This document shows positions 1 to 64,000 of a stretch of 64,000 nucleotides of DNA, piece after piece; the first letter of the stretch is position 1, and each line of letters opens with the position of its first letter. Made by a program: the position numbers and the translations under genes. Below the pieces are notes generated by a model. The model worked only from the letters and a program-made list of their open reading frames with translations. It was not told where the DNA came from and searched no databases. This DNA comes from Candidatus Pacearchaeota archaeon (GTDB taxonomy: Archaea > Nanobdellota > Nanobdellia > Pacearchaeales > UBA284). The stretch covers positions 3,587-67,586 of the forward strand of contig JAWANM010000001.1 of assembly GCA_038895375.1 (NCBI GenBank). The letters run 5' to 3'.

Positions 1-542
1 TCGCGATAAGGAAACAACAACAATCCTTTTTCTCTTAAAAGTTTTTGACCCATTTCTTTTACAAGAGGCAAATGCTCTTTGGAGACGCCTGCTGTGAAAA
101 AAATCCTGTCATAGGTTTGATTCCATATTGGGTTTTCTTTGTCGAGAGCATCACCCACCACGAATCGAATTTCAAATCGTTTTCTAAACTTTTTGTCCAA
201 ATGAGCTATAAAATTGTTTATGTTTTTGATAGCATTCTCTGTTAAAGGTTGAAAAATTTCTATAGTTGTGACTTGTCCAGGATAAACAAGCCAAGAAACA
301 AGAGCAGCATGATAGCCGGTATTTGTTCCGACTTCGAGAACATCGAGCCCGGGCCTGAGTTCGAGTTTTCTCAACATTCTCGCGATTGTCGTAGGTTGAC
401 TTATTGTCTGACCGAAAGCAATATGCTTGGCCTCATCGCTATAAGGATCGTCCTTAACAAAAAATTTTCTATCAACAATTCTAAAAGCTTGTTCGATTTC
501 TTCCGGCAATCCGGGGTTGTTAATTTTTATCGATTTTATCAT
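1..542 (-). CDS. pcm: Protein-L-isoaspartate O-methyltransferase (partial, runs off window start)
   Basis: Manual minus-strand translation from ATG at 542: MIKSIKINNPGLPEEIEQAF...GQTISQPTTIARMLRKLELRPGLDVLEVGTNTGYHAALVS. This is the PIMT SAM-binding motif. Not in the ORF track because the ORF is open at the window edge. Confidence 0.7.
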   Translation of the reverse strand, partial: MIKSIKINNPGLPEEIEQAFRIVDRKFFVKDDPYSDEAKHIAFGQTISQPTTIARMLRKLELRPGLDVLEVGTNTGYHAALVSWLVYPGQVTTIEIFQPLTENAIKNINNFIAHLDKKFRKRFEIRFVVGDALDKENPIWNQTYDRIFFTAGVSKEHLPLVKEMGQKLLREKGLLLFPYR

Positions 543-747
543 CAATTCCAATTCGTTTTTTACTGGAACGAAAATTTTTTTCTGAATCTTGCTTTTTTTT
601 GTTTTTTTCTTCCTAGATTTTATTTTTCTATGTTTTCTCTTCTTTTTGCTCTTTTTCATAAAGATTTTAAAAACAAAATGGTTAATAAAGTTTCTGTTTC
701 ACGAAAAGCCACACAACATTTAAATAGAAACAAACTCTAAGCCAACT

Positions 748-1983
748 ATGAACAAATTCGTAACAACCATAGTAGTAGTGACGCTTTTAATAATCGGAAT
801 TGTAGGAGCGGCATTTTTTCTTTATCCTTACGAACCGAAAAAACCGCCGAGAGCAGACGATAGCGATTCAACGCTACATGGCATTCAAGAAGTTGTTGGC
901 TCGAACAACAAATTCGCTTTTGAGTTGTACTCCAGAATGGCCAATTACGAAGAAAATGTTTTCTTTTCTCCTTACAGTATTTATGCTGCTCTGGCAATCA
1001 CTTATGAAGGTGCAAAAGGAAGAACTGCCGAAGAAATCAAAAAAGTTTTCCATTTTCCGGAAAGCAGAGTATTGAGACCAAATTTTGCAGCAATCTACAA
1101 TTCTTTAAATGAAGAGCAAAAGAATTGTGAGCTTAAGACAGGAAACGCCTTATGGATACAAAAAGACCATCCTTTGCTTGAAGATTATAAAAGCAGAGTA
1201 GAAAAGTATTATGGCGCTAAAGCAGCCAACCTCGATTTTACTAAAGAAGAATCGAGACAAATGATTAATAATTTTATCGAAGAGCAAACAAACGGCAAAA
1301 TCAAAGATCTTATACCTAAAGGTTCTTTAGATCCAACAACTAGATTGGTTATTACAAATGCTATCTACTTCAAAGGAACCTGGTTATGGGAATTCGATCC
1401 AAAAAATACAAGAGAAATGGACTTCAAGGTAAACCAAACAAAAGTGGTAAAAGTTCCTATGATGTGTATGAAGCCAGATAAACCAAGATTCAACTATGCC
1501 GATCTAGATGATTTACAAATACTGGAGTTGCCTTACAAAGGAGAAAAAATTTCTATGCTGATTTTATTGCCGAAAGAAAATCTCGAAAGGATTGATTTAA
1601 CAGCAGAAAAAATTGAAGAATGGAAAAGTAAGATGGAAGAAACCAAATTGGACAGTATCTGCATACCAAAATTCGAACTTAAAACTAAATATTTGATGAA
1701 CGACCATCTCAAAGAATTGGGGATGCCTACCGCCTTTACTATAGAAGCGGATTTTTCTGGCATGAGTAAGGAAAAACTCTTTATCAATTTTGTAATTCAT
1801 CAAGCATACGTTAAAGTTGACGAAAAAGGAACAGAAGCGGCTGCAGCAACCGCAGTTACCATGGTGATGGCAACACCAAAAATGAAAGAATTCAAAGCAG
1901 ATCGTCCATTTATTTTTATAATTCAAGAAAAAATTACAGGAAATATTTTGTTTATAGGAAAGATAGTCGACCCTACGAAATAG
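748..1983 (+). CDS. Serpin (serine/cysteine protease inhibitor) with N-terminal TM/signal anchor
   Basis: SPYSIYAALAITYEGAKGRTAEEI and ITNAIYFKGTWLWEFD motifs. Hinge/reactive-centre loop DEKGTEAAAATAVTMVMATPK..RPFIFIIQE. N-terminal hydrophobic segment. Confidence 0.85.
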   Translation: MNKFVTTIVVVTLLIIGIVGAAFFLYPYEPKKPPRADDSDSTLHGIQEVVGSNNKFAFELYSRMANYEENVFFSPYSIYAALAITYEGAKGRTAEEIKKVFHFPESRVLRPNFAAIYNSLNEEQKNCELKTGNALWIQKDHPLLEDYKSRVEKYYGAKAANLDFTKEESRQMINNFIEEQTNGKIKDLIPKGSLDPTTRLVITNAIYFKGTWLWEFDPKNTREMDFKVNQTKVVKVPMMCMKPDKPRFNYADLDDLQILELPYKGEKISMLILLPKENLERIDLTAEKIEEWKSKMEETKLDSICIPKFELKTKYLMNDHLKELGMPTAFTIEADFSGMSKEKLFINFVIHQAYVKVDEKGTEAAAATAVTMVMATPKMKEFKADRPFIFIIQEKITGNILFIGKIVDPTK

Positions 1984-1987
1984 CGCT

Positions 1988-3211
1988 TCATCCAAGTTTC
2001 CTTTCAATTCTTAAAAGTTCATGCAGTTTTGCAAATCTTTCTTTTCCAAGAATTCCTGCTTTGATTATAGGAATTTGCCATCCTACTGCGAAGTGCGCTA
2101 GAGCATTATCGGAGGTTTCGCCAGAACGATGTGAGATTATGGGTATTAAATCATGCTTCCTCGCAAGCTCAACAACTTTTTTTGTTTCAAGCAAGCTCGC
2201 TACTTGATTCGGCTTTATTATTATAGCATTAATTGCTTTAAGCTTGATTGCTTTCTCTGCACGCTCTAAAGAAGTGCATGTCAAATCGTCACCACAAACC
2301 AAACAGTTCGTTGTTCTTGTTAGGGCAGCAAAATAATCAAAAGCTTCTTCATGAAAAGGATCTTCGACATAGAAAAGATTGTATTTTTTGATAAGCTCTT
2401 CAATGTATTGCTTCTGTTCCTCGTTTGTCAATGCCTTTTGTTTCTTTTTTTCGCTGAAATTTTTGTATTTGTAGTGCTTGGCTTGCCACAAAGAGTTTGC
2501 AGCAATATCTACTCCGAGCTTTAACTTTATATTGAATTTTTCTTTTATTTTGTCTCTAACTTCTAACATAATTTCAAGAACTTTTTCATTGTCAAGCGTG
2601 GCGGCCAAAGCGTTTTCATAAGTTAGGGTATTGTGCCATGTTTTATCTTTTTCTTTGAGTAAAGCTTTTGCTTCTTTGTATGCCTGAAGATTGATAAAAT
2701 AAGCATCGGAAAAGTTTTTTGTTTCTGGCATGATCAAAAATTCCTGAAAATCTGTTTTAAGTTCTTGTTCTGTGTGTTTACCGCCTCCGATGCAATTTCC
2801 TAGAGGCATTGGCATTTCGATTTTTTTCTCACCTGCAAGAAACTGCCATAGTTCTTTTCCTTGAGAAAAAGCCATGGCTTTCAAAACAGCAGTCTCTAAA
2901 GCGTAGAGAGCGTTTCCTCCGATGAGCGAAAAATCTTTAGTTTTGTCAAACTTTCTTACAAGTTCCTCGATTTTTGCAAGATCCTCAAAGGTTTCAAAAG
3001 TCAGTTGTTGTATAGGCTTTTGAAGCGCATTTATTACTCTAACTGAAAAGTCTATGCCTCTAATCGAAAAAGCCCTGACTTCATGCTTGCCTTTGCTCGA
3101 GCCTTCTGGAGCGCTAGCCTCAAAAGTTTTTTCCGTCTTGACAGTGACTGCAATCGTTTCTTCGTTTTTACTATTAAGAATTTTTCTCGCAAATACCTCC
3201 TTTATTTGCAT
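1988..3211 (-). CDS. eno: Enolase
   Basis: C-terminal SHRSGETSDNALAHFAVG motif. 407 aa. Adjacent to rpoK, a conserved archaeal neighbourhood. Confidence 0.9.
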   Translation of the reverse strand: MQIKEVFARKILNSKNEETIAVTVKTEKTFEASAPEGSSKGKHEVRAFSIRGIDFSVRVINALQKPIQQLTFETFEDLAKIEELVRKFDKTKDFSLIGGNALYALETAVLKAMAFSQGKELWQFLAGEKKIEMPMPLGNCIGGGKHTEQELKTDFQEFLIMPETKNFSDAYFINLQAYKEAKALLKEKDKTWHNTLTYENALAATLDNEKVLEIMLEVRDKIKEKFNIKLKLGVDIAANSLWQAKHYKYKNFSEKKKQKALTNEEQKQYIEELIKKYNLFYVEDPFHEEAFDYFAALTRTTNCLVCGDDLTCTSLERAEKAIKLKAINAIIIKPNQVASLLETKKVVELARKHDLIPIISHRSGETSDNALAHFAVGWQIPIIKAGILGKERFAKLHELLRIERKLG

Positions 3212-3241
3212 AACTATTTTCAGAAAAAGTTATATAAAAAC

Positions 3242-3541
3242 TTAACTTTCCTCGCTTGAAGTTTTTTCGCTTTCGACTTTCCTCGAAGGTTCTTCTTCGA
3301 TGAGCTCTTTTATTTCTTCTTTAAACTCTACTTTTCTAGGTTTTGGACGTTTCACTGTTATAGGTAAAACTCCAGCTTCAAATTCGGCTTCAGCTATTTT
3401 AATCGGATCATAACGCATTTCCTCTAGTTGTTCTTTACTCAACTTTATTAGTATGGGAGCGTTTGCACTAATCTGCAAAGCACGAGCTCCCAAAATTCTT
3501 GCAATCTCGTACTTCGTATATTTTTCTTGAACTTTTTTCAT
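3242..3541 (-). CDS. rpoK: DNA-directed RNA polymerase subunit K (Rpb6 homolog)
   Basis: [27 protein letters not shown] matches the Rpb6/RpoK core. Acidic C-terminal tail. Confidence 0.75.
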
Positions 3542-3568
3542 TTTTATTGATTCTTAAACTTTATTTCT

Positions 3569-4378
3569 TTATTTGCTTTTAAATTTAATTTTTTCTCGAA
3601 GTTTTTTACCTTCTTTTACCAGAGTTTCTAAAATGTCTAACAATTTTTCTATTTCGATTGCTTCTTTACCATCTTTAAGCAAGCCGTGAATTATCGGTTC
3701 TTTATCGTAAACGACAGAAACTGTAAGCTGAAGAGTTGAAGCTTCTTGTTCTTCAGAACAAGGATCTAAAACAAAGGAATCGCCAATTTTATAAGCCGTT
3801 ATCGTTACAGGAGGCTCGTTCAGAGGAAGTTTTTTCTGCGTCAAACTGCCGAATTCTATCTTGCCGTTTTCGAATTTTGGAAATTTTGTGTCTAAAAGCG
3901 CGAGAACGCCTGCAAGAGCGCTCGCATCGATAAGATTGCCATCGTCATTCAAAGCGTAAATATCTAAAAAGATTGCCCAAACTAGCTTTCCTTCCTCTAT
4001 GCACAATTTTTTGAAATCGATAAATCCAGACTCGCGAATAGCTCTATCTACGATTCTAGCCAATTTTACAGCATCTATGTCTGGCGGACCCAACTCGAAT
4101 TTTTCCGAGGCAAGCGGATGAAGTTCTGCATCCACTATAAGTATACCCTCGTCTGGCGTATCAGGAAAAGGTTCGAGAACTTCTAACTTCGTTCCTGCTA
4201 TTACTTCTGTTTCTCCTATTCTTACACGTACAGAACCTTCTGCCTTGGAAGAAACGTTGAACTCTATAAAAATGTCTCTAAATTCATAAGGTTTTCTGGC
4301 ATCAATTCTTCTTCCCTTTTCAAGCAATTCACAAATTTTCTCTTTGGTCAGATTTGAAAGCTCCATTTTATTCAGCAA
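3569..4378 (-). CDS. rrp42: Exosome complex component Rrp42 (RNase PH-like, inactive)
   Basis: RNase PH fold signature R.DGR...E.R.I....V.....GS. Last gene of the Rrp4-Rrp41-Rrp42 order. 10-nt overlap with rrp41. Confidence 0.8.
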   Translation of the reverse strand: MLNKMELSNLTKEKICELLEKGRRIDARKPYEFRDIFIEFNVSSKAEGSVRVRIGETEVIAGTKLEVLEPFPDTPDEGILIVDAELHPLASEKFELGPPDIDAVKLARIVDRAIRESGFIDFKKLCIEEGKLVWAIFLDIYALNDDGNLIDASALAGVLALLDTKFPKFENGKIEFGSLTQKKLPLNEPPVTITAYKIGDSFVLDPCSEEQEASTLQLTVSVVYDKEPIIHGLLKDGKEAIEIEKLLDILETLVKEGKKLREKIKFKSK

Positions 4379-5087
4379 TCTTTTTAAGCGCTTGTTTTTG
4401 TATTGTTTCCAGTTTCAAACAAACTTTTTTTCCAAGTTCTAAAGCTTCTTTAAGCTCTGAAAGAGTTATATGACCATCGAGATGTAACAAAGAAAGTTTT
4501 TTCGAGCGCGGAAGAAATGCTAAGGCTATATCTGTAGCTGCTTTGATCTCTTTTCCATCTTTCTTTATTTTGTATTGCTCTTCATCATGGCTAAGATCTA
4601 CAACAATAGCATTGCCGACTTTGCCAACAGAAACTGCAGTAACCAGTTCGCTCATAGGAACGCCTGCAGAGGCCAAAGCCATCGAAGCAGCGTTTATAGC
4701 AGCGCATCTTGTAGAAGCATCTGCTTCGAGAATTTCAACATAAACATCGATTACTGTATTTGGAAAAGGTTCAAGGAGTACTGCCGGCTCGAGCGCTCTC
4801 GTAATTTCATCTGAAATCTCCAAACTTCTACGGCTTGGACCAGGTCTTTTTCTTTCTGCTACAGAAAAACTTATCATGTCATAATAACATCTAAGTATTG
4901 CTTTTTTCGGATTTTGTAAATGCTGCGGATAAAGCTGTCTAGGTCCATAAACAGCTGCTATAGCTTTACTATTGCCAAAAGCAAAAAAAGCAGATCCGTC
5001 TGCTCTCTTAATTACATTTATTTTTGCTTCTATTTTTCTCGTTTCATCAAAAGCTCTACCATCGGGTCTATTGAATTTTTCGCTCAT
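4368..5087 (-). CDS. rrp41: Exosome complex exonuclease Rrp41 (RNase PH)
   Basis: RPDGRAFDETRKIEAKINVIKRADGSAFFAFGNSKAIAAVYGPR. 4-nt overlap with rrp4. Confidence 0.85.
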   Translation of the reverse strand: MSEKFNRPDGRAFDETRKIEAKINVIKRADGSAFFAFGNSKAIAAVYGPRQLYPQHLQNPKKAILRCYYDMISFSVAERKRPGPSRRSLEISDEITRALEPAVLLEPFPNTVIDVYVEILEADASTRCAAINAASMALASAGVPMSELVTAVSVGKVGNAIVVDLSHDEEQYKIKKDGKEIKAATDIALAFLPRSKKLSLLHLDGHITLSELKEALELGKKVCLKLETIQKQALKKIAE

Positions 5088-5767
5088 TTTTTCTTTGCTT
5101 TCCTTAAAAATTCTTTTACATGATCTGTTAAGCCTTCTATAAAAGGTTTTTCAACAATAATTTTTATAGCTTCTCTTGCAAGCATTTCTTCTTCTATGCT
5201 TGGGCCTTTGATCCATATTAAACCATTTTGTCCTACGATTATGCTACAGTTAGTTTCTTGTTTTACTGTCGTAACCATGCTGCCTTCTTTTCCTATAATT
5301 CTAGGTACTCTTGTCGGGTTTACTCGCATCAAAAAGCCGGAAGTTAATTTTTTGCATGTCCTATCTTTCATTGTCAGTTCTACGCTTCTAGTCTTAATAC
5401 TTCGAACTTTGCTTACTATAATGTCGTTAACATCATAATACTCTGACAAATCTTTCTTATTTACATATCCTGCACATTCTGTTATCGGCAAAAAACCGAG
5501 ATGTGGCGACAATATGTCTACAATCCATCCATTGAAAGTAATGTCTATTACTTGTCCTATTACGGTGTTTCCGACTCTAGGTATATAAGTACCACTCAAA
5601 GGAATTACTTTAACAAGTTTGTCTGTTTTTTCTAGCAAACCAAATCTTAAAGCTACTATGTCTTTTCCTTCTCTTCTCGTTCCTTCACCGGGTAAAAAAT
5701 CTTGACCCGATGCGAGAATTTCACCGGGAACTACAATTTCTCCTCTAAGCTTCTCTTTCTTTTCCAT
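5084..5767 (-). CDS. rrp4: Exosome complex RNA-binding protein Rrp4 (S1 + KH)
   Basis: S1 domain (IPRVGNTVIGQVIDITFNGWIVDI). KH domain (VPRIIGKEGSMVTTVKQETNCSIIVGQNGLIWIKG). Confidence 0.85.
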   Translation of the reverse strand: MEKKEKLRGEIVVPGEILASGQDFLPGEGTRREGKDIVALRFGLLEKTDKLVKVIPLSGTYIPRVGNTVIGQVIDITFNGWIVDILSPHLGFLPITECAGYVNKKDLSEYYDVNDIIVSKVRSIKTRSVELTMKDRTCKKLTSGFLMRVNPTRVPRIIGKEGSMVTTVKQETNCSIIVGQNGLIWIKGPSIEEEMLAREAIKIIVEKPFIEGLTDHVKEFLRKAKKK

Positions 5768-5996
5768 TTTCTTCCTCGATTTTTGATGCTATTTTAATCA
5801 ATTCGAAAAAATTTGGTAAAAATAAAAGCAAGCGCCATCTTGAGTGCGGCGGTGCAAACTTGTTTATCCATTCATAAAAGAAAAAATTTTTTTCCACCCG
5901 GACCTTGATTTCTCTATTCTGCTCTTCTTCGATTTCCTTCAAAAGTTTTTCTATAAAATTGTCTTGAATTGTTTCTTCATAATTCATTTTCTTCAA
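5745..5996 (-). CDS. Hypothetical small protein (83 aa), possibly spurious
   Basis: ORF fills the rrp4-SBDS gap and overlaps both neighbours (23 nt and 4 nt). Low-complexity K/E/F-rich sequence. No recognisable motif. Confidence 0.2.
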   Translation of the reverse strand: MKKMNYEETIQDNFIEKLLKEIEEEQNREIKVRVEKNFFFYEWINKFAPPHSRWRLLLFLPNFFELIKIASKIEEENGKEREA

Positions 5997-6676
5997 GATT
6001 TAATTTCTTCGGTAATTGCAGATCCTTTTGTTAAATTGTTTAATTTATTATAAAATTCGAATTGCATTCCAGCCGGCAAATCAAGAATACATTTTAAAGA
6101 GCCATCGTTGAGCCATTCCTCTTTCTCTTTTCTGAATTTTTGTAAAAAAGAATATACTTGAGCTGTATATTGTGCCGGGACTGTAACGCTGATTTTTTTT
6201 GTTGCAATTTTTATTGGAATCTTTTTTTCGAGTTGTTTTAGTATGGCCAAAGCTTGTTCCATCGTGTCTCGATCATCTATTTTAACTCCTATCTCTTTGA
6301 TTGTATTTTCGAGCAGCGTTAACGTGTATGGCATATTCGTCCTTGGGTCTATACAATTTTTAGCTAGAAAATCTAGAATTTGCTTTAATTTTGCTTCTCT
6401 CGCTTTATCTCTGTACTCTTGCGGCAGTTGTATTTCCCCCTGCTTCAAAATCTTTGCAGCAATTTCATAAATGTCTTGAGTTCCAAAAGCTGTTTTCAAA
6501 TCATTGGAAGAAGCCCTAAGACCTTTTTTGTGATCTGTAAATATAACGTCTGTTACGAGAATTTCTCTAATAGCACCAACATCAAGTTTTCCTTTTTTGA
6601 ATTCTAATGCTTTATCACAATCAACAAGTATTTCAAAAGATTTATTTTTAACTCTTAATTTTGCGATAGTATCCAT
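5993..6676 (-). CDS. sdo1: Ribosome maturation protein SBDS/Sdo1
   Basis: VTDVIFTDHKKGLRASSNDLKTAFGTQDIYEIAAKIL is the SBDS N-terminal (FYSH) domain. Canonical position between psmA and rrp4. Confidence 0.8.
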   Translation of the reverse strand: MDTIAKLRVKNKSFEILVDCDKALEFKKGKLDVGAIREILVTDVIFTDHKKGLRASSNDLKTAFGTQDIYEIAAKILKQGEIQLPQEYRDKAREAKLKQILDFLAKNCIDPRTNMPYTLTLLENTIKEIGVKIDDRDTMEQALAILKQLEKKIPIKIATKKISVTVPAQYTAQVYSFLQKFRKEKEEWLNDGSLKCILDLPAGMQFEFYNKLNNLTKGSAITEEIKS

Positions 6677-6685
6677 TTTGAAGAA

Positions 6686-7408
6686 TTACTTTACATACTT
6701 GCTAAGCTGTTCCGGAGACAATTTTTTTGTTTTTTGATCTGATTTGGTAACATAATAAACGTCAAATCTTAGAAGATTGAAAGCCTTGCCGAGAATTTTT
6801 TTGAAAATGTTCAATGCCAATTTTATTCCTTGTTCTATTGTCATGCTTTCCTTATAAGACTCTCTCAGCATTTCAATGATTTTATCATCATTCTCGCCTA
6901 TGGCCGTAGCTTTATAACAAAAATAATTTCCTGTAACTTCACTAACGAAAAGTTTGACTGTTTCGTCTGTATTGACCCCGGCAATCATTATCTTTGTTCC
7001 GAAAGGCCTAACTCCGCTATATTGAGTATAAGCTTGTTTTATGTTTGCTATTTCCTTCATAACGCTTTCGACATCTATAGGCTCTTCGTAAGTTATTTTA
7101 TGCTGTTGTGCAAGAACTTGTGCTCTTTCTATAAGAATTCGAGCATCGCTCAAAACGCCTGCTGCACTAGCAATAATATGATCATCAACTTGATAAATTT
7201 TCATCGAAAATCCGGAATCCATCAGAGGATCGACAATTCTTTTATCTGTAACTATTAGCACGCCATCGCTGCAAACCATACCGATGCTTGCACTTCCTAG
7301 TCTTACTGTTTTTTCAGCATACTCTACCTGCAGCAATCTGCCTTCTGGCGAAAAAAGAGTGGCTGCTCTATCATAACCCATAACTTGATGTTGCATCTCA
7401 AAAGCCAT
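6686..7408 (-). CDS. psmA: Proteasome subunit alpha
   Basis: GYDRAATLFSPEGRLLQVEYA alpha-subunit N-terminus. 240 aa. Confidence 0.9.
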   Translation of the reverse strand: MAFEMQHQVMGYDRAATLFSPEGRLLQVEYAEKTVRLGSASIGMVCSDGVLIVTDKRIVDPLMDSGFSMKIYQVDDHIIASAAGVLSDARILIERAQVLAQQHKITYEEPIDVESVMKEIANIKQAYTQYSGVRPFGTKIMIAGVNTDETVKLFVSEVTGNYFCYKATAIGENDDKIIEMLRESYKESMTIEQGIKLALNIFKKILGKAFNLLRFDVYYVTKSDQKTKKLSPEQLSKYVK

Positions 7409-7537
7409 TTTAAAAATCGTTTAATTATTTTTTCTTTCCTTTACCTTTTACTCTTATTAAAAAAGAGAGATGATTTATAAAGGTTTCTATATAGCGCTTT
7501 CTAAAAGTCAAGAAAATAAAGCACGAGTTTAAAATTG

Positions 7538-7555
7538 AAAGCTCCGAGGAGCTTT
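7538..7555. promoter_or_regulatory. Perfect 8-bp inverted repeat AAAGCTCC-GA-GGAGCTTT in the divergent psmA / pilin-cluster intergenic region, followed by T5
   Basis: Read directly from the sequence. Could be an operator site or a hairpin. Confidence 0.3.
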
Positions 7556-7623
7556 TTGCTTTTAAATAGCATGCATAAAAAAACTTTTAAACTTATGAAG
7601 CGATAACTAACAAAAGAGGGAGA

Positions 7624-8142
7624 ATGAAAAAAGCACAAGCAATGGGTGTTCCTTTTCAGCTTATCTTTTCCTTAATACTTGTAGCTGCTGTAATCGTTTT
7701 TGGTTTTTTTGCAATAAGAATGTTTTTGCAGAGAGCAGAACAAGCAAAATTTGGGGTTGCTTTTAAAGAATTTGAACAAGAAATACAAAGCGTTTGGCAA
7801 GAAAGCGGTGAAAGCAATAAAACAATAAGCGTGCTTGTTCCGAAAAAAGTAGAAGCTGTTTGCTTTGTGAACAGAAGCGCAAGCTGTAGAGATCCTTATG
7901 GAATTTACGATTTTTGTAATTCAATAAATTTATATTCTAGTAATAAAGAAAATTTTTTCTTTTATCCTCTTGGAATAGCAGAGCAATACAATAGCAAATC
8001 GGCATGGTCTTTATTGTGTCAAGATCATTCTTGTGTAAAACTAAGCAGCGTACAATGTTTTTTCAAAAATGAAAGAAATGAAGTAAAAATTAGATTGGTA
8101 AAAGAGTATGGAGATCCTCTAATTAAGCTTTACTCTGCCTGA
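7624..8142 (+). CDS. Class III signal peptide (archaeal type IV pilin-like) protein, Cys-rich
   Basis: N-terminus MKKA|QAMGVPFQLIFSLILVAAVIVFGFFAI fits the [KR][GA]|Q plus hydrophobic-stretch prepilin pattern. GGGAG RBS 6 nt upstream. 9 Cys in the mature part. Confidence 0.55.
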   Translation: MKKAQAMGVPFQLIFSLILVAAVIVFGFFAIRMFLQRAEQAKFGVAFKEFEQEIQSVWQESGESNKTISVLVPKKVEAVCFVNRSASCRDPYGIYDFCNSINLYSSNKENFFFYPLGIAEQYNSKSAWSLLCQDHSCVKLSSVQCFFKNERNEVKIRLVKEYGDPLIKLYSA

Positions 8143-8156
8143 AGCTTTGATCAAAA

Positions 8157-9074
8157 ATGAATAAAAAAGCTATAGAATTTGCATGGATCTTTTCGATTAT
8201 CATAGGTGCTATCGTCTTGTTTCTTGCTTTTTACTTTGTCGGCTCGCAAATATTTTTGAAAGAAAAAACAGAAGCTACCGAACGAGCGCATAGTCTTGAC
8301 ATATTGTTCAATCCTTTCGCTTATCTTGGTGCAATGGGTGCTGTTACTGCTAAGCCGATAGAATTGCAAAAAACAGCAAGCCTTGAGTTTGATTGCTTTG
8401 CAGAAGGACTCGGAAGTAATGTGATAATGGTTGATTCTGGCTTGCCGAGAAGCGTATATGACAAGTATATTTTTGCAGAAAATTTTCGTGCAAAAAAAAT
8501 ACAAACAATAAGCAAAGCTTTTTCAATGCCGTGGCGTGTTGCCGATTTGATTTTTGTTTTTCCTTCAACAAAAGAGTATTGTTTTGTAAGAGCTCCACAA
8601 AAACTAAAACAAGAGCTAGAACTGCTTAACATTACAAACATAAAACTAGAAAATTCGATAGAAAATTGCGAGGAAAATGCTACAAAAGTTTGTTTTTCAA
8701 GGCTAGAAAGTTGTGAAATAAAAGTTAATGGCTTAGAAGCAGATTATTCAAAAGGTTACGTTGAAAAGCAAAACAAAAAATTGTATTTTGCTGGCGATGA
8801 TTATGCTTTAATGCTAGGAGCTATTTTTTCTAGTAAAGAATTGTACGATTGTAATGTTAAAAGAATCGCTTCAAGGCTTGAAGCGCAGATTGAAGTTTAT
8901 GAAGAAAAAAGAAGAATGATGGCACAAAGATGCACAAGCATGATAAATTTGGAGCGTTTAGAGCAAAAAGCATCACGGCTTCTCGCGAATGTAAATGAAG
9001 AAAATATGAATGCTTTGTATGATGCAGCTAAAGAAATTGAAAATTTAAACTCTTATGATTGTCCTTTGTTTTAA
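8157..9074 (+). CDS. Class III signal peptide (pilin-like) protein
   Basis: MNKKA|IEFAWIFSIIIGAIVLFLAFYF. Rest predicted extracellular. Confidence 0.5.
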   Translation: MNKKAIEFAWIFSIIIGAIVLFLAFYFVGSQIFLKEKTEATERAHSLDILFNPFAYLGAMGAVTAKPIELQKTASLEFDCFAEGLGSNVIMVDSGLPRSVYDKYIFAENFRAKKIQTISKAFSMPWRVADLIFVFPSTKEYCFVRAPQKLKQELELLNITNIKLENSIENCEENATKVCFSRLESCEIKVNGLEADYSKGYVEKQNKKLYFAGDDYALMLGAIFSSKELYDCNVKRIASRLEAQIEVYEEKRRMMAQRCTSMINLERLEQKASRLLANVNEENMNALYDAAKEIENLNSYDCPLF

Positions 9075-9546
9075 AATGCTTAGAAAAACTCAGTTCAAGA
9101 TACAAGAAATGGCGTTTGTTTTGCTTGCAGTAGTCTTGCTTTTCGGACTTATTTTTGTATTTTTTGCGAGATTCGAATTTGCAAGAGTTAGACAGCTAGC
9201 AGAAAAAACAAGAGAAGAAAGAGTAATAACTCTTGTTAGAAGTATAGCATCTATGCCAGAGCTGAGATGTTCGGGAAGTATTGTAAAGACAAGCGAAGCT
9301 GCTTGCCTCGATCTTGACAAAGTTCGTGCATTCAATGAAAGCTCGGCTTTAAGAGAAAGATATAAAAAATTATGGACAAGCAGCTATATTACAGAAGTCG
9401 TTGTTCAAGAGATTTATCCTTCGAATAAAGTTTATTATGTTTATAAAGGGCAAGCAAGCAATTTAAGCTATTTTAGCTTTTTTCCTTTATGCTCTCAAGA
9501 AAATTGTAGTTTGGCGAGATTGAGCGTTGGTATAAAGATAGACTGA
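9055..9546 (+). CDS. Pilin-like/N-terminal TM protein
   Basis: N-terminal ..KIQEMAFVLLAVVLLFGLIFVFFA hydrophobic helix. Overlaps the upstream gene by 20 nt. Cys-containing ectodomain. Confidence 0.4.
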   Translation: MIVLCFKMLRKTQFKIQEMAFVLLAVVLLFGLIFVFFARFEFARVRQLAEKTREERVITLVRSIASMPELRCSGSIVKTSEAACLDLDKVRAFNESSALRERYKKLWTSSYITEVVVQEIYPSNKVYYVYKGQASNLSYFSFFPLCSQENCSLARLSVGIKID

Positions 9547-9556
9547 AAGTTGAAAA

Positions 9557-10039
9557 ATGAAACGTAAAGCACAGGAAGAGATGATGGGTTTTTTGATAAT
9601 TGTTGTAATTGTAGTAATAATAGGTCTTGTTTTTCTTGCTTTTTCATTAAGACAAAAAACAAAAAGCGTTGAGCAACATAAAATGCAGGCAGATGATTTG
9701 CTTCAGGCGGTGCTTCTTTATACTACCGACTGCAAAAAAGATTATATGCTGAATGTAAGAGAACTCATCAGAGAATGCAATACTAATGAAGGAAATTGTG
9801 ATGATCAAACAAGGATGTGCGAAAAACTGAACGAAACTTTAGGAAAACTTCTAGATAAAGCCTTGGGCACTAAAATAGAGAATGCTTTTATTCATGGCTA
9901 TTGCCTTGAAATAAACAGCTCAAGATACTTGAAAATAGAAAAAGGCAACTTGACTGGAAATTATTTTAGCTCTGTTGTTCCTATACCTGTTGGCTATAAT
10001 GCTGAAGCTATTGTTAGATTAAGGTTATATCATGGCTAA
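9557..10039 (+). CDS. Class III signal peptide (pilin-like) protein, Cys-rich
   Basis: MKRKA|QEEMMGFLIIVVIVVIIGLVFLAF. Mature part has 8 Cys (TDCKKD..ECNTNEGNCDDQTRMCEKL..GYCLEI). Confidence 0.55.
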   Translation: MKRKAQEEMMGFLIIVVIVVIIGLVFLAFSLRQKTKSVEQHKMQADDLLQAVLLYTTDCKKDYMLNVRELIRECNTNEGNCDDQTRMCEKLNETLGKLLDKALGTKIENAFIHGYCLEINSSRYLKIEKGNLTGNYFSSVVPIPVGYNAEAIVRLRLYHG

Positions 10040-10121
10040 ATTGTTTTGCTTTGTTCAGATTGGCGTTAGTTCTCGAATGTTCATTAGCTTTGATATTTTG
10101 AAAGCCGAGTAGCTTTAGTGC

Positions 10122-10616
10122 TTAAATGTTTATAGATAAATTTAGTTTGTTGACTTGTAGCACAGGTTTCAATTTTTCGCGTTTTTTTTCACGAATCCTT
10201 ACAAACTTAATTAAACCGAACTTTTCAAGAAGCATCAAGTCTTGCTTTACTGCTTTAAAGTTTCTTCCTGAAATTTTAGCAAGCTTATAAATAGAATCTG
10301 GTTTTTTTGTTTTTATTAAATACAAAAGTCTTGCTTTTTCATTGCTCAATAAAGCCCTGATGTCTTGAAGCTCTATTTTCGGTTGAGGCAAATGCACAGG
10401 AGGTATGCTTTTTGTAACTTCTTCTAGTTTTTCTGTTACTTTTGTTCTCAACTTTTTAAAAGTTGGAACCCATAAAGCAAGAGGTGTTTGCTCTAAAACG
10501 CTTGAAATACGTCCTTTTTTAATTTGCTCTTCTTGTTCTTGCTCTTTTTTCTTATCTTTAAAGCCTAGAGTTATGGTTAAATTTTTTACTCTTTCCATCT
10601 TCGTCGTAAATTTCAA
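10122..10616 (-). CDS. Winged-helix (ArsR/MarR-like) transcriptional regulator
   Basis: C-terminal region IRALLSNEKARLLYLIKTKKPDSIYKLAKISGRNFKAVKQDLMLLEKFGLIKFVR is a typical wHTH. Convergent with the pilin cluster. Confidence 0.55.
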   Translation of the reverse strand: MKFTTKMERVKNLTITLGFKDKKKEQEQEEQIKKGRISSVLEQTPLALWVPTFKKLRTKVTEKLEEVTKSIPPVHLPQPKIELQDIRALLSNEKARLLYLIKTKKPDSIYKLAKISGRNFKAVKQDLMLLEKFGLIKFVRIREKKREKLKPVLQVNKLNLSINI

Positions 10617-10772
10617 AGATAATTTGCTTTTTAAATATTATGCTTTCGAATTATATATATTTTTCTTACATATATGGTAAAAAAGAACATATATTTTCAG
10701 CAAAAAATTAAATCATTTTTAAAAGTTTTTCTTGTATTAAAAGTGATGTAACTCTAGCATGGAAGCATAAGC

Positions 10773-10780
10773 TTTATAAA
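10773..10780 (+). promoter_or_regulatory. TATA-box-like TTTATAAA upstream of the S-layer gene (would give a ~115-nt leader)
   Basis: The motif CTTTATAAA recurs upstream of the r-protein operon (48678) and the RNase P RNA (21361). Confidence 0.3.
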
Positions 10781-10920
10781 CAATCCCCTAAAAAGAGGAT
10801 TGAAATAAAGCATTTAGCGAAAGCTTTTTAAAGGGTCTTTGCTTGATGTTAGCATAAATGCTGGCCAGCGTTTCAATTCTGAAACGCGTAATTTGTAATT
10901 TATTGAAAGGAGGTTAGAAA

Positions 10921-13158
10921 ATGAAATTACTTAAAAAGATAGCACCTATTGCTGTCGGAGCAGTTTTAGGACTAGCAACTATGGGTAGCGCGATAGCAGC
11001 AGATCTAGGAACATGGAAAAACAACTTCCCAGCAGCAAACACGGTTGTTGTTGCTTACGATAGTGATGCTGCAGCCATCGCAGAAATTGCAAACTACCTA
11101 GGCCTAAGAGGCGGGACAACAATAACCGGTGAAAGCTGGGGATTTGAAAAATCAACAAACAAACTCAACTTAGGAGAAAACTTAAGTGAGATAAGACCTA
11201 CAATTTCAAAAGAACAACTGCCAACAATTCTTGCAGAAGGTACTTACTGGGACGAAGAAAATAATGAGCACAAGTATACGCAAAAAATAACAGTAGGCGA
11301 TCTCACATTAACGCACTTCCAGGATTATGACTACAAGGACAACGAACCTACACTCGGCTTTAAAATAACAGATACCAGCTCTATCTTGAATTACACCCTT
11401 ACATTCAGCGGAAGCGGACCTGAAATAGGAGACATGAATGGAACATCAATAGAAATGCTTGGTAGAGAGTTTTTCATCAGCAAAGCTGAGGCTGGAAAAA
11501 TAACACTATTAGAAACATCAACAAGAGCTACAATAGAAGAAGAGGAAACAGCTACTGTTGGAGGAAAAACAATAAAAATTAATTATTTCGTTGAAGATGG
11601 GAAGAAAGTATCTTTAATTGTTAATGGAGAGGAGACCAACCCTATAGAAGCAGGAAAAACATACAAGCTTCGTGACGGAACTGTTGTCGGAGTAAAAACA
11701 ATAATATTTGACAGAAGAGAAGGCCGTAAGAGTAAAGTTGTAGTAACAGTGGGAACAGGAAAAATAGAGCTTATCAATGATACAGAAGTAAAAATTAATG
11801 ATAAGACAGTATATGGTTTAAAATCATACATTGATGTACCCAGTAGCAATTTGAAATCGATAACTCTTGAATGGATAGCAGACGATGATTATTACATCGG
11901 GGCTGGTGACGAGCTTGTAATGCCTGGACTTAAGGCATTAAAGCTCATGATGACAGAAATGGTGTTCCCAGCAGGAGAAGACATAACAATAAAAGGAGAT
12001 GGAAGAAAAGCCAAGCTTGAGGTTCCGATAAAAGACGGAACAGCAAATATTGTTCTTTTAGAAGGTGATGGTACAAACTGGACAACAATCGGAGAAGAAG
12101 GTAGGGTATTAAAGACGACTCTTGGAAATGCGCTTATCGACCTAACTACAAGAGATAGGTTCTTCACAACATACATAAACGGTGAAGAAGGAGAATCTTA
12201 TTATTGGGAAGTGGAAAGCTTCGACACAGACAACAACAAAGTAACATTTAAAACATTAGTAGGAAGTAAAAGCTGCACTGTCGCAGAAGGTGATGATTGT
12301 GAAGTTGGCGAAGTTTCCTTCACAGTCACGGGCCTAAATGCAACTGCTAAAAAGGTGAACATAACCGCAGGTGAGTACGTCAATTTCCACACAATAGTGT
12401 CCAGCAAAGGAGCTCTTTTCTACCTTCCACAAACGGAAAATGGGAGTATATGGGGTTATCTAAATTCCTCAAACCCTACGGGATGGGTCTTAGGAATGTA
12501 CGAAGAGGACAAAGAAGGATACATTGGCTTCGGAAACTGGACAGCGTTTTTATTCGGATTTAATGACGATGGAAAAGCGACTGTTGCTGATGTAGATAGC
12601 GAGAAATGGGCTGGTGAAGGGATGCTAAAGAAAGGTGAAGACACTGAGATTGGTTATGTAGAATCGCCACTAGCGACAAAAGTTGTTTATGAAACTGGTG
12701 GAAGGCAAGATTATGCAATTGTAACATACTATGGCGAAGAGGTTTATGGAAATGTGTTCATTGCAGGAGCTGGTGCAGCAGCGGGTGGTGGAGAAGTTGC
12801 AATAACATACCCTGAGTTGACAGAAAGCATGAAAGCAACAAAGAACATCATAAGCATTGGTGGTTCTGGAGTCAACCCATTCAGCGCAGAGCTATTGTTC
12901 GGCTCACCTACGCTTGTTTATGGAAGCGACTCAAGATGGGTGAGCGCTACAGGCGTTGATGGTGTTGGCAAGGCGCTTGTTCAGCTATATCAAGGTACAT
13001 CAGCATGCCAGAAAGTTTGCTTGCTTGTAGCAGGATTCGAAGCAAGCGACACATTGAAAGCTGCAAGATTCTTAACAACAAAGGCTGATGAGTTGGCAGG
13101 AAAAACAAAAGCTGTGCTCGACACAACAGGAGACACTGCAAGCGTAATAACAACCTAA
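10921..13158 (+). CDS. S-layer / major cell-surface protein (secreted, 745 aa)
   Basis: Signal peptide MKLLKKIAPIAVGAVLGLATMGSAIAADLG. GGAGG SD at 10909-10913. GC content and codon usage differ from neighbours (highly expressed look). T/S/G-rich beta-type composition. T-rich terminator 13180-13230. All antisense ORFs inside are spurious. Confidence 0.6.
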   Translation: MKLLKKIAPIAVGAVLGLATMGSAIAADLGTWKNNFPAANTVVVAYDSDAAAIAEIANYLGLRGGTTITGESWGFEKSTNKLNLGENLSEIRPTISKEQLPTILAEGTYWDEENNEHKYTQKITVGDLTLTHFQDYDYKDNEPTLGFKITDTSSILNYTLTFSGSGPEIGDMNGTSIEMLGREFFISKAEAGKITLLETSTRATIEEEETATVGGKTIKINYFVEDGKKVSLIVNGEETNPIEAGKTYKLRDGTVVGVKTIIFDRREGRKSKVVVTVGTGKIELINDTEVKINDKTVYGLKSYIDVPSSNLKSITLEWIADDDYYIGAGDELVMPGLKALKLMMTEMVFPAGEDITIKGDGRKAKLEVPIKDGTANIVLLEGDGTNWTTIGEEGRVLKTTLGNALIDLTTRDRFFTTYINGEEGESYYWEVESFDTDNNKVTFKTLVGSKSCTVAEGDDCEVGEVSFTVTGLNATAKKVNITAGEYVNFHTIVSSKGALFYLPQTENGSIWGYLNSSNPTGWVLGMYEEDKEGYIGFGNWTAFLFGFNDDGKATVADVDSEKWAGEGMLKKGEDTEIGYVESPLATKVVYETGGRQDYAIVTYYGEEVYGNVFIAGAGAAAGGGEVAITYPELTESMKATKNIISIGGSGVNPFSAELLFGSPTLVYGSDSRWVSATGVDGVGKALVQLYQGTSACQKVCLLVAGFEASDTLKAARFLTTKADELAGKTKAVLDTTGDTASVITT

Positions 13159-13179
13159 AGCAAAGGTGCTAAATAATAT

Positions 13180-13230
13180 TGTTTTTATTTTTTGATTTTT
13201 GTTTTTTCTTTTTATTTTTAATAAAGTTGA
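13180..13230 (+). terminator. Oligo-T tract cluster (archaeal-type terminator) downstream of S-layer gene
   Basis: ttgtttttattttttgatttttgttttttctttttattttt. Confidence 0.45.
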
Positions 13231-13372
13231 TAAAAAGCCGGCTGCTAAAATAAAATTTTCAACAAATTAAACAAAGTTTCTTAATTTTTGACTATTCAAT
13301 TTTCAAATCTTAATTTTTGAAGGAAGCTGTTTTTTCTTAAAATTTATAAATCAATGCTTTTTAGAAATCATC

Positions 13373-13993
13373 ATGCTTAAGCCACTGGAAACAAAAGAAG
13401 CGAGAGAAAAAAGAATAAGAAGGCAAAATACAATTTTTGGCATTGTAATCGCGATTATTATGATAGCTGGAACAATCGGCTGGGCAATAACAAGTCGCGA
13501 AACAGAAAAACAACAAAGCTACAATGGATTCAAATTCAAAAATAATGAAAATTTTTGGCAAACGACCATCAAAGTTTATGGACAAAACTTTTTACTACAA
13601 ACAAGTTTTTTGCCTCAAGAAGTCGAAAGCGTTGCTAGCAATTTAGAAACGCTAAGTTTGGAAAAATTTTTAGGAAAAGTTGTCTTTTTTGTTGCTTTCT
13701 CTGCTTCAGAGCTACAAGCAGCACAAGAACTTGCAATAAATTTACAATATTTCGTTGTAAGAATGCAAATGGCTTGTTCTTCGGAGCATGCCAACGAAAG
13801 TTTTTGTTTAGAAAAGCCAATCAAAAGCTGCGACGATGCTGATCTGGATACTGTAATTATACTTTTAGAGGAGTCGAACGAAACAAGAATAGATTTTGAA
13901 AAAGGTTGTTTAAGAATTTCTGGAAAAGAAACAGAAATTATAAAGGCTGCTGACAAAACTCTTTTTGTTGCTTTCGGAATAATGAAAGGCTAA
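13373..13993 (+). CDS. Membrane-anchored hypothetical protein (N-terminal TM, extracytoplasmic domain)
   Basis: Basic N-terminus then TM IFGIVIAIIMIAGTIGWAI. No motif recognised. Confidence 0.4.
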   Translation: MLKPLETKEAREKRIRRQNTIFGIVIAIIMIAGTIGWAITSRETEKQQSYNGFKFKNNENFWQTTIKVYGQNFLLQTSFLPQEVESVASNLETLSLEKFLGKVVFFVAFSASELQAAQELAINLQYFVVRMQMACSSEHANESFCLEKPIKSCDDADLDTVIILLEESNETRIDFEKGCLRISGKETEIIKAADKTLFVAFGIMKG

Positions 13994-13994
13994 A

Positions 13995-14594
13995 ATGAAA
14001 GGAAAAAAGATATTTATTTTTTTACTGCTAATCGCTATATTCTTTGCTTCAGTTTTTTTCTTGAAAAAAGAAATTTCCGACCTTTCCGAGCCTAATTTTC
14101 AATACAAGAGCTTGGAATTTGTAAAAACAAATTTGGACAACTTAACGCTCTATGCAACAAGCGTCTTGCTAAAAAACAATGGTATAAGCATGCAGACTTT
14201 TTACTTTAGAAACGACCCTAGAAAGCTCGGTAAAATTCCTTTCGATGCAGAAATGAACATAACAAAAAGAGGCTATGTTTCTTTTACGCCACAAGCTCTT
14301 GATTGTGAAGAAGTAAACATTGCTGCTTGGAACATTGGATATTTTTTTGCTCGAATCGGAACCGAAATGAAAGCAGGAGTTACAGAAAAAACAGAAAAAA
14401 GCAATGCAACAATAATTAATTGTTCGAGCAGCGATAGAGAAATGATTGTAATTTTGAAGGCACAAGCTAAAAAAACAAAAATTTATCAAGATAAGGAAAA
14501 TAAGAACTGCATCATTATCGAGGCTAAAGAATGCAGGCTAATCGAAGCTACAGAAAGATTGATTCTAGAAGTGCTTTTGAAGCAAAAAGCATAA
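13995..14594 (+). CDS. Secreted hypothetical protein
   Basis: Signal/TM MKGKKIFIFLLLIAIFFASVFFL. Abuts the upstream gene with a 1-nt spacer. Confidence 0.4.
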   Translation: MKGKKIFIFLLLIAIFFASVFFLKKEISDLSEPNFQYKSLEFVKTNLDNLTLYATSVLLKNNGISMQTFYFRNDPRKLGKIPFDAEMNITKRGYVSFTPQALDCEEVNIAAWNIGYFFARIGTEMKAGVTEKTEKSNATIINCSSSDREMIVILKAQAKKTKIYQDKENKNCIIIEAKECRLIEATERLILEVLLKQKA

Positions 14595-14655
14595 GCATTT
14601 AAGCTTGAAAAACAAAACTAGAAAACTTTTAAACTCTTTTCTCTTGCTTTATTAT

Positions 14656-14754
14656 GCCGGGATGGCCCAACTGGTACGGCGCAGGCCTTGAGAGCCTGTT
14701 GGACGCAAGTCCTGTCAGGGTTCGAGAACAAGAATCGAAAATCCCTGTCCCGGC
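14656..14754 (+). tRNA. tRNA-Ser (anticodon TGA) with a 15-nt insertion (putative intron) in the T-loop
   Basis: Acceptor GCCGGGA/TCCCGGC. Anticodon stem CAGGC/GCCTG with loop CTTGAGA. Long variable arm GGACGCAAGTCC. T-stem CAGGG/CCCTG encloses 22 nt (TTCGAGAACAAGAATCGAAAAT) instead of 7. Confidence 0.6.
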
Positions 14755-14755
14755 G

Positions 14756-15352
14756 TTATTTTTCAGAAAAAATAGTGTATTTTGCAATGTAGTTCTTTTC
14801 TTTCTTTAAGATAACTTCAAGATTTAGATCTTTTTCTTTGTTTTTAACTTTGCCAGCAAAGCTAACTTTATTTACTTTTTTAAAAATAGGTAGAAGATGA
14901 ATCTCAAGAATGATGCTGGCAGAAGGAAAAACTTTAGAAAAAGAGACAACTTTAGAAGTGAGCTCTTTTTTATATTTAATTATACCGACTGGAAAATATT
15001 TTTCTTTAAATTCTATTAGATAAAGATTGTTTTTTGTCGTAACATAAGGAATTTTTTCCATGCTTTTATTAAAAATTTTAATACCATATTTATCGCTTAT
15101 CTCTTGCAACTCTCTAAAGGAAAAAGAACAAACATACACTTCTTTCCAGTTTTCTTTATTTTTTCCTTTTTCATTAACAAAATTTATCAATTTTTCATAA
15201 ACATCTTTCTCGAGATCGAAAAAAACATTAAGCTGAGAACAGCAATGCAAAATGAGATCTACATCTTGATCTCTAGAAAATTCTGAGAAGGCTTCGCTGA
15301 TTTTTCTATAAATATCTGCATATTCTGCTGAAATTATATTTGCGCTTATCAT
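14756..15352 (-). CDS. Hypothetical protein (198 aa)
   Basis: ORF only. No recognisable motif. Confidence 0.35.
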   Translation of the reverse strand: MISANIISAEYADIYRKISEAFSEFSRDQDVDLILHCCSQLNVFFDLEKDVYEKLINFVNEKGKNKENWKEVYVCSFSFRELQEISDKYGIKIFNKSMEKIPYVTTKNNLYLIEFKEKYFPVGIIKYKKELTSKVVSFSKVFPSASIILEIHLLPIFKKVNKVSFAGKVKNKEKDLNLEVILKKEKNYIAKYTIFSEK

Positions 15353-15442
15353 TTTATTTTTTTCTACTTTTAATTTAGAAGCTAGATTTAGAAATGAGCA
15401 AAGAAAAAATTTATAAATTTTTCTAAAGCCAATGTTTGAATA

Positions 15443-17104
15443 TTATCTTTTACCGAGTAGTTTTTGTTTTCTTCTTATGCGTGCAATCATAATAATTATG
15501 CCAAGCAAAGCAACAATTACGCATGCAACAATAACAACAAGCCATCTCCATAATTCTGCTTTACCAAACTTTTTCTCTAAGATACTGCATTCTTTTGTTT
15601 CCTCTGGTTTTCTTTCTGCTGTGCCGCAATTATTCAAATCGATGCATGTTCTTGTTTTTACACCATCTACGCAAGAGCTCCAAGCAGTGCAATTCCAATT
15701 TGGTTCGCATTTACTCGGCTCTGAAATTGCTCTTAGCATTAAATCGACTTTGTTGTTGCTTATGCTCAAAACAGTTATTGAAAAATCATTTATGTTGTTC
15801 GCGTTCAAATCAAATTCTTTTGTTTCATTGATGTAAATAGTAGCAACAATCGAGTTGATTTCCAGAGTTGTTGAATTGCTCGTTATGTTCTTTACGGTAA
15901 TTATATGACTTTCATTACCAAGAGTAAAGTTGATTTTCTCGTCTTTTGCAACATTGTTTATAGTTTTGTTTGTTCCTGTTATGTTGCCAACGTCGTGTAT
16001 TCGAGCGGGGTTGCATTCTTTAGTATTGACATTACAGCCATAAGTGCAATATTCTATTGTTCGCCATGCATTGTTGATGCATTTTTGTAAAGCATCTCCG
16101 GAACATCTTTTTGCATTTTCAGTACATACTGTACCGCTTTCGCCATTTTCGCTTGTAGAAGACTTTATAGTTATACTCCATTTTTCAGAGCTGTCCGAAT
16201 TGCCAGCATAATCATAACACCTAACCTGCCATTCATAAGTGCCTCTTTCGAGTTCTATATCTGAAAATTCTTGCTGTGTACCATTTTCTATGCTAGTATC
16301 TGTTTGTCTTAAGCTGCCATCTATATACAAAGAACAATTCTTAATGCCAAAATTATCTGTAACATTGTACTTGAAATCTATGGTTGTTGAAGTTGTATTA
16401 TAATTGTTTGTCGGCGACTTTAAATGCACTTCTGGCTTTGTTGTGTCTATTGTCAAAGTTCTGTTGCTCGAGAAGTTACAATTGCCAGCAGCATCACAAG
16501 CTTGACAAGCCCATAAATAGCGTGCGTTTGCGGCTAAGCTCTGTGCAAATGTTGTTGTATTGTTTGTTCCTGAAACATTGCTCGAGTTTTTTGCACCCCA
16601 GCCAAACCAATTGCCGTAAAGCGTTATGTTACTCAAATTGTAATTGTCTTGAGCTGTACAATTAAAAGTTATGTTTGTAGTTGAAAAATTGGCATAAGCG
16701 ACTGGCGCGTTTAACATTATATTTGGTGCTGTAGTATCGTTTACTTTGAGTTCTAATGCAATGTTCCAAGATCCTGTTGCATTAGTGATAGTTATTGTTA
16801 AATTATAATCTCCAGGCTCTGAAACTGTGACGTTAAACCAAAAATGTTCAATAGAGTTGTTCATAACAAGACCGTCTTTTTCCCAGCTTAACACGCTTGA
16901 GGTGTTAGAAAAATTTGCTTCAGCAACACTGCTACCATTGGAATCTGCAATAAATATAAAGCCATCAGGCAAAGTTATATTAACTTGAGTTATATTTGAT
17001 TCTTCTGTTTCGTAACTATTGTTTATTGAAATATTAATCAAAGATGAAACGTCTTCGTTGATTGAATTTTCTTGTAGCCAAGCAGAATATTCCGCAAAAG
17101 TCAT
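15443..17104 (-). CDS. Cell-surface protein with C-terminal TM anchor and N-glycosylation-sequon-rich Ig-like repeats; signal peptide out of frame (see finding)
   Basis: C-terminus WRWLVVIVACVIVALLGIIIMIARIRRKQK (TM plus basic tail). Shares a ~75-aa block with the giant protease (NCTAQDNYNLSNITLYGNW...WACQACDAAGNC). A 45-codon ORF starting at 17171 encodes a signal peptide in another frame. Confidence 0.6.
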   Translation of the reverse strand: MTFAEYSAWLQENSINEDVSSLINISINNSYETEESNITQVNITLPDGFIFIADSNGSSVAEANFSNTSSVLSWEKDGLVMNNSIEHFWFNVTVSEPGDYNLTITITNATGSWNIALELKVNDTTAPNIMLNAPVAYANFSTTNITFNCTAQDNYNLSNITLYGNWFGWGAKNSSNVSGTNNTTTFAQSLAANARYLWACQACDAAGNCNFSSNRTLTIDTTKPEVHLKSPTNNYNTTSTTIDFKYNVTDNFGIKNCSLYIDGSLRQTDTSIENGTQQEFSDIELERGTYEWQVRCYDYAGNSDSSEKWSITIKSSTSENGESGTVCTENAKRCSGDALQKCINNAWRTIEYCTYGCNVNTKECNPARIHDVGNITGTNKTINNVAKDEKINFTLGNESHIITVKNITSNSTTLEINSIVATIYINETKEFDLNANNINDFSITVLSISNNKVDLMLRAISEPSKCEPNWNCTAWSSCVDGVKTRTCIDLNNCGTAERKPEETKECSILEKKFGKAELWRWLVVIVACVIVALLGIIIMIARIRRKQKLLGKR

Positions 17105-17224
17105 GGGAAAAAGAAGTAAAAATAATAATGCTAAAGAAAATGCAAAAGTAAAAATTAAATTTTTTTTTCATTTGCATCACCTTTTTAGCTTCAAAGCAAG
17201 TGCATGCTAAAAATCTTTCGTTTT

Positions 17225-20200
17225 TTATTTTCTTTTCTTTTTGAAAACTGCAAAGAAAATGGTAATAATTAAAGCCATCGCAACCAAAATTAAAACAATA
17301 TAAAGAGTTGGGAAAGAAACTTTTCTAGCTTCTTCTTGCTTTTCTTCTGCTTTGCCTTGAATTTTTTCTTCTCTAACTAGTGGCTCCGGCAGCTCCGGCA
17401 GTGTTATGTTTGTTATGTTTGTTTGATTTGTTGGGCCAATGTTTATAGTGCTAGCTCCGCCACCAGCGCCACCACCAGCACCGCCGCCAGCGCCGCCACC
17501 GCTGCTAGGAGAGTAATACATAGGAGCAAAGATGCTTGAATTAGCTATACTAACGTTTCCAGAATAAACATAATTGTGTTCTGTGTCGACTCCGCTGCTT
17601 GCAAGCTCGCTCCAAGAGCCATTATAAGCAAACATTTTCAAACTAGTTTCATCACTGATTTCTCTTTCATTATAGCTCATATTAAGATAGATCCACGAGC
17701 CTACTGATGCTGCAATTACATTGACAAATTTACCAATGTTTCTATAATTTCTCGGGTCTGGTGCTGGTGCTATTGTCTTGTTCAAAGCAATATTTTCTGA
17801 TATAAAGTTTATTGTTTCTTCCAAGCCGATATCAAAATAAGAGACTATATTGTTTGTTGAGTTTAGTGAAACAAATGCAAAAAATTGATTATTTTTCGAC
17901 TCGTCATCAATTAAAATGTTGTTATTGCTAGAAGAGTTAATAAATAAACCAATCTGATTATTGTTTGTTTCAGTTGAAATAATATAATTATCGCGACTAA
18001 ATCCTAAAAGAATACCAAATTCATTTGAATTGGCCTTTGTATTAAAAATACTGTTTTTTGAAGAAGAAAGAACTCCAATGCCTACATAATTATCATTAAA
18101 AGAAGAATTTGTTATGTTGTTGTGGTTAGAATTAAAAAGAGCCAAACCAAAATAATTACCGGAAGAATTGATTAGATCAAAAGTTGTATTTTCAGTTGCT
18201 AAAACAAGCAAGCCATTATTATCAAGACTCTCAGATCCAGCAATGGTTATGTTCTTAAGTGAAGAATTATCGGCATTGCATAAAATTAATTCTGAGAGAG
18301 TTTCATTTTCTAAGGTTACGCTAGAATTATAGAATTTTATTTCTCTGTCGCCAGAACCCGTGTTATTTTCTATAATATTATTACAATAAGTGTCAATATT
18401 AGCATAACCAATCAAATCGAACAAATTATTTTCTCTTATTATATTATCGATGATAACATTATTTTGACCATCTTCAAGATAAAGGCCATAATCATTATAT
18501 TCAAAAATGCTATCATTAATATTGTTGCCATTAGAATCTTCTAAATAAATTCCATAATAATTTCCAGAAGAATTAATCAAAGAAAAATTAGAATCATTTG
18601 TATAATAGACAAATATGCCATTGTTTTGCAAGTAATCTGAGCCGATAACAGTTACATTATAAATTGAAGAGCTATCGGCATCACACAAAATAAGTTCAGA
18701 AAAAATTTCGTCGCTTAAGTTAACACTTTCATTATAGAAGGCAATAGCTCTATCGCCAGAACCAGTAACATTTTCAATAAAGATACGATCACAACTAGAA
18801 TCTGATAAGCTATTAAACCCTACATCTTGCTGTAAGTTATCTTGAACATTGCAATTGCTTATGTTTATACTTAGCTCGCCGCTGACAGGAAGATCATAAA
18901 TATAAATGCCTGTACTAAAATTAGAAATTGTCAAATTAAAGATAGTTATATTTCCACCTTGAGCAGTGTTTATTCCGTAACCTGTGCTATTGCCAGTGAT
19001 GCTATAGCCGGCGCCATTAATTGTTATGTTATTTGAACCAATTGTGAAGCAAGTTCCATTGCTCTGTAAGTTTCCATTTAAAGTGCATGATTCATAAATT
19101 CTATCGCCACATGTATAAATCATGCCGCTTTCTGCAACACAGCCATAAGGAATTGTTAAAGTTCTATTGTTTGAAGCAAAAACACAATTTCCAGCAGCAT
19201 CACAAGCTTGACAATTCCAAACATAGGTTCCTGAATCAAGAATTTTTTCAAAAATTACTGGTATTGCATTTTCTGGCGAGCTATTGGTTTCGTTAGCGTG
19301 CCAGCCACCAGACCAATTGCCATAAAGAGTTACATTTGTTAAATTTACATTATCAGAAGCAGTACAATTAAATATAATATTTCTTGAGTTTGAAGTAAAG
19401 TTATCTTGTGGTTCGTTTAAAATAACTGTAGGTTCTCCAGATATTACGATTAAAGTTCTTGTTGTTGAAATGTTGATTATTCCTATATTTTCTTCCCAAC
19501 ACTGAATTTTCCAGTTGTAAATTCCTTCTTTACTAAGATTGTATGTTATTGTAGTAAATGTATTATTTTCTGCAATAGTTGTATTAACAATGGTGTTGTT
19601 TATTATTAAATCGCATGTCGCATTTGTTGCATTTTTATTTATCGTTGTAAAATTAAAAGTTATTAAAGAATTGTTTGTTATATAACCATTCTCTGGCGAG
19701 TTTAACAAGATGCTCGGCTTAAAGTTCGGCGCATTAACCACATGAGGATACTCGACTTCTACACCAACGCCGCTACAATTAAACCTTATATAAATATAAC
19801 CATTATCGCCCCATCCTGCTCCCCAGCTGTTTTTGACAATCCAATAACTAGTATTTATGTTTCCTGTATCATTATAACCCACAAGCAAGACGCCATGATT
19901 TAAATCAGACCAATTTTGTGGTATATTGCATGTACTATCATTGAACAAACCACCAGAATAGTTGAACCACGCACTGGTAGCTTTAACACCTATAATAATT
20001 GGACCATTATCTATCAATAATTGTTTGAGTTCTTCATTTGATAAAGGGACGGTAACATTTGGATAATTACTTATGTTGACGTTTGTTGTAAAATTAGTTA
20101 TGTTCCACAATCTGGTCGCATAATCTGAACATCTGTCTGAGCATATAGCGTTAGAACAGTTTCCTCCAGTATGGTAAACACATGATGTAGAGCAATTAGA

Positions 20201-21061
20201 ATTGGAGCAATTGCAATTCGTACCATCAACGTAATTAAAACAATTTTCGTCACTTATACCATCCCTCATAATAAAATCAAGGGCAACATCCATCCAACCA
20301 CCACAACAATTCTCATACGATCCATAATAAGGATCTGTGTGGCAGTTAGAAACAAGGTACTCTTCTGCAAGGTCAGGATTTAATCTTGAATTGTTCTGAT
20401 TAATCTCATACTTGGCCTCGAGAGAGGCTATAGTAGAAAAAGCCCAGCAAGAACCGCAAGAACCTTGATTCTTAACAGAAGTAAGCCATCCATGAATTTC
20501 GTCAAAAAATGTAAAATTATATTTGCTATAGTTTGTTCCATTCGGAGGATTGCGCCAGTCCCAATAAGGAAAATCAGAAGCATTATAAGTTTTAACTGGA
20601 ATTTCTTTGATTAATAATTTTGTATCCTCTCTAGATTCTTCAAAAAAATTCTCTTTAAAACTTTCTCTTGCTCTATTCTCTGCATAAATACATTTAGAAG
20701 ATTTTGTCAAGTCTAATAGCTCATTAACGGGAATTTCTTTCATAATTTTTTTACCTGTTTCGTTAGATGGAACAATACAAAAAGCCATGCCATTTTTGCT
20801 TTTAAGCTCATAGCCATGCTTAGAACAGTAAGAAAATTCCTTGCCGCATTCGCCTCTCAAAAAAGACCATTCTTCGCATCTTTCTTTATTTGGCATCACA
20901 CAAATGCCTTTCTGGCCTAAAGCAGTTTCTACAATTTTATATTCATAACCCAATTCGCTACAATAAACTGCCGCAGGGTTTGGTAATGCAGAAACATAAC
21001 TTGTAAGAAAAATTAAAGCGAATATCACAAAGATAATCAAAAAAAATCTTGAGATTCTCAT
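17225..21061 (-). CDS. Giant membrane-anchored surface protein: signal peptide, DUF333-like modules, papain-family (C1) cysteine peptidase domain, Ig-like/beta-helix repeats, (GGGA)n linker, C-terminal TM
   Basis: NPAAVYCSELGY..GICVMPNKERCEEWSFLRGECG (DUF333). QGSCGSCWAFS (C1 catalytic Cys), LNHGVLLVGY (His), IVKNSWG (Asn). Right-handed beta-helix-like repeats (NITIFNLTISNFSTGIYIYD...). GGGAGGGAGGGAGGGAS. C-terminus LYIVLILVAMALIITIFFAVFKKKRK. Confidence 0.75.
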   Translation of the reverse strand: MRISRFFLIIFVIFALIFLTSYVSALPNPAAVYCSELGYEYKIVETALGQKGICVMPNKERCEEWSFLRGECGKEFSYCSKHGYELKSKNGMAFCIVPSNETGKKIMKEIPVNELLDLTKSSKCIYAENRARESFKENFFEESREDTKLLIKEIPVKTYNASDFPYWDWRNPPNGTNYSKYNFTFFDEIHGWLTSVKNQGSCGSCWAFSTIASLEAKYEINQNNSRLNPDLAEEYLVSNCHTDPYYGSYENCCGGWMDVALDFIMRDGISDENCFNYVDGTNCNCSNSNCSTSCVYHTGGNCSNAICSDRCSDYATRLWNITNFTTNVNISNYPNVTVPLSNEELKQLLIDNGPIIIGVKATSAWFNYSGGLFNDSTCNIPQNWSDLNHGVLLVGYNDTGNINTSYWIVKNSWGAGWGDNGYIYIRFNCSGVGVEVEYPHVVNAPNFKPSILLNSPENGYITNNSLITFNFTTINKNATNATCDLIINNTIVNTTIAENNTFTTITYNLSKEGIYNWKIQCWEENIGIINISTTRTLIVISGEPTVILNEPQDNFTSNSRNIIFNCTASDNVNLTNVTLYGNWSGGWHANETNSSPENAIPVIFEKILDSGTYVWNCQACDAAGNCVFASNNRTLTIPYGCVAESGMIYTCGDRIYESCTLNGNLQSNGTCFTIGSNNITINGAGYSITGNSTGYGINTAQGGNITIFNLTISNFSTGIYIYDLPVSGELSINISNCNVQDNLQQDVGFNSLSDSSCDRIFIENVTGSGDRAIAFYNESVNLSDEIFSELILCDADSSSIYNVTVIGSDYLQNNGIFVYYTNDSNFSLINSSGNYYGIYLEDSNGNNINDSIFEYNDYGLYLEDGQNNVIIDNIIRENNLFDLIGYANIDTYCNNIIENNTGSGDREIKFYNSSVTLENETLSELILCNADNSSLKNITIAGSESLDNNGLLVLATENTTFDLINSSGNYFGLALFNSNHNNITNSSFNDNYVGIGVLSSSKNSIFNTKANSNEFGILLGFSRDNYIISTETNNNQIGLFINSSSNNNILIDDESKNNQFFAFVSLNSTNNIVSYFDIGLEETINFISENIALNKTIAPAPDPRNYRNIGKFVNVIAASVGSWIYLNMSYNEREISDETSLKMFAYNGSWSELASSGVDTEHNYVYSGNVSIANSSIFAPMYYSPSSGGGAGGGAGGGAGGGASTINIGPTNQTNITNITLPELPEPLVREEKIQGKAEEKQEEARKVSFPTLYIVLILVAMALIITIFFAVFKKKRK

Positions 21062-21381
21062 TTTTTAAAATCTCCTGGTTTACATTCTCCTCGATAATAA
21101 GCCCATTCTTCGCATTTCGAACCATCTGGAAAAATGCAAACGCCGTACTGGCCTTTTTCGTTTTCTCTAATTTCAAGAGTTCCATTATTTTGAATGCAAT
21201 AAACACTTGCCGGATTTGGTATTGACTGATTTGCTTTTTTTTCTTTATTTGAATTCAAGAATTTTAGCATTACCAAAACTAAAGCAAAAACTAGAACTAA
21301 AGTCGTGAAAAGCAAAATTTTTTTCATCTTGCCTCTTTTCGAAAATAGAAATTTTCTGCATTTATAAATTTTCTCGATCAA
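21058..21381 (-). CDS. Small secreted DUF333-domain protein
   Basis: Signal peptide then NPASVYCIQNNGTLEIRENEKGQYGVCIFPDGSKCEEWAYYRGEC. Stop overlaps the start of the giant gene (ATGA). Confidence 0.6.
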   Translation of the reverse strand: MIEKIYKCRKFLFSKRGKMKKILLFTTLVLVFALVLVMLKFLNSNKEKKANQSIPNPASVYCIQNNGTLEIRENEKGQYGVCIFPDGSKCEEWAYYRGECKPGDFKK

Positions 21382-21414
21382 TAAATTTTTAAACTTTTTT
21401 TTATTAATTGTATT

Positions 21415-21740
21415 GCAGTTGAGAAGTTGGCTCTCCGGAAGGAGGAAGGTCCGCTCACCCCATCAAATTTTTGATGGAAGTGGCCGGCTTTCGCAAGAAA
21501 GCTTGCCGCGAGGCAAAGCTCTGCCACAGAAACGACACAGCTCTTGCTGAGAAATGAAGCTTGCGCAGATCTTTGAAGCAAGAGATTTGATGAAACGCCT
21601 CGAAAGAGGGACGCAAAAAATTTTTGCGTCGGCAACTCGGCCGGTGCAACTCGCATTCGCGAGGCTTAGTAGGATGCCAACATGGTCTGTTTGAAGCCAA
21701 AACTTCAAAGACCAACAAAAAGCGGCCTATTCTCAACTGC
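21415..21740 (+). ncRNA. rnpB: Structured GC-rich ncRNA, most likely RNase P RNA
   Basis: 340-nt GC-rich island with no coherent ORF. Termini form a perfect 10-bp helix (GCAGTTGAGA 21415-21424 / TCTCAACTGC 21731-21740). P3-like hairpin CUCC-GGAA-GGAG followed by GAAGGUCCGCUC (like CR-I GGAAAGUCCGGGCUC). ACAAAAAGCGGCCUAU near the 3' end (like CR-V ACAGAANCCGGCUUA) can pair with GGUCCGC (P4). Followed by hairpin GCTCGG-CTATC-CCGAGC plus TTTT. Confidence 0.6.
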
Positions 21741-21744
21741 ACTG

Positions 21745-21768
21745 CTCGGCTATCCCGAGCAGCTTTTC
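21745..21768 (+). terminator. Hairpin (GCTCGG/CCGAGC) plus T4 immediately after the ncRNA
   Basis: ctgctcggctatcccgagcagcttttcg. Confidence 0.4.
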
Positions 21769-21810
21769 GAAAACAAAAATTTTTTATATTTTGAAAGCTG
21801 AAACTTAAAC

Positions 21811-21966
21811 ATGGCAGAAGAAATTACAATACCTGCATCAAGCGGCGGATTGATAAGATATGGTGAAGAGTATGAAACAAAATTCAAGTTGAAACCTGCA
21901 CATGTAATAGCTCTTATCATAGCGATCATAGCTTTTGAACTTCTTTTAAGAATCTTCAAAGTATAA
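21811..21966 (+). CDS. secG: Preprotein translocase subunit Sec61-beta (SecG), 51 aa
   Basis: Manual translation: MAEEITIPASSGGLIRYGEEYETKFKLKPAHVIALIIAIIAFELLLRIFKV. The SSGGLIRY motif plus C-terminal TM is diagnostic. Below the ORF-track size cutoff. Confidence 0.75.
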   Translation: MAEEITIPASSGGLIRYGEEYETKFKLKPAHVIALIIAIIAFELLLRIFKV

Positions 21967-21992
21967 TTGATGATAAAAATTTTATATCTCAA

Positions 21993-22406
21993 ATGCTTCT
22001 CTTTTTTATGAATTTTGAGAAAGCCGAGATTTTTTTAAAAGCAGCCGATCATCTAGCTTATGTCACCTATCCTTTAACTAAAGATAAAAATTTGTTGAAG
22101 AAAATTTTTGAAAATCTAGAAGCTAGCATTGAAAACATTCTTAATTTTTCTGAAATAAAAGAAGAAACTATAAAGAAAGAGTTTTCTAGGATGCTTGACG
22201 AAAAAGAAATAAACAAACTTCTAGAAATGGCAGAAATTTTAAAAAGAAAGAAAAGTTCTACTGTAGAATTTTTAAGAAAAAACCAACTTGTATGGATGGA
22301 TGAAAACTTAAAGTCGAGCGCAATAAGTTTGGAGGAATTGAAAGAATATATTCGATTGACCAAAAAAATATTGATAAAATTGAAAACCGATAAGTATATA
22401 AAATGA
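21993..22406 (+). CDS. Hypothetical protein; paralog of next gene
   Basis: Shares the pattern AEHL.YV....K....L..I.E.....I with the 22463 ORF. Confidence 0.35.
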   Translation: MLLFFMNFEKAEIFLKAADHLAYVTYPLTKDKNLLKKIFENLEASIENILNFSEIKEETIKKEFSRMLDEKEINKLLEMAEILKRKKSSTVEFLRKNQLVWMDENLKSSAISLEELKEYIRLTKKILIKLKTDKYIK

Positions 22407-22462
22407 GATTGCTATGTATTTTGTTTTCAAAATGTTAATAGAGAATTAAAAAGGATTCTAAA

Positions 22463-22909
22463 ATGAAAAATTTATTGAAAGAGATTAAGCGCGAACAAAA
22501 AATGGCAGAACATCTTTTTTATGTTAGCTTAAAATATACAAAAAGCAGCGATGTAATTTTAAATTTAATACAAAAATGGGAAAAAATTATGGAGCTTTGT
22601 ATAGAATTGCTCTTGAAGAAAGCCAAGAAAAAGAAACAAATTTCTGTCATACCAAGTGCGCCAAAAGCGAAAGAGCTTCTTGTAAGGCAAATTTACAAAG
22701 AACTGGAAGAACCTTTAAATCTTTATGCTTTATTTAGAAAAATGCCGAACCTTGAAAAGATAAGAGAGCATGAATTTAGAAAGAACGTTGCCATTCGCGT
22801 GCTCGATCAAGGCAAAGAAATAGAAATCAACATGGAAAAATTGAAGAAATGGTATGAGCTTTTCAATGAAACAATTAAATTCTGCGAAAAAGTTTATGCA
22901 AGTAAATAA
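22463..22909 (+). CDS. Hypothetical protein; paralog of previous gene
   Basis: Tandem duplicate. No motif recognised. Confidence 0.35.
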   Translation: MKNLLKEIKREQKMAEHLFYVSLKYTKSSDVILNLIQKWEKIMELCIELLLKKAKKKKQISVIPSAPKAKELLVRQIYKELEEPLNLYALFRKMPNLEKIREHEFRKNVAIRVLDQGKEIEINMEKLKKWYELFNETIKFCEKVYASK

Positions 22910-22988
22910 GCTAAAGCATTGTCTAAGGATTCGTAACAGCACATGCAAATCAAGTTAAATTTTTAAATGTAAATGCTTAAATAAAAAC

Positions 22989-23753
22989 ATGAAAAGAGGA
23001 AAAGTTATTGTGATAACCTCCGGAAAAGGAGGAACCGGAAAAACCGTGACTGCAATAAATCTAGCTGCTTCTCTGCATGCTCTTGGAAAAGATGTTATAC
23101 TTGTAGATGCTAACTTGACTACTCCAAACATAGGTCTGCATCTGGGCGCGCCGATTGTTCCCGTTGCGTTGAATCATGTATTGCAAGGTAAAAAAGATAT
23201 AACCCAAGCTATATATCAACATCATTCTGGGCTAAAAATTGTGCCTTCAAGCATTTCAATAGATGCTCTTAAAAATGTAAAGCCCGAAAATCTTGAAAAA
23301 GCAATAAAACGCTTGAAAGACTTGGCTGAAATAATAATCTTAGATTCTTCAGCAGGCCTTGGAAGAGAAGCTTTAACTGCTATACAACAAGCCGATGAAA
23401 TTTTTATTGTTACCAATGCTGAAATGCCGGCTGTAGCAGACGCTTTGAAAACAATAAAGCTTGCAGAAAAGCTGAGAAAAAAAGTTTCTGGAGTCATCGT
23501 TACAAGAAAAAAAGGTAAAAACGAAATGAAAATTAAAAACATATCTTATTTGCTTGAAAAACCAATAATAGGCATTGTTCCAGAAGACGATTCTGTTTCT
23601 GAGGCTATTATGTTGCGCGACATTCTTGTAAATATAAAACCAAAAAGCAAAGCAGCAAAAAGTTATAAAAGAATTGCGGCACGCATCGTCGGCGAGAAAT
23701 ACGAGGAGCCAAAAAGTTTTTTTGCAAGCTTATTCAGTTGGATTAAAAGATAA
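22989..23753 (+). CDS. minD: MinD/ParA-family P-loop ATPase
   Basis: Deviant Walker A VITSGKGGTGKTVTAINLA. 254 aa. Confidence 0.8.
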   Translation: MKRGKVIVITSGKGGTGKTVTAINLAASLHALGKDVILVDANLTTPNIGLHLGAPIVPVALNHVLQGKKDITQAIYQHHSGLKIVPSSISIDALKNVKPENLEKAIKRLKDLAEIIILDSSAGLGREALTAIQQADEIFIVTNAEMPAVADALKTIKLAEKLRKKVSGVIVTRKKGKNEMKIKNISYLLEKPIIGIVPEDDSVSEAIMLRDILVNIKPKSKAAKSYKRIAARIVGEKYEEPKSFFASLFSWIKR

Positions 23754-23846
23754 AAAATTTAAATTTTTGATTGGTAAAATTATTTAGATTTTACAGAATT
23801 CTCAACTCAAAAGATTTTTAATCTATTCTATTCTTGAATTATATAT

Positions 23847-23918
23847 GGTGGCTGTAGTATAATGGCAATACGCACGGCTGTGGCCCGTGAGACCTGGGTT
23901 CGATTCCCAGCTGCCACC
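23847..23918 (+). tRNA. tRNA-His (anticodon GTG) with encoded G-1
   Basis: G-1 then acceptor GTGGCTG/CTGCCAC (one U-U mismatch). D-stem GTAT/ATAC. Anticodon stem CACGG/CCGTG, loop CTGTGGC. T-arm CTGGG-TTCGATT-CCCAG. Discriminator C pairs with G-1. Confidence 0.8.
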
Positions 23919-23931
23919 CTTCCAAAATAAA

Positions 23932-25080
23932 ATGATGCCTGTGAAAGGTTTTCGCGACTTTACAGAAGAAGAAGCGTTAAAAAGAGAAAAAATTAAAGAA
24001 ATCATAATAAAAAAATTTAAAACTTATGGTTTTGAGCCTGCAGAAACGCCTATAATCGAATATGAAGATTTTGCAAAAAAAGAACAATTCGAGGAAACTA
24101 TAAGCGAAATTTTCAAGTTGAAAGACAGAGGCAAAAGAAATCTTGCATTGCGCTATGAGCTTACATTTCAACTTAAAAGAATTGCAAAAAACAAAAAGCT
24201 CCCGTATAGAAGATATCAAATAGGAGAGGTTTTTCGTGACGAGCCTGTTTCTGCTAACAGATTCCGACAATTCACTCAATGCGATATTGACGTTGTTGGC
24301 TCGACAATAAGAGACGAAGCTGAAATTTTAAAAATTTTTTCTGAAATTTTGGAGGAATTAAAAATCGATGCAACAATTGTAATCAACAATAGAAAATTGT
24401 TGGACGAAATTTTGGAAGAGCAAGGAATTGAAAAGCAAAACAGAGAAAAAGTGATCAAAGAGCTCGACAAACTCAATAAGCTACCAGAATCGGAAGTTAA
24501 AGAGAATTTAAAAAAATTCAATGCAGAAAAGCTAATCGAGATAGTAAAAAAACCAAAAAAATTTTTCGAAAAATATTCTGCCTTCAAAGAAATAAAAGAG
24601 TTACTAAAGTATTGCAAAATTTTTAAAGTCAAGGTGAAATTTTTGCCTTCTTTAGCGAGAGGTTTGGCTTACTACAACGGAAATATTTTTGAAATTTTCA
24701 CCAAAAAAATGAAAGAAAGCATTGCGGGCGGAGGTTCTTATCTGATTGAAAAAATTCAAAGTACAGGCATTTCTTTTGGTTTAGAAAGATTGAGCTCGTT
24801 GGCAAAAGTTCAAGTAGAGGGTGTAAAATGTTTGATTATTTCTATAGGGCAAGAAAAAGAAGCCATAGAGCTTGCACAAAAATTAAGAAAAAAGCAAATT
24901 TCTTGTTTTGTTATGGACAAAATTTATAAAGCTGTAGAATACGCTAATGCAAAAAAAATCCCTTATGTAATTTTCGTAGGAAAAAAAGAGCTCGAAAAAG
25001 AAAAGTTCAAACTGCGAGACATGAAAACCGGAGAAGAAAAACTTCTTACACTAAACAAACTGCTTGAATTTCTTTCTTGA
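23932..25080 (+). CDS. hisS: Histidyl-tRNA synthetase
   Basis: MMPVKGFRDF..YGFEPAETPIIEYEDF and the motif-2 region RYQIGEVFRDEPVSANRFRQFTQCDIDVVG. True start is at 23932; the ORF-track start 23887 lies inside tRNA-His. Confidence 0.85.
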   Translation: MMPVKGFRDFTEEEALKREKIKEIIIKKFKTYGFEPAETPIIEYEDFAKKEQFEETISEIFKLKDRGKRNLALRYELTFQLKRIAKNKKLPYRRYQIGEVFRDEPVSANRFRQFTQCDIDVVGSTIRDEAEILKIFSEILEELKIDATIVINNRKLLDEILEEQGIEKQNREKVIKELDKLNKLPESEVKENLKKFNAEKLIEIVKKPKKFFEKYSAFKEIKELLKYCKIFKVKVKFLPSLARGLAYYNGNIFEIFTKKMKESIAGGGSYLIEKIQSTGISFGLERLSSLAKVQVEGVKCLIISIGQEKEAIELAQKLRKKQISCFVMDKIYKAVEYANAKKIPYVIFVGKKELEKEKFKLRDMKTGEEKLLTLNKLLEFLS

Positions 25081-25088
25081 AAATCTAC

Positions 25089-25517
25089 TTAAGCAGATGC
25101 TGGAGACGCTGCTCTTACTAAGGCAATTATTGCTCCTATAATAGCAAGCACAGGACCAACAACAAAGCCGGCCGGTGGTATAAGCAAAGCTATTATCGAA
25201 AAAACTAGAAGCGTTAGACCTGCTGCCAAGAAATTTTTTTTCAGAGTTGCTGCAACCACAAAAAGAACGAAGCCGCAAACAATGTTTATTATTCCAAGAT
25301 CGCCAAGATTCCACCATGTAAAAGCTTCCAGTTTCCAAGAAAGTAAAGAGCCAAGAAGCCACAAAATCCCTGCAAGCAAAGTAATTATGCCTCCGGTTAT
25401 GCCTAGCAAGTGTATTGCTGTAACCGGTTGTACAACTTTTTTTTCCACTTTTAACTCTTTTTTTTCTACTTTTCTAGCTTGAGTTTTTTTGCTGACTCTT
25501 TTTGTTTTTTTTGCCAT
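25089..25517 (-). CDS. Small integral membrane protein (3-4 TM) with basic N-terminus
   Basis: Hydrophobic segments ITGGIITLLAGILWLLGSLL, IVCGFVLFVVAATL, GLTLLVFSIIALLIPPAGFVVGPVLAIIGAIIALV. Confidence 0.4.
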   Translation of the reverse strand: MAKKTKRVSKKTQARKVEKKELKVEKKVVQPVTAIHLLGITGGIITLLAGILWLLGSLLSWKLEAFTWWNLGDLGIINIVCGFVLFVVAATLKKNFLAAGLTLLVFSIIALLIPPAGFVVGPVLAIIGAIIALVRAASPASA

Positions 25518-25550
25518 GCTCTTTTAAAGCAATTGAAGTTTAAAAATGTT

Positions 25551-26219
25551 TCACTCGGCGCTTAGAATTATTTTTTCAATTTCTTGATTTGATATTGAGC
25601 ATCCTTTGAATTTCAAAGCATAAAGCATGGCTTCGATTATTTTTTGCTTCGGAGCATCAAAATTTATAATCTTTTTATTCAAAGCGATCAAGACAAGTTC
25701 GCTAGAGCGAATGATGTTTATATTTTGAAAAAAATTATAATTTTCTCTATGAGCCTCGATTTTTCTATGCAATTTTTTTTCTAATAGCCTATGCAAGTTA
25801 TTCGGTGCTTCGCATAGCATTCTAGTAGTTCTTTCGTCTATTACTATCGCTTTTTTTTCTGCTCTAAGAATTTTGTATAAAGCAATACAAGAAGCCTCGC
25901 CTTCATGAATCAGCCTGACAAACTCGTTATTGGCTTTAAAAGTTTTATTTGCTTTTTCAAGAATTTTTTGTTTTTCTTTTTCTAAAAAAGAATCATCTGG
26001 ATAAATAGTTAAAATTCCTTTATCGATTAAATTTTTGATCATCAAGGCTTCCAAAGCAAAGCGATTTGTTTCTAGAGATTTATCGATGAGCTCTTCTTTT
26101 ATTGTTTTGGTAAGATAAAAATCTCCACCAAAAATTTTTTTCAAGGGTTCTAAAGTATAGAGCAAGTCGTTCAGAGCTAAAGAAATTATTGCGCTCGAAT
26201 CAAAAATCAGTGCTTTCAT
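25551..26219 (-). CDS. PIN-domain nuclease-like protein
   Basis: MKALIFDSSAIISLA N-terminus (Asp in strand 1). Further acidic positions (VIDERT). 222 aa. 4-nt overlap with the upstream HTH gene. Confidence 0.5.
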   Translation of the reverse strand: MKALIFDSSAIISLALNDLLYTLEPLKKIFGGDFYLTKTIKEELIDKSLETNRFALEALMIKNLIDKGILTIYPDDSFLEKEKQKILEKANKTFKANNEFVRLIHEGEASCIALYKILRAEKKAIVIDERTTRMLCEAPNNLHRLLEKKLHRKIEAHRENYNFFQNINIIRSSELVLIALNKKIINFDAPKQKIIEAMLYALKFKGCSISNQEIEKIILSAE

Positions 26220-26776
26220 CTGAACAAAGATTCTGCAAGTTTAATTCTTTTTTCTATAGGCAAAGTAATCGACAAGTCTATATCTGCTATTCCAGTAAGA
26301 CCAACGTATTCTGCAAGTTCCCATTGTGTAATTCCAAGTAGTCTTGCAGTTTCCGCTCTGGAAATGCCATGTTCGTAAATTCTAGAAGCCTTGTTTATTG
26401 CAGCTTTTCTAAAAACCTCTAAAATGTAAGTTTTCAACTTTGAACTTATTTTCTCTGTTTCTTTCCTTATGTTTATCATTTGCTCTCTAAAAGCCTCAAC
26501 ATTATCTTGTTCTAGAGCTTTTATGGCTCTATCTAAAAATTTCAGACATGCTCTAATAAAGCTTCGCCATTCGGGATATTCTCTGTAGTTCTGACGTTCA
26601 AGAATTTTGCTTAAAGTATAGATTGTAACTGCAAGCATAACAGCATCGGGATCTTTATAGATAGAAGCCGAGTGAATTGTTCTGTTCGACATATTTTTCA
26701 ACAAAACAATATCTCTTTCTTTTATTGCTTTTTTTGCATTTCTTAAAACTTTTAGAACGTTCTTTTTCTCTATCAT
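26216..26776 (-). CDS. Helix-turn-helix domain protein (C-terminal HTH) co-transcribed with PIN gene
   Basis: C-terminus GISRAETARLLGITQWELAEYVGL is a classic HTH. Confidence 0.45.
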   Translation of the reverse strand: MIEKKNVLKVLRNAKKAIKERDIVLLKNMSNRTIHSASIYKDPDAVMLAVTIYTLSKILERQNYREYPEWRSFIRACLKFLDRAIKALEQDNVEAFREQMINIRKETEKISSKLKTYILEVFRKAAINKASRIYEHGISRAETARLLGITQWELAEYVGLTGIADIDLSITLPIEKRIKLAESLFR

Positions 26777-26808
26777 TAATTCATAAAAAACAATGTTTTT
26801 TTTAAATG

Positions 26809-28611
26809 TTACTTTCCTTTTTCTATTATCTCTGGTCTTAAAATTTCTTTGTATAGATCTAAAACATAATCCGGAAAGCTAACATCTTCATCTCCTATTT
26901 TTTCTCCATACAACCATTCTCCAATTACCGAATAGCCCTCAACACAAACTATTCTTTCAAAATATTCTTTATCGTTTTTTGGCTTATAATGTTCTTCCCA
27001 TGCTTTGAGCCTTTCTATGAGTTTTTCTCTAGTTCTTTTCTGCGCTTCGGTCAGTTGCTCATCTTTCATAAATTTTCTCATAGCTTGCTCCACTTCTTTT
27101 TGCTTTCCTTTTTGCCTAAAAAAATGATGTAAAATTTCATGAACAAGAATAGTATCATCCAAACCTTGTCTTGTTATTTCTATGGTTGCTGAAGAAGAAT
27201 AATAAACACCACTATAATAAGGAATTTTAGCTCTTAGATCTGTAACCCGGATCTTAGAAGGAATTTTATGTATAACTTTTTCTTCAAACACTTCTCTTTT
27301 AACAGAATCTATCTCTTTTTTTAGAAAAATGGGAGCAATATCTATTACGACCATTCCTTCAGGAGCGGAAAAAATAGTTCTACCAACTATCTTTTCATCA
27401 ACTTTTATTTCGACTATTTTTCCTTTGGCTTCAATTTTTCTCACTAGAACCTCTCCTCTTTTGTGAAGGATGTCTTTCTTCTCATGAAGCCTATATACTT
27501 CTAGGAAACTTGGAGTAATTTTGGTTGGTTTACCATCATAGAATTCTATTTCTTCCCCATTTACAACAATTTGAAGATTGGCTTTGTCGCTAACCAACAA
27601 AGTTTTCGTTATTCTATCAAAGAAAACTGCTCCATTGTTTTTTAGCTCCTGGTCTTCAAATTCTTCGAGTGTTCTCACCGAAGATAAAAAATAAAAATTC
27701 TCGCCTTTAATTTTTGTTCCATCGATTTCGAGCTCGCCATCGATAATTTTAAGGTCGTCCCCTATTGAAAAAGAAAGAAATTTTCCATTCACGCTTTTAA
27801 TGTAACTCCTTGATTCCTTTACAGCTTCTGTGAATGGAAAAAGAATCATGCATCCTTTTTCAAAATTATTTAGCCCTCCAATCGCCTCAAAAACAACTTC
27901 TTTTTTTGGAATAAACTTGAAAGAATCGAATCCTTTCGATATCTCTATAGATTCTTTTGGGAAAAAAATAAATTTACTATGATTTATTTCAAAAAAGCCG
28001 CCTTTATTTAAGCTTATTCCTAAATTGCAAAAGGGCAAAAGTGTTCTGCTATTGTTACCAAGAATAGCTTTTAATCGAATCTCGCTAAGTTCGTCAAATT
28101 CCAACGGGCTAAAAAAGATATACTCTACATCGCTTTTATTGTTAATTTGTATGCTATAGCATATGTTATCCGTAAAATAATTTGAATCAAAAAGAAAGAT
28201 TTTTTTGAAATAAATTTTCAATCCTTTGTCTACCAAAACTGTTATATTTTGGTGTTGTATATCTATCACGCAATCAAAAAAATAAATTTTTTCAGAAGGT
28301 TCTGCATAATAATACAGAATTTCGAGTGTTGGTATGATGCGATCTATTTTTATTTCTGTACTAAAAAAACTTGTCTTAATTCTGGCTTCGCTAACGTTGA
28401 TCAAAATTATTCCATCTATTCCGCCTTCGATTTTGTCTACTTTTTCAATTTTTCCTTTAACTAAAAAATAATGACCACTAGAAAATTCTACTTTTTCACC
28501 ATTGCTATAGTTGCCATCATGATAAATGTCTTGTGCGAAAGTTTCCGTAAGGCTTGCTATAGCAAAAACTATCGCAATTAACAAAATTGTTTTATTCATT
28601 TTCGACGGCAA
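26809..28611 (-). CDS. Secreted 600-aa protein with C-terminal HExxH (putative zinc metallopeptidase) domain
   Basis: Signal peptide MNKTILLIAIVFAIASLTETFA. Beta-rich body. TILVHEILHHFF motif near the C-terminus. Confidence 0.45.
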   Translation of the reverse strand: MPSKMNKTILLIAIVFAIASLTETFAQDIYHDGNYSNGEKVEFSSGHYFLVKGKIEKVDKIEGGIDGIILINVSEARIKTSFFSTEIKIDRIIPTLEILYYYAEPSEKIYFFDCVIDIQHQNITVLVDKGLKIYFKKIFLFDSNYFTDNICYSIQINNKSDVEYIFFSPLEFDELSEIRLKAILGNNSRTLLPFCNLGISLNKGGFFEINHSKFIFFPKESIEISKGFDSFKFIPKKEVVFEAIGGLNNFEKGCMILFPFTEAVKESRSYIKSVNGKFLSFSIGDDLKIIDGELEIDGTKIKGENFYFLSSVRTLEEFEDQELKNNGAVFFDRITKTLLVSDKANLQIVVNGEEIEFYDGKPTKITPSFLEVYRLHEKKDILHKRGEVLVRKIEAKGKIVEIKVDEKIVGRTIFSAPEGMVVIDIAPIFLKKEIDSVKREVFEEKVIHKIPSKIRVTDLRAKIPYYSGVYYSSSATIEITRQGLDDTILVHEILHHFFRQKGKQKEVEQAMRKFMKDEQLTEAQKRTREKLIERLKAWEEHYKPKNDKEYFERIVCVEGYSVIGEWLYGEKIGDEDVSFPDYVLDLYKEILRPEIIEKGK

Positions 28612-29308
28612 AATAAAATTCCCATATTCTATTGTCTATCATCGTTGAATTGTCAGCAATTCTATAAATTATAGTATTTTCATCAAAAATTAGCGGACTT
28701 ATAATAACGCTATAGTTTTTTTGCAAATCGAATAGAAGCTCCAAGTTGATTTTTCCAGGATCTGCCTTAACATTTTCTGCAATTGTCTTGCTTATGTTTA
28801 GCATCTTATCAAAATCTATATTTTTTCTTTCATAATAAACTTCAAACAAGGTTTGTTCCTCGCCTTTTTTCATTTTTACAGGAATTGCTACTTTTATCAA
28901 ATTGTTCAACTCTATTTTAGGATCGCTCATTTGCAGTTCGAATCTGCTAAAATTTGATTCTATTGCTAGAATCCTTCCGGTAATTTCTTTTTTTATTTCT
29001 TCTTTCACGCGATTTGAAGAAGGGACTATGACTTTTTTGTTATAATAATAATATGGAATAAAATGAAATTGCATTTGTAAGAACTTTTCAGATTTCTCGC
29101 TATAACCTCCTTGTAATCCTAGCAATAGCAACGCACCGTCGACTTCGTAAGCCAGCCTTTCTTGTAAAAAGTTTTTTGCTAAAGTAATTTCTTCGGAAAG
29201 AGTTTTGGTTTTGGAATGACTTCTATAAACGAACCACCCAATAAGACCGGCAATAACAATTGAAATTGCAATTACAATGAATAACGTAACTTGGCCTCTT
29301 TTTTTCAT
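28592..29308 (-). CDS. Membrane-anchored hypothetical protein (N-terminal TM); 20-nt overlap with downstream HExxH gene
   Basis: MKKRGQVTLFIVIAISIVIAGLIGWFVY. Confidence 0.4.
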   Translation of the reverse strand: MKKRGQVTLFIVIAISIVIAGLIGWFVYRSHSKTKTLSEEITLAKNFLQERLAYEVDGALLLLGLQGGYSEKSEKFLQMQFHFIPYYYYNKKVIVPSSNRVKEEIKKEITGRILAIESNFSRFELQMSDPKIELNNLIKVAIPVKMKKGEEQTLFEVYYERKNIDFDKMLNISKTIAENVKADPGKINLELLFDLQKNYSVIISPLIFDENTIIYRIADNSTMIDNRIWEFYFAVENE

Positions 29309-29388
29309 AATAATTAAAAATCAAAATATATTTAAATTTTTTATTACTCGATTGAAATATTTAAATTTGCTAAAAGATTTTAGTTAAG

Positions 29389-30111
29389 ATGACAAAGACA
29401 GAAGCGCTTTACCTTGAAGACAGTTATTTGAAAGAATGGCAAGCACAAGTTGTTGAAGTTTTTGGAGACAAACAACAGTTTGTTGTTCTAGATAAAACAG
29501 CTTTTTACCCAAAAGGCGGTGGTCAGCTTAACGACAAAGGCAAAATTATTCGTGACAACAATGAAGAATTTGAAGTGATTAATGTAGAGAATTCAAACGG
29601 CAAAATAGTTCACGAAGTAAATAAGCCAGGGCTTAAAGTAGGAGACAAAGTTTTCTGCATTTTAGATTGGCAACGTAGGTATAAAATGATGAGAATGCAT
29701 ACGGCTGCACACATTATTTCAGGTATAATCGAACAAGAATCTGGAGCACTTATTTCTGGAAATCAACTAGACTTGGATAAAAGTAGAATTGATTTTAATC
29801 TTGAAATTTTCGACAAAGAAAAATTAAAAGAATATATAGAGAAAGCAAACGAGATTGTTTCAAAAGATTTGAAAGTAAAAATTTATTTTTTGCCTTATGA
29901 TGAGGCAATTAAACAAAAAGAACTTTTCAAATTGCTAAAAGGTTTCGATAAAGTAGTAGAGCAAATCAGAATTGTTGAAATCGAAGGATTTCAAAAGCAA
30001 GCGGATGGCGGAACACATGTTGCTAAAACAAGCGAAGTCGGAAAAATAATTTTTCTCGGAGCAGAAAACAAAGGGGCGAAAAAAAGAAGAATTTATTTTA
30101 CAGTTGAATAG
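29389..30111 (+). CDS. alaX: Alanyl-tRNA editing protein AlaX (AlaX-M type)
   Basis: TAFYPKGGGQLND N-domain. HTAAHII (HxxxH). QADGGTHV (second zinc motif, with Asp where Cys is usual). Confidence 0.7.
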   Translation: MTKTEALYLEDSYLKEWQAQVVEVFGDKQQFVVLDKTAFYPKGGGQLNDKGKIIRDNNEEFEVINVENSNGKIVHEVNKPGLKVGDKVFCILDWQRRYKMMRMHTAAHIISGIIEQESGALISGNQLDLDKSRIDFNLEIFDKEKLKEYIEKANEIVSKDLKVKIYFLPYDEAIKQKELFKLLKGFDKVVEQIRIVEIEGFQKQADGGTHVAKTSEVGKIIFLGAENKGAKKRRIYFTVE

Positions 30112-30186
30112 ATTAAAAAATTTTCTATTTAAAAGAATAAAAGAGGGTCGGATTCAGAAGAACTTAAAAAGGTCTTTTAACTATTA

Positions 30187-31656
30187 TTGAATATAAAAAC
30201 AAACATAAAAATGGAAAAAGATCAAAAGCAAGAAAAGAGAAAGGATCTAGGGCTGAAAGCCAAAAAAGAAGAAGCCGAATGGTTTGCTGAATTGCTACAA
30301 AAAGCAGAACTAATTTCTTATACCCAAGTTTCGGGATGTTATGTTTTAAGACCGAGAGCTTATGCTATTTGGGAACAAGTTCAAAAATATCTTGATGAGA
30401 AACTAAAGAAGGATGGTGTAAAAAATGTTTATTTTCCTTTGTTAATTCCAGAATCGCTTCTAAAAAAAGAACAACAACACGTCAAGGGATTTGAGCCAGA
30501 AGTTGCCTGGGTAACAGAACACGGCAAGAAAAAATTTGAAGAAAAACTTGCAATCAGGCCGACCTCGGAAACTATAATGTATGCAAGCTATGCTAAATGG
30601 ATTCGTTCGTGGCGCGATCTTCCGTTAAGGCTTAATCAATGGTGTAATGTAATTAGATGGGAATTCAAAAACCCAATTCCTTTGATAAGATCGAGAGAGT
30701 TTTTATGGCAAGAAGGGCACTCTTGTTTTGCGAGCAAAGAAGAAGCTGAAAAAGAGGCTGCAAAAATTTTAGATATTTATGCTAAAACTTATGAAGAAAT
30801 GTACGCCGTGCCTGTAATCAAAGGCAGAAAAACAGAAAAAGAGAAATTTCCTGGAGCTGAAAGAACTTTAACTTTAGAAGTTTTCTTGCCTTCTGGGAAA
30901 GCGGCACAGGCTTGTACTGTTCATAACTTGGGACAGAACTTTGCAAAAGTTTTCAACATTAAATTTAGAGACAAAGACGAGAAAGAAAAGTATGTATGGC
31001 AAAACTCGTGGGGCCTTTCGACGAGAAGCATGGGTATAGCAATAATGATGCATTCTGATGATAAAGGCCTTGTTTTGTCGCCAAAAGTAGCAGATCCTCA
31101 AATTGTTATCGTTCCTATTTTCAAGGAAGAGGAAAAAACGAAAGTAATAGAAGAAGCCGAAAAAATAAAGCAAGAATTGAAAGAGTTTAGAGTCGAACTC
31201 GACACCAGGGCTTTTACACCGGGCTATAAGTTTAATGATTGGGAAATGAAGGGAGTTCCACTCAGAATTGAAATAGGTCCAAAAGACTTGAAAGCTAAAC
31301 AAGTTGTTCTTGCAAGGCGCGACTCTGGAAAGAAAGAAGTTGTAAAAAGAAATAAACTAAAAAAGAAAATTTCTGAAGTTTTAGAAGACATTCACAATTC
31401 GCTTTACAAAAAAGCTGAAGACTTTCTAAAAAAAAGCATTGTTAGAGTTTCCAAAATGGATAAGTTGATTGAAGCCATAAAGAATAAAAAACTTGCCAAA
31501 ACAGAATTTTGTGGCGCGCAGGAATGTGAGGACTGGATTAAAGCAAAAACTCAAGGAGCCAAAATAATTTGTATTGTAGAAGAAAAAGCCAAGGGAAAAT
31601 GTGTTTATTGCAATAAAGTTGCAAATCACGTTGTTTATATAGCAAAAAGTTATTGA
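30187..31656 (+). CDS. proS: Prolyl-tRNA synthetase (archaeal/eukaryotic type)
   Basis: EWFAELLQKAELISYTQVSGCYVLRPRAYAIWEQV..IRPTSETIMYASYAKWIRSWRDLPLRLNQWCNVIRWE. Start may be the internal Met at 30211. Confidence 0.85.
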   Translation: MNIKTNIKMEKDQKQEKRKDLGLKAKKEEAEWFAELLQKAELISYTQVSGCYVLRPRAYAIWEQVQKYLDEKLKKDGVKNVYFPLLIPESLLKKEQQHVKGFEPEVAWVTEHGKKKFEEKLAIRPTSETIMYASYAKWIRSWRDLPLRLNQWCNVIRWEFKNPIPLIRSREFLWQEGHSCFASKEEAEKEAAKILDIYAKTYEEMYAVPVIKGRKTEKEKFPGAERTLTLEVFLPSGKAAQACTVHNLGQNFAKVFNIKFRDKDEKEKYVWQNSWGLSTRSMGIAIMMHSDDKGLVLSPKVADPQIVIVPIFKEEEKTKVIEEAEKIKQELKEFRVELDTRAFTPGYKFNDWEMKGVPLRIEIGPKDLKAKQVVLARRDSGKKEVVKRNKLKKKISEVLEDIHNSLYKKAEDFLKKSIVRVSKMDKLIEAIKNKKLAKTEFCGAQECEDWIKAKTQGAKIICIVEEKAKGKCVYCNKVANHVVYIAKSY

Positions 31657-31758
31657 AACTCAAGTAAATTATTTTTTATTTGCGCTTTCCATAAGCTTCC
31701 TGCAAGTATTGATGGTAATAGCTTAATACAATAACCTAAAAAATTTTAAAGATTGAAA

Positions 31759-31974
31759 CTATTCTTCGTTTTCTTCAATTTCTTCGGCTTTCTCCATTTT
31801 TTCTTCAGGCTTTTTTCTTGTTATGCCTTTCTTTTTCATGAAGCACTCGCTGCAATAAACCGGTGTACCTTCCCTAGGCTTAAATGGAACTTCTGCTTCT
31901 TTACCGCATTCGCTGCAAGTAATTTTGTGCATTCTCCTGAAATTTCGAAAGCCTCGTCTAAAAGCAAACGGCAT
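31759..31974 (-). CDS. Small zinc-ribbon protein (CxxC...CxxC) with acidic tail
   Basis: CSECGKEAEVPFKPREGTPVYCSEC. Confidence 0.45.
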   Translation of the reverse strand: MPFAFRRGFRNFRRMHKITCSECGKEAEVPFKPREGTPVYCSECFMKKKGITRKKPEEKMEKAEEIEENEE

Positions 31975-32125
31975 TTCAAAAAACCTCCTATTTATTTTTT
32001 AAATTCCATAAGAAGTCTTGACCCTCCTTATCTTGCTCTAACCTCAATATAGTTTATAAATCTTTTGTTCATGCTCTTGGCTTCGATTCAAAAAAAAATT
32101 TAAAGATGGTTTTTTATAATCAACA

Positions 32126-32728
32126 ATGGAAAAAGTTATAGCACAGGGAGCAGAAGCAATTCTTTTAAGGAAAAACAAATCACTTGAAAAAAAGCGTATT
32201 AAAAAAAGTTACAGACATAAAGAGCTAGATCTTTTTTTGCGAGCCTCCAGAACAAGACGCGAGGCAAGACTGCTAGAAAAAGCCGCAAGTCTTATTCCCG
32301 TACCGAAAATCAAAAAATTAAGGAAGTTTGAAATAGAAATGGAATTTCTTGAAGGAAAAAAGCTGAGCGAATGGCTGGACAAGTTTCCGAAGGAAAAAGC
32401 ATTCGAAATTTGCAACGAAATCGGCATGAATATAGCAAAATTGCATGCAAACAATATTATCCATGGAGACTTAACAACTAGCAACATGATTTATAAAGAC
32501 GGTAAAGTTTATTTTATCGATTTCGGTCTCGGCTTTCATTCAAGCAGAGTAGAAGACAAAGCTGTCGATCTATACTTGCTAAAACAAGCATTGAAATCGA
32601 AACATTTTAAAAGCTGGAATAACTATTTTGAAGAGGTGATAAAAGGATATAAATGGCAAGGTTCAGAACAAGTTTTAAAACAGCTAGAAAAAGTTGAGAA
32701 GAGAGGAAGATACAAAGGAAAAAAATAA
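32126..32728 (+). CDS. bud32: KEOPS complex kinase Bud32 (Kae1-associated, RIO-like)
   Basis: IAQGAEAILL..RTRREARLLEKAA..NIIHGDLTTSNMIYKDGKVYFIDFGLG. Confidence 0.8.
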   Translation: MEKVIAQGAEAILLRKNKSLEKKRIKKSYRHKELDLFLRASRTRREARLLEKAASLIPVPKIKKLRKFEIEMEFLEGKKLSEWLDKFPKEKAFEICNEIGMNIAKLHANNIIHGDLTTSNMIYKDGKVYFIDFGLGFHSSRVEDKAVDLYLLKQALKSKHFKSWNNYFEEVIKGYKWQGSEQVLKQLEKVEKRGRYKGKK

Positions 32729-32778
32729 AAATGTTATCAAACATGCTTAAAAGAAAAATAAAAAATAAAAATTAGCAA

Positions 32779-33477
32779 ATGAAAGTTGCAATTTTATTTT
32801 CTGGAGGAAAAGATAGCGTTTATGCTATAGAGTACGCTATGCAAAGAGGCTGGAAAATCAAATATTTATTGTCTTTCAAACCTAACAGAACGGACTGCTA
32901 TTTGTTTCATTTTGCCGGCGTTGAGGCAACACCAAAAATTGCCAATGCAATCGGGCTTAAACATATATATGCTGCTTGCGATGTAGCAGATCCTGAAAAG
33001 GAAGCAGAATTGGTTCGTAAAATCGTTTCTAAAAATCGCGTTGACGCTTTAATTCTAGGCGGTGTCGGACTTCAAGAAACACAACTGCGCGCATTACAGC
33101 ATGCCTTGATGCCTTTAAGAATAGAAGTTTTTGCTTCGCATGCAGGCTATGATCATGAAGAAATCATGCAAGAGATGATAAAAAAAGGTTACGACATAAG
33201 GATTTCTCAATTTGCAGTCGAAGGCCTAGGAATGGAATGGCTAGGGAAAAAGTTGGACGAGCAAGCATTCGAAGATTTAAAAACAAGAGCACAGAAATTT
33301 GGATTTCATGTTGGCGGTGAAGGAGGTCATTACGATACTATAGTGTTGGATGGACCTATATTCAAGAAAAAACTACACATCGAAGCCGAAAAAGTTGAAG
33401 AATCCGAATACAGCGGATACATTAAAATCAAGAATGCAGAGCTTATAGAGAAAAGCGAGATAAAATGGGTCGTATAA
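32779..33477 (+). CDS. dph6: Diphthine-ammonia ligase-like PP-loop ATPase (Dph6/MJ0570 family)
   Basis: MKVAILFSGGKDSVYAIEYA PP-loop. ~230 aa MJ0570-type. Confidence 0.6.
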   Translation: MKVAILFSGGKDSVYAIEYAMQRGWKIKYLLSFKPNRTDCYLFHFAGVEATPKIANAIGLKHIYAACDVADPEKEAELVRKIVSKNRVDALILGGVGLQETQLRALQHALMPLRIEVFASHAGYDHEEIMQEMIKKGYDIRISQFAVEGLGMEWLGKKLDEQAFEDLKTRAQKFGFHVGGEGGHYDTIVLDGPIFKKKLHIEAEKVEESEYSGYIKIKNAELIEKSEIKWVV

Positions 33478-33647
33478 AGTCGCTGGTTATAAAAAAAACT
33501 GCAAAAAAACTTTTTGAAGAACACGCGGATCTTTTCACAGACAAATTCGAAGAAAATAAGCAAATAATTCAGAAACTTGTAGAGTGCGATAAAAAAACAA
33601 GAAACAAAATTGCAGGCTATATAACAAAACTAAAAAAGCAAAAATAA
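33465..33647 (+). CDS. rps17e: Ribosomal protein S17e
   Basis: MGRIKSLVIKKTAKKLFEEHADLFTDKFEENK...RNKIAGYITKL. Confidence 0.8.
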   Translation: MGRIKSLVIKKTAKKLFEEHADLFTDKFEENKQIIQKLVECDKKTRNKIAGYITKLKKQK

Positions 33648-33727
33648 ATAAAAAGCAGAAAAGCGATCATGCTAAGCGATTGCTTAGGACAAAAACAAAA
33701 AATAAAATAAAGTTGTGGAGGTAAAAA

Positions 33728-34018
33728 ATGGCAGAAAAAGATGAGAATGTGGTTTTTATAGGAGGCAAACCATTTATGAACTACGTGACAGGAGTTGTAA
33801 TGCAGTTTACAACAAAAGGAGCGAAAGAAGTGACAATAAAAGCAAGAGGGAAGTTTATCAGTAGAGCAGTAGACGTAGCAGAAGTTGCAACAAAAAGATT
33901 CTTGAAGGATTTCGGAGTTTCGGTGAAAGACATAAAAATTAACAGCGAAGAATTTGAAAACAAAGAAGGCAAAAAAGTGAACGTAAGCACAATCGACATA
34001 GTTTTGGCAAAGAAGTAA
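33728..34018 (+). CDS. albA: DNA/RNA-binding protein Alba
   Basis: [43 protein letters not shown]-rich terminator follows (34044-34078). Confidence 0.85.
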
Positions 34019-34178
34019 AGCAACAACACCAAGGATAGTAGCTTTGGTTTTTTATTTTTTCTTTTTTCTTTTTTATTAGTCAAGCTTGATTTTAAAATCG
34101 TAAAAAGATTGCTTAAAGATTCTCATTGCTCTTCAGAAAGAGCGTAACTTTTAAAATGATAGAGTTCTTTTAAATTTT

Positions 34179-34252
34179 GGCTGTGTAACTCAGTTGGTTA
34201 GAGTGCCGCTCTCATAAGGCGGATGTCGAGGGTTCGAATCCCTCCACAGCCA
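34179..34252 (+). tRNA. tRNA-Met (anticodon CAT; elongator Met or Ile2)
   Basis: Acceptor GGCTGTG/CACAGCC. D-stem ACTC/GAGT. Anticodon stem CCGCT/GGCGG, loop CTCATAA. T-arm GAGGG-TTCGAAT-CCCTC. Confidence 0.8.
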
Positions 34253-34261
34253 TAAGCAAAG

Positions 34262-34915
34262 ATGAAAAAATTAATGCTTATCTTGTTATTGCTTATCCTT
34301 TTTACTTCTGGCTGCATAACGCAACAAACAACAAAGCAAGAAGAAAAGACAACACTGGAAAAGGCGATTGTTACAAAAATTATCGATGGCGACACAATCG
34401 TTATTCAAGGAGGAAAACATGTAAGATTGTTAGGAATAGATGCTCCAGAAAAAGGCAAGCCATATTATTTTGAGGCTAAAAATTATTTAGAAAGCAAGCT
34501 ATACTTGAAAGAAGTTCTTCTAGAATCGGATGTTGAAAATGAAGACCAGTACGGCAGGCTTTTAAGATGGGTATGGTTCAACGACTCGCTTATTAATGTC
34601 GAGCTCGTGGAAAATGGTCTGGCCATCGCAAGCTTCTATAAAGATATGAAATATAAACAAGCAATTATCGAAGCAGAAAAATTTGCTTCTGAAAATAAAA
34701 TCGGCTTATGGTCTTTGTCAAAATCAAACACAGACGCTTGTGTCGCTCTCGGATGTCCCGAAGGGACTGTTTTTGTAGCTTCAAAGAATTCCAAAAAGTA
34801 CCATAGATGCGATTGCAAATGGGCAAAAAAGATCAAGCCAGAAAATCTTTTATGTTTCAAAAGCAAAGAAGAAGCTGAAAAAGATCACGAACCTTGCTCG
34901 AGTTGCAACTTTTAA
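34262..34915 (+). CDS. Secreted staphylococcal-nuclease-like (thermonuclease) lipoprotein-type protein with Cys-rich C-terminal extension
   Basis: Signal ending LFTSGC. IIDGDTIVIQGGKHVRLLGIDAPE (SNase active-site region). C-terminus ACVALGCPEG..YHRCDCKW..EPCSSCN. Confidence 0.75.
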   Translation: MKKLMLILLLLILFTSGCITQQTTKQEEKTTLEKAIVTKIIDGDTIVIQGGKHVRLLGIDAPEKGKPYYFEAKNYLESKLYLKEVLLESDVENEDQYGRLLRWVWFNDSLINVELVENGLAIASFYKDMKYKQAIIEAEKFASENKIGLWSLSKSNTDACVALGCPEGTVFVASKNSKKYHRCDCKWAKKIKPENLLCFKSKEEAEKDHEPCSSCNF

Positions 34916-34938
34916 TTTTTCATAAGTCGATATTTTTC

Positions 34939-35011
34939 ATGCCCCTTCTGGGAGTCGAACCCAGATCTCAGCCTCCGCAGGGCTGCATTCTATCCTGTTA
35001 AACTAAAGGGG
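34939..35011 (-). tRNA. tRNA-Arg (anticodon GCG)
   Basis: Minus strand: acceptor GCCCCTT/AAGGGGC. Anticodon stem CAGCC/GGCTG, loop CTGCGGA. T-arm CTGGG-TTCGACT-CCCAG. Confidence 0.75.
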
Positions 35012-35064
35012 CTAAGAAAAAAAGGCTTCGAGACTTTTATAGTTTTTGTTATTTTCTCTTGACC

Positions 35065-36279
35065 TTAAATCAACTTTTTTTGCTTATCCGACTCGAGAAT
35101 TAATTCACCATATTTGCCATCATAACCCGGCTTAACTTTAATCTTTGCTTCTCTATTTTTTATAATTGCATTTGCAATTTTTTCAGAGGTTACTTTTACA
35201 AGTTCATTAAAAGGAACATTCAAAAGAATGTTGAATTCGTTTTCAAATGCTTTGATTAAAGCGTTGTACTCTCGCCAAACTTTTTTTGTTGTTAGCGTTG
35301 ACTGCATTATTGTTGAAATCAACTCATGTAAAGGCAACAAAGTTTTGAAAGGCCTTGCATTTTGTGGCTTGAAGCCTTCTTCGCGATCTGCCAGTTCTTC
35401 GACGCGATGCAAGACGCCTATCGTCAAAGGTTTTTTGCATACGGGACATTTGTTATTAAGCTTTACTGCTTCTTCCGGAGAGCAAGAAAATTTACAGAAT
35501 CTATGACCATCGAAGTGATACTTGCCATAAGCAGGAGGCGTTTCTATTGTAAAAGCAATTTTCTTTTCCCTTATCGATTCGATTATTTCTTTATAAGTTA
35601 ATTTCTTTAGCTCAAAAACAGTGGCTTCTCGACCGAGACGCCAAGGCCAATAGCTATGCGAATCTGAAAAAGAAACAATAGCATATTTATCAAGCATGCT
35701 CAAACGCCAATTCATTGCAGGATCTGAAGACATGCCCGTTTCGAATGCATGAATGTAGTTTGTTTTATCTTGAAAAGCTTCTTCCATGCTATTGAAGCCT
35801 GTTGCAGAACCGAAGATTCCAAACCAAGACGTCCATACATGGGCCGGAATTATTTCTATGTCTTTAGAAATGCTCATCATTTGTTCGACAAATTCATAGC
35901 AGGGAATATTGAAAATGGGTCTTCCGTCATAATCGACTCTACCATGTTTTCTTAGATAATCTGTAATTTGTTCGACAATCTCAAAACTAGGAGCTAACAA
36001 AACAAGATGGACCCTTCTCTCTTTATTGTTTTGCTCATAAATTAAAGATACTTCATTTTGTAACAGAAAATGAAATCCTGTTTTTGTTTCTAGAATTCCT
36101 TCTTGCTCTTGCAATTCTCTTTTCAACTCTTTGAACCATTCTGGATGTGAAAAATCGCCAGTGCCAAGCAAATCTAAACCTTTGATTCTGGCCCACTTTT
36201 CTAGATTCGCGATTGTAATATCATGCGAGGTTGCTCTGCTAAATCTTGAATGAATATGCAAATCAGCTATACATTGCAT
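35065..36279 (-). CDS. endQ: Endonuclease Q (PHP-domain 5' endonuclease for deaminated bases)
   Basis: MQCIADLHIHSRFSRATSHDITIANLEKWARIKGLDLLGTGDFSHPEW PHP N-terminus. C-terminal zinc finger CPVCKKPLTIGVLHRVEEL. ~400 aa as in Pyrococcus EndoQ. Confidence 0.65.
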   Translation of the reverse strand: MQCIADLHIHSRFSRATSHDITIANLEKWARIKGLDLLGTGDFSHPEWFKELKRELQEQEGILETKTGFHFLLQNEVSLIYEQNNKERRVHLVLLAPSFEIVEQITDYLRKHGRVDYDGRPIFNIPCYEFVEQMMSISKDIEIIPAHVWTSWFGIFGSATGFNSMEEAFQDKTNYIHAFETGMSSDPAMNWRLSMLDKYAIVSFSDSHSYWPWRLGREATVFELKKLTYKEIIESIREKKIAFTIETPPAYGKYHFDGHRFCKFSCSPEEAVKLNNKCPVCKKPLTIGVLHRVEELADREEGFKPQNARPFKTLLPLHELISTIMQSTLTTKKVWREYNALIKAFENEFNILLNVPFNELVKVTSEKIANAIIKNREAKIKVKPGYDGKYGELILESDKQKKLI

Positions 36280-36345
36280 TTTTGAATTTCAATATATACT
36301 TTTCACGATAAATTTGTTTAAATATTATTTGGTCTTTTATAGACC

Positions 36346-37038
36346 ATGCCAGAAGAAATTATTTTAAGCTCAAAAAGTGAAGATTTTTTTAATTTTGAAA
36401 ATTGCATTAAAACTATGAATTGCATTACAAACCCCGTTACAGAGAAGATTGTCGTTGATATAAATGCTAAAAACAGATGGTTTCTTTTCAATTTTGGAAT
36501 GCTTTTCGCGTATTTGCATTATTTTCCAAATAAAAAAATAGTCTCGGCAAAAAAGATAGAAAGAACTCCATACAAAAGCTTTGAAAATGTTCTTATTAGC
36601 ATAATTGAAAAAATTCAGCCATTGCAAAATTATAAAATAAATCAAAAGAAAGCATTCATAATAAGTCCTGTAAGGGAAACGCAAGACAAAATAACAAATT
36701 ATTTGAGATACTATAAATCGAAACTGCTAGAAAAAAATTTCGAGATGGTTCATCTTCCAATAGACGACACCAATCAAATGGACCCTATAGGAATAAACAT
36801 TTGCAGAAACAACTTGGAGGCAGCAGCAAGTTCCGGAACAATAAAAGTATTCTATCAAAAAAACAGTCTTGGAAGTGTTTTTGATTTAGGGATGATTTTT
36901 ATGTTGAAATACTATATCGACTTAAAAATTTATCCTAATGAAAAAAGAAAAATTGAAATTATCAATCCATTCAACTTAAGCAACGGAAATTACGAGAAAT
37001 TTTTATTACAATTAACAAAAAGAATAGGAAAAACATAG
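36346..37038 (+). CDS. Hypothetical protein (230 aa)
   Basis: ORF only. Confidence 0.35.
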   Translation: MPEEIILSSKSEDFFNFENCIKTMNCITNPVTEKIVVDINAKNRWFLFNFGMLFAYLHYFPNKKIVSAKKIERTPYKSFENVLISIIEKIQPLQNYKINQKKAFIISPVRETQDKITNYLRYYKSKLLEKNFEMVHLPIDDTNQMDPIGINICRNNLEAAASSGTIKVFYQKNSLGSVFDLGMIFMLKYYIDLKIYPNEKRKIEIINPFNLSNGNYEKFLLQLTKRIGKT

Positions 37039-37063
37039 TTTGAATTGCAATTATATTTAAAAA

Positions 37064-38542
37064 TTGTTGGCATTAAAATTAAAAATGAAAAGTCCGTATG
37101 TAATGCTTTATGGCTTCAATGTAGATGTTCTACATTTAAAGTACAGATTAAAAAAAGATTCTCTTCTTAAAAACAGTAAACAACTTAATTTGATTATCAA
37201 CAAAGTTTCTCCTGCAGTTATTGCTACAGCTTGCGCAGGCATAAGCCATCAGGAAAAAAGTTTTTCTTGGCTTAGAAAAAAATATAGAAATCTTGATAAG
37301 TTGATCGGCTTGGATAAAAAGCTTGTTGAGATGGGGCATTCCTCTATAGTCGAACACATGTTTTTTAATTTTGATGTTGTCTTGAGCAGGCTTGCTGTGG
37401 AGTTCTTGGAAAGCCATAGATTGGCAAGCTACACCGAAAAATCACAGAGATTTACCGAAGTTGATTACAATGCTTTTTATTTGCCATCTGAACATCAAGA
37501 TTTTGTTTCTCTTTTCAAAAAGCAAATTGAGCTATACAAAAAAGCTTTAGACTTGTCGAGAAAGCAACTAAAAGAAAAATTTGGAGAAAATTGGAAAAAA
37601 TACGATAATAAGGCCAAAGAAGACTCAAGATTTGTTTTGCCTCTGGCAGTTTTAGCTCCTTTAAATTTTAGCGTGAATGGACGTGAATTAGAATATATCA
37701 TTCAAAAGGCAAATTCTCACTCTTTACCAGAAATAAAAAAATTTGGTGAATTGCTAATTAAGGAATTGAATAGCAAAGTTCCTTGGGCCATGCACTTAAT
37801 CAAGCATACAGAAAAAGATGTTTATTATGAAAAAAATAAACAACTGGAAGAAGTTGTAAAGAGCTTGGCCTTGTATCAAAATTGTCAACAAAATACTTCT
37901 ATTGAAGTAGAAAAAGACGCCGACGACAAAATAATTGCTGCTCTTATTTTTGAAAATGCTCAGATCTCGTATGAAAAAGCTCTTGATTTTGTAAAAAAAC
38001 AAGATCAAAAGCTAAAATTTGAAATTGTTAGAAAAGCCTTAAAAAACATGGAAATGTATCATAGACCTCCGAGAGCTTTTGAAATTCCTTATGTAACTGT
38101 ATCTACTGCAATATCTGCTTCTTGTTTTGCCCAACTAAAAAGACATAGAATGCTTACGCTTTTGGTACAGCCCTACGATCCTAGCTTGGGATACACTATT
38201 CCGGAATCTATACATGAAATCGGTCTTGCAAAGGAGTATCTCGAATTAATGGAGCAATCCTCGGAATTGCTTTTCAAGCTTAGAAAGCAAGAGGATCCAG
38301 AAGCGGAATATGTAGTTACAAATGGCCACAAAAGAAGGGTGATTATTAAAATGAATTTTAGAGAGCTCTATCACTTTTCTAGATTAAGACAAGACAAGCA
38401 TGCTCAATGGGAAATTAGGAACCTAGCAAACGAAATTGTTGATCGAGTTAAAAAAGATATGCCTATAACGACAATTCTTCTTGGCGGCAAACACGAATTC
38501 CAAGACATCAAAAAATTGTTTGAAAAATATGAACAAATCTAA
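37064..38542 (+). CDS. thyX: Flavin-dependent thymidylate synthase ThyX-like, double-length
   Basis: N-half HSSIVEHMFFNFDVVLSRLAVEFLESHRLASYTEKSQRF is the ThyX signature (SHR..S....SQRF). C-half has a degenerate second copy (LKRHRMLTLL). 492 aa. Confidence 0.5.
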   Translation: MLALKLKMKSPYVMLYGFNVDVLHLKYRLKKDSLLKNSKQLNLIINKVSPAVIATACAGISHQEKSFSWLRKKYRNLDKLIGLDKKLVEMGHSSIVEHMFFNFDVVLSRLAVEFLESHRLASYTEKSQRFTEVDYNAFYLPSEHQDFVSLFKKQIELYKKALDLSRKQLKEKFGENWKKYDNKAKEDSRFVLPLAVLAPLNFSVNGRELEYIIQKANSHSLPEIKKFGELLIKELNSKVPWAMHLIKHTEKDVYYEKNKQLEEVVKSLALYQNCQQNTSIEVEKDADDKIIAALIFENAQISYEKALDFVKKQDQKLKFEIVRKALKNMEMYHRPPRAFEIPYVTVSTAISASCFAQLKRHRMLTLLVQPYDPSLGYTIPESIHEIGLAKEYLELMEQSSELLFKLRKQEDPEAEYVVTNGHKRRVIIKMNFRELYHFSRLRQDKHAQWEIRNLANEIVDRVKKDMPITTILLGGKHEFQDIKKLFEKYEQI

Positions 38543-39474
38543 GTTTGATTTGTTATACAATAAGTTTCCTCATGAAAATTTCTTACTAGGAAAACTTCTT
38601 TTAATATTTTTATAATCTCTTCCTTTACTTTTTTGCTTTCCTGCTCTGAAAGGCTATAGATCATAAAAGGCTTATTATAGTTGCCTGCTGTAAAAGTTTG
38701 CCACTTTCTCAAGTTAAAAGAATAGCAATATAAAGTTATTGGATTTTTCTGCAAAATTTTGATAAGAGGCTCGTTGTAAGGCCACAAATCTTTCGATGTA
38801 ATCAAATCGCAACAAACTTTGAAAATTTTCCTCACATCGCCATCACAAGAAATTCCAACAAGCGGCTCGCCAAAAGCAGAGTCTATTAAAGCTGCCACGA
38901 ATTTTTCATCGGTATGCAGATCTTCATATACTTTATGATAAATTTTTTTCTCACACTTAGAAGGCTTAAATTTTTTCATCGAGCCTTTTTCAGTAAGAAT
39001 TTCTATAATTTCTACTAAAGCGCTATAACGTTCTTTACTTTTTGGATTGTATATTTTTCTTTTCGCTTCTTTTACCAATTCATTAGCTAAAAAGCAAAGG
39101 TCATTAAAAATTTTTTTATTATAGCTAGGCTCGTTCAATTTTCGACGATATTTTATCCTAGGATTTAAGTTTTTTTCAAGCACATTGAGATATTTGGCTT
39201 TTTCGCTCAATATTTTAGAAAAGCTATAAAGCTCGTCAACAGTGCTGTCGATTATTTTTACATTGTGCAAGCTTAACAAGTTTAGAGCCATGCATATTTT
39301 ATTCTTTGCATTATCCAATTGTTCGTGATCCATTTCTTTGTAAAGTCGTGCTTTATAAAAAGTGCGATAAAAACTTTGTGGTACGATAATAAGACTAGAA
39401 GTTTCTAATAAGAATTCTTGTTCTCGATTCATTATCCTTTCAAGATTCGAAATGCTTGTATTACAAACTTCCAT
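38539..39474 (-). CDS. Hypothetical protein (311 aa)
   Basis: ORF only. 4-nt overlap with thyX on the opposite strand. Confidence 0.35.
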   Translation of the reverse strand: MEVCNTSISNLERIMNREQEFLLETSSLIIVPQSFYRTFYKARLYKEMDHEQLDNAKNKICMALNLLSLHNVKIIDSTVDELYSFSKILSEKAKYLNVLEKNLNPRIKYRRKLNEPSYNKKIFNDLCFLANELVKEAKRKIYNPKSKERYSALVEIIEILTEKGSMKKFKPSKCEKKIYHKVYEDLHTDEKFVAALIDSAFGEPLVGISCDGDVRKIFKVCCDLITSKDLWPYNEPLIKILQKNPITLYCYSFNLRKWQTFTAGNYNKPFMIYSLSEQESKKVKEEIIKILKEVFLVRNFHEETYCITNQT

Positions 39475-39562
39475 ATCTCAATGAGAACAAAAAAATTTTT
39501 AAAATTTTTGAAAGACTTTAAGTTATAGTAAAATATTTTAATTTCCAATTTTTTATTGTTCT

Positions 39563-40255
39563 ATGAAAATTTTCGTTGGTACTAGCGGTTGGTTTTATAG
39601 CTGGAACAAAGAGAGAAGCCTGGAATGGTTTGTCAAAAATTCTGGTTTGAATGCTGTTGAGCTTAATGCATCTTTTTACAGATTTCCCTTTCCGAATCAA
39701 GTAAAAGCATGGGCCTCTAAAGCTAAAAGCTTAAGATGGACAATCAAAGTGAATCGTCTAATTACGCACGTACATAAATTCAATAAAGAAGCTACAAAAA
39801 TTTGGAAAAGATTTTATGAATTGTTTGAACCTTTAAATCCTTGTGTAGACTTTTATTTGTTTCAATTGCCTCCTAGTTTTGTCGATATCGAAAAAGCGCT
39901 CGAGTTTGCAAAAAAAATAAAACTGAAAGAAAGGTTTGCTTTGGAGTTGAGAAACAAAAAAATAATTGAAAATTTAAAAGAAAAAGAAATAGAAAAAATC
40001 AATAAAAGAGTTACTCTCGTTTCTTTGGATTCGCCAGATTTTAAAAACAAAATTTTTGCAGGCAAAATTATTTACTTAAGAATGCATGGAAGAAATTTTT
40101 GGTATCGTCATAATTATTCTGAAAAAGAATTGAAAGAAATTGCAAACACAATAAAAAAAATCGAGCCGGAAAAAGTTTATGTTTTCTTCAACAATAATCA
40201 TGACATGCTAAACAATGCAAGACTAATGTTGAAGTTGCTACAGCAAAATTTTTAA
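39563..40255 (+). CDS. DUF72 family protein
   Basis: MKIFVGTSGWFYSWNKE..FYRFPFPNQVKAW, typical DUF72 N-terminus. Confidence 0.7.
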   Translation: MKIFVGTSGWFYSWNKERSLEWFVKNSGLNAVELNASFYRFPFPNQVKAWASKAKSLRWTIKVNRLITHVHKFNKEATKIWKRFYELFEPLNPCVDFYLFQLPPSFVDIEKALEFAKKIKLKERFALELRNKKIIENLKEKEIEKINKRVTLVSLDSPDFKNKIFAGKIIYLRMHGRNFWYRHNYSEKELKEIANTIKKIEPEKVYVFFNNNHDMLNNARLMLKLLQQNF

Positions 40256-40279
40256 TGTCTTCTTTATTTCTTTATCTAT

Positions 40280-40362
40280 GCCGCGATGGCCCAACTGGTA
40301 CGGCGCACGCTTGGAGAGCGTGTTTCCGAAAGGATTTCCAGGTTCGAATCCTGGTCGCGGCG
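40280..40362 (+). tRNA. tRNA-Ser (anticodon GGA), intron-less
   Basis: Acceptor GCCGCGA/TCGCGGC. Anticodon stem CACGC/GCGTG, loop TTGGAGA. Variable arm TCCGAAAGGA. T-arm CCAGG-TTCGAAT-CCTGG. Confidence 0.8.
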
Positions 40363-40365
40363 TTT

Positions 40366-41178
40366 TCAGGCTTTTCTAAAAAGCTCTACAAGCTCTTTGA
40401 ATTCTTTTTCTAGAGGTTCTGTATTCAGAAAGTCGGCAAGTTTTGCATTGCGCAATCTAAAGTGCAGATCACTAAGAAGTTCTCTCAAAGTTTTCGGCTT
40501 GTATTTTTTCTCATACTTCTTCAAATAAATAAAATTGTTGACTGTAATTGTGATCAAAAGTATAAACAAAATTGACGCTGCGATTATTCCACCAAAATCC
40601 CAAAGAGTCAGGCTCCCTAAAAAAGAATTTTTAAACACGATTAGCGGATAAGGAAAAACGAAACTAATAAAGCTAAAGGTTATTAAGATTAAACGACATT
40701 CGCTCGGGCCAAGCTTCCCATAAGAAATTCTAAAAGTGTTCTCTATATAAGTCATCAAAAGAACATTGATGGTTATCATAAAATAAAAAGCAATTATAAG
40801 CAGAGCTATTGAAAATTTAAGCGCAGAAAGACCTAGGCCTAAAAAAATGAAAAGAATTGCAAACATATCAGCTATATGATCGGCATAAAATCCTTGCTTG
40901 CTAACTACTTTTTTATATCGGGCTACTTCTCCATCCAAAGCGTCGGCAATCCAAAATACAAAAGCGAAAAAAATCGCACCCAAAAACCAAAGTTTATTGT
41001 AATTCGTAAGATAAAAACAAAGACCATTCAAAAAAGCGCTTATCAATGCTATAAAAGTTAATTGCATCGGTGTAAGTATCTTTGAAACTTTTGGAGCAAG
41101 TCTCGGCCATATTTTATTTTCTATAGGCCTTAAAAAAGATTCTTGTATCTTTTTTTCTTGTTTTTCCTTTTTTTTCAT
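40366..41178 (-). CDS. CDP-alcohol phosphatidyltransferase family membrane protein with C-terminal soluble extension
   Basis: WIADALDGEVARYKKVVSKQGFYADHIAD matches D..DG..AR........G...D...D. Confidence 0.75.
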   Translation of the reverse strand: MKKKEKQEKKIQESFLRPIENKIWPRLAPKVSKILTPMQLTFIALISAFLNGLCFYLTNYNKLWFLGAIFFAFVFWIADALDGEVARYKKVVSKQGFYADHIADMFAILFIFLGLGLSALKFSIALLIIAFYFMITINVLLMTYIENTFRISYGKLGPSECRLILITFSFISFVFPYPLIVFKNSFLGSLTLWDFGGIIAASILFILLITITVNNFIYLKKYEKKYKPKTLRELLSDLHFRLRNAKLADFLNTEPLEKEFKELVELFRKA

Positions 41179-41228
41179 AAAAGCATGAAAACGAATATAT
41201 TTATAAATTCATCTTAACTAAATAAAAA

Positions 41229-41768
41229 ATGGAACTCGAGAATTTGCAAAAAATAATAAAAAACAAACTAAAAAATTTGAAAGAATTGAAAAAAATTCGT
41301 TTTTCTTCCAATAAAAAGATGGTCTTTTTGCCAGGTTGTTTTGACGTTCTTCATCCAGATCATTTTCTTCTTTTTGCATGGGCGAAAAGCCTTGGAGATT
41401 ATTTGGTTGTTGCAACTAATTCCGATGCTTCTATAAGAAAATTAAAAGGAAAAAACAGACCTGTTGTACCGTTAAAGCAAAGAATAATCATGCTCGCATC
41501 CAATGGTTTTATAGATTATATAATTGTCTTTAAAGAAACCAACACTGTAAAGCTGCTGAAAGCATTGAAGCCACAAGTATATGCAAAAGGATCGGATTAC
41601 GTTCTCGACAAATCTTTTCTGAAAAAAAACGATAAAAGAAAAGTAATGAATCAAGAAGAGAGAAAAATAGTCGAATCTTATGGAGGGGAAATTAAATTTA
41701 GACCGGGTTCTTTCAACTATTCCACAACAAAACTTTTGAAAAAAATACAAACTTTCTTCAGAGATTAA
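41229..41768 (+). CDS. Cytidylyltransferase-like (HxGH nucleotidyltransferase; TagD/RfaE-domain-II-like)
   Basis: FLPGCFDVLHPDHFLLFAWAKSLGDYLVVATNSD..GKNRPVVPLKQRIIML..VKLLKALKPQVYAKGSDY. Confidence 0.65.
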   Translation: MELENLQKIIKNKLKNLKELKKIRFSSNKKMVFLPGCFDVLHPDHFLLFAWAKSLGDYLVVATNSDASIRKLKGKNRPVVPLKQRIIMLASNGFIDYIIVFKETNTVKLLKALKPQVYAKGSDYVLDKSFLKKNDKRKVMNQEERKIVESYGGEIKFRPGSFNYSTTKLLKKIQTFFRD

Positions 41769-42592
41769 CTTTCTAAAAGTCTCTCTATTTCTTCCTTAAA
41801 GTCTTGAGAAAAGCTTATGCCTTCTTCTTTTAAGCGAGCCAAAAAAGCGCTCTTTTCTAGCAACTCCCTCAAAGACATTTCTTTATAGCTTTTTTTATCT
41901 ATTTTGTTCAAATATTTCAAATTTTCTACAACACAAACCACTAGCATGTAAAATAAAAAAAACAAGCAAACAATTCCGGCAAAATCGAAAAGCGTTATCT
42001 GTGTTGTTTTTATGTTGAATAAGTAAAAAGGAAATTTGGGCAAAAATAAAGAAACCATGCTGAAGCCAAACAATATTATTCTTCCTTCTGTTCCTCCCAA
42101 GCCACAATAGGCTATTTTATACTTTCCTTGTGTATAAACTGCGAGAGCTGTGCTAATTAGAAGAAGCAAATAAAAGATAATTAAGCCGAGAGCAATCGGA
42201 AGCTTTAATAAAGGCGACAAACCAAGGCCGAACAGCATTGCTGTAACGGCAAAAGCATCTGAAAAATGATCAACATAATAACCATATCTTGGTCTTTGAA
42301 TTTTTCTGTATCTTGCAACTTCGCCATCAAAGCTATCTCCGAACCAATTTAAAAACAAAAAAATACAACTGCCTATAAGCCACCATTTGCTAAAATTTGT
42401 TAGGTAATAGCTTATGCCAACTAAAATAGCAGAAACAACGGAAATTAAAGTCAACCTGTCTGGAGTTAAAAAACCTGGAAGACGAGAAACCCATCTTTCG
42501 ATAATTTTCCTTTCTGTTTTATAAAAAATACCACCTTCTCTTTTTTTGTCTGCTTTTTTTATCTTTTCTTTTAATCTCTTTATTTTTTTCAT
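41765..42592 (-). CDS. CDP-alcohol phosphatidyltransferase family membrane protein (paralog of 40366..41178)
   Basis: NWFGDSFDGEVARYRKIQRPRYGYYVDHFSDAF. Same architecture with a C-terminal extension. Confidence 0.75.
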   Translation of the reverse strand: MKKIKRLKEKIKKADKKREGGIFYKTERKIIERWVSRLPGFLTPDRLTLISVVSAILVGISYYLTNFSKWWLIGSCIFLFLNWFGDSFDGEVARYRKIQRPRYGYYVDHFSDAFAVTAMLFGLGLSPLLKLPIALGLIIFYLLLLISTALAVYTQGKYKIAYCGLGGTEGRIILFGFSMVSLFLPKFPFYLFNIKTTQITLFDFAGIVCLFFLFYMLVVCVVENLKYLNKIDKKSYKEMSLRELLEKSAFLARLKEEGISFSQDFKEEIERLLES

Positions 42593-42640
42593 AAAAGTTA
42601 AAAAGCACTTGGCTTTTTAATCTTTCTAGTCGAAGCAAAA

Positions 42641-43279
42641 TCAAATTAGATTGTAATCTAAAAGTTGATTTTCAAGATTCAAGCCAGGACATGCTGTATT
42701 GAGCCATGCCAAATCTGGCCAGTTTTCGAGTTGCTCTGGAACAAAATTGTCCATCAAAAACAAGTAAACTTTTCCGCCTTTTTTTTCCAATCTTTTTTTA
42801 ATTTCTAAGGCTTCTCTCAGCTTGAGCTGGCCCGGCTTAATTGAAACAAGTATCCCTTTTTTGTCTGAAGAGAGAAACTTAACGTAAGCTGCTTTTTGTC
42901 TTGCTTTAATCTTGTTTATTTCCTCTTGATCAAGCTTATAAAATTGCGAGCTATTTGGATTAAAAACAAAAATCGGTTTTTTAAGAGAAAGAGCAAGCAG
43001 CATAGGATGAAAATTTCCTGAACCTATGTAAAGAAAACAAGAAACTTTATCCTGAAGCTTTAAAGCAGCTTCAAGCTTGCAGCCAAGAATTATACCTTCT
43101 CTATACACAAAAACTTTCTTGCCTTTTTCTTTGAATATAAAATAAAATTTTTTAAGCAAATACGAGAATTGTATTGTAGTAATCAAGCCAACTTTTTTAG
43201 GAAGCTTTTTAGCTATTTCTTCAATTGTTTCTTTAGAAATAAAAATTTTTTGCCGTGCTGGAATATAGAGAATTTTCAT
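42641..43279 (-). CDS. dph2: Dph2-like (diphthamide synthesis radical-SAM-like) protein, short two-domain form
   Basis: FLYIGSGNFHP, GILVSIKPGQLKLREALEIKKRLEKKGGKVYLFLMDN and ACPGLNL resemble the C-terminal two domains of archaeal Dph2. No room for an N-terminal domain because the SepF stop abuts the start. Confidence 0.4.
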   Translation of the reverse strand: MKILYIPARQKIFISKETIEEIAKKLPKKVGLITTIQFSYLLKKFYFIFKEKGKKVFVYREGIILGCKLEAALKLQDKVSCFLYIGSGNFHPMLLALSLKKPIFVFNPNSSQFYKLDQEEINKIKARQKAAYVKFLSSDKKGILVSIKPGQLKLREALEIKKRLEKKGGKVYLFLMDNFVPEQLENWPDLAWLNTACPGLNLENQLLDYNLI

Positions 43280-43669
43280 TTATTCTTTCTTTTCGCCTGC
43301 TGGCTTTGCTGTAGTTTCGCTTTCTCCTTTGTAGATTTCGACAAAAGAAGGAGTTGCTACAATAATATTCTCTCCAAATCCTGCAATATTTCCTTCCAAA
43401 GCATCTACAGTTTTCTTGAGTTTTGCTATTGCTCTCTTCAATTCAACAACATCTTTGCTTTTCAATGGTTTGATGTCTATAATAGCTATGCTATAGCCTT
43501 CTCTCAATACTTCAAGAATTTTATTGGTATCCTCAAAAGTTTTAAGAATGAAAGGCCTTATAAGAATTTTAGCTTTCTTTGTCTCTTTACCTGTTTCTAT
43601 TTCAAGATAATCTGCCTCACTCGGCTCTTCTTTAGCTCCAAAGATTTTTTTGAAAATAGACATTTTCAA
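43280..43669 (-). CDS. sepF: Cell division protein SepF (DUF552)
   Basis: YSIAIIDIKPLKSKDVVELKRAIAKLKKTVDALEGNIAGFGENIIVATPSFVEI. Confidence 0.7.
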   Translation of the reverse strand: MKMSIFKKIFGAKEEPSEADYLEIETGKETKKAKILIRPFILKTFEDTNKILEVLREGYSIAIIDIKPLKSKDVVELKRAIAKLKKTVDALEGNIAGFGENIIVATPSFVEIYKGESETTAKPAGEKKE

Positions 43670-43707
43670 TTTTAGTTTTCAGTTTTCTTGAGTTTATAAA
43701 TTTTTTG

Positions 43708-44052
43708 CTATTTTTTTTCAACTTTTAACTTGTTCAAAATTGACGATCTTGCTTTTAAAATTTTTTCTCTAAGCTCTTTTTCTTGATTTTCTATGGCTTT
43801 AATTCTAAGCTCCAAAATTTCTGCTTTTTTCTTCAACTCTTTCTCGAGCTCTGCTTTGTCTGCTTTGAACATAACAGATCCTATAATTTTGTAAGTTTCA
43901 TTATCCTTAAGCTTTAAAAGTTCTTGCAGGGCATTGTTTGTTTCAAGCAACTCTAGATTGAATACTTGCTTTTGCAAGATTAAATTTTGAAGAGCTTGCT
44001 CTGTAAGCTGCAATTGCTCTAGTGTTAATTTTTCCTTTTCTGCTTTTTCCAT
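43708..44052 (-). CDS. pfdB: Prefoldin subunit beta
   Basis: Coiled-coil EQLQLTEQALQNLILQKQ..YKIIGSVMFKADKAELEKELKKKAEILELRIKAIE. Confidence 0.75.
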   Translation of the reverse strand: MEKAEKEKLTLEQLQLTEQALQNLILQKQVFNLELLETNNALQELLKLKDNETYKIIGSVMFKADKAELEKELKKKAEILELRIKAIENQEKELREKILKARSSILNKLKVEKK

Positions 44053-44053
44053 T

Positions 44054-44191
44054 TTATATGGCTTTAACTTTCTTGATGGCTTTTCTTGGCTTGAAAAATA
44101 TCTTGCTACCGCAATAAGGGCAAGAAAATCTCGTCTTCAAAACTTTATCAGATACCTCTTTACCGCATGAAAAGCATTTATAAACTGGCAT
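44054..44191 (-). CDS. rpoP: DNA-directed RNA polymerase subunit P (RpoP/Rpc10), 45 aa
   Basis: Manual translation MPVYKCFSCGKEVSDKVLKTRFSCPYCGSKIFFKPRKAIKKVKAI (CxxC...CxxC). Immediately upstream of pfdB and downstream of rpl37ae, as in the conserved archaeal cluster. Confidence 0.7.
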   Translation of the reverse strand: MPVYKCFSCGKEVSDKVLKTRFSCPYCGSKIFFKPRKAIKKVKAI

Positions 44192-44245
44192 TTTTCTATT
44201 TTCTTTAATTTATAAGTTTATAAACTTATGGGTCATTGTAATGCT

Positions 44246-44461
44246 TTAAGCTGTAAGAAAGTAAGCATTTGAAGTGAATTTTCTTTCGCAAGCTTTGCAA
44301 ATCCATAGTCCTTTGGCCAGTCTTTTAGCTTGAAGCTTTTTGCAATATGGACATTTTTGCTTTTTTCTTTGCTTTTCTTCTATTTCAGACCATTTCGCTC
44401 TAACCCTGGCTCCATAACGCGGTCCGAATTTGCCTGCAATATTTCTCTTTACTTTTTGCAT
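44246..44461 (-). CDS. rpl37ae: Ribosomal protein L37Ae (eL43)
   Basis: IAGKFGPRYGARVR..IEEKQRKKQKCPYCKK..KGLWICKACERKF. Confidence 0.85.
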   Translation of the reverse strand: MQKVKRNIAGKFGPRYGARVRAKWSEIEEKQRKKQKCPYCKKLQAKRLAKGLWICKACERKFTSNAYFLTA

Positions 44462-44494
44462 TCTAAACCTAAAGCTAAGAGGTTTTTAAAATTA

Positions 44495-44598
44495 TGGGGC
44501 TGCCCGGATTTTCATTTGGAATTTTGAACCGGGGTCTCGAGTGTTCTTGGATTTTTCTCCCAAGACTCGGGTACTAAACCAAGCTATACTACAGCCCC
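44495..44598 (-). tRNA. tRNA-Pro (anticodon TGG) with two introns: ~15 nt in the anticodon loop and ~14 nt in the T-loop
   Basis: Minus strand: acceptor GGGGCTG/CAGCCCC. D-stem GTAT/GTAC. Anticodon stem CGAGT ... ACTCG with loop CTTGGGA followed by insertion GAAAAATCCAAGAAC (contains UCCAAG complementary to the anticodon loop). T-stem CCCGG/CCGGG encloses 21 nt TTCAAAATTCCAAATGAAAAT. 104 nt total, 75 nt after removal of both inserts. Confidence 0.6.
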
Positions 44599-44642
44599 TT
44601 AAGAGTAAAGCAAAAATATATTTAAAAAGATTATTTCATTCG

Positions 44643-45254
44643 CTATTTGGCAGTTGCAGTTGCAGTTTCGGCAGCTTTTGCTTTTTTCTCCTCTAGCTCC
44701 TTAATGAGGCTTTCTTGTTTCTTCTTTACTTGCTCGAAATCCTGAGCAAGCTTTTTTATTTTATCTTCAGAAGCCTTTTCTTCTTTTCTCGCTATTAAAT
44801 CATCATAAATGCCTTGATCTACTTCTTGAATAACTTCCTTCGGTTCTTTACTTTCAACAAGAATGCCTAATGAAACACAAGAACCTAAAACGGACTTAAC
44901 GGCTGCTTTGAAATTTCCTACAAACATGTCTTTTTCTTTAATTTTTGCTATCTTGATTACAAGCTCTATCGGAATGTTGGCGATTTTAATTTTATTTGGC
45001 ATCGGCGATCCTTTCTCTATTCCTATCTCTTTTTTCAACAATTCTGAAGTAGAAGGAGTCAGAACTCTTACTTTTATGTTTTTAGCTTTGTCTATTTCTA
45101 GCACTACAGGAACTTTCATTCCAGAAAACTCACGAGTAGCATTGTTGACCTCGGCAATAACTTTTCCTATGTTTATTCCCAAAGGCCCGAGTTTTTGAGA
45201 AAGCGCAGGGCCCGGCTTCATTTCGCCTGCATCGACAAGCAATTTGATTTCCAT
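44643..45254 (-). CDS. rpl11: Ribosomal protein L11 (uL11) with K/E-rich C-terminal extension
   Basis: LLVDAGEMKPGPALSQKLGPLGINI..FSGMKVPVVLEID..TPSTSELLKKEIGIEKGS. Confidence 0.75.
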   Translation of the reverse strand: MEIKLLVDAGEMKPGPALSQKLGPLGINIGKVIAEVNNATREFSGMKVPVVLEIDKAKNIKVRVLTPSTSELLKKEIGIEKGSPMPNKIKIANIPIELVIKIAKIKEKDMFVGNFKAAVKSVLGSCVSLGILVESKEPKEVIQEVDQGIYDDLIARKEEKASEDKIKKLAQDFEQVKKKQESLIKELEEKKAKAAETATATAK

Positions 45255-45296
45255 CAGAAAATTAAGGGAATTGGTTTTTAAAACTTTTCTTTAAAA

Positions 45297-45617
45297 TTAA
45301 GAAACGGGACAAAAAACTTTGCAGTCATTGCTCACTTCTGGCACACAAGAGCTTGCAAAACATAAAACTTCTATGCCTGTATTTGTTCTTTTTATCTTTC
45401 CTTTTTCTCTACAAAAATCCCATATTTCGCTATAAGATTTTTCATAACAATTTTCTATACATAAGTAAGCCAAAGGATTTCTTTCAATGCAACTAAGATT
45501 GGTTGCTTTCCACCTTCCGTTTTCAACTTTTTCCCATTTCGTTTGCTTTTCGCAATTAAGACCGCTAATAGCTATAAAAAGAAATGCTAAAAAAATTATA
45601 AAAGTAAAGAGTTTCAT
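45297..45617 (-). CDS. Small secreted Cys-rich protein (10 Cys)
   Basis: Signal MKLFTFIIFLAFLFIAISGLNC. Spaced cysteines through the mature part. Confidence 0.4.
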   Translation of the reverse strand: MKLFTFIIFLAFLFIAISGLNCEKQTKWEKVENGRWKATNLSCIERNPLAYLCIENCYEKSYSEIWDFCREKGKIKRTNTGIEVLCFASSCVPEVSNDCKVFCPVS

Positions 45618-45662
45618 TTGTTCTTAAATGCATAAATATTTTAAATTTTTTTAAATAAGCAT

Positions 45663-45938
45663 TTATAAAATTTCTACTTCGTCATTGATTGCCTGCCCTG
45701 GCAAACCTTTTTCAAAAACAGCACGCAAAAGACCTTTATTGCCGTGAGTCGAAGTTATAATTCCATGAATTTTCTTACCGGAAGGGCTTTTCCACACAAC
45801 TTTTTTTCCTAAAAAAGATTTCGCCTTTTCTTTATTGGCAATGCCATCTACTTCTATTATAAAATGTCTAGGCTTATAAGTGTGCTTGCCTCTTCTAAAG
45901 CTTACGACCTTGCCTTTCATTCTTTTAAGAAAAAACAT
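45663..45938 (-). CDS. rpl35ae: Ribosomal protein L35Ae (eL33)
   Basis: GKVVSFRRGKHTYKPRHFIIEVDGIANKEKAKSFLGKKVVWKSPSGKKIHGIITSTHGNKGLLRAVFEKGLP. Confidence 0.8.
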   Translation of the reverse strand: MFFLKRMKGKVVSFRRGKHTYKPRHFIIEVDGIANKEKAKSFLGKKVVWKSPSGKKIHGIITSTHGNKGLLRAVFEKGLPGQAINDEVEIL

Positions 45939-45965
45939 ATTTTTAAAAATCTTGCTAACAGCTAA

Positions 45966-47813
45966 TTAAAAAATAATTTCGAAATCTCCCAAATGTTTTT
46001 TCAATGCAAAAATCAATTGCGGCGTAATCTTTTTGCTTGCTTTCTTCTTAAGATAAGAGTTTAGTTCTTCAGTGCTTGAATCTTGAATCTTATCGCCTGT
46101 TATTTTTTTAATTTTTTCTGACTCTACATCTGGAACCAAAAATGCTACGTTGTCAAAAATGAATAAATGACCTTGTTTCTTTATTTTTTTATCTTGCTCT
46201 TTAGCATAATAAATTATGTCTGCTTTATTTTTTTGCGAATCTATAAATTCTTGTCTCTGAATGTATTCGAGCAAAGCCGTTGAAAGTTCATGCACTGCTT
46301 TATGCATATTTGCTATATCGTGCTTGCTAATTTTTCCTTTTTTATGCTTCTTTACTATTTCCAAAATTTCCTTAAGCAAAATTAAATTCCTTCTGGAGAT
46401 TTTGTTTTTATCTACAAGTTTCTTTTTGAATACTTCTAAAAGCGAGCTTTCTGGAGTTTCACCTATAAGAGGTTTAAGAAGCTCTTTAACTTGAACGTAC
46501 TGTTGTTTTATTTCTCTACTTGCTATTTTCTCTTCTATCTGCTTCATCAGTTTCTTAAGTCTTTCTATGTATTCGGAAACCTCTTCAAGTAGTTCATCTA
46601 TATCTTTTCCTGTTATTTCTAACTTAGAAGTATGCTCGTATTTTTTGTAAAGGTTTACAATTTTCTCAAGAATTTTTACATATTTTTCCTCAAGAAGCTT
46701 TTCCTTTTCTACAAGAATTTCTTGCATCAGAGTTACTGTTTCTCTAGGCGTTGGAGGGGCCAAGCCATAAAGCATTAAAACGGCTTGACTCGGTGTTATA
46801 ACACCCCACCATATATCTTCTAAAACAATATCGTTGAGTTTACGTTTTACATTTTCTGCAACTTTCTCGCCGAGAGACATAAACAAGTCTATGGCTTCTG
46901 GGCTTGGTTTTATTTTTCCCATTTTCAATAGCAATTTCCATGGCATAAAAGCTCCTCTATCGTAAAGCGGAACACCATCACGAATAAAAGTAAAAATTAC
47001 AGGATGCGCATCTTTTACAGCTTCCCAGAATTCTGTTAAGATGTAAACTTGCACGTTCAATTTATTTTTAACTCCAGCCTGTTCTGCAGCCTCGACAGCA
47101 TAACTCCATATAATGGCTCTCAACTTTTCTTTGAGCTCATACCTTGACATTCTCTTGACATCTGTATCGTCTATAACAAGATACACATCGACATCGCTTG
47201 TTTTTTTTGCGGTTCCTCTAACCAAAGAGCCAGCTATAACATAGCTTACCACATATCTCTCAAACTTGGCAAGACACATTCTTTTGTGGATTGTTGCAAG
47301 CCTCAAGGCTGCTAAAAAATCTTGCGAATCGTGCAATGGAAAAGAAAGTGCATAGCTATCTATAAGTTCATACTTGCCATCAAAACAAGCTTCCCATACC
47401 ATCGATCTTGTCTTGATGTGCAACCAGATTCTAGGCCTAAAGTCTTTAACAAGCGCTATAGCTTCTGCCTTTACAACCGGAAGCTCCTTGAGTTTTTCGT
47501 CTGGCAAAATTATGAGCAAATGTATCAATCTCTCATCTTCTCTTTCTTTGATAACTTCTTCCTCTTCCTCTAAAATTTTAGAAGCAAAAGGAGGCAAAAT
47601 TCCTATCGATTCGACAAAAGGAAATTTCTTAAGAAGCTCTTTTTTAAATTCTTGTAATTTGCCTTTCGTCTTCTCGATTTCTTTTTTAACTTCTTCTGGG
47701 ATTCTTTTCTCAAAATCTTTTAAATCTTGAACATTAAAGCCTTGTAAGCTAGACTCTTTGCTTTCGTCTTTTTGCTTTTCCTTTTTCTCTTCAGGCATAG
47801 CTTTCCAAGGCAA
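45966..47813 (-). CDS. Large (615 aa) Pol-beta-superfamily nucleotidyltransferase-domain protein with long helical C-terminal region
   Basis: Central GS..RGT motif plus the acidic pair IAGSLVRGTAKKTSDVDVYLVIDD. No signal peptide. K/E-rich coiled-coil-like C-terminal half. Confidence 0.5.
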   Translation of the reverse strand: MPWKAMPEEKKEKQKDESKESSLQGFNVQDLKDFEKRIPEEVKKEIEKTKGKLQEFKKELLKKFPFVESIGILPPFASKILEEEEEVIKEREDERLIHLLIILPDEKLKELPVVKAEAIALVKDFRPRIWLHIKTRSMVWEACFDGKYELIDSYALSFPLHDSQDFLAALRLATIHKRMCLAKFERYVVSYVIAGSLVRGTAKKTSDVDVYLVIDDTDVKRMSRYELKEKLRAIIWSYAVEAAEQAGVKNKLNVQVYILTEFWEAVKDAHPVIFTFIRDGVPLYDRGAFMPWKLLLKMGKIKPSPEAIDLFMSLGEKVAENVKRKLNDIVLEDIWWGVITPSQAVLMLYGLAPPTPRETVTLMQEILVEKEKLLEEKYVKILEKIVNLYKKYEHTSKLEITGKDIDELLEEVSEYIERLKKLMKQIEEKIASREIKQQYVQVKELLKPLIGETPESSLLEVFKKKLVDKNKISRRNLILLKEILEIVKKHKKGKISKHDIANMHKAVHELSTALLEYIQRQEFIDSQKNKADIIYYAKEQDKKIKKQGHLFIFDNVAFLVPDVESEKIKKITGDKIQDSSTEELNSYLKKKASKKITPQLIFALKKHLGDFEIIF

Positions 47814-47898
47814 ATGAAGTTTTTAAAGGTTTGCAAAAAAATAAACAAAAAGAATAAAAACCTTTGCTTTTTATTAAAAGCAAAACACAAGGGCCTGT

Positions 47899-47971
47899 GG
47901 GCCTGTGGTCTAGTGGCTATGACGTCTCCCTTACGCGGAGAAGGTCCTCGGTTCGAATCCGAGCAGGCCCA
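47899..47971 (+). tRNA. tRNA-Val (anticodon TAC)
   Basis: Acceptor GGGCCTG/CAGGCCC. Anticodon stem TCTCC/GGAGA, loop CTTACGC. T-arm CTCGG-TTCGAAT-CCGAG. Preceded by an 8-nt direct duplication of its own 5' end (GGGCCTGT). Confidence 0.85.
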
Positions 47972-47978
47972 TGATAAA

Positions 47979-48656
47979 ATGTTTATAAAAAAATTGTTCG
48001 AAGGCGAAATAGACGAATCAGTGCATAAGCAGTTCGTAAGATTTGGAAAAGGTAGCTACAGCTTGAGAGCGATAATAAATGTAAGAAAAAATGACAAAAT
48101 TAAAGTTACGACAAGTTTTGAATTGGCCAACGACTTGGTCGGATTTGTTTCAAATCTTGCAGAAAAATTTTCGATTAACGGAATAATTCTAAGCAAAGAG
48201 CCTATTCAAGGCCTTGAATTCAAAAAGAAAAATATTCTTTCTTGTGAAATCAACAAAGAAATAAAAGCTAAAGATCTAAAAGAGCTTTCTACCAAAGCTT
48301 ATGCAACGCTTCTCGATTGTAGCGCTCAAGGAATTTCGCTAAAGATGAAGAAAAAACTGCCAAGACCAAAAAAAAGCGCAGAACTAAAAGTAGACGACAA
48401 GTTCTGCATGCTCGAGCTTGATAAGAAGTTTTGGGAAAAATTTCATGAGGATTTCTTGTTCGATTTGCCTCACGAGTTTAAAAAAGCAAGAATAGAACAT
48501 ACTTATATAATCGAAGAAATAATCATTCCAAAAGAAATCCAAAACGAAAAAGATTTTGAAAAAATAAGATTGATGGCAAAAAGAAAAGGAAAAATCATAA
48601 GGAAAATTGTTGTCGATGGAAAAGAAATCATAAAAGAAAAGCATTTCGAGGCTTAA
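47979..48656 (+). CDS. Hypothetical protein (225 aa) upstream of the r-protein operon
   Basis: Start reassigned to the Met at 47979. The ORF-track start 47772 would run through tRNA-Val. Confidence 0.4.
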   Translation: MFIKKLFEGEIDESVHKQFVRFGKGSYSLRAIINVRKNDKIKVTTSFELANDLVGFVSNLAEKFSINGIILSKEPIQGLEFKKKNILSCEINKEIKAKDLKELSTKAYATLLDCSAQGISLKMKKKLPRPKKSAELKVDDKFCMLELDKKFWEKFHEDFLFDLPHEFKKARIEHTYIIEEIIIPKEIQNEKDFEKIRLMAKRKGKIIRKIVVDGKEIIKEKHFEA

Positions 48657-48677
48657 ACACCCCTGTTTGCCGTAATC

Positions 48678-48685
48678 TTTATAAA
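48678..48685 (+). promoter_or_regulatory. TATA-box-like TTTATAAA upstream of rpl3 (candidate r-protein operon promoter)
   Basis: The same CTTTATAAA-type motif recurs at 10771 and 21361. Confidence 0.35.
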
Positions 48686-48750
48686 TTAATTTTCTTTCTA
48701 TTTTCAGTTATTGCGAGAATGAAAATAAATAAATTAACGACAAAAACGAA

Positions 48751-49734
48751 ATGGGAAAAATACACAAACCTAGAGCCGGTAGTTTACAATTCTGGCCAAG
48801 AAAGCGTGCGAAGAAGCAATTACCTAGAGTAAACTGGAAGGCCATTGAAAAAAAGCATAGCGGACTTCTCGGTTTTATTGGCTATAAAGCCGGAATGCTT
48901 AGCGCAATAGTACAAGATTTGACTCCGGATAGCATGACTAAAAACAAGCAAATAATCCTACCATGTACTGCTTTAGAAGTTCCTCCGATTAAAATCTTAA
49001 GTGTAAGGTTTTATAAAGAAACCCCTTTCGGCTTGAGAGTTGCAACAGAGGTGCTCGCCGACAATCTCGATAAAGAGTTGAAAAGGAAAATAAAAATACC
49101 AAAAGAAAAAGAAAACGCTAAAGAAAAGCTGGAAAGTTTAGAAAAAGAGCTCAACAGTTATGCTTCTATAAGATTGCTTGTCTATAGTTTGGTCAAAAAA
49201 ACAAAAATAAAAAAAACTCCAGACATTGCCGAAATCGGTCTTGGAGGCTCGATTCAAGAAAAATTTGAATTTGTTAAAAACAACATCAACAAAGAACTCA
49301 GCTTCAAAGATTTTTTCAAAAAGAATCAACTTGTTGATGTGCGTGGTGTTACAAAAGGAAAAGGACTTGCAGGACCGGTGAAAAGATTTGGAATTTCGCT
49401 TAAAGCTCATAAAACAGAAAAAGGAAGGAGAAGACCTGGAAGTTTAGGACCATGGCATCCTGCCAGAGTAACTTTCCGCGTAGCTCAAGCCGGTCAACTA
49501 GGCTTTTTTACTCGTGTTAGTTACAATCAAAAAATAATCGACATAGGGAAAGGTGAAGACTTGCATAAAAGCATTCCTTTCTTCCATCATTTCGGAAAAA
49601 TAAATACAGATTATGTAATTATCAAAGGCTCTGTCCAAGGGCCTCCAAAAAGAGCCATTCTGCTGACAATGCCTCTTAGAGAAACAAAAAAAAGAAAAAA
49701 AGAAAATTTTGAAATCATTAAAATATTAAGATGA
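48751..49734 (+). CDS. rpl3: Ribosomal protein L3 (uL3)
   Basis: MGKIHKPRAGSLQFWPRKRAKK.. Confidence 0.9.
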   Translation: MGKIHKPRAGSLQFWPRKRAKKQLPRVNWKAIEKKHSGLLGFIGYKAGMLSAIVQDLTPDSMTKNKQIILPCTALEVPPIKILSVRFYKETPFGLRVATEVLADNLDKELKRKIKIPKEKENAKEKLESLEKELNSYASIRLLVYSLVKKTKIKKTPDIAEIGLGGSIQEKFEFVKNNINKELSFKDFFKKNQLVDVRGVTKGKGLAGPVKRFGISLKAHKTEKGRRRPGSLGPWHPARVTFRVAQAGQLGFFTRVSYNQKIIDIGKGEDLHKSIPFFHHFGKINTDYVIIKGSVQGPPKRAILLTMPLRETKKRKKENFEIIKILR

Positions 49735-50501
49735 AAGTAAAAATTTATCCAAGCGAAAGAGAAATTGAATTGCCCCAAGTATTTGAAACTCCGGTAAGAG
49801 AAGATCTCATTTGGAAGGCTACAATTACTGGAGTTAAAAGACAACCATATGGTGCTTATCCTTTAGCAGGAAAACAATCTTCAAGCGGAAAACAAAGACA
49901 TGCAAGAAGAAGATGGAAGTCTCTCTATGGAAGAGGTATATCGAGAGTTCCTAGAAAATTTCTAATTAAGAAAGGTGAGTTTTATTATATGATAGGAACT
50001 TTCATTCCAGGAACACGTGGCGGCAGAGAAGCTCATCCTCCAAAAGCTGTAAGAAAAGAAAAAAAGATGAATAAAAAGGAAAAAATCCTTGCTCTGAAAT
50101 CTGCAATTGCAGCAACTGCCTCGAAAGAATGGTTTGAAAAGAAATATAAAAAAACAAGAATCAAATGTGAGTTGCCTATAATTATAGATTCGACAATACT
50201 AGAAAAGAAAAACAAAGAAATCGTTCAATTTCTCGAAAAACTTCTAGGAATTAAAATCAAGAAAAAAAGAAAGATAAGAGCAGGAAAAGGAAAAATGCGA
50301 GGAAGAAAATACAAAAAAAGTTATTCTTTACTTTTAGTTCTTGGAAAAAAAGAAAAGAAAAACCTTAAAAATTATGGAATCGAAACCGTACAAGTCGATA
50401 AGCTAGGAGTAAAGCACCTTGCTTCTGGAGGAATTCCCGGTAGGCTTACTGTTTATACAGAAAATGCTATAAAAGAACTTGAAGAAAGATTTGAAAAATG
50501 A
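49731..50501 (+). CDS. rpl4: Ribosomal protein L4 (uL4)
   Basis: Position after L3. 4-nt overlap. Archaeal L4-like sequence. Confidence 0.85.
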   Translation: MKVKIYPSEREIELPQVFETPVREDLIWKATITGVKRQPYGAYPLAGKQSSSGKQRHARRRWKSLYGRGISRVPRKFLIKKGEFYYMIGTFIPGTRGGREAHPPKAVRKEKKMNKKEKILALKSAIAATASKEWFEKKYKKTRIKCELPIIIDSTILEKKNKEIVQFLEKLLGIKIKKKRKIRAGKGKMRGRKYKKSYSLLLVLGKKEKKNLKNYGIETVQVDKLGVKHLASGGIPGRLTVYTENAIKELEERFEK

Positions 50502-50743
50502 TATTGATAGAACCTGTAACAACGGAAAAGGCTTTGAGGATGATAGAATTGGAAAATAAGATAGTGTTTGTTGTAAAAAGAGATGCGAAAAAACAAGAAA
50601 TAAAAAAAGAAGTAGAAGAAATTTTCAATGTTAAAGTAGAAAAAGTAAATGTTCATATAAAGAAAAATAAAAAAATAGCTTTCATAAAATTGAAAAAAGA
50701 GACTCCTGCAATAGATGTTGCAACAAAACTTGGAATAATGTAA
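50498..50743 (+). CDS. rpl23: Ribosomal protein L23 (uL23)
   Basis: KALRMIELENKIVFVVKRDAKKQEIKKEVEEIFNVKV. Confidence 0.85.
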   Translation: MILIEPVTTEKALRMIELENKIVFVVKRDAKKQEIKKEVEEIFNVKVEKVNVHIKKNKKIAFIKLKKETPAIDVATKLGIM

Positions 50744-50744
50744 A

Positions 50745-51452
50745 ATGGGAAAAAGAATTATACAACAAGCAAGAGGACATGGAAGTTTAACCTATCGAAC
50801 AAGAAAAAAAGCTTTTAGAATTAGCGTTAGCTATCCTCCTTTAGAAGCAAAAGGAAGTGCAACAGTTTTAGAAATAATCAATTCTCCAGCATATAGTGCG
50901 CCTGTAGCGAAAATAAATTTCCAAGGAAAAATTTTTTACAATATTGCGGCCCAAGGCCTTGAAGAGGGTCAAGAAATAAAAATCGGGGAAAATGTTCCTG
51001 CCGAGCCCGGTAACGTGGCTTTCTTAAAAGATTTGCCCGTCGGAACAGAAGTGTTCAATATAGAAACTTTTCCAGGAAGCGGTGGTAAACTTGTAAGAGC
51101 TAGTGGAATTTGCGCTAAAATCACTAAAAAAGAAAAAGATTCTGTAATCTTATTGATGCCTTCAAAAAAAGAAAAGAAAATGTCGCCAAACGTGAGAGCA
51201 ACAGTAGGTGTTATTGCCGCAGGAGGCCGAGTAGAAAAGCCTTTTGTGAAGGCTGGCAAAAAGTTTTATAAAGTAAAAGCAAGAGGAGGAAGAGTTTGGC
51301 CTAGAACGTCTGCAGTAAAAATGAATGCCGTCGATCATCCATTTGGTTCTGGAAGAGGTAAAAGAATTAAAAGCAAAATTGCTAAAAGACATGCTCCTCC
51401 TGGAGCGAAAGTAGGCCATATAAGGCCTAGAAGAACTGGAAGAAAGAAGTAA
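50745..51452 (+). CDS. rpl2: Ribosomal protein L2 (uL2)
   Basis: ..[18 protein letters not shown].. Confidence 0.9.
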
Positions 51453-51453
51453 A

Positions 51454-51840
51454 ATGGTAAAAGAATTTTTATTCCGGGGTAAAACGCTCGAAGAACTGAA
51501 AAAAATGGATCTGAGAGAGTTCGCTAAATATTTAAAATCGAGACAAAGAAGAAGCGTGCTTAGACAATCGCACTTGATTGAAAAGTTTTTGAAAAGAATT
51601 GAAAAGAAAAAAGCAAAAGGCAAGCCAATAAGAACGCATTTGCGTGATTTAATAATAGTGCCGCAAATGGTCGGCTTGACAATATACGTTCACAATGGCA
51701 AAGAGTTTATTCCTGTAAAAATAAATGAGGAAATGCTAGGCCATAGGCTTGGCGAGTTTGCTTTAACTAGAAAACAAGTCAAGCACGGAGCTCCTGGAAT
51801 AGGCGCCACAAGAAGCACTGCGTTCTTGTCTGTTAAGTAA
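51454..51840 (+). CDS. rps19: Ribosomal protein S19 (uS19)
   Basis: [43 protein letters not shown]. Confidence 0.9.
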
Positions 51841-51842
51841 AA

Positions 51843-52346
51843 ATGGAACAAGAAAAAAAAGAAATCGCTGAAGAGAAAAGCAAAGAAGAAAAAAAAGAAA
51901 AAGTTGAAGAAAAAAAAGCAGAAGCTGAAGAAAAGAAAGCAAGAGTTCATGTAAAAGACGCTCCAATATCAACAAAGCACTCTGTTGCGATATGTCGTTT
52001 CATAAAGAATAAAAATCCTCAAGAAGCGATAAAGTTGCTAGAACAAGTCATCGAGCAAAAAATCGCTATACCTATGAAAGGCGAACTGCCGCATAGAAAA
52101 ATAAAAATAAAAGGCCAAAGACCCGAAGGAAGATATCCTAAAAAAGCAACAAAAGTTTTCATTAAAGCCCTTAAAAATCTGATAGCCAACGCAAAAGTAA
52201 AAGCACTAGATCCAGAAAAGCTTTACATTAGTCTCGCAAAAGCAGACAAAGCTTCAAGGCCGATAAGAGCAACAAGACTTGCCTTCGGTGTTAAACGTTT
52301 CAAAAGAACACATATTTTGATAGAAGCAAAAGAAAAAGAAAAATGA
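51843..52346 (+). CDS. rpl22: Ribosomal protein L22 (uL22) with K/E-rich N-terminal extension
   Basis: ISTKHSVAICRFIKNKNPQEAIKLLEQV. Confidence 0.85.
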   Translation: MEQEKKEIAEEKSKEEKKEKVEEKKAEAEEKKARVHVKDAPISTKHSVAICRFIKNKNPQEAIKLLEQVIEQKIAIPMKGELPHRKIKIKGQRPEGRYPKKATKVFIKALKNLIANAKVKALDPEKLYISLAKADKASRPIRATRLAFGVKRFKRTHILIEAKEKEK

Positions 52347-53008
52347 TCGAAAAAAAATTTGTAGAAGCAAAGAAACAAGAATTTGAAATCAAAGAGTTTA
52401 TAAGAAACAAATTTGGCAAAGGCAAAATAAGCGAAATAAAGTTAGAAAGAACACCCATAGGAGAAAAAATAATAATTACCACACCAAAAAAAGGACTTGT
52501 GCTAGGAAAAGCTTATGAAAATATTCAAGAGCTTGTGAGTACCTTAAAAAAGAAATTCAAACTGGAAAATCCGCAAATAGAAGTCGTAGAAATAGATCCT
52601 GAATTTGATGCACAAACAATAGCCGATCGAATTGCTTTGGCTTTAGAAAGATTCGGTCCTTTGAGCTTTAAGCTAATAGCCTATAGAGAGCTAGAAAGAT
52701 TGGCAAAAGCAGGAGCACTCGGAGCAGAAATAAGGTTGAGTGGAAAATTGCCAAGCGAAAGAGCAAAGTCTTGGCTTTTTTCTTTCGGATATCTGAAAAA
52801 AACAGGGGAAACGAGATACATTGTTAAGAAAGCAAAAGCTGTTGCAGAAACGAAGCCAGGAATAATAGGAATTAAAGTAGCAATAGTCCCTAAAGATACT
52901 AAAATACCAGACAAGATTGAAATAAATTATGAAGAGCTTAATAAAATAAGGAAAAAAATAGAAGAATTGGAAAAATTAGAAAAAAATGGCAATAATAAGA
53001 AAAAGTGA
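52343..53008 (+). CDS. rps3: Ribosomal protein S3 (uS3)
   Basis: KH domain. Position in operon. Confidence 0.85.
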   Translation: MIEKKFVEAKKQEFEIKEFIRNKFGKGKISEIKLERTPIGEKIIITTPKKGLVLGKAYENIQELVSTLKKKFKLENPQIEVVEIDPEFDAQTIADRIALALERFGPLSFKLIAYRELERLAKAGALGAEIRLSGKLPSERAKSWLFSFGYLKKTGETRYIVKKAKAVAETKPGIIGIKVAIVPKDTKIPDKIEINYEELNKIRKKIEELEKLEKNGNNKKK

Positions 53009-53174
53009 ATTGAGAGCTATGTCTAAAGAAGAACTCGAAGAAAAATTGAAACAGCTAAAATTAGAAATTTTAAAAATAAAAAGTAAAAAGGGACAAACAC
53101 CTAGTGGAACTAAAAAAATTAAAGAAATTAAAAAAACCATAGCTAGAATTTATACTAAGTTGAAAGAAAAATAA
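52986..53174 (+). CDS. rpl29: Ribosomal protein L29 (uL29)
   Basis: MAIIRKSELRAMSKEELEEKLKQLKLEILKIK. Confidence 0.85.
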   Translation: MAIIRKSELRAMSKEELEEKLKQLKLEILKIKSKKGQTPSGTKKIKEIKKTIARIYTKLKEK

Positions 53175-53175
53175 G

Positions 53176-53466
53176 ATGGAGATATGTCCTAGATGTGGTT
53201 TGCCAAAAGAAGCTTGCAGTTGCAGTGCTCTAGAGAAACAGCAGCAAAAAATAAGAATTTCAACAGTAGAGAGAAAGTTTAAAAAGAAAGTTACAATAAT
53301 CGAAGGAATATCTCAAGACATAAAAAAGATAGCCAAACAATTGAAAGAAGAACTTGCATGCGGAGGTACTGTCAAAGACAATAGAATAGAATTGCAGGGA
53401 GATCATGAAAAAAAAGTAAGAGAGAAACTGATAAAGCTTGGATTCAGTGAGGAAAATATAGAATAA
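53176..53466 (+). CDS. sui1: Translation initiation factor SUI1 (aSUI1/eIF1 homolog)
   Basis: N-terminal Cys cluster (CPRCGLPKEACSC). ..ACGGTVKDNRIELQGDHEKKVREKL. Confidence 0.8.
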   Translation: MEICPRCGLPKEACSCSALEKQQQKIRISTVERKFKKKVTIIEGISQDIKKIAKQLKEELACGGTVKDNRIELQGDHEKKVREKLIKLGFSEENIE

Positions 53467-53511
53467 AAAATAAAAAAGAAAAAATAAAGGAAAAAGTTAA
53501 ACAAAGGTAAA

Positions 53512-53808
53512 ATGGAATATACATGTAAAGATAAAAAATGTCCTTTCCATGGAAAGCTTAGTACAAGAGGACGAATCTTCAAAGGGACGGTAAAAAAGAT
53601 ACACGATAGTAGAGCAGTAGTAGAGTTTACAAGATTTGTGTATTATAAAAAATATGAAAGATACGCTAAAGCAAAAACAAGATTGCATGCACATATTCCG
53701 GCATGCATGCTAAAAGACATAAAGCCTGGCGACACTGTAAAAGTTTCGGAATGCAGGCCTTTAAGTAAAATAATACATTTTGTCGTTATAGAAATAGTGA
53801 AAAAATGA
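53512..53808 (+). CDS. rps17: Ribosomal protein S17 (uS17)
   Basis: CPFHGKLSTRGRIFKGTVKKIHDSRAVVEF. Confidence 0.85.
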   Translation: MEYTCKDKKCPFHGKLSTRGRIFKGTVKKIHDSRAVVEFTRFVYYKKYERYAKAKTRLHAHIPACMLKDIKPGDTVKVSECRPLSKIIHFVVIEIVKK

Positions 53809-54206
53809 AAGCCGTAGCAGCAAGAATAACAAAAGCTCTGAACCTTGGAAGTCTGGTGGAAGTAGTCGACAATAGCGGAGCAAAGCTAGCGAGAATTGTT
53901 GCAGTTAAAAAAGGAAAATCTAGAAAAGGAAGACAAATAGCATGCGGAGTAGGGGATCTTATAAAAGTTAGCGTTAGAGAAGGAGCAAAAGAATTAAGAA
54001 AGCAGGTCTTTTGGGCAGTAGTTGTTAGACAAAAAAAAGCTTATAGAAGAGCTACTGGCGAAAGAATAGCTTTTGAAAGCAATGGTATTGTCTTGCTAAA
54101 AGACGAAGACGGCAATCCGAAAGGTACTCAAATAAAAGGGCCTATCGCTAAAGAAGCCGCAGATAGATGGCCTTTTGTAGCTAAAATTGCAAGTATGATT
54201 GTTTAA
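53805..54206 (+). CDS. rpl14: Ribosomal protein L14 (uL14)
   Basis: ..LGSLVEVVDNSGAKLARIV.. Confidence 0.9.
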   Translation: MKAVAARITKALNLGSLVEVVDNSGAKLARIVAVKKGKSRKGRQIACGVGDLIKVSVREGAKELRKQVFWAVVVRQKKAYRRATGERIAFESNGIVLLKDEDGNPKGTQIKGPIAKEAADRWPFVAKIASMIV

Positions 54207-54573
54207 AATGAAAGAATTTTCACCGAAATGGATTGCGAGCAAAAACAGAAAAAAACAAAGAAAGTATAGAGCCAAAGCGCATAAAAAATTAAGGCATAAG
54301 ATGATGAGTATAAATTTGAGTAAGGAATTAAGAGCGCGTTTCAAAAGAAGAAGCATTCCGCCTAGAAAAGGAGACTTGGTTAAAGTACTACGTGGAGAAT
54401 TCAAGAATAAAGAAGGCAAAATTGTCAAGGTGGATATGAAAAAATACAGGGTTTATATAGAAGGAATTCAAAAAACAAAAAAAGATGGAACAAAAATCAA
54501 TGTTCCTTTTAGACCGTCAGCATTACAGATAAAAGAACTAAATCTTGAAGATAAAAGGAGAATAAAACAATAA
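54199..54573 (+). CDS. rpl24: Ribosomal protein L24 (uL24)
   Basis: KOW: KGDLVKVLRGEFKNKEGKIVKVD. Confidence 0.85.
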   Translation: MFKMKEFSPKWIASKNRKKQRKYRAKAHKKLRHKMMSINLSKELRARFKRRSIPPRKGDLVKVLRGEFKNKEGKIVKVDMKKYRVYIEGIQKTKKDGTKINVPFRPSALQIKELNLEDKRRIKQ

Positions 54574-54574
54574 A

Positions 54575-55243
54575 ATGCATCTAAAAAGACTTGCAATCCC
54601 AAAATCATGGCCTCTGCCAAAGAAAGTCGCAAAGTTTGCAGTAGTTCCAAAAGGAAAAGCGCTCAGCACGAGCATAGCTTTGGCTGTATTTTTAAGAGAC
54701 CTTTTGAAAGAAGTCAAAACTTTCAAAGAAGCAAAGAAAGTAATTAAAGAAGGCAATATAGAAGTTAATGGAAAAGTTGTAAAAGACGAAAAGTTTGCTT
54801 TAACGATTTTCGATAGAATTTTTATAAAGAAATTGGATAAGTATTTTACAATTCATTTGAACAAAAAAGGTAAAATTGAAGTAAAGGAAATCGATAAAGA
54901 AAAGTATCAATATAAGCCATGCAAAATAATAGGAAAAACTATTTTGAATAAAGGAAAAACTCAACTGAATCTCTACGATGGCTGGAATCTTATAGTTGAA
55001 AAAAACGATTTCAAGGTTGGTGATACTATAATTGTAAGAGTAAAAGACAAAAAAATAGAAAAAGTCTTACCGCTAACAAAGAATGCAAAAGTTTTCATAA
55101 TAAAAGGAAAAAACGTTGGAAAAATCGGAAGAGTTTTAGAAATAGGGGAAAAAGTAAAAATTAAATTTGAAAATGAAATAAAAGAAATTCCAAAAGAAAA
55201 TTTGTTTGTTATAGACGAAAATGAACCCGATGAGAGAAATTGA
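54575..55243 (+). CDS. rps4e: Ribosomal protein S4e
   Basis: MHLKRLAIPKSWPLPKK. Confidence 0.85.
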   Translation: MHLKRLAIPKSWPLPKKVAKFAVVPKGKALSTSIALAVFLRDLLKEVKTFKEAKKVIKEGNIEVNGKVVKDEKFALTIFDRIFIKKLDKYFTIHLNKKGKIEVKEIDKEKYQYKPCKIIGKTILNKGKTQLNLYDGWNLIVEKNDFKVGDTIIVRVKDKKIEKVLPLTKNAKVFIIKGKNVGKIGRVLEIGEKVKIKFENEIKEIPKENLFVIDENEPDERN

Positions 55244-55715
55244 ATTGGAAAAAGTTGTACTGCATTGTAGTACTGCTGATCAGCAGAAGCTAGAAAGATA
55301 TATGAAACTTTTAAAATTGATTTCAGGAAAAAAGCCTGTAAAGACTTTGGCAAAAAAAAGAATTCCTTCTTTCAAAATTAGACCTGGTTTGCCTATAGGA
55401 TGTAAAGTTACATTAAGAAAAGAAGAAGCAAAAAAAATCTTGAAACTAGTGCTTACTGGTGTAAAAGAAATAAAAGAAGAACAATTCGGTCCTGGTTATT
55501 TAAATTTTGGAATTAAGGAATATATTGATATTCCGTCTCTACAATTTCAAAGAGATATAGGGATTTTGGGTTTTGATGTAAGCGCTGTTTTGAGAAGAAA
55601 AGGTTTCAAAAAAGAAGGCAGAAAAAAATGTAAAATAGGAAAAAAGCATAAAATAACCAAAGCCGAAACAATAGAATTTTTCAAAAAAAATTTCAATATA
55701 AATTTGAAAACTTGA
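55221..55715 (+). CDS. rpl5: Ribosomal protein L5 (uL5)
   Basis: Position in operon. L5-like sequence. Confidence 0.85.
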
Positions 55716-55719
55716 AAAA

Positions 55720-55950
55720 ATGACGGCAAGCGATTGGAATAAAATTTTGAAGCAGCTTGAAGCAAAACCTGCTATAAAAGCAAGATTTTTAAAATTCTGC
55801 AAGCCAAAAGAAAGAAAATTCGGAATAGCTGCCAAAAGATGTGTAAGATGCGGTCGATTTGGTGCACACTTAAGCCAATACAACTTGCATTTATGCAGAC
55901 AATGTTTTAGAGAAATAGCCGAAGAACTCGGATTTAAAAAATATAATTAA
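55720..55950 (+). CDS. rps14: Ribosomal protein S14 (uS14, zinc type)
   Basis: [25 protein letters not shown]. Confidence 0.85.
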
Positions 55951-55951
55951 A

Positions 55952-56335
55952 ATGATACGCGACTGGTTGTCCGCTTTGTTGAACGATATAACGAATTGCA
56001 AAAAGGCTGGAAAAAAAGAAACGGCGATTGTTTGCGATTCTAAACTATTGTTAGAAGTGTTAAAAATAATGAAAGAAAACGGCTACATTGAAGACATACA
56101 AATAGAAGATGAAAAATTCAAAAAAATAAAAATCAAAATAGGAAAATTAAACGAATGCAGAGCAATAAAACCAAGATTTTCTGTTAGAAAAGACGAATTT
56201 GAAAAATACATTAAAAGATTTTTGCCTGCTCGTGATGTAGGTATTTTAATTGTTTCAACGAGTAAAGGCGTAATGACGCATAAAGAAGCAATAGAAAAAG
56301 GTTTGGGCGGCTGCTTGCTTGCCTATTGTTTTTAA
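55952..56335 (+). CDS. rps8: Ribosomal protein S8 (uS8)
   Basis: Position in operon. S8-like sequence. Confidence 0.85.
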   Translation: MIRDWLSALLNDITNCKKAGKKETAIVCDSKLLLEVLKIMKENGYIEDIQIEDEKFKKIKIKIGKLNECRAIKPRFSVRKDEFEKYIKRFLPARDVGILIVSTSKGVMTHKEAIEKGLGGCLLAYCF

Positions 56336-56888
56336 AATGAAAAAGTGCATAGAAAAAGTTCTTGAAATACCGGAAGACGTGATTGTTAAAATTGAAAACA
56401 ACACAGTCATAGTAAAAGGACCTCTTGGAGAGTGCAAACGCGATTTTCAGTTTAGAGACATTGAAAAAAAAATAGAAGATAGAAGATTGATTTTGAAAAA
56501 AGAAAAAGCAACAAAAAAAGAAAAAAGAATAATGCATGCAATCGCTTCACATATAGACAATATGATTAAAGGTGTAAAGAAAAAATACGAGTATGTGTTA
56601 GAGATATGCTCTATACATTTCCCGATGAACGTAAAAGTAGAAGAAAATAAAATAATAGTCAAAAATTTTCTCGGAGAAAGAAAAGAAAGGATAATCGAAT
56701 TGCTTCCAGAGGTAGAAATAGAAATAAAAGGTAATAAAATATTTGTAAGATCTGTAGATAAAGAAAAAGCCGGAAGACAAGCTGCTTTAATTGAAAGTAT
56801 TTCAAGAAAAGTTCCACGAGACAAAAGAGTTTTCCAGGACGGAATCTGGATAATAAAAAAAGAAAAAGGTAAAAGGGAAGAAAAATGA
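56319..56888 (+). CDS. rpl6: Ribosomal protein L6 (uL6)
   Basis: Position in operon. L6-like sequence. Confidence 0.85.
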   Translation: MPIVFKMKKCIEKVLEIPEDVIVKIENNTVIVKGPLGECKRDFQFRDIEKKIEDRRLILKKEKATKKEKRIMHAIASHIDNMIKGVKKKYEYVLEICSIHFPMNVKVEENKIIVKNFLGERKERIIELLPEVEIEIKGNKIFVRSVDKEKAGRQAALIESISRKVPRDKRVFQDGIWIIKKEKGKREEK

Positions 56889-57223
56889 AGAAAAGAAAAC
56901 CAAAGTTTGTGAGAAAAGATAGCTACAGAATTTCAAGACTTGGGAAAAGAAGAAAAAAGAAATTGAAGTGGAGAAGACCTAAAGGAAGACATAGTAAAAT
57001 AAGAGAAAAAAGAAAAGGATACTTAAAACAACCTTCAATAGGTTATGGCTCGCCAAAACGTTCGCATGCCAAGCTCATACATAACTTGAGCGAGCTTGAA
57101 AGCTGCAAAGAAAATGAAGAAATAATCATAGCGCACGTAGGAAAGAAAAAAAGGAGAGAGATTATAAAAAAAGCTTTAGAAAAAAAAATCAAAATTCTAA
57201 ATTTAAAGCCAGAGGAAAAATGA
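56885..57223 (+). CDS. rpl32e: Ribosomal protein L32e
   Basis: Position in operon. K/R-rich. Confidence 0.8.
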   Translation: MKKRKPKFVRKDSYRISRLGKRRKKKLKWRRPKGRHSKIREKRKGYLKQPSIGYGSPKRSHAKLIHNLSELESCKENEEIIIAHVGKKKRREIIKKALEKKIKILNLKPEEK

Positions 57224-57648
57224 AAACCCTAAGAAGCCAAAGAAGGATGGCGGCACAAATACTTAAAGTAGGCATTAATAGAGTATGGTTCGATCCAGAA
57301 AGACTGCAAGAAATAAAAGAAGCTGTAACAAAACAAGACATTATAGATTTGATAAAAGACAAGGCTATTAAAAAAAAGCCTGCAAAAGGAAGAAAAAAAA
57401 GAGCCCATAAGAGAAGAGTTGAAAGAAAAAGAAAAGGAAGAAGAAGAGGTAAAGGTAAAAGAAAGAAAACTGTAAAAAAAAGAAAGCAAAATTATGTAAA
57501 AAAAATAAGAAAATTAAGAAGATATTTGAAAGAACTAAAAAAAGTGTTGCCGAAAGAGGAATATAGAAAACTTAAAAGATGGGTAAAAGGCGGTAAAATT
57601 CGTGAAGTTAAAGAATTGATGGCGTTTAAAAATGAGAATAAAATATAG
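57220..57648 (+). CDS. rpl19e: Ribosomal protein L19e
   Basis: MKTLRSQRRMAAQILKVGINRVWFDPERLQEI. Confidence 0.85.
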   Translation: MKTLRSQRRMAAQILKVGINRVWFDPERLQEIKEAVTKQDIIDLIKDKAIKKKPAKGRKKRAHKRRVERKRKGRRRGKGKRKKTVKKRKQNYVKKIRKLRRYLKELKKVLPKEEYRKLKRWVKGGKIREVKELMAFKNENKI

Positions 57649-58126
57649 AAGAAGAAGGGAGGGAAAAACAGATTATAAGGCAAGATTGGCCATGCTCAAG
57701 TCTGGCTTATTGAGACTTGTCGTAAGAAAAAGCAATCGCTATATAATTGCTCACATAGTTAAAAGTATAGAAGCCCAAGACTACACTCTTGCTTATGCTA
57801 ATTCGAAAGAACTTAAAAAGTACGGATGGCCGCTCGGTTTTAAAAATCTTGCAGCTTCCTATTTAACCGGTTTTTTACTAGGTAAAAAATTTATAAAGAT
57901 ATATCCTGAAGCCAAAAATCAAAAAATGATATTGGACATAGGTCTACAAAGATCGACGAAAGGCTCGAGAATATATGCTTGCGTTCAAGGCATGCTCGAT
58001 AGCGGTATAGAAGTTTTATGCAAAAAAGAAATGCTGCCCGGCGCTAGAGTGATGATGGAATATAAAAATAAAAAAATTAAAGAGATTTTAGAAGAAGTAA
58101 AAAAAGAAATAGAAAAAAATGAATGA
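57632..58126 (+). CDS. rpl18: Ribosomal protein L18 (uL18)
   Basis: Position in operon. L18-like sequence. Confidence 0.85.
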   Translation: MRIKYRRRREGKTDYKARLAMLKSGLLRLVVRKSNRYIIAHIVKSIEAQDYTLAYANSKELKKYGWPLGFKNLAASYLTGFLLGKKFIKIYPEAKNQKMILDIGLQRSTKGSRIYACVQGMLDSGIEVLCKKEMLPGARVMMEYKNKKIKEILEEVKKEIEKNE

Positions 58127-58874
58127 AAAGCAAGAAAACGAGGAGATGGAAATAGAAAAAATTGAAGAAACAGGAACAGAGGAAAAAGCCGAAGAAAAAA
58201 AAGCAACCGAAGAAGAAAGAGAAAGAGAAGAAAAACTAAAAGAATGGAAACCAAAAACAGAGCTAGGAAAAGAAGTTCTTGCAGGAAAAATTAAAAGTAT
58301 AGACGAAATTTTGGATAAAAATTTAAAAATCTTTGAACCAGAAATAGTGGATTTTCTAATGCCGCAATTGGAAATTGAAATAATAAACATAGGACAAGCA
58401 AAAGGAAAGTTTGGCGGTGGTAAAAGAAGGCCTTGGAGACAAACACAGAAAAAAACTGCCGAAGGCAATGTTCCGACCTTTTCTTGCATGTGCGTTGTTG
58501 GCGATAAGAATGGACATATAGGCCTTGGCTACGGAAAAGCAAAAGAAACGGTTCCTGCCAAACAAAAAGCAATACGAGAAGCCAAACTCAATATGTTTAG
58601 AGTAAAAAGAGGTTGCGGAAGTTTTGATTGTACTTGTAAAGAGCAGCACAGCATTCCCATGAAGGTCGAAGGAAAAGAAGGCAGTGTAAGAATTGTTTTG
58701 ATGCCGGCTCCTCGTGGTACAGGCCTGGTTGCGGACGATGAATGCAAGAAAGTTTTTAGGCTTGCTGGAATAAAAGATATCTATACTAAAAGTTATGGAC
58801 AAACAAGAACTAAAATAAACATGATAAAAGCTTGTATTGCTGCTTTAAAAAAACTTACGAAAATAGCAGAATAA
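58119..58874 (+). CDS. rps5: Ribosomal protein S5 (uS5) with acidic N-terminal extension
   Basis: ..VVGDKNGHIGLGYGKAKE.. Confidence 0.85.
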   Translation: MNEKQENEEMEIEKIEETGTEEKAEEKKATEEEREREEKLKEWKPKTELGKEVLAGKIKSIDEILDKNLKIFEPEIVDFLMPQLEIEIINIGQAKGKFGGGKRRPWRQTQKKTAEGNVPTFSCMCVVGDKNGHIGLGYGKAKETVPAKQKAIREAKLNMFRVKRGCGSFDCTCKEQHSIPMKVEGKEGSVRIVLMPAPRGTGLVADDECKKVFRLAGIKDIYTKSYGQTRTKINMIKACIAALKKLTKIAE

Positions 58875-58875
58875 A

Positions 58876-59313
58876 ATGAAAATAGCTGTAATAAGAATTA
58901 GAGGCCTGGTTGGTGTAAGAAGAGAAATAAGAGAAACTCTCGACAAGTTGAGACTGAGGAAAAAATTTGTATGCGTTATTGTTGACGATACAAAAGAAAT
59001 TATGGGAATGCTAAAAAAAGCACAAAATTATATAGCTTACGGCGAGATAGACGAAGAAACACTTAAAGAGCTCATAATGAAACGTGGTAGAAAGCCTGGC
59101 AATAAGCCTATAGAAATAGGAGGAAAAAAGCTTGAAGAGTTTATTAAAGAATTTTTACAAGGCAAGAAAAAATTAAAAGATCTTGGAATTAAACCTTTTT
59201 TTAGATTGCATCCTCCAAGACAGGGGTTCAAGAAAAGCATTAAATTGCTTTACCCAAAAGGCGTTCTAGGCTATAATCCTAAAATAAAAGAATTGATACG
59301 AAGAATGTTGTAA
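58876..59313 (+). CDS. rpl30: Ribosomal protein L30 (uL30)
   Basis: MKIAVIRIRGLVGVRREIRETLDKLRL. Confidence 0.85.
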   Translation: MKIAVIRIRGLVGVRREIRETLDKLRLRKKFVCVIVDDTKEIMGMLKKAQNYIAYGEIDEETLKELIMKRGRKPGNKPIEIGGKKLEEFIKEFLQGKKKLKDLGIKPFFRLHPPRQGFKKSIKLLYPKGVLGYNPKIKELIRRML

Positions 59314-59314
59314 A

Positions 59315-59749
59315 ATGAAAAGGAAAAGAAGCAAACGTTCTAGACTTCGAGGAAGACGAACTTGTGGTTATGGTCATAAGTTTAAGCATAGAGGTAAAGG
59401 CTCAAAAGGCGGTAAAGGTATGGCCGGCACTGGAAAAATGGCCGGTCATAAAAAAACTTTTATCTTGAAGTATATGCCAGATTATTTCGGTAAGAAAGGT
59501 TTTAAAACAAAAAAAGAAAAACTAGAAGCAATAAATCTTGAAGAAATAAAAGAAAAACTTCAAGATTTTCTTGAAAAAGGAATTGCAAAAAAAACTCCAG
59601 AGGGGATAGAAATTAATTTACCAAACTACAAAGTACTTGCTTCTGGAAAAATAGATTCTGGTTTGATTATCAAAGCTTCGGGCTTTTCCGAAAAAGCCAA
59701 GGCTAAAATTATCGAAGCCGGAAGTAAAGCTGAAATTATAAAAAAATGA
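59315..59749 (+). CDS. rpl15: Ribosomal protein L15 (uL15)
   Basis: Position in operon. L15-like sequence. Confidence 0.85.
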   Translation: MKRKRSKRSRLRGRRTCGYGHKFKHRGKGSKGGKGMAGTGKMAGHKKTFILKYMPDYFGKKGFKTKKEKLEAINLEEIKEKLQDFLEKGIAKKTPEGIEINLPNYKVLASGKIDSGLIIKASGFSEKAKAKIIEAGSKAEIIKK

Positions 59750-61158
59750 GTTTTTTTAAAAAGCTCTTGACTGTTCTGCCTGAAGTAAAAGTACCTGTTG
59801 AAAAAAGACTTGGTTTTGCAACAAGACTGAAATGGACTTTACTCATGCTTGTTGCTTTTTTTGTTCTTTCTGCAATTCCTTTGTATGGATTGACAGCAAA
59901 TGCTCTTGCAGAATTTGAATATCTTTCAATTATATTGGGCGCAAGTTTTGGTTCGTTAATGTCTTTAGGTATAGGTCCGATAGTTACTGCTTCAATAATC
60001 TTACAATTACTTGTCGGTTCAAAATTACTTACTATAGATATGACAACAAAAGAAGGTAAACAGTACTACAATGGATTGCAAAAACTTCTTGCAATTTTTT
60101 TTACGATTTTTGAGGCTTTTATCTATATATCGATGGGCGGCTTGACTGGTCGTAGCGGCTTGCTTTTTATACAGCTTTTCATCGGCGGCTTACTGGTTAT
60201 TTTTATGGACGAAGTTGTTAGCAAGTATGGTTTCGGTTCTGGAGTTGGATTGTTTATCGTTGGCGGAGTTGCTTCTCAACTCGTAATTCGCGCATTCGGC
60301 TTCTTGAGCAAAGTTAGATTTCCATGTCCTCCAGATGCTATTAATTGTGTACCTAAAACTGTAGTCACAGTCAAAGCAGTTGGTAAAGTTCTTGTTTTCT
60401 TTGCTTCTCTTATTAGTGCTAACACAACAGGAGCCTTGGCTGCTCTCGTTGCAATTCTTGCTACAATCTTGATTTTCGTAATAGTTGTTTATACACAAAG
60501 CATAAAAGTAGAAGTCCCTTTATCTTTCGGAAGAATTAGAGGTTTAAGCATAAGATGGCCTCTTCCTTTTTTCTATACAAGCAACATTCCTGTAATTTTA
60601 ACAGCTGCTTTGCATGCTAACATAACTCTATTTGCAACTCTTGCTCAAAAATGGACGGGTCACGCAACATGGCTGGGAAGTTTTATGAATGGCATTCCTG
60701 TTTCTGGATTGGCTTTTTGGATATCTGCTCCGCCTGGAGGCTTGATAGAACATATTATTAAAGGATCTTTTACACCGATAATGCTAGCACAATCTTTGGT
60801 TTATATTTTGTTTATGGTTGCTGGCTCTGTAGTGTTTGCAATATTTTGGGTTAAAACCTCTGGAATGGATGCAAGAAGTCAGGCTGAAACTCTTGTTAAA
60901 AGCGGCTTGCAAGTGCCAGGCTTTAGAAGAGATCCAAGAGTTATAGAAGCATTGCTTTCAAGGTATATAATGCCGCTAACAATAATGGGAGGAGCTGCTG
61001 TAGGGTTGCTAGCTGCTGGAGCCGATATCTTGGGCGCGTTAGTTAGAGGCACCGGTATTTTGCTTGCAGTTATGATACTTTACAGGATGTATGAAGACAT
61101 CGCACAACAGCATGCTTTAGACATGAGCCCGGCTGCGAGAAAATTTATTAAAATCTGA
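59746..61158 (+). CDS. secY: Preprotein translocase subunit SecY
   Basis: 470 aa, 10 TM. Canonical position after L15. Confidence 0.9.
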   Translation: MSFFKKLLTVLPEVKVPVEKRLGFATRLKWTLLMLVAFFVLSAIPLYGLTANALAEFEYLSIILGASFGSLMSLGIGPIVTASIILQLLVGSKLLTIDMTTKEGKQYYNGLQKLLAIFFTIFEAFIYISMGGLTGRSGLLFIQLFIGGLLVIFMDEVVSKYGFGSGVGLFIVGGVASQLVIRAFGFLSKVRFPCPPDAINCVPKTVVTVKAVGKVLVFFASLISANTTGALAALVAILATILIFVIVVYTQSIKVEVPLSFGRIRGLSIRWPLPFFYTSNIPVILTAALHANITLFATLAQKWTGHATWLGSFMNGIPVSGLAFWISAPPGGLIEHIIKGSFTPIMLAQSLVYILFMVAGSVVFAIFWVKTSGMDARSQAETLVKSGLQVPGFRRDPRVIEALLSRYIMPLTIMGGAAVGLLAAGADILGALVRGTGILLAVMILYRMYEDIAQQHALDMSPAARKFIKI

Positions 61159-61173
61159 ATCCTTTGAAGTAAA

Positions 61174-61653
61174 ATGAGTTTCATAACTGTTTTCGTGCAA
61201 AAGAATCCTTTGATAAGCGTCATTGTTTTTTCATTCATCATTACCTTTTTCCTAACTCTTCTGTACAAAAAGCTTGTGGATCAAAATAGACTTCAAGAAA
61301 TTAATGAAAAACAGAAACAATTGCGTGAGCAATTGAAACAATGCAATGATCAACAAAAAGCGATGGAAATTCAAAAAGAAATGATTCAATACAGTGTTGA
61401 AAGCCTTAAAATGTCTTTCAAACCGATGATAATTAGCTTTATCCCTATGATAATAGTTCTAGGACTCTTGAACAAACTTTATAAAAGCTTAAATATAAAA
61501 ACAATTCTTACTTTGTTTAATAAGTTAGAATTGAATTGGTTTTGGATTTATATCATTTTTAGCTTTATTTTTAGCCTCATCCTGCAGAGAGTAATGAAAA
61601 GTAAGCCTAAAAAACAAACAGAAAGTAAAACAAAAGATTTAAAAACAATCTAA
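61174..61653 (+). CDS. DUF106-family membrane protein (archaeal YidC/Oxa1/EMC3-like insertase candidate)
   Basis: TM, K/Q-rich coiled coil, TM-TM topology. Located directly downstream of secY, where DUF106 proteins sit in the conserved archaeal secY-(adk)-DUF106 arrangement. Confidence 0.5.
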   Translation: MSFITVFVQKNPLISVIVFSFIITFFLTLLYKKLVDQNRLQEINEKQKQLREQLKQCNDQQKAMEIQKEMIQYSVESLKMSFKPMIISFIPMIIVLGLLNKLYKSLNIKTILTLFNKLELNWFWIYIIFSFIFSLILQRVMKSKPKKQTESKTKDLKTI

Positions 61654-61656
61654 AAA

Positions 61657-62058
61657 ATGAAAGAACAGAAAAAATTGGAGCAAAAAATTTTAGAATTCAA
61701 TGCCCTAGAGCTTCAATTCAATGAGCTCGAACAATATCAGGCTTTTGTAGAAAAGCAAATTGCAGAGCTTAAAATTTTAGAAAATTCTTTAGAAAAATTA
61801 AAAGAAATTAAGCAAGACACAGAAATGTTTAGTCCAATTAGTCAAGACGTTTTTTTAAGTTCAAAACTAAAAGAAAATAAAAAAGTTTTAGTGAACATTG
61901 GCGCCAAAGTTTTTGTCAAAAAAACAATCGAAGAAGCAAAAGAAAGCGTTCGTGGAAAGATAGAAAAATTGGAAAAGCTATATGAAGAATTGACAAAAAA
62001 AATAGAAGAAACAGCATCAAGGCTTCTGCAATTAGAAGAAGAAATTAAAAATGTTTAA
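61657..62058 (+). CDS. pfdA: Prefoldin subunit alpha
   Basis: Coiled coil, central VLVNIGAKVFVKKTIEEA hairpin, coiled coil. Confidence 0.7.
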   Translation: MKEQKKLEQKILEFNALELQFNELEQYQAFVEKQIAELKILENSLEKLKEIKQDTEMFSPISQDVFLSSKLKENKKVLVNIGAKVFVKKTIEEAKESVRGKIEKLEKLYEELTKKIEETASRLLQLEEEIKNV

Positions 62059-62707
62059 TTTTTGACAAGCATTTAGGCAAAAAAGATATGTCTTTAATTA
62101 TACAATCTGCTCCTTGCTTTTTTAGTTCGGCCTTTTTTGCTTTTCCTGTTAGTACTGCGATTGCTATTGCTTTTGCTCTTTTTGCTGCAATAACATCATA
62201 AACAGAATCGCCAACATGAATATCTGAACTAACGTTTGCAAGTTTTTTTGCTTTGAAAATTTCGTCTGGCCATGGCTTTGGCTTCAAGTTTTTTGACTGC
62301 TCGGCGCAAACGATAAAATCAAAAACTTTTACAGGAATCTTTGCAGCTTCCAATAAAAGCTTGGCCTGCGCTTTAGAGGAATTAGTAACCAAGGCTAGCT
62401 TGTATTTTCTTTTCAAAAATTTTAATGTTTCATAAGCTTTCTCCATAGGCTTAACAAACTCGACTGTTTTTTTCAAAAATTTGTGTTGGTCTCTCACTAT
62501 TTTTTCTACAATGCTTTTCTTAAGTTTCGGTCTTAAGGCTTTGACTATCTCGTAACTATGTCTTCCATCGATAAGCTTCTCTATATCTTGTAGTCTAATG
62601 TTAATGCCATGCTTTTGAAATGCTTGCTTAAAAGCTAGAGCGTGTGCTTTGGTTGTTTTGACTAAAGTTTGATCTAAGTCAAAAGTTATTAACTTTTGTT
62701 TTTTCAT
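62045..62707 (-). CDS. HAD-superfamily hydrolase
   Basis: MKKQKLITFDLDQTLV (motif I DxDxT). ..GDSVYDV (motif IV). Confidence 0.75.
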   Translation of the reverse strand: MKKQKLITFDLDQTLVKTTKAHALAFKQAFQKHGINIRLQDIEKLIDGRHSYEIVKALRPKLKKSIVEKIVRDQHKFLKKTVEFVKPMEKAYETLKFLKRKYKLALVTNSSKAQAKLLLEAAKIPVKVFDFIVCAEQSKNLKPKPWPDEIFKAKKLANVSSDIHVGDSVYDVIAAKRAKAIAIAVLTGKAKKAELKKQGADCIIKDISFLPKCLSKIKHF

Positions 62708-62708
62708 C

Positions 62709-63557
62709 TTACTTTGAAAACAAGAAAGGATAGTTTTTTTCTAGCTCGCTTACAAAAGTTTCCGGCTTAAGAATGCCAAGCTCTGAAATAATTCCTGTAA
62801 TAAGTTCAGAAGGAATTTCCTCGAAAATAACATTGTTGATTTTCAGTCCCTTGGGCTTGTTTTTCCAGACCTCGCTTGCTTTTCTTGTTTCAAGTTTTTC
62901 TATTTTTCCGAGAGTTGTTTTTGGATCGAACTTCCAAGAAAAAGTACAGGCATAACAAGGCACTTCATATTTGTGAGCCATTTCCGCCATCATCTTGTTT
63001 CCTATTTTATTTATAACACTTCCTGTAGAAGTTATTGCATCAACACCAAACAAAAACAAAGAAGCCTTTTTTAAAGCCAAAGTAGCTGCAGAATCGACAA
63101 ACATAGTTACAGGAATTTTCATCTTCAAAAGCTCTTTTGCTGTAATACGGCCTTGAAAATTTGGACGCGTTTCTGTATTGTAAACTTGAAAACGCTTTCC
63201 TTGCTGTTTTGCTTCTTTCAAAATCGAAATAACGGTACTGCTATGACAATGTAAAAAAATTATCATGCCATTCTCTATTCTAGAGGCTCCTATCTTTGCT
63301 ATTTTCTTTCGTGCATTGTCCATTATTCTTAAAGTTTCTTCGACGCCTTCACGAATATCTTGAAAAGAAAGAGCATATTTCAGACAATTGTTAAGACAAG
63401 GTTCTGTAGGTCTTAAACTCATCAGCTTTTTAACTGACTTTGGATCGTTTTTCAACAACAAAGCTCGAAGTGCTGCTCTTGCGATTTGTTCCGCTCCTTG
63501 AATTTTCAAAGTTTTAATGTCACGACATATTTTTTCAAACTCTTTTTCCTTTTGCAT
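62709..63557 (-). CDS. eIF-2B alpha/beta/delta family protein (aIF2B / ribose-1,5-bisphosphate isomerase-like)
   Basis: IQGAEQIARAALRALLL N-terminus typical of the e2b2 family. Confidence 0.6.
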   Translation of the reverse strand: MQKEKEFEKICRDIKTLKIQGAEQIARAALRALLLKNDPKSVKKLMSLRPTEPCLNNCLKYALSFQDIREGVEETLRIMDNARKKIAKIGASRIENGMIIFLHCHSSTVISILKEAKQQGKRFQVYNTETRPNFQGRITAKELLKMKIPVTMFVDSAATLALKKASLFLFGVDAITSTGSVINKIGNKMMAEMAHKYEVPCYACTFSWKFDPKTTLGKIEKLETRKASEVWKNKPKGLKINNVIFEEIPSELITGIISELGILKPETFVSELEKNYPFLFSK

Positions 63558-63643
63558 GCAAATAAAAAGAAAGAATGTTTTTTAAATTTGTTGTTACTGA
63601 ACCAAAAATAAAACTTATAAACTACCTTTTCGTTGAAAAAGAT

Positions 63644-64000
63644 ATGCTAGAAACAATAGTGATGCCAAAAAAAGCAGAAAGAAAGCCATGGGAAATGTTT
63701 TTTGTTGGTTTTGTTTATGCAGCCATAGCCGTTCTTTTAGCCAATTTCTTATTTTTGAAAAATCCTGCGTTAGAACAGTATGCTAGCATCTTCATTTTAC
63801 TTTTTGTGGTTGTTTTTTCCTTGCCTTTTATGTATCATCTAATCAAGAGAGAAGAAAAAAAAGATGAAAGAATAGAGAACGAGAAAATATTGATAAAAGA
63901 ACATGGCAAAGCCATAGCTGCTTTAATGTTTTTATTTTTAGGATTCGTCACTGCTTTTTCTTTACTCTATCTTGTATTGCCAACAGACATTGCCAACATA
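63644..64000 (+). CDS. Membrane protein, partial (runs off window end)
   Basis: MLETIVMPKKAERKPWEMFFVGFVYAAIAVLLANFLFL..; multiple hydrophobic segments. No stop within the window. Confidence 0.35.
   Translation, partial: MLETIVMPKKAERKPWEMFFVGFVYAAIAVLLANFLFLKNPALEQYASIFILLFVVVFSLPFMYHLIKREEKKDERIENEKILIKEHGKAIAALMFLFLGFVTAFSLLYLVLPTDIANI

Follow-up and report, generated by a model that had tools for sequence, protein, structure and literature searches.

RNase P, the enzyme that trims the 5′ ends of tRNAs, is a textbook ribozyme that gained proteins in archaea and eukaryotes. To our knowledge, its natural reductions have affected RNA and protein together, as in Pyrobaculum, or the entire enzyme, as in Nanoarchaeum equitans. 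In the Pyrobaculum lineage, nearly the entire S-domain disappeared from the RNA along with the S-domain-binding protein, and N. equitans has no RNase P and leaderless tRNAs. Organisms with a type M RNA retain all five RNase P proteins (RPPs). The stretch between P5 and P7 is occupied by a P6 strand in type A RNAs and by P5.1 in bacterial type B RNAs.

The features that define type M include the lack of L15, P16, P17, and P6 and, in reconstituted archaeal enzymes, Rpp21–Rpp29 strongly raises substrate affinity (PMC3001054). RPP21 is missing in Thermoproteaceae; in Nst1, a member of the Nanoarchaeota, the RPR is small, POP5 was not found, and RPP29 is kept (PMC4919917). In the survey of Daniels et al., none of the archaeal genomes studied was without an RPP. 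Searches of the literature brought up no publication on RNase P in Pacearchaeota or Woesearchaeota.

Here, the locus under study is read as encoding a catalytic RNase P RNA of a lineage-specific type, whose holoenzyme most likely works without canonical Rpp29. We place the probability of this reading, taken as a whole, at roughly 85%.

An RNase P RNA Gene in Candidatus Pacearchaeota

The window, i.e., the whole stretch of DNA that was analyzed, covers 64 kb of a genome of about 0.6–0.7 Mb. Its segment 21415..21740, on the forward strand, is an archaeal RNase P RNA gene of Candidatus Pacearchaeota (DPANN). This 326-nt segment matches the Rfam family RNaseP_arch (RF00373) with 97.8 bits against a gathering score of 84, at an E-value of 4.6e-26 and over model positions 1–288 of 288. 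An earlier note, made from the letters of the window, had proposed an RNase P RNA of about 326 nt at this place, and both its coordinates and the elements it named (P1, P3, CR-I, CR-V, and P4) are borne out by the Rfam match and by covariation in seven sequences. As described there, the island is GC-rich (50% G+C, against 33.8% in the window and 25–35% in the flanks) and has no coherent ORF, being overlapped only by short or antisense ones. Its ends pair perfectly (GCAGUUGAGA/UCUCAACUGC), the CUCC-GGAA-GGAG hairpin is followed by GAAGGUCCGCU, which comprises CR-I and the 5′ strand of P4, and ACAAAAAGCGGCCUA near the 3′ end (21715-21729) comprises CR-V and the 3′ strand of P4. The 326-nt RNA folds with a minimum free energy (MFE) of −133.7 kcal/mol; this stability is far beyond chance, since z is −7.2 and 0/100 shuffles are as low. 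By homology, the predicted activity of the RNA is the cleavage of pre-tRNA 5′ leaders.

An equivalent of the TATA-like box and its A-rich upstream stretch (Table 1), of the form AAA-N-YTTTTWAAA, is found at the same distance from P1 in 7/7 homologs. This BRE/TATA element, centered about 25 nt upstream, would be the promoter of the RNA gene, which appears to form its own transcription unit ending at the T-run. The hairpin and U4 noticed earlier after the RNA are present in the window, where they probably act as a terminator. The hairpin is specific to the window genome, though, and in the relatives the RNA is followed by T-runs alone.

TABLE 1. Coordinates of the RNA gene elements and of the two ancestral RPP loci in the window.
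Feature	Position	Strand	Details
Proteasome-exosome operon, Pop5/Rpp30 ancestral locus	3569..7408	−	Pfam; neither gene present
Rrp42	3569-4378	−	Pfam
Rrp41	4368-5087	−	Pfam
Rrp4	5084-5767	−	Pfam
83-aa ORF	5745-5996	−	In proteasome-exosome operon
SBDS	5993-6676	−	Pfam
PsmA	6686-7408	−	Pfam
TATA-like box TTTTTAAA, preceded by an A-rich BRE-like stretch	21386..21393	+	−29..−22 relative to RNA 5′ end
P1 5′ strand	21415..21424	+	Pairs with 21731-21740; 7/10 pairs compensatory
P2 5′ strand GUUGGC	21426..21431	+	Pairs with 21676-21681 (GCCAAC); 4/6 compensatory
P3, minimal 4-bp hairpin, GGAA loop	21433..21444	+	Alignment A5
CR-I / J3/4 and P4 5′ strand (A21447-U21455, bulged U21450)	21444..21455	+	P4 partner 21721-21728
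P5 5′ strand CACC	21456..21459	+	Pairs with 21643-21646 (GGUG); invariant in 7/7
Extra hairpin between P5 and P7, CCAUCA-AAUUUU-UGAUGG	21460..21477	+	Insertion in cmscan alignment
P7 5′ strand	21482-21486	+	Pairs with 21638-21642; 4/5 compensatory
P8 hairpin, GCAA loop	21487-21502	+	100% paired; 3/6 pairs compensatory
P9 hairpin, GCGA loop	21503-21516	+	3/5 pairs compensatory
P10/11 5′ strand	21517-21525	+	Pairs with 21631-21637; 3/4 pairs compensatory (helix 11)
CR-II ACAGAAACGACACAG	21526-21540	+	Invariant in 7/7
P12 arm	21541..21584	+	Basal stem 7/7 pairs compensatory
CR-III AUUUGAUGAAACG	21585..21597	+	UGAUGAAA invariant in 7/7
Extra hairpins CCUC-GAAA-GAGG (21598-21609) and GACGCAAAA-AAU-UUUUGCGUC (21610-21630)	21598..21630	+	Between CR-III and P11 3′ strand
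P15 stub hairpin CUCGC-AUUC-GCGAG	21650..21663	+	Without L15, P16, P17, P6
J15/2, CR-IV region GCUUAGUAGGAU	21664..21675	+	Conserved GC..AGU..GAUG; agrees with Rfam consensus GCuuAGucGAAUG
P19-position helix	21683..21714	+	Between P2 3′ strand and J19/4-P4; 12/12 pairs covary, 7 sequences
J19/4 and CR-V, including P4 3′ strand (21721-21728)	21715..21730	+	ACA.AA..GGCCUA conserved
8-bp hairpin CUGCUCGG/CCGAGCAG (21742-21762), then C and T4 (21764-21767); probable terminator	21742..21767	+	Read from sequence
L29 (PF00831)	52986-53174	+	Pfam on identical proteins; upstream flank
SUI1/aIF1 (PF01253)	53176-53466	+	Pfam on identical proteins; upstream flank of Rpp29 slot
Empty Rpp29 slot, 45-nt A-rich spacer	53467..53511	+	No ORF, no gene remnant
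S17 (PF00366)	53512-53808	+	Downstream flank of slot

Covariation and Constraint

Six syntenic homologs, with RNAs of 289–440 nt, were obtained from other Pacearchaeota and aligned with the window RNA (alignment A5; loci L181 and L182 end before the RNA). Covariation with homologs had been put forward as a check on the RNase P reading, and it is found throughout these seven sequences. RNAalifold identifies compensatory changes in 55/80 pairs when P4 is not included; with P4 added, double changes occur in 58/84 pairs and 96.8% of the cells are paired, against 35–47% in slid controls, and 0/500 shuffles attain the observed values. The universal two-domain architecture of RNase P RNAs (P1-P5, P7-P12) is thereby upheld. 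In addition, CR-I to CR-V are all present and invariant or nearly so (GAGGAAGGUCC, ACAGAAACGA, UGAUGAAACG, GCUUAGU..GAUG, and ACA.AA..GGCCUA). Half of the six relatives do not reach the RF00373 gathering score (69.6, 74.5, and 82.1 bits), so standard annotation will describe such genomes as lacking an RNase P RNA. A pattern scan of viral contigs for RNase P RNA gave bacterial-type RNAs only.

A decaying relic, heading for loss as in N. equitans because the tRNAs are transcribed almost without leaders, would be another way to view this gene. In a comparison that covers this lineage and N. equitans, four of the five tRNA genes of the window have TATA-like boxes at −31/−30 to −24/−23, which is where such boxes have been reported for the leaderless tRNAs of N. 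equitans (PMC10100707). Moreover, one protein subunit is already missing. However, no variation is seen in the catalytic and substrate-binding motifs, nearly every helix has been kept by compensatory change in seven lineages, and a short tRNA-His leader is retained in several relatives, all of which makes a relic very improbable. Taken with a neighboring protein that is only 52–79% identical across the seven lineages, the invariant motifs and compensatory changes argue for purifying selection on a working RNA. Archaeal SRP RNA is of similar length (about 300 nt) and likewise rich in G+C, with a terminal helix that closes it, but there is next to no chance that the island is this or some other structured RNA: in a permissive Rfam scan (E ≤ 10) RNaseP_arch was the only family found (E 4e-28, full model) and no SRP RNA family matched, covariation is found in CR-I to CR-V and in the P4 pseudoknot, and the comparison of RF00373 with SRP models that had been suggested at the outset came out for RNase P.

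Helical Architecture of the RNA

The C-domain is made up of P1-P5, the P4 pseudoknot with its bulged U, CR-I, CR-IV, and CR-V. Five of the eight P4 pairs are invariant and three are compensatory, with 94.6% of the cells paired in the seven sequences. A lineage-specific G in GAAGGUCC is matched by a C in GGCCUA in 7/7 sequences. The Rfam consensus reads GAAAGUCC and GGcUUA at these places; the CR-I/CR-V pair in P4 is therefore G-C instead of A-U, and the two changes compensate each other. P3, minimal in the window, reaches about 65 nt in two relatives (L177 and L183). The hairpin between P5 and P7 is found in 7/7 sequences, with a length of 12–50 nt and closing pairs that covary. Similarly, a P15 stub of 5–6 bp is present in 7/7 sequences with 4/5 pairs compensatory; in the Rfam alignment, P15 has 4 nt instead of 35 model positions. 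The helix at the P19 position is an insertion with respect to the Rfam archaeal model, and its position is that of P19 in human H1 RNA (PMC13022451).

The S-domain comprises the P7-P10 cruciform, P12, and CR-II/CR-III, the module that binds the tRNA elbow. Within P12, tandem G.A motifs are invariant and K-turn-like (G21549 A21550; G21556 A21557; A21569; G21575 A21576), from which we infer the L7Ae-binding (double) K-turn described previously (PMC5499556). The CR-III stretch is misaligned by cmscan, with low posterior probability. Both hairpins that follow CR-III are in the MFE fold and lie at the position of bacterial P13/P14, helices that are normally missing in archaeal RNAs (PMC4919922). 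They are present in the window and in three relatives (L176, L175, and L183) and absent from the other three (L174, L177, and L178).

Comparison With Known RNA Classes

The window RNA is neither type A nor type M and constitutes a lineage-specific structural variant, since it keeps P8, as type A does, and has lost L15, P16, P17, and P6, as type M has. With archaeal type A (RF00373; Methanothermobacter, Pyrococcus) it shares P1-P5, the P7-P8-P9-P10 cruciform, the K-turn-like G.A motifs of P12, CR-I to CR-V, and the P4 pseudoknot with its bulged U. Type A RNAs differ in having L15, P16, P17, and P6, whereas P15 is reduced here to a 5-bp stub; beyond type A, the window RNA has the P19-position helix, the P5-P7 hairpin, and the two hairpins after CR-III, and its P3 is minimal. 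Type M RNAs (Methanococcales, Archaeoglobus) have the same losses and a P15 that is a simple hairpin, but are without P8, which is present and covarying here in 7/7 sequences. A P19/eP19 helix, the lack of P16, P17, and P6, and a hairpin after P5 (P5.1 in type B) are also seen in bacterial type B and eukaryal nuclear RNAs, a likeness that is probably one of position only, the sequence motifs and the Rfam score putting the window RNA firmly within the archaeal family.

Among lineages with a reduced enzyme, the Thermoproteaceae with type T/P RNAs (Pyrobaculum) resemble the window lineage as archaea with a smaller RNase P protein set; in contrast to Pyrobaculum, the S-domain is complete here, though Rpp29 is truncated or absent. 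The Nanoarchaeota (N. equitans, Nst1) are likewise DPANN members with reductive RNase P evolution, but in the window lineage the RNA is retained under strong constraint and the affected subunit is Rpp29.

The Rpp29 Slot of the Ribosomal Protein Operon

The slot of Rpp29, upstream of S17, is the best-conserved RPP locus (PMC4919917). That SUI1 is followed after 45 bp by rps17, with Rpp29 missing between them, had been remarked in the earlier note, and this holds both in the window and across its lineage. Rpp29 is absent from the slot in six independent assemblies of the window species (four NCBI MAGs and two SRA assemblies), in the closed relative genome CP070794.1, one 623-kb contig, and one JGI contig, and in 66 of the 69 metagenome relatives where the two flanking genes are both present. 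In the other three of these 69, and in several named genomes, the slot contains an Rpp29 shortened to about 60 aa; among the closest relatives still having Rpp29, the slot-borne truncated PF01868 proteins measure 59–73 aa. A mini-Rpp29 is also known from the closed genome CP061211.1. Rpp29 (PF01868) is an unreliable marker gene for this Pacearchaeota clade. An Rpp29 HMM had no match in a six-frame search of the whole 64-kb window, and a screen of SUI1-S17 spacers for decayed Rpp29 gave lysine-rich, low-complexity matches only. Small ORFs that lack Pfam matches and are inserted in the ribosomal protein operons of relatives (L008 and L010) were considered as divergent Rpp29, but have no PF01868 signal; the slot of L064 is occupied by an unrelated ORF of 93 aa.

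The earlier note had left the subunit as either relocated or lost. Its absence from the slot stands; between the two outcomes the evidence leans to loss, which we judge somewhat the better supported. Rpp29 could also have moved elsewhere, or diverged or shrunk past detection, leaving a holoenzyme with the usual protein set, which we hold to be unlikely but well short of negligible. Only 64 kb of the genome are visible in the window, and the loci of the relatives were followed for up to 10 kb on either side; rapid evolution is usual among DPANN proteins, and an Rpp29 of 55–73 aa is easily missed by gene callers. The S-domain, i.e., the Rpp21–Rpp29 binding site, is fully kept, with CR-II and CR-III invariant as in a normal binding site, and this counts against loss of Rpp29. 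On the other hand, Rpp29 lies directly upstream of S17 in 80/80 loci from diverse archaeal genomes of many phyla, and never elsewhere, so relocation is rare. Neither CP070794.1 nor the MAGs of the window species contain a match to the motif VIDETKN[MLT], an exact motif to which the genome scan was confined and which a relocated, divergent mini-Rpp29 would escape. Furthermore, the series in one slot from full length to truncated to absent resembles decay rather than transfer, and the six-frame search of the window gave no match. That the missing gene is an artefact of assembly or binning, conceivable since the sources are MAGs, is extremely improbable, given that the identical SUI1-45 nt-S17 junction occurs in the four NCBI MAGs and in two independent SRA assemblies, and the same junction type in a closed genome and dozens of JGI contigs.

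The idea that extra RNA helices compensate for the loss of Rpp29 is not supported, as the helices do not track Rpp29 status. CP070794.1, whose slot lacks Rpp29, has the shortest RNA (289 nt) and no hairpins after CR-III; Pace33H, with a mini-Rpp29, has the longest (440 nt).

A Possible Course of Reduction

In the proposed sequence of events, Rpp29 would first have shrunk in sister lineages, where an Sm-like core of about 60 aa was left, and would then have been cleanly deleted from the ribosomal protein operon in the window lineage. L7Ae would probably still be bound to the K-turn-like motifs in P12, and the holoenzyme most likely works without canonical Rpp29. Loss of Rpp29 alone is forbidden neither by the reconstitution data nor by the survey of Daniels et al. 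If a widespread DPANN order has truncated and then deleted Rpp29 and yet keeps the S-domain, the Rpp29–Rpp21 pair would be dispensable in vivo, and the natural series from about 90 aa to about 60 aa to none could be used to dissect the contribution of Rpp29.

A wider reading, which we offer tentatively and consider doubtful, is that Pacearchaeota have an RNase P without Rpp29, and probably without its obligate partner Rpp21, together with a complete S-domain, and represent an intermediate in the direction of N. equitans. Given that the two ancestral RPP loci of the window are both empty, the classical RPPs (Pop5, Rpp30, Rpp21, and Rpp29) may all be gone. In that case, the only support left to the RNA would come from L7Ae and lineage-specific helices (P19 plus the additional hairpins), perhaps joined by lineage-specific proteins. 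Under this wider reading, the tRNA promoters would be set for leaders of 0–2 nt, and the lineage would stand midway between archaea with a standard RNase P and N. equitans, which has none.

Other RNase P Proteins and Neighboring Genes

A search of the window ORFs for Rpp21, Pop5, Rpp30, and L7Ae found none of them. The ancestral arrangement places Pop5 and Rpp30 by the proteasome/exosome operon (PMC4919917); in the window, the region upstream of psmA (7409-7623) is non-coding and followed by divergent membrane-protein genes. The empty locus is weak evidence of their absence, since fragmented RPP loci are known in some archaeal orders (PMC4919917).

The presence of a protein-only HARP, which the earlier note had taken, in combination with a lack of all RNase P protein genes, as an argument against an RNase P RNA, was also considered. 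None of the window ORFs scanned matches HARP (PF08745, TIGR03875), which is reported to be missing from all DPANN (PMC6380272), and the RNase P RNA reading stands. A PIN-like ORF (25551-26219) was rejected as a HARP candidate, having no match to HARP models or to PDB HARP chains; a profile of its 45-member family is also without a HARP match, and its single-sequence AlphaFold model (pLDDT 36) is too poor for fold comparison. Similarly, a 148-aa protein linked to the RNA gene was rejected as a new RNase P subunit, its HEPN fold being unlike known RPPs. This protein is tied to the RNA gene by synteny alone.

Identity and conservation of the RNase P RNA gene

The island under study, in a host annotated as Candidatus Pacearchaeota (DPANN, kingdom Nanobdellati), has a G+C content of 50%, against 33.8% for the whole window and 25-35% for the flanks, and is overlapped by short or antisense ORFs only. 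Its predicted fold (-133.7 kcal/mol, z = -7.2) was equaled by none of 100 shuffled sequences, and RF00373, the Rfam archaeal RNase P model (gathering score 84), matches exactly this interval over the full length of the model (97.8 bits, E = 4.6e-26). The earlier note had described a GC-rich island without coherent ORF and read it as RNase P RNA, to be distinguished from SRP RNA. This reading is borne out, as are the elements on which it relied: the terminal helix of 10 bp, the CUCC-GGAA-GGAG hairpin with GAAGGUCCGCU after it, ACAAAAAGCGGCCUA close to the 3' end, and the 8-bp hairpin plus T4 beyond the RNA. SRP RNA is ruled out, since a permissive Rfam scan of the region (E<=10) returned neither it nor any other family of note. 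The RNA is thus assigned, by its sequence, to a known family, the archaeal RNase P RNAs.

The gene just downstream encodes a 148-aa protein, whose homologues (about 500) come without exception from Pacearchaeota-like sources. The order of the genes is conserved (surface protein, non-coding gap, Sec61beta, two paralogous small proteins, MinD/ParA, tRNA-His, HisRS), and the gap contains an RNase P RNA in every relative with sufficient upstream sequence. Three of the six Pacearchaeota relatives (L175, L183, and L176) have RNAs that fall under the gathering score because of large insertions, and routine annotation would miss them.

Coordinates, lengths, and scores of the features discussed (bits refer to RF00373; identity refers to S17 of the window)
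Feature	Source	Position	Strand	Length	Score or identity
RNase P RNA	window	21415..21740	+	326 nt	97.8 bits
RNase P RNA	L174, CP070794.1			289 nt	128 bits
RNase P RNA	L178/L179, SRA and NCBI contigs			306 nt	131 bits
RNase P RNA	L177, JAVZYK01			360 nt	118 bits
RNase P RNA	L176, JAWAPZ01	2832-3192		361 nt	82.1 bits
RNase P RNA	L183, CAYGZP01	1056-1466		411 nt	74.5 bits
RNase P RNA	L175, CP061211.1 (Pace33H)	2248-2687		440 nt	69.6 bits
Rpp29	JAUXAK01			59 aa	71%
Rpp29	Pace33H (CP061211.1, closed)			73 aa	
Rpp29	other genomes near the window by S17 identity			61-68 aa	
SUI1-S17 junction	window	53467..53511		45 nt	
Proteasome/exosome operon	window	3569-7408	-		
ORF between SBDS and Rrp4	window	5745-5996	-	83 aa	
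PIN-like ORF	window	25551-26219	-		
Upstream neighbor of PIN-like ORF	window	26216-26776	-		
tRNA-His	window	23848-23919			
tRNA-Met	window	34179-34252			
tRNA-Arg	window	34940-35012	-		
tRNA-Ser	window	40280-40362			
tRNA-Val	window	47899-47971			

Two RNAs from outside the window, by-products of a pattern scan, lie on "viral" contigs. On the 60-kb IMGVR_UViG_3300027902_000011, a true bacterial class A RNase P RNA of 280 nt (170.9 bits) adjoins tRNAs. The 97-kb IMGVR_UViG_3300044712_000851 has about 40 tRNA genes, one tmRNA, and an RNase P-like RNA of 281 nt, which scores 51.6 bits with bacterial class A RNase P (gathering score 100).

Covariation and RNA architecture

In an alignment of seven RNAs (the window and six relatives), 55 of the 80 pairs in the RNAalifold structure show compensatory double changes. 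When the P4 pseudoknot, which has three covarying pairs, was put in by hand on top of this structure, double changes affected 58 of 84 pairs and 96.8% of cells were in standard pairs, versus 35-47% with partners slid by 1-3 columns; the observed values were reached by none of 500 shuffles. Compared with the Rfam consensus (GAAAGUCC and GGcUUA), each of the seven RNAs carries G in GAAGGUCC together with C in GGCCUA; the P4 base pair concerned is therefore compensated and serves as a lineage signature. Conserved regions CR-II (CACAGAAACGACACAG) and CR-III (UGAUGAAA) are invariant. The invariant motifs for catalysis and elbow binding, and compensatory changes throughout the structure, contradict the view of the gene as a relic. 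In the best-supported picture, the RNA would be a functional RNase P ribozyme, independently transcribed and under strong purifying selection.

P8 and P9 are retained and both covary; type M RNAs, in contrast, lack P8, as well as P6, P16, P17, and L15 (PMC3001054). Archaeal RNase P RNAs are generally devoid of P13/P14 and P18 (PMC4919922). In all seven sequences P15 ends after a stub of 5 bp, and a hairpin stands between P5 and P7. Another helix common to all seven separates the P2 3' strand from the J/4-P4 strand (12/12 pairs covary) and is an insertion relative to the Rfam archaeal model; the same position is named P19 in human H1 RNA and bacteria (PMC13022451). In four of the seven RNAs, that of the window among them, CR-III is followed, ahead of the P11 3' strand, by two further hairpins, one with a GAAA loop, and P3 varies from 12 nt (window) to ~65 nt. 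The invariant tandem G/A positions of P12 are consistent with a K-turn module such as the L7Ae-binding one of type A and type M RNAs (PMC5499556). Taken as a whole, the predicted architecture fits no described archaeal type (A, M, T/P), which marks the window RNA as an architectural variant, unlike type A and type M.

Probable loss of Rpp29

The ancestral position of RPP29, at the SUI1-S17 site, is the best-conserved RNase P protein locus of archaea (PMC4919917). The window operon runs L3-L4-L23-L2-S19-L22-S3-L29-SUI1-(45 nt)-S17-L14 onwards, and the absence of Rpp29 from this slot, pointed out in the earlier note, recurs in same-species assemblies and relatives. The same empty junction was found in six assemblies of the window species (four NCBI MAGs and two from the SRA), in the closed genome CP070794.1, one 623-kb contig, and one JGI contig, and in 66 of 69 metagenome loci carrying both flanking genes (S17 53-69% identical to that of the window). 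Recurrence across independent assemblies, together with the closed genome, rules out an assembly artefact. In the other three metagenome loci the slot is occupied by an ORF of 59-61 aa, which Pfam assigns to the Rpp29 family PF01868 (42-48 bits, cutoff 27; profile positions 4-57 of 84). In the alignment, these mini-Rpp29 forms end just past the K-L-I-K-x-Q strand; the compact forms, of 81-98 aa, continue with C-terminal strands and an RPE(D/E)RIK motif that the mini forms do not have. No Rpp29 was detected in the 64-kb window when all six frames were searched with an HMM profile of mini-Rpp29 (best E 0.49), and no Rpp29 remnants were found in the SUI1-S17 spacers of relatives.

A scan of 185,579 species genomes with the single exact motif VIDETKN[MLT] yielded 271 Rpp29 relatives. 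In all 80 loci retrieved from these 271 (Woese-, Pace-, Micr-, Aenigmat-, and Iainarchaeota, Methanosarcinales, Methanoregula, Thermococci, Bathyarchaeia, and others), Rpp29 is immediately upstream of S17, which suggests that it rarely moves. Among the 80, those nearest to the window by S17 identity have truncated Rpp29 only; the clade thus shows, at one locus, a series of compact, truncated, and absent Rpp29. Rpp29 has thus probably been lost, rather than relocated, in the window lineage (probability of about 0.6). The lineage-wide truncation and deletion of Rpp29 is mentioned in no paper that we found.

The hypothesis that added RNA helices substitute for lost Rpp29 is unsupported: CP070794.1 combines an empty slot with the smallest RNA, and Pace33H a mini-Rpp29 with the largest. 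Elsewhere in the operon, L4 and L23 of CP070794.1 are separated by an inserted gene for a 3'-5' exonuclease of the RNase_T family (L007 287-913), and in two loci of relatives (L054 and L063) S17 directly follows L22, with S3, L29, and SUI1 missing from the operon.

Other RNase P proteins and HARP

The ancestral Pop5-Rpp30 locus adjoins the proteasome/exosome operon (PMC4919917); Pfam detected neither protein in this operon of the window. Similarly, Rpp21, Pop5, Rpp30, and L7Ae were found neither among window ORFs of up to 305 aa (Pfam) nor in the precomputed annotations of 43.2-63.5 kb. RNase P would most likely work with a reduced protein set. In the exosome operon, an 83-aa ORF without family match lies between SBDS and Rrp4, with overlapping start and stop codons.

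The earlier note had also named a protein-only HARP as a counter-indication; none of the window ORFs scanned matches PF08745 or TIGR03875, and Daniels et al. (PMC6380272) report HARP in none of the DPANN genomes. One window ORF with a PIN-domain-like start belongs to a family of about 511 representatives with invariant D7, E43, D128, and E129, which has no Pfam, NCBIfam, or PDB match. It was rejected as HARP at the level of sequence and profile: no match to HARP models or to PDB HARP chains was obtained, with the ORF itself or with a 45-member profile. Among the matches listed, ~10% of its PIN-like relatives are 400-430 aa long with the PIN-like domain at the C-terminus, and their N-terminal part is equal in size to the upstream neighbor gene.

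Putative transcription signals

A BRE/TATA-like element precedes the RNase P RNA at equal distance in all seven sequences, with its TATA-like box at -29..-22 in the window, and a T-run follows in all seven, preceded by a hairpin only in the window. In a sample of just 11 unique tRNA genes without control set, the TATA-like boxes of the window genes for tRNA Met, Ser, Val, and Arg lie at -31/-30 to -24/-23, counted from the mature 5' end, so that leaders of ~0-2 nt are to be expected. This placement matches that in N. equitans, where a box "26 or 27 nt upstream" makes tRNAs leaderless (PMC10100707). The tRNA-His gene encodes G-1, and its box is farther upstream in several relatives.

What the first reader, a model, noticed from the sequence alone, without database searches (positions are those of the whole stretch)
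40366..42592. Two paralogous CDP-alcohol phosphatidyltransferases with cytoplasmic C-terminal extensions flanking a TagD-like cytidylyltransferase
Both membrane proteins carry the DG..AR...G...D...D motif and a similar ~70-aa charged C-terminal tail. The gene between them, on the opposite strand, is an HxGH cytidylyltransferase (GCFDVLHPDH..KGKNRP). Together they look like a self-contained headgroup-activation and transfer module (CDP-alcohol made locally, then transferred twice). Possible products are a DIP-like solute or an unusual polar lipid headgroup. This would be unusual in a lineage often said to lack lipid biosynthesis.
Basis: partly seen in the sequence, partly recalled or inferred. 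Interest (0 to 1): 0.5.

Follow-up and report, generated by a model that had tools for sequence, protein, structure and literature searches.

The report
Head-group activation and transfer gene trio
A tiny symbiotic archaeon of a group said to lack lipid synthesis carries two membrane enzymes that attach phospho-alcohol head groups, placed around an unusual activating enzyme; relatives of that activating enzyme are fused to such transferases elsewhere, so this is probably a small pathway for giving scavenged lipids new head groups.

Summary
The three genes are real, intact and under purifying selection (dN/dS 0.07-0.14). A (40366-41178, -) and B (41765-42592, -) are 39-40% identical CDP-alcohol phosphotransferases with the full catalytic motif. 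They flank a PF01467 nucleotidyltransferase, CT (41229-41768, +). Three corrections apply.

- CT is not TagD-like. Its nearest relatives are HldC/RfaE-domain-II enzymes.
- CT's signature is HPDH, not HxGH.
- The C-terminal tails are 47-50 aa, not about 70.

A and B fit no named synthase (AIPS, DIPPS, PIPS, PssA, PgsA). They belong to a large, mostly bacterial, uncharacterised family. Its closest solved relatives are Kennedy-type choline/ethanolamine phosphotransferases, and it shares their catalytic His.

The module idea gains independent support. CT belongs to a small clade (99% bootstrap) whose other members are fused to a CDP-alcohol phosphotransferase (P0191), overlap one in a bacterial operon (L095), or pair divergently with an A-type gene (L008, L096).

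Against it, CT and the transferases each occur without the other at the same slot in relatives. The alcohol, the nucleotide and the acceptor are unknown.

This is a new variant of the known "cytidylyltransferase plus CDP-alcohol phosphotransferase" scheme, probably acting on lipid. A DIP-like solute is unlikely.

The parts
40366..41178 (-). Transferase A: a 270-aa, 6-TM CDP-alcohol phosphotransferase of the A-type paralog clade, with a 50-aa cytoplasmic helical tail
   Evidence: PF01066 at 45.3 bits. Motif DALDGEVARYKKVVSKQGFYADHIAD from residue 79. 40% identical to B. The A-type clade has 100% bootstrap. dN/dS 0.07.
41200..41207 (.). Palindromic TATA-like octamer TTTATAAA in the 50-bp A/CT spacer. 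It lies 21 nt from the A start (41178, -) and 21 nt from the CT start (41229, +), and is a likely shared bidirectional promoter for leaderless transcripts.
   Evidence: The sequence was read directly. The same 21-8-21 layout occurs in L008, although the flanking bases differ. The box plus 21 nt to the CT start is also kept in L096. The octamer occurs 23 times in the window against 9.8 +/- 3.1 expected. Promoter function is inferred.
41229..41768 (+). CT: a 179-aa HIGH-superfamily nucleotidyltransferase derived from the HldC/RfaE-domain-II lineage, with signature HPDH. It is the proposed activator of the head-group phosphate.
   Evidence: PF01467 at 56.4 bits. rfaE_dom_II at 134.2 bits against a cutoff of 181.5; TagD at 34.7 against 165.4. 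PDB sequence search: HldC 5x9q E 9e-21. AF2 model pLDDT 92.4. Foldseek: HldC E 7e-15, TMt 0.80-0.86. The clade that includes fused and operonic members has 99% bootstrap.
41765..42592 (-). Transferase B: a 275-aa, 6-TM CDP-alcohol phosphotransferase of the B-type paralog clade, with a 47-aa cytoplasmic helical tail. It is the gene conserved next to Dph2 in relatives.
   Evidence: PF01066 at 36.3 bits. Motif DSFDGEVARYRKIQRPRYGYYVDHFSD from residue 86. AF2 model pLDDT 88.6. Foldseek: AF2299 TMq 0.59, CEPT1 0.56. The B-type clade has 97% bootstrap.
41765..41768 (.). Overlapping convergent stop codons of B and CT (TTAA read as TAA on both strands)
   Evidence: Read directly. L006/L007 show the same 4-nt overlap at the matching coordinates. 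In L096 the end of CT overlaps Dph2 by 4 nt in the same way.
40279..40363 (+). tRNA-Ser(GGA), one boundary of the variable slot that holds the genes
   Evidence: ARAGORN. A tRNA-Ser sits at the same position in L001, L002, L004, L006, L008, L009 and L097.
42641..43279 (-). Short Dph2 (212 aa), the other boundary of the slot, co-directional with and 48 bp upstream of B
   Evidence: PF01866, E 1.4e-35. The order L11 - L37ae - prefoldin - SepF - Dph2 - [slot] is conserved.

Best explanation
The three genes form a two-step head-group pathway of the Kennedy / IPCT-DIPPS type.

Step 1. CT condenses an NTP, presumably CTP, with a phospho-alcohol to give a soluble nucleotide-activated alcohol. CT is an HldC-derived nucleotidyltransferase whose signature has changed to HxDH.

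Step 2. A, and probably B, are six-helix membrane enzymes with the di-metal motif on the cytoplasmic face. They transfer the phospho-alcohol from that donor to a hydroxyl acceptor. The acceptor is most likely a membrane lipid alcohol taken from a host, because the organism appears unable to make lipid cores or CDP-archaeol.

A and CT are probably co-expressed from one palindromic TATA box. B sits downstream of Dph2 and is the more widely conserved copy.

Shown here: gene integrity, paralogy, catalytic motifs, folds, family placement, purifying selection, and the fusion, operon and divergent-pair associations of the CT clade with PF01066 genes.

Inferred: that CT uses CTP; the identity of the alcohol; that the acceptor is a lipid; co-transcription. 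For the alcohol, myo-inositol-1-phosphate is my leading guess. The fused and operonic partners resemble inositol-phosphate enzymes, and inositol-1-P is shaped like HldC's cyclic sugar-1-phosphate substrate. Glycerol phosphate and phosphoethanolamine are not excluded.
For: 1. Both transferases keep every invariant family residue (D86, D89, G90, A93, R94, G104, D108, D112, E169, R171 in B numbering). The B model has the canonical fold.

2. A family profile searched against PDB sequences ranks enzymes that use soluble CDP-alcohol donors first: CEPT1 1.5e-14, CHPT1 8e-11, AF2299 8e-8, IPCT-DIPPS 1e-4. CDP-DAG users come last: PIPS 1e-3, PgsA 6.2.

3. A and B carry the 'D3-H' histidine, which is at least 90% conserved in the family. 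In xlCHPT1 this His133 is essential, is proposed to activate the DAG hydroxyl, and is absent from most bacterial CDP-APs (PMC10182977).

4. The CT clade (99% bootstrap) is linked to PF01066 genes in three independent ways:
- Fusion in P0191. Its CT half is 44% identical to the window CT (E 2e-42). Its C-terminal half matches the DIPPS portion of NF041135 at 80.6 bits and carries a complete motif.
- An operon with an 11-nt overlap in L095, behind a perfect TTGACA-18-TATAAT promoter. The L095 transferase is 42% identical to the P0191 C-terminal half (E 8e-62).
- Divergent A-CT pairs in the window, L006/L007, L008 and L096.

5. The TTTATAAA box lies 21 nt from both start codons, and the layout is conserved in L008.

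6. Bacterial family members lie next to lipid genes: PlsC-type and lipid A-type acyltransferases, GtrA-like proteins, SDR, and an Spt/KBL-like aminotransferase.

7. The sister clade of the DPANN sequences is from CPR-like bacteria (80% bootstrap), and labelled Patescibacteria also carry family members. Patescibacteria were also reported to lack lipid-synthesis genes (PMC11537232).

8. My Pfam survey of 46 of the longer window ORFs found no CarS, GGGPS or DGGGPS. Pacearchaeota genomes are reported to lack lipid-synthesis genes (PMC11537232).
Against: - CT's closest characterised relatives are ATP-using heptose-1-phosphate adenylyltransferases. Some near relatives are fused to PfkB kinase or SIS domains of the ADP-heptose pathway. 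Its nucleotide and substrate are untested.
- An Asp in place of the HxGH glycine could impair rather than retune catalysis.
- In the fusion and the operon, the partner is a different PF01066 subfamily (DIPPS-like), not the A/B family.
- Relatives carry B, or B plus an A-type gene, at the same slot without CT (L001, L002, L004, L097). L009 carries CT there without any transferase, and L094 has CT next to GDSL-hydrolase and NUDIX genes.
- None of 80 bacterial loci of the A/B family has an HldC-like gene within 8 kb.
- No gene that would make the phospho-alcohol was seen in the window.
- The whole genome could not be checked for CarS or CdsA.
- The Glu of the eukaryotic G-E-xx-D-H motif is Tyr or Phe here.
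Confidence: 0.5

Rival explanations
1. A and B are conventional CDP-archaeol- or CDP-diacylglycerol-dependent synthases (AIPS, AGPS, ASS or PIPS type). They would add inositol phosphate, glycerol phosphate or serine to an activated lipid. CT would be an unrelated neighbour.
For: The best NCBIfam hit for both is the AIPS model (50.8 and 49.1 bits). JGI names many family members AIPS or PGP synthase. Chloroflexi members sit beside an HtrB/PatA-like acyltransferase, as in the mycobacterial PIPS-PatA operon; that operon is from my own knowledge. B occurs widely without CT.
Against: The AIPS score is far below the cutoff of 180. In the profile-versus-PDB search, PIPS (1e-3) and PgsA (6.2) rank far below CEPT1 (1.5e-14). 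The Pfam survey of the window found no CarS, and the lineage is reported to lack lipid-synthesis genes. The His of 'DHxxD' is a mark of the DAG-acceptor enzymes. The CT clade is repeatedly linked to PF01066 genes.
Confidence: 0.25
2. CT is an ordinary sugar-phosphate nucleotidyltransferase, such as an ADP-heptose type enzyme for surface glycans. It merely landed in a recombination-prone slot beside a tRNA gene, and its adjacency to A and B is coincidental.
For: rfaE_dom_II is the best model (134 bits). HldC is the best structural match. The nearest non-clade relatives are bacterial HldC/HldE enzymes, some fused to PfkB or SIS domains. The Dph2 to tRNA-Ser slot is variable, and CT occurs there alone in L009.
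Against: The score is below the family cutoff, and the Gly-to-Asp/Glu change marks a distinct 99%-supported clade. That clade includes a CT-transferase fusion and an overlapping operon in an unrelated genomic context. The Pfam survey of the window found no GmhA, kinase or GmhB. The TATA box shared with A is conserved.
Confidence: 0.15
3. The module makes a soluble DIP-like phosphodiester osmolyte, with CDP-alcohol plus a soluble alcohol phosphate as substrates, rather than a lipid.
For: The CT clade's fused and operonic partners (P0191, L095) match the DIPPS half of IPCT/DIPPS best, at about 80 bits. A and B give weak DIPPS hits of 37-38 bits.
Against: A and B are far from the DIPPS cutoff of 580. 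They are closer to lipid-forming CPT/EPT enzymes and carry their lipid-OH-activating His. Bacterial family neighbours are lipid enzymes. The Pfam survey of the window found no inositol-phosphate synthase or phosphatase. From my own knowledge, DIP is a solute of hyperthermophiles; nothing here suggests one, but temperature was not tested.
Confidence: 0.07

Closest known systems
Kennedy-pathway pair: CTP:phosphoethanolamine/phosphocholine cytidylyltransferase (ECT/CCT) plus choline/ethanolamine phosphotransferase (CEPT1/CHPT1)
   Same: It has the same two-step logic: an HIGH-superfamily cytidylyltransferase makes a soluble CDP-alcohol, and a PF01066 membrane enzyme passes the phospho-alcohol to a lipid hydroxyl. 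CEPT1 and CHPT1 are the best PDB sequence matches of the A/B family profile. The 'D-H-xx-D' histidine is shared. ECT is the second-best PDB sequence hit of CT (4e-13).
   Different: A and B have 6 TM helices and not 10, so they lack the pseudo-dimer domain. The motif Glu is Tyr or Phe. CT is nearer to HldC than to ECT/CCT and has HPDH. The host is a prokaryote, and the alcohol and acceptor are unknown.
Bifunctional IPCT/DIPPS (A. fulgidus 4MND; NF041135) and AF2299
   Same: A cytidylyltransferase is coupled, here by fusion, to a PF01066 transferase that uses a soluble CDP-alcohol. The CT-clade fusion P0191 and the L095 operon mimic this layout, and their transferase halves match the DIPPS half best. 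AF2299 is the top structural match of B.
   Different: By my own knowledge, the IPCT domain has a GlmU-like NTP-transferase fold, whereas CT is an HIGH/HldC-type Rossmann enzyme, so the replacement is non-homologous. A and B are a different PF01066 subfamily (37-38 bits against a cutoff of 580). In the window the genes are separate and on opposite strands.
HldC / HldE domain II (D-glycero-beta-D-manno-heptose-1-phosphate adenylyltransferase; TIGR02199, PDB 5X9Q/5XF2)
   Same: This is the closest sequence and structure relative of CT: about 34% identity, E 9e-21, and TMt 0.80-0.86. It shares the NSDxS..LKG..RP and STT motifs.
   Different: CT scores below the equivalog cutoff (134 against 181.5). 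The HxGH glycine is Asp. CT has an 11-aa insert and an N-terminal two-helix extension. No heptose-pathway partner genes were found. The clade is linked to PF01066 genes instead.
Predicted alternative inositol-lipid cluster of Bacteroides vulgatus and Prevotella (NTP transferase + CDP-alcohol phosphatidyltransferase + HAD; Heaver et al. 2022, PMC9246714)
   Same: It is a prokaryotic, predicted Kennedy-like route, CDP-inositol plus DAG, built from a nucleotidyltransferase next to a PF01066 enzyme.
   Different: It uses a different nucleotidyltransferase fold and sits beside MIPS and a HAD hydrolase. It too is unconfirmed experimentally. No MIPS or HAD was found in the window.
Archaetidylinositol-phosphate synthase (AIPS, NF040950)
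   Same: It gives the best NCBIfam hit, and JGI uses this name for many family members.
   Different: The scores are 50.8 and 49.1 bits against a cutoff of 180. AIPS needs CDP-archaeol, and the Pfam survey of the window found no gene for the synthase (CarS) that makes it.

Membership tests
CDP-alcohol phosphotransferase superfamily (PF01066) | Pfam HMM score above the gathering score | tested here: met
   A 45.3 bits and B 36.3 bits against a cutoff of 22.
CDP-alcohol phosphotransferase superfamily (PF01066) | Signature D1xxD2GxxAR...GxxxD3xxxD4 | tested here: met
   The regex matches in both proteins, at A residue 79 and B residue 86. All of these residues are invariant across the 37-39 aligned family members.
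CDP-alcohol phosphotransferase superfamily (PF01066) | Six-TM catalytic fold as in AF2299 / PIPS / CEPT1 TM1-6 | tested here: met
   AF2 model of B, pLDDT 88.6. Foldseek probability 1.00 to AF2299 (TMq 0.59), PIPS and CEPT1. A was not modelled.
Archaetidylinositol phosphate synthase (NF040950) | NCBIfam equivalog score of at least 180 bits | tested here: not met
   50.8 bits (A) and 49.1 bits (B).
IPCT/DIPPS (NF041135) | Equivalog score of at least 580 bits, with a fused IPCT domain | tested here: not met
   37.3 and 37.9 bits, matching the transferase half only. No fused domain is present.
PgsA-type PGP synthase | Sequence similarity to PgsA | tested here: not met
   No pgsA model was hit at E <= 0.01. 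The family profile scores S. aureus PgsA 7drj at E 6.2, the weakest of all solved CDP-APs.
Eukaryote-type choline/ethanolamine phosphotransferase (CPT/EPT) | Extended motif G-E-xx-D-H-xx-D (Glu129 / His133 of xlCHPT1) | tested here: inconclusive
   The His is present (B H109, A 'ADH'), and it is at least 90% conserved in the family. The Glu position is Tyr or Phe.
Eukaryote-type choline/ethanolamine phosphotransferase (CPT/EPT) | Ten TM helices, with a TM7-10 dimerisation domain | tested here: not met
   The model of B has six TM helices plus a soluble tail. The CEPT1 description is in PMC10156783.
Eukaryote-type choline/ethanolamine phosphotransferase (CPT/EPT) | Uses CDP-choline or CDP-ethanolamine plus diacylglycerol | not testable with these tools
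   This needs an enzyme assay.
HldC / RfaE domain II (TIGR02199) | Equivalog-domain score of at least 181.5 bits | tested here: not met
   134.2 bits.
HldC / RfaE domain II (TIGR02199) | HxGH nucleotide-binding signature | tested here: not met
   CT has HPDH. Gly is kept in 145 of 151 motifs found in the 149 nearest representatives.
HldC / RfaE domain II (TIGR02199) | HldC-like fold | tested here: met
   Foldseek to 5xf2: E 7e-15, TMt 0.80-0.86, 34% identity.
TagD / glycerol-3-phosphate cytidylyltransferase (TIGR01518) | Equivalog score of at least 165.4 bits | tested here: not met
   34.7 bits. PDB sequence search gives 1coz at E 5e-6, and Foldseek gives 2.5e-7.
RibL / FAD synthetase | Sequence similarity to FAD synthetase or RibL-type enzymes | tested here: not met
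   FAD synthetase models score only 20-25 bits against cutoffs of 232-241. The archaeal TagD/RibL-like structure 3glv scores E 4e-7, against 9e-21 for HldC.

The most novel reading that the evidence does not exclude
DPANN archaea and CPR bacteria share, by inter-domain transfer, a Kennedy-like salvage route for membrane lipids. Both groups are ultra-small and reported to lack lipid-synthesis genes. In this route a previously unrecognised cytidylyltransferase clade makes a CDP-alcohol, possibly CDP-inositol. The clade is derived from ADP-heptose enzymes and is marked by an HxDH/HxEH signature. His-bearing CDP-alcohol phosphotransferases then put that head group onto lipid cores taken from the host. 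This would let these organisms tailor their polar lipids without CarS or CdsA and without any core-lipid synthesis.
Probability: 0.3. Interest if true: 0.75.

Novelty: new variant of a known kind. Interest (0 to 1): 0.6.

Why it matters
How DPANN archaea and CPR bacteria build membranes without lipid-synthesis genes is an open question. Current work points to wholesale or selective uptake of host lipids (e.g. PMC11035636, PMC11537232).

This locus offers a short, conserved and expressible pair or trio of enzymes that would let such cells re-head scavenged lipid cores. That turns the question into a direct biochemical test. It also points to two things I could not find described in eight full-text literature searches:

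- an HldC-derived nucleotidyltransferase clade with an altered signature motif that partners with CDP-alcohol phosphotransferases by fusion, operon or divergent pairing;
- a large prokaryotic PF01066 family (at least 1526 members) whose nearest solved relatives are the eukaryotic Kennedy enzymes.

Tried and rejected
- **Exact look-up of B.** The window protein is not on record, so I used the 98%-identical P0001 instead.
- **Single-sequence PDB search with B.** It gave no real hit. A profile was needed.
- **Genome-contig scan with a DPANN-only alignment.** I reused those 80 loci for neighbourhood analysis.
- **Custom motif pattern in viral contigs.** No hits.
- **AFDB50 fold search.** Not available.
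- **First NJ bootstrap script.** It timed out and was rewritten.
- **RibL / FAD synthase reading of CT.** Rejected.
- **PgsA-by-HGT reading of A and B.** Rejected, because PgsA is the most distant solved relative.
- **Pseudogene or decaying-gene reading.** Rejected on dN/dS.
- **The C-terminal tail as a CT-docking element.** Not supported. The tail is present in relatives without CT (P0008, P0010).
- **Pfam survey of 46 of the longer window ORFs for CarS, GGGPS, DGGGPS, UbiA, MIPS, GmhA, HldA and GmhB.** None was found. The rest of the genome could not be examined.
- **Literature searches for DPANN or CPR together with CDP-alcohol phosphotransferases.** Nothing specific was found.
Full report
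**1. What is there**

The window has about 33% G+C. It carries archaeal housekeeping genes: exosome, proteasome, ribosomal proteins, SepF, Dph2 and ThyX. The nearest public copy of the locus is 98% identical and is labelled Candidatus Pacearchaeota, a DPANN lineage.

Three ORFs sit at the reported coordinates:
- A: 40366-41178 (-), 270 aa.
- CT: 41229-41768 (+), 179 aa.
- B: 41765-42592 (-), 275 aa.

A and B pass Pfam PF01066, and CT passes PF01467. A and B are 40% identical (E 2e-51). Each carries the full D..DG..AR..G...D...D motif. Compared with the 74%-identical relative L008, all three genes are under purifying selection. dN/dS is 0.07-0.14 against 0.155 for the neighbouring Dph2, although dS is near saturation.

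Three details need correcting:
- The tails after the last hydrophobic segment are 47-50 aa, not about 70.
- The signature in CT is H-P-D-H, so the glycine of HxGH is missing.
- CT is not TagD-like (section 3).

**2. The transferases**

Neither protein reaches any NCBIfam equivalog. AIPS scores 50.8 and 49.1 bits against a cutoff of 180. DIPPS scores 37 against 580. PIPS scores 25-27 against 170. PssA scores about 20 against 107.

Homology searches first found 43 relatives. With a profile, at least 1526 were found. Most are bacterial: Acidobacteriota, Gemmatimonadota, Chloroflexota, Bacteroidales, Sphingopyxis, Methylocystis, a planctomycete-like genome and Patescibacteria.

A family profile searched against all PDB sequences gave this ranking:

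| Solved relative | E-value |
|---|---|
| Human CEPT1 | 1.5e-14 |
| Xenopus CHPT1 | 8e-11 |
| AF2299 | 8e-8 |
| IPCT-DIPPS | 1e-4 |
| PIPS | 1e-3 |
| PgsA | 6.2 |

Enzymes that take a soluble CDP-alcohol donor therefore come first, and CDP-diacylglycerol users come last.

The family has a nearly invariant His directly after the third motif Asp (B: D108-H109). In xlCHPT1 the equivalent His133 is essential and is proposed to activate the diacylglycerol hydroxyl. It is described as absent from most bacterial CDP-APs (PMC10182977). The partner Glu of that motif is Tyr or Phe here.

An AlphaFold model of B (pLDDT 88.6) shows six TM helices, a short external hairpin and a helical cytoplasmic tail. 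Foldseek gives AF2299, PIPS and CEPT1 as the best matches, all at probability 1.00.

A neighbour-joining tree (222 columns, 200 bootstraps) gives these supports:
- DPANN clade: 99%.
- B-type clade within it: 97%.
- A-type clade within it: 100%. It contains window A, the second gene of L008 and the second gene of L001.
- CPR-like sister clade: 80%.

The A/B duplication is therefore old within DPANN.

In 80 bacterial loci, the recurrent neighbours are lipid-related:
- a GtrA-like protein immediately downstream (23 loci or more);
- PlsC-type acyltransferases (9 loci);
- lipid A-type acyltransferases (8 loci);
- an SDR (13 loci);
- a class I/II aminotransferase of the Spt/KBL kind (7 loci).

This points to a membrane-lipid role for the family. 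In Patescibacteria the gene sits among housekeeping genes, for example between fusA and tuf.

**3. The middle gene**

- NCBIfam's best model is rfaE_dom_II, at 134.2 bits against a cutoff of 181.5. TagD scores 34.7 against 165.4, and FAD synthetases score 20-25 bits.
- By sequence against the PDB, HldC of Burkholderia (5x9q) scores 9e-21, ECT 4e-13, 3glv 4e-7 and TagD about 1e-6.
- The AlphaFold model (pLDDT 92.4) matches HldC at E 7e-15 and TMt 0.80-0.86. Cytidylyltransferases (Fom1 CyTase, TagD, ECT, CCT) form a second tier at 1e-7 to 1e-6.
- In 1.84 billion representatives only 8 proteins reach E 1e-30. Most of the next hits are 460-500-aa HldE-type proteins.

CT is thus an HldC-lineage enzyme, but a divergent one. 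It has an N-terminal two-helix extension and an 11-residue insert. Its HxGH glycine is Asp, or Glu in relatives. Among the 149 nearest representatives, 145 of 151 motifs keep Gly.

**4. Is CT coupled to the transferases?**

The genes lie in a conserved slot between Dph2 and tRNA-Ser. The content of that slot varies among relatives:

| Locus | Slot content |
|---|---|
| Window, L006/L007, L008 | B-CT-A |
| L001 | B plus an A-type gene |
| L002, L004, L097 | B only |
| L096 | A-CT, without B |
| L009 | CT only |

L009 is closest to L004.

That pattern alone is ambiguous, so I looked for the odd CT motif elsewhere. A back-translated pattern for GCFDxxHx[D/E]H followed by LGDYLVVA found two metagenome contigs.
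- In L095 the CT gene overlaps, by 11 nt on the same strand, a 261-aa PF01066 gene. That gene's best NCBIfam match is the DIPPS half of IPCT/DIPPS, at 79.8 bits. The pair sits behind a perfect TTGACA-18-TATAAT promoter in a contig with a HisKA kinase and an M23 peptidase, so the host is a bacterium.
- In L094, CT sits between NUDIX and GDSL-hydrolase genes.

The exhaustive representative search then turned up P0191. This is a 405-aa single polypeptide with two halves:
- The N-terminal half is a CT of this type, with GCFDLIHSDH. It is 44% identical to the window CT (E 2e-42).
- The C-terminal half is a complete CDP-alcohol phosphotransferase. It is 42% identical to the L095 transferase (E 8e-62) and scores 80.6 bits on the DIPPS half of NF041135.

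In a tree, the window CT, its DPANN relatives, L094, L095 and the P0191 CT domain form one clade with 99% bootstrap. Members of this small clade are therefore fused to, in an operon with, or divergently paired with PF01066 enzymes of two different subfamilies. I take this as good comparative evidence that the clade supplies the activated donor for such enzymes.

Within the window, a palindromic TTTATAAA (41200-41207) lies 21 nt from both divergent start codons. The same 21-8-21 layout is kept in L008 although the flanking bases differ. The box plus 21 nt to the CT start is also kept in L096. The octamer is over-represented in the window, with 23 copies against 9.8 +/- 3.1 expected. This fits a shared archaeal TATA box for leaderless transcripts, which is an inference.

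**5. Most likely mechanism**

- Step 1 (inferred): CT joins CTP and a phospho-alcohol to make a CDP-alcohol.
- Step 2 (inferred from family placement): A, and probably B, transfer the phospho-alcohol to a hydroxyl acceptor at the cytoplasmic membrane face, using the di-metal site and the motif His.

The acceptor is most plausibly a lipid alcohol, for three reasons:
- The family's bacterial neighbours are lipid enzymes.
- Its nearest solved relatives make phospholipids from diacylglycerol.
- The Pfam survey of the window found no CarS, GGGPS or DGGGPS, and the lineage is reported to lack lipid-synthesis genes (PMC11537232). CDP-archaeol should therefore not be available.

The alcohol is unknown. 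myo-Inositol-1-phosphate is my leading guess. The fused and operonic partners resemble inositol-phosphate enzymes, and a cyclic polyol 1-phosphate resembles HldC's sugar-1-phosphate substrate. This is speculation.

**6. Weak points**

- CT's nearest characterised relatives use ATP and heptose-1-phosphate, and some near relatives are fused to ADP-heptose pathway domains.
- The Asp substitution might reduce activity.
- The fusion and operon partners are not of the A/B subfamily.
- Many relatives have one component at the slot without the other.
- No HldC-like gene lies near any of 80 bacterial family members.
- The full genome could not be searched.

**7. Comparison with the known, and novelty**

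The scheme is the known 'cytidylyltransferase plus CDP-alcohol phosphotransferase' logic. It is seen in the Kennedy pathway, in IPCT/DIPPS, and in the predicted Bacteroides vulgatus inositol-lipid cluster (PMC9246714).

Two components are new:
- a nucleotidyltransferase recruited from the HldC lineage, with an altered signature;
- a His-bearing, six-helix transferase family shared by DPANN and CPR organisms.

Eight full-text searches found no description of either.

I rate this a new variant of a known kind, with interest 0.6.

Noticed in passing
window 41229-41768 (motif at residues 42-45): The HxGH glycine of the nucleotidyltransferase is Asp. It is Asp or Glu in 7 of 8 members of a 99%-supported clade, whereas 145 of 151 motifs in the 149 nearest representatives keep Gly. 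The consequence for catalysis or nucleotide choice is unknown.
   Followed up: partly
window 40279-43279 and loci L001, L002, L004, L008, L009, L096, L097: The slot between Dph2 and tRNA-Ser changes content among related Pacearchaeota-like genomes. It holds B-CT-A, B plus an A-type gene, B only, A-CT, or CT only. It looks like a tRNA-adjacent hot spot for gene gain and loss.
   Followed up: yes
L095 9839-11141 (-) and protein P0191: A probable CPR-like bacterium has the same odd CT in an overlapping operon with a DIPPS-like CDP-alcohol phosphotransferase, behind a perfect TTGACA-18-TATAAT promoter. P0191 is the same pair fused into one 405-aa protein. The CT clade therefore spans bacteria and archaea.
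   Followed up: yes
window, 23 sites (e.g. 13343, 41200, 43693): The octamer TTTATAAA occurs 23 times against 9.8 +/- 3.1 expected. Copies I checked against ORF starts lie about 20-25 nt upstream of a start codon (13343, 41200, 43693). This suggests it is the TATA box of leaderless genes in this organism.
   Followed up: partly
window 748-1983 (+): A full-length serpin (PF00079, E 1e-120) in a reduced DPANN genome.
   Followed up: no
window 17225-21061 (-) and 21058-21381 (-): A 1278-aa protein combines a DUF333 domain, a papain-family cysteine protease and beta-helix/NosD repeats. A separate 107-aa DUF333 protein lies directly upstream. Together they may form a surface protease system.
   Followed up: no
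window 37064-38542 (+): ThyX is 492 aa and shows two Thy1-domain stretches (residues 56-243 and 294-467), so it appears tandemly duplicated. The relative L002 has a 541-aa version.
   Followed up: no
window 42641-43279 (-): Dph2 is short: 212 aa, covering Pfam profile positions 64-274 of 302. The short form is conserved (212-221 aa) in all relatives examined.
   Followed up: no
window 38539-39474 (-): A 311-aa ORF with no Pfam or NCBIfam hit. The region between DUF72 and the MJ0043_C-family gene differs from the otherwise 98%-identical relative L006, so this stretch varies between strains.
   Followed up: no
L068 2420-3247; L012/L078: In Patescibacteria the A/B-family transferase sits in housekeeping contexts: between fusA and tuf in L068, and next to the CCA-adding enzyme, RNase J and an IF-2B-like gene in L012 and L078. 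This suggests a core role in these lipid-auxotrophic bacteria too.
   Followed up: partly
L051, L062, L069, L071 and other Bacteroidales loci: Bacteroidales members of the family cluster with a PlsC-like acyltransferase, an SDR and an Spt/KBL-like aminotransferase. This hints at a role in sphingolipid or phospholipid head-group synthesis. These loci differ from the BT_1523 and B. vulgatus inositol clusters.
   Followed up: partly

What the first reader, a model, noticed from the sequence alone, without database searches (positions are those of the whole stretch)
42641..43279. Short Dph2-like protein lacking the N-terminal domain, wedged between SepF and a lipid-headgroup cluster; Dph6-like gene elsewhere in window
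The 212-aa product aligns by eye to domains 2 and 3 of archaeal Dph2 (FLYIGSGNFHP; GILVSIKPGQLKLREALEIKKRLEKKGGKVYLFLMDN; ACPGL). There is physically no room for domain 1, since the SepF stop codon abuts its start. Archaeal Dph2 normally has three domains, each supplying one [4Fe-4S] Cys ligand. The gene may be split, with domain 1 encoded elsewhere, or this may be a functionally diverged paralog.
Basis: partly seen in the sequence, partly recalled or inferred. Interest (0 to 1): 0.5.

Follow-up and report, generated by a model that had tools for sequence, protein, structure and literature searches.

The report
C-terminal half of split Dph2
This gene encodes only the C-terminal two-thirds of the diphthamide-synthesis enzyme Dph2, because in this group of tiny archaea (Pacearchaeota, DPANN) the enzyme is made from two separate genes, a split already described in the literature, so the finding is real but ordinary for the lineage.

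Summary
ORF 42641-43279(-) encodes a 212-aa protein that matches Pfam PF01866 (E=1.4e-35), but only profile positions 64-274 of 302. It aligns to solved archaeal Dph2 structures from about residue 92 onward.

It keeps two of the three [4Fe-4S] cysteines (C67, C197) and lacks the domain-1 cysteine. Its ATG directly follows the SepF stop codon.

It is not a fragment. More than 100 diverged 200-235-aa homologues start at the same point, and SepF-short Dph2 synteny holds down to 49% identity.

The missing part exists as a separate gene family of about 83-100 aa, with GACD and GH motifs 100% conserved in 120 sequences. In the closed Pacearchaeota genome CP061211.1 the two halves lie at least 291 kb apart. 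About one in eight of the N-half loci retrieved have the C-half immediately downstream.

No N-half lies in this 64-kb window, and I could not locate this organism's own copy.

The split is published: Podar 2013, Narrowe 2018, and Dombrowski 2019, which names Pacearchaeota.

Two details may be new:
- The fission point appears to leave the last strand of domain 1 on the C-half.
- This subclade has Gly where the SAM-pocket Arg (CmnDph2 R285) normally sits.

Verdict: already known, low interest.

The parts
42641..43279 (-). Gene for the C-terminal half (CTD) of split Dph2, covering domains 2 and 3 plus the presumed last strand of domain 1; 212 aa
   Evidence: PF01866 E=1.4e-35 over profile 64-274/302. 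Aligns to PDB Dph2 residues ~92-299. AF2 model has pLDDT 96.3, and its only significant PDB matches (E<=1e-9) are Dph2 structures, TM 0.72-0.82 normalised to the query.
43256..43276 (-). Residues 2-8 (KILYIPA), inferred to be the fourth beta-strand of domain 1, donated in trans to the N-half
   Evidence: These residues align to full-length HMM positions 91-97 (PVLFVEV), right after the GHS motif where most stand-alone N-halves end at positions 82-86. Residues 1-15 are coil in the isolated CTD model, and the isolated NTD model has only three strands. This is an inference; no complex model or structure was examined.
43079..43081 (-). Cys67, the [4Fe-4S] ligand equivalent to PhDph2 Cys163
   Evidence: Alignment with 3lzc and 6bxm; conserved in 150 of 151 short-CTD sequences; codon position checked.
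43007..43009 (-). His91 of the GSGNFHP motif, equivalent to SAM-pocket His-180 of CmnDph2
   Evidence: Alignment; conserved in 150 of 151; residue role taken from PMC10669111.
42827..42829 (-). Gln151, equivalent to SAM-pocket Gln-237 of CmnDph2
   Evidence: Alignment; conserved in 151 of 151.
42689..42691 (-). Cys197, the [4Fe-4S] ligand equivalent to PhDph2 Cys287
   Evidence: Alignment; conserved in 151 of 151.
42683..42685 (-). Gly199, at the position of the SAM-pocket Arg (CmnDph2 Arg-285, yeast Dph1 Arg-370)
   Evidence: Alignment. Among 151 short CTDs, 46 have Gly and 91 have Arg; all 22 full-length homologues in which the motif was found have Arg. R370A abolishes diphthamide synthesis in yeast (PMC10669111).
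43280..43669 (-). SepF gene directly upstream, with its stop codon abutting the Dph2-CTD start; probably the same transcript
   Evidence: PF04472 E=1.2e-10. The TAA-ATG junction is seen. The adjacency is conserved in homologues of 98%, 58% and 49% identity.
32779..33477 (+). Dph6-like diphthine-ammonia ligase gene, the last step of the same pathway
   Evidence: PF01902 E=1.5e-41, full length. Also present in the near-identical contigs.

Best explanation
The ORF is the C-terminal subunit of a two-gene (split) Dph2, the non-canonical radical-SAM enzyme 2-(3-amino-3-carboxypropyl)histidine synthase, which performs the first step of diphthamide synthesis on EF-2. The 212-aa product carries domains 2 and 3, two of the three [4Fe-4S] cysteines (C67, C197) and most SAM-pocket residues (G66, H91, Q151). 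A separately encoded protein of about 85-95 aa, lying outside this window, supplies the rest of domain 1 and the third cysteine in its GACD motif. The two polypeptides are inferred to assemble non-covalently around the cluster. The N-terminal strand of the C-half (KILYIPA) probably completes the three-stranded sheet of the N-half. The pair would then dimerise like ordinary archaeal Dph2, giving an (N.C)2 enzyme. What is shown: homology, truncation point, conservation, family size, synteny, and the existence and separate location of N-half genes in relatives. What is inferred: physical assembly, strand complementation and activity.
For: Identity as the Dph2 C-terminal part:
- Sequence and fold matches.

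Not a fragment or pseudogene:
- The 39 hits of the word-indexed search are mostly 200-235 aa and come from Pacearchaeota and Nanoarchaeia MAGs.
- In the exhaustive search, most of the best 150 cluster representatives are 200-235 aa and align from their residue 1 to query residue 1.
- Seven columns are invariant across 100 sequences: M1, Q37, C67, H91, K148, Q151 and C197.

Synteny:
- The order L11-L37ae-45-aa Zn-ribbon-prefoldin beta-SepF-short Dph2 is conserved at 98%, 58% and 49% identity.

The partner exists:
- Stand-alone N-halves of 83-100 aa fill the top 120 hits of two searches, including Pacearchaeota entries.
- G-A-C-D and G-H are 100% conserved in 120 of them.
- The AF2 model of one (P0286) matches only domain 1 of solved Dph2 structures.

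Both halves in one closed genome:
- CP061211.1 (710,724 bp) has its C-half at 431770-432420 and a 94-aa N-half ORF at 12259-12540.

Arrangements of the two halves:
- Ten of about 80 N-half loci have the C-half directly downstream as a separate ORF.
- One of these shows ...GGAGATGTGGTAAATG..., with an SD-like GGAG just upstream.

Pathway context:
- Dph6 lies in the window.

Literature:
- Split Dph2 in nanoarchaeon Nst1 (PMC3655853).
- Split Dph1/2 in DPANN (PMC6143161).
- Explicitly in Pacearchaeota (PMC6349945).
Against: - The N-half of this organism was not seen. Neither N-domain HMM finds one in the 64-kb window. The two closest N-half candidates I looked up belong to other assemblies.
- The Arg that is essential in yeast Dph1 (R370, equal to CmnDph2 R285) is Gly here, and no compensating basic residue is evident within the C-half.
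- The C-terminal tail present in full-length enzymes is missing.
- EF-2 and Dph5 are not in the window, so integrity of the pathway is untested.
- No experiment or complex model shows that the halves associate.
Confidence: 0.85

Rival explanations
1. The two-domain protein works on its own as a minimal Dph2. It would hold the [4Fe-4S] cluster with two cysteines plus another ligand and would not need any N-half.
For: The C-half holds the identified SAM-pocket positions and two cysteine ligands. It folds confidently in isolation in silico (pLDDT 96.3). No N-half lies within 64 kb.
Against: N-half genes with a 100%-conserved cluster cysteine persist in the same lineages, and in the closed relative genome that shares this gene's synteny. 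Such conservation of an ORF of about 90 aa is hard to explain if it were dispensable. Residues 1-15 of the C-half are conserved (M1 invariant) yet unstructured alone, as expected for a segment that needs a partner.
Confidence: 0.05
2. This is a functionally diverged Dph2-like protein. It could be a non-catalytic scaffold or electron-relay subunit like eukaryotic Dph2, or a radical-SAM enzyme with another substrate, rather than the catalytic ACP-transferase.
For: Gly199 replaces the SAM-pocket Arg that is essential in yeast Dph1. Asp-289 is Glu203 and Asp-290 is Asn204. The C-terminal tail is lost. Eukaryotic Dph2 likewise lacks the SAM pocket (PMC10669111).
Against: G66, H91, Q151, K148 and both cysteines are about 99-100% conserved. 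Nothing else in the alignment separates the Gly-type from the Arg-type proteins, so they look like one orthologous family. The searches returned no second, catalytic-type Dph2 attributable to these Pacearchaeota genomes. Dph6 is retained nearby, which implies the pathway still needs a first-step enzyme.
Confidence: 0.07
3. This is an artefact or decaying gene: a pseudogene fragment, a mis-called start, or an assembly break that removed the 5' part.
For: Nothing specific, beyond truncated domains often being artefacts in MAG-like sequence.
Against: The upstream gene is an intact SepF whose stop abuts the ATG. The same architecture occurs in independent assemblies and samples. More than 100 diverged representatives begin at the same residue. 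The sequence shows strong purifying selection on catalytic residues.
Confidence: 0.01

Closest known systems
Archaeal Dph2 homodimer (P. horikoshii 3LZD, Ca. Methanoperedens nitroreducens 6BXN, M. smithii 6Q2D): 2-(3-amino-3-carboxypropyl)histidine synthase
   Same: About 30-34% identity over domains 2-3. Same fold (TM 0.72-0.82 normalised to the query). Cysteines equivalent to Cys163 and Cys287 are present, along with SAM-pocket Gly, His and Gln.
   Different: It lacks the first ~90 residues, including Cys59. It lacks roughly the last 9-38 residues. The SAM-pocket Arg-285 is Gly, and Asp-289/290 are Glu/Asn. It does not reach the TIGR03682 equivalog cut-off.
Split Dph1/2 genes of DPANN archaea (Narrowe et al. 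2018, PMC6143161; listed for Parv-, Pace-, Woese- and Altiarchaeota in Dombrowski et al. 2019, PMC6349945; Nst1 nanoarchaeon in Podar et al. 2013, PMC3655853)
   Same: It has the described architecture: a separate gene for the C-terminal part in a Pacearchaeota-type genome, with N-terminal-part genes present in relatives.
   Different: Nothing essential differs. The papers give no detail on the cut point, the distance between halves or active-site changes. Those details are additions, not contradictions.
Eukaryotic Dph1-Dph2 heterodimer
   Same: It is also a two-polypeptide form of the same enzyme. One eukaryotic subunit (Dph2) likewise lacks the SAM-pocket residues.
   Different: The eukaryotic subunits are two full-length three-domain paralogues. 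Here, one protomer is cut into an N-piece and a C-piece.
Other split protein genes of Nanoarchaeota/DPANN (reverse gyrase, AlaRS, RNA polymerase B and others)
   Same: Fission of an informational or translation-related gene into separately encoded, sometimes distant, halves in reduced genomes.
   Different: Different protein families. For Dph2, the metal cluster would be ligated across the two polypeptides.

Membership tests
Dph2 / Pfam PF01866 Diphthamide_syn | Significant match to the family profile above the curated threshold | tested here: met
   123.7 bits against a 33.2 cut-off, E=1.4e-35. TIGR00322 domain model scores 117.3 against 35.
Dph2 / Pfam PF01866 Diphthamide_syn | Full-length equivalog (TIGR03682 arCOG04112) score, meaning all three domains in one chain | tested here: not met
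   129.1 bits against a 202.8 cut-off. Only profile positions 72-278 of 308 are matched. Domain 1 is absent.
Dph2 / Pfam PF01866 Diphthamide_syn | Three conserved Cys ligands of the [4Fe-4S] cluster, one per domain (PhDph2 Cys59, Cys163, Cys287) | tested here: inconclusive
   C67 and C197 are present and about 99-100% conserved. The third Cys is not in this ORF. It is 100% conserved in the stand-alone N-half family of relatives, but this genome's copy was not seen.
Dph2 / Pfam PF01866 Diphthamide_syn | SAM-pocket residues (CmnDph2 G158, H180, Q237, V265, R285, D289, D290) | tested here: inconclusive
   G66, H91, Q151 and a hydrophobic F179 are present. R285 is G199, D289 is E203 and D290 is N204.
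Dph2 / Pfam PF01866 Diphthamide_syn | Dph2 fold of domains 2-3 | tested here: met
   The AF2 model has pLDDT 96.3. Foldseek finds only Dph2 entries at E<=1e-9, TMq 0.66-0.82.
Dph2 / Pfam PF01866 Diphthamide_syn | ACP transfer from SAM to the His of EF-2 | not testable with these tools
   This needs biochemistry. EF-2 and Dph5 are not in the window.
DPANN split Dph1/2, C-terminal gene | Stand-alone ORF starting at the shared fission point, conserved as such across the lineage | tested here: met
   Most of the best 150 representatives are 200-235 aa and align residue 1 to residue 1. 89 of 151 CTDs start at HMM position 91.
DPANN split Dph1/2, C-terminal gene | DPANN (Pacearchaeota) origin | tested here: met
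   98% identical to a protein of Candidatus Pacearchaeota MAGs GCA_038819655.1 and GCA_038830805.1, with the same gene order over 20 kb.
DPANN split Dph1/2, C-terminal gene | Separate N-terminal-domain gene in the same genome and no full-length copy | tested here: inconclusive
   No N-half lies in the window. One is present in the closed relative CP061211.1, at least 291 kb from its C-half. The rest of this genome is not available.

The most novel reading that the evidence does not exclude
In the Pacearchaeota 'ACPG' subclade, the split enzyme has re-engineered its active site. The SAM-carboxylate-binding Arg (CmnDph2 R285, yeast Dph1 R370, essential there) is lost. Its role would then be taken over in trans, for example by a Lys in the basic C-terminal extension (GHSxWP[FY]..K..K) that Pacearchaeota N-halves carry. 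Alternatively SAM is bound in a different geometry. The fission point inside domain 1 would make the two halves assemble by beta-strand complementation around a shared [4Fe-4S] cluster.
Probability: 0.15. Interest if true: 0.45.

Novelty: already known. Interest (0 to 1): 0.2.

Why it matters
Mostly as a correct annotation. A 212-aa 'diphthamide synthesis protein' in Pacearchaeota-type genomes is one half of a two-gene enzyme, not a fragment or a sign of an incomplete assembly. As Narrowe et al. point out, this matters for marker-gene-based completeness estimates. The split enzyme would be a natural case of a radical-SAM [4Fe-4S] cluster ligated by two different polypeptides. The Arg-to-Gly change in the SAM pocket of this subclade could inform how Dph2 enforces its unusual ACP-radical chemistry. 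These are modest refinements of a known phenomenon.

Tried and rejected
- I guessed that the 745-aa ORF at 10921-13158 was EF-2, so that I could check the diphthamide His. It is a signal-peptide-bearing surface-type protein instead.
- I searched all six frames of the window and of the first six loci with an N-domain HMM built from full-length proteins, then the window and all loci held at the time with one built from 120 stand-alone N-halves. There was no significant hit in the window.
- An exact look-up of the window protein in the contig index found it not on record. The 98% variant P0001 was used instead.
- I tried to find this organism's own N-half through the two closest Pacearchaeota-like N-halves, P0336 and P0355. 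Both come from other assemblies. The single genome-contig scan did not return the JAWAXV or JAWBLD assemblies among its best 80 loci.
- I looked for Dph5 among 36 window proteins scanned with Pfam and found none. The scan was not exhaustive.
- I looked for a compensating basic residue that separates Gly-type from Arg-type C-halves and found none.
- I considered protein splicing by a split intein, or RNA-level joining. I rejected these as unsupported. The N-half is only about 85-95 aa, which leaves no room for an intein half. In the one adjacent pair whose junction DNA was read (L083), the stop codon is followed directly by ATG, with an SD-like GGAG just upstream.
- I considered SepF as a surrogate domain 1 and rejected it. 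It is a bona fide SepF match with no N-domain HMM signal.
- Supplementary tables of Narrowe et al. are not held, and the original PhDph2 paper could not be read.

Full report
**1. The observation**

The ORF listing gives a 212-aa ATG-initiated ORF at 42641-43279 on the minus strand.
- It matches Pfam PF01866 (Diphthamide_syn) at 123.7 bits (E=1.4e-35), but only over profile positions 64-274 of 302.
- NCBIfam's Dph1/Dph2 domain model TIGR00322 is passed. The full-length archaeal Dph2 equivalog TIGR03682 is not (129 against 203 bits).
- phmmer against PDB sequences aligns residues 3-204 to residues ~92-299 of the M. smithii, Ca. Methanoperedens and P. horikoshii Dph2 structures (E about 1e-22).
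- The upstream ORF (43280-43669) is a genuine SepF (PF04472). Its TAA is directly followed, in frame, by this gene's ATG, so no N-terminal extension is possible.
- Downstream are two CDP-alcohol phosphatidyltransferases and a cytidylyltransferase.
- A Dph6-type diphthine-ammonia ligase lies at 32779-33477 (PF01902, E=1.5e-41).

In addition, full-length homologues run 9-38 residues past this protein's C-terminus.

**2. Not a fragment**

The word-indexed search returns 39 homologues. Most are 200-235 aa, and the named ones come from Candidatus Pacearchaeota and Nanoarchaeia MAGs.

The exhaustive HMMER search of 1.8 billion cluster representatives finds 1028 relatives. Most of the best 150 are 200-235 aa and align their residue 1 with query residue 1.

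A 98%-identical protein sits on Pacearchaeota contigs (GCA_038819655.1, GCA_038830805.1) with the same gene order over 20 kb. The order L11-L37ae-45-aa Zn-ribbon-prefoldin beta-SepF-short Dph2 is kept in homologues of 58% and 49% identity.

Across 151 short forms, conservation is:
- Cys67 (equivalent to PhDph2 Cys163): 99%.
- Cys197 (equivalent to Cys287): 100%.
- His91, Lys148 and Gln151: 99-100%.

The AF2 model is very confident (pLDDT 96.3). Its only significant PDB matches are Dph2 structures, covering about 55% of the target (TMq 0.72-0.82, TMt about 0.5).

**3. Where domain 1 is**

An HMM of the N-terminal region of full-length homologues, and a second HMM built from stand-alone N-halves, find nothing in the window in any frame.

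A profile of that N-terminal region does retrieve a very large family of stand-alone proteins of 83-100 aa carrying PF01866. They come from Altiarchaeota, Aenigmatarchaeota, Nanoarchaeota, Woesearchaeota and Pacearchaeota. In 120 of them the G-A-C-D motif, whose Cys equals PhDph2 Cys59, and a G-H motif are 100% conserved. The AF2 model of one (P0286) matches only domain 1 of solved Dph2 structures.

The scan of GTDB species genomes returned 80 such loci. One lies in the closed 710,724-bp Pacearchaeota genome CP061211.1:
- a 94-aa ORF bounded by stop codons at about 12259-12540;
- the C-half of the same genome, the 49% homologue with the same SepF synteny, at 431770-432420;
- the halves are therefore at least 291 kb apart on the circle.

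Of the roughly 80 N-half loci, 10 have a C-half ORF immediately downstream. The rest have none within 6 kb. In L083 the junction reads ...AAGGAGATGTGGTAAATG..., a stop followed directly by a start, with an SD-like GGAG just upstream. So both adjacent and dispersed arrangements exist.

In Pacearchaeota the N-half has its own conserved neighbourhood: RNA-polymerase operon-L30e-NusA-methyltransferase-MGMT, then the N-half, then RNase P p30-DUF357-YjbQ-Tmk. A more distant Arg-type C-half sits between CTP synthase and RpoL, with no N-half nearby.

I could not locate the N-half of the window's own organism.

**4. How it most likely works**

Established knowledge, cited through PMC11048331 and PMC10669111:
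- Archaeal Dph2 is a homodimer.
- Each protomer binds one [4Fe-4S] cluster through Cys59, Cys163 and Cys287.
- SAM is held by Gly158, His180, Gln237, Val265, Arg285 and Asp289/290 (CmnDph2 numbering).

Here the last two cysteines and Gly, His and Gln lie on the C-half, and the first cysteine lies on the separately encoded N-half. The best explanation is a reconstituted two-polypeptide protomer that dimerises as usual.

The cut is probably not at the domain boundary:
- Most N-halves end at full-length-HMM positions 82-86, just after GHS.
- C-halves start at position 91 with the hydrophobic stretch aligned to PVLFVEV.
- The isolated N-half model has three strands and a disordered tail.
- Residues 1-15 of the isolated C-half are coil although conserved.
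- Domains 2 and 3 each place a strand after their Cys/His motif.

I infer that KILYIPA is the fourth strand of domain 1, supplied in trans. This is an inference, because no complex was modelled.

**5. An unexplained divergence**

The Arg of the ACPR motif (CmnDph2 R285, yeast Dph1 R370, where R370A abolishes diphthamide) is Gly199 here.
- Among 151 short C-halves, 46 have Gly and 91 have Arg.
- All 22 full-length homologues in which the motif was found have Arg.
- Nothing else in the C-half distinguishes the two groups, and no compensating basic position was found.

Pacearchaeota N-halves carry a basic C-terminal extension that most others lack. The link to Gly-type C-halves rests on a single verified genome pair, CP061211.1.

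**6. Comparison with what is known**

The split is published in three places:
- Podar et al. 2013 list DPH2 as split into two non-adjacent genes in nanoarchaeon Nst1.
- Narrowe et al. 2018 state that several DPANN genomes encode the NTD and CTD of Dph1/2 separately, and warn against using it as a completeness marker.
- Dombrowski et al. 2019 list Parv-, Pace-, Woese- and Altiarchaeota.

The window gene is a typical member of that class. The cut-point detail, the mix of adjacent and dispersed arrangements and the Arg-to-Gly subclade are small additions.

**7. Verdict**

The phenomenon is already known, so interest is low (0.2). The residual novel reading, an altered SAM pocket with in-trans compensation, has a probability of about 0.15.

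Noticed in passing
window 748-1983 (+): A full-length serpin (411 aa, PF00079 E=1e-120) in a small DPANN-type archaeal genome, next to enolase (1988-3211, minus strand).
   Followed up: partly
window 17225-21061 (-) and 21058-21381 (-): A 1278-aa protein combining DUF333, a papain-family C1 peptidase and NosD/beta-helix repeats. It is preceded by a small DUF333 protein. Together with the serpin elsewhere in the window, this may form a protease/inhibitor pair of a surface-attached lifestyle.
   Followed up: partly
window 37064-38542 (+): A 492-aa ThyX with two Thy1 (PF02511) stretches, about twice the usual ThyX length. It looks like a tandem-fused flavin-dependent thymidylate synthase.
   Followed up: no
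window 25089-29308 (-): Five consecutive minus-strand ORFs (142, 222, 186, 600 and 238 aa) with no Pfam match at E<=0.001.
   Followed up: no
window 10921-13158 (+): A 745-aa protein with an N-terminal signal-like segment, rich in Thr, Gly and Val. It is probably an S-layer or surface protein. It was not scanned against Pfam.
   Followed up: no
window 44054-44191 (-): A conserved 45-aa CxxC...CxxC zinc-ribbon ORF between L37ae and prefoldin beta, present in most of the related loci examined. From my own knowledge of archaeal gene order it is probably RNA polymerase subunit P (RpoP/Rpb12). This was not tested.
   Followed up: no
window 29389-30111 (+): A 240-aa stand-alone protein matching only the C-terminal end of the alanyl-tRNA synthetase core (profile positions 473-552 of 552) plus the tRNA_SAD domain. 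It is either an AlaX-type editing protein or a piece of a split AlaRS.
   Followed up: no
L020, L022, L029, L042, L052, L070, L071, L076, L077, L083: A distinct subfamily in which the Dph2 N-half (tail GHN..F.K...W) is followed directly by an Arg-type C-half (head ...IDAKW.GEI.L). In two of these loci (L022, L077) about 600 nt separate the halves.
   Followed up: partly
L007/L008 4893-8429; L091 2710-6249; L092 2797-6327: In these Pacearchaeota loci the RNA polymerase largest subunit is a single ORF of about 1178 aa carrying Rpb1 domains 1-5, while subunit B is split into two genes (492-550 aa and 599 aa).
   Followed up: no
window 3569-7408 (-): The classical archaeal exosome/proteasome superoperon is intact: Rrp42- and Rrp41-like RNase PH pair, Rrp4, SBDS and proteasome alpha. 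This is ordinary.
   Followed up: partly
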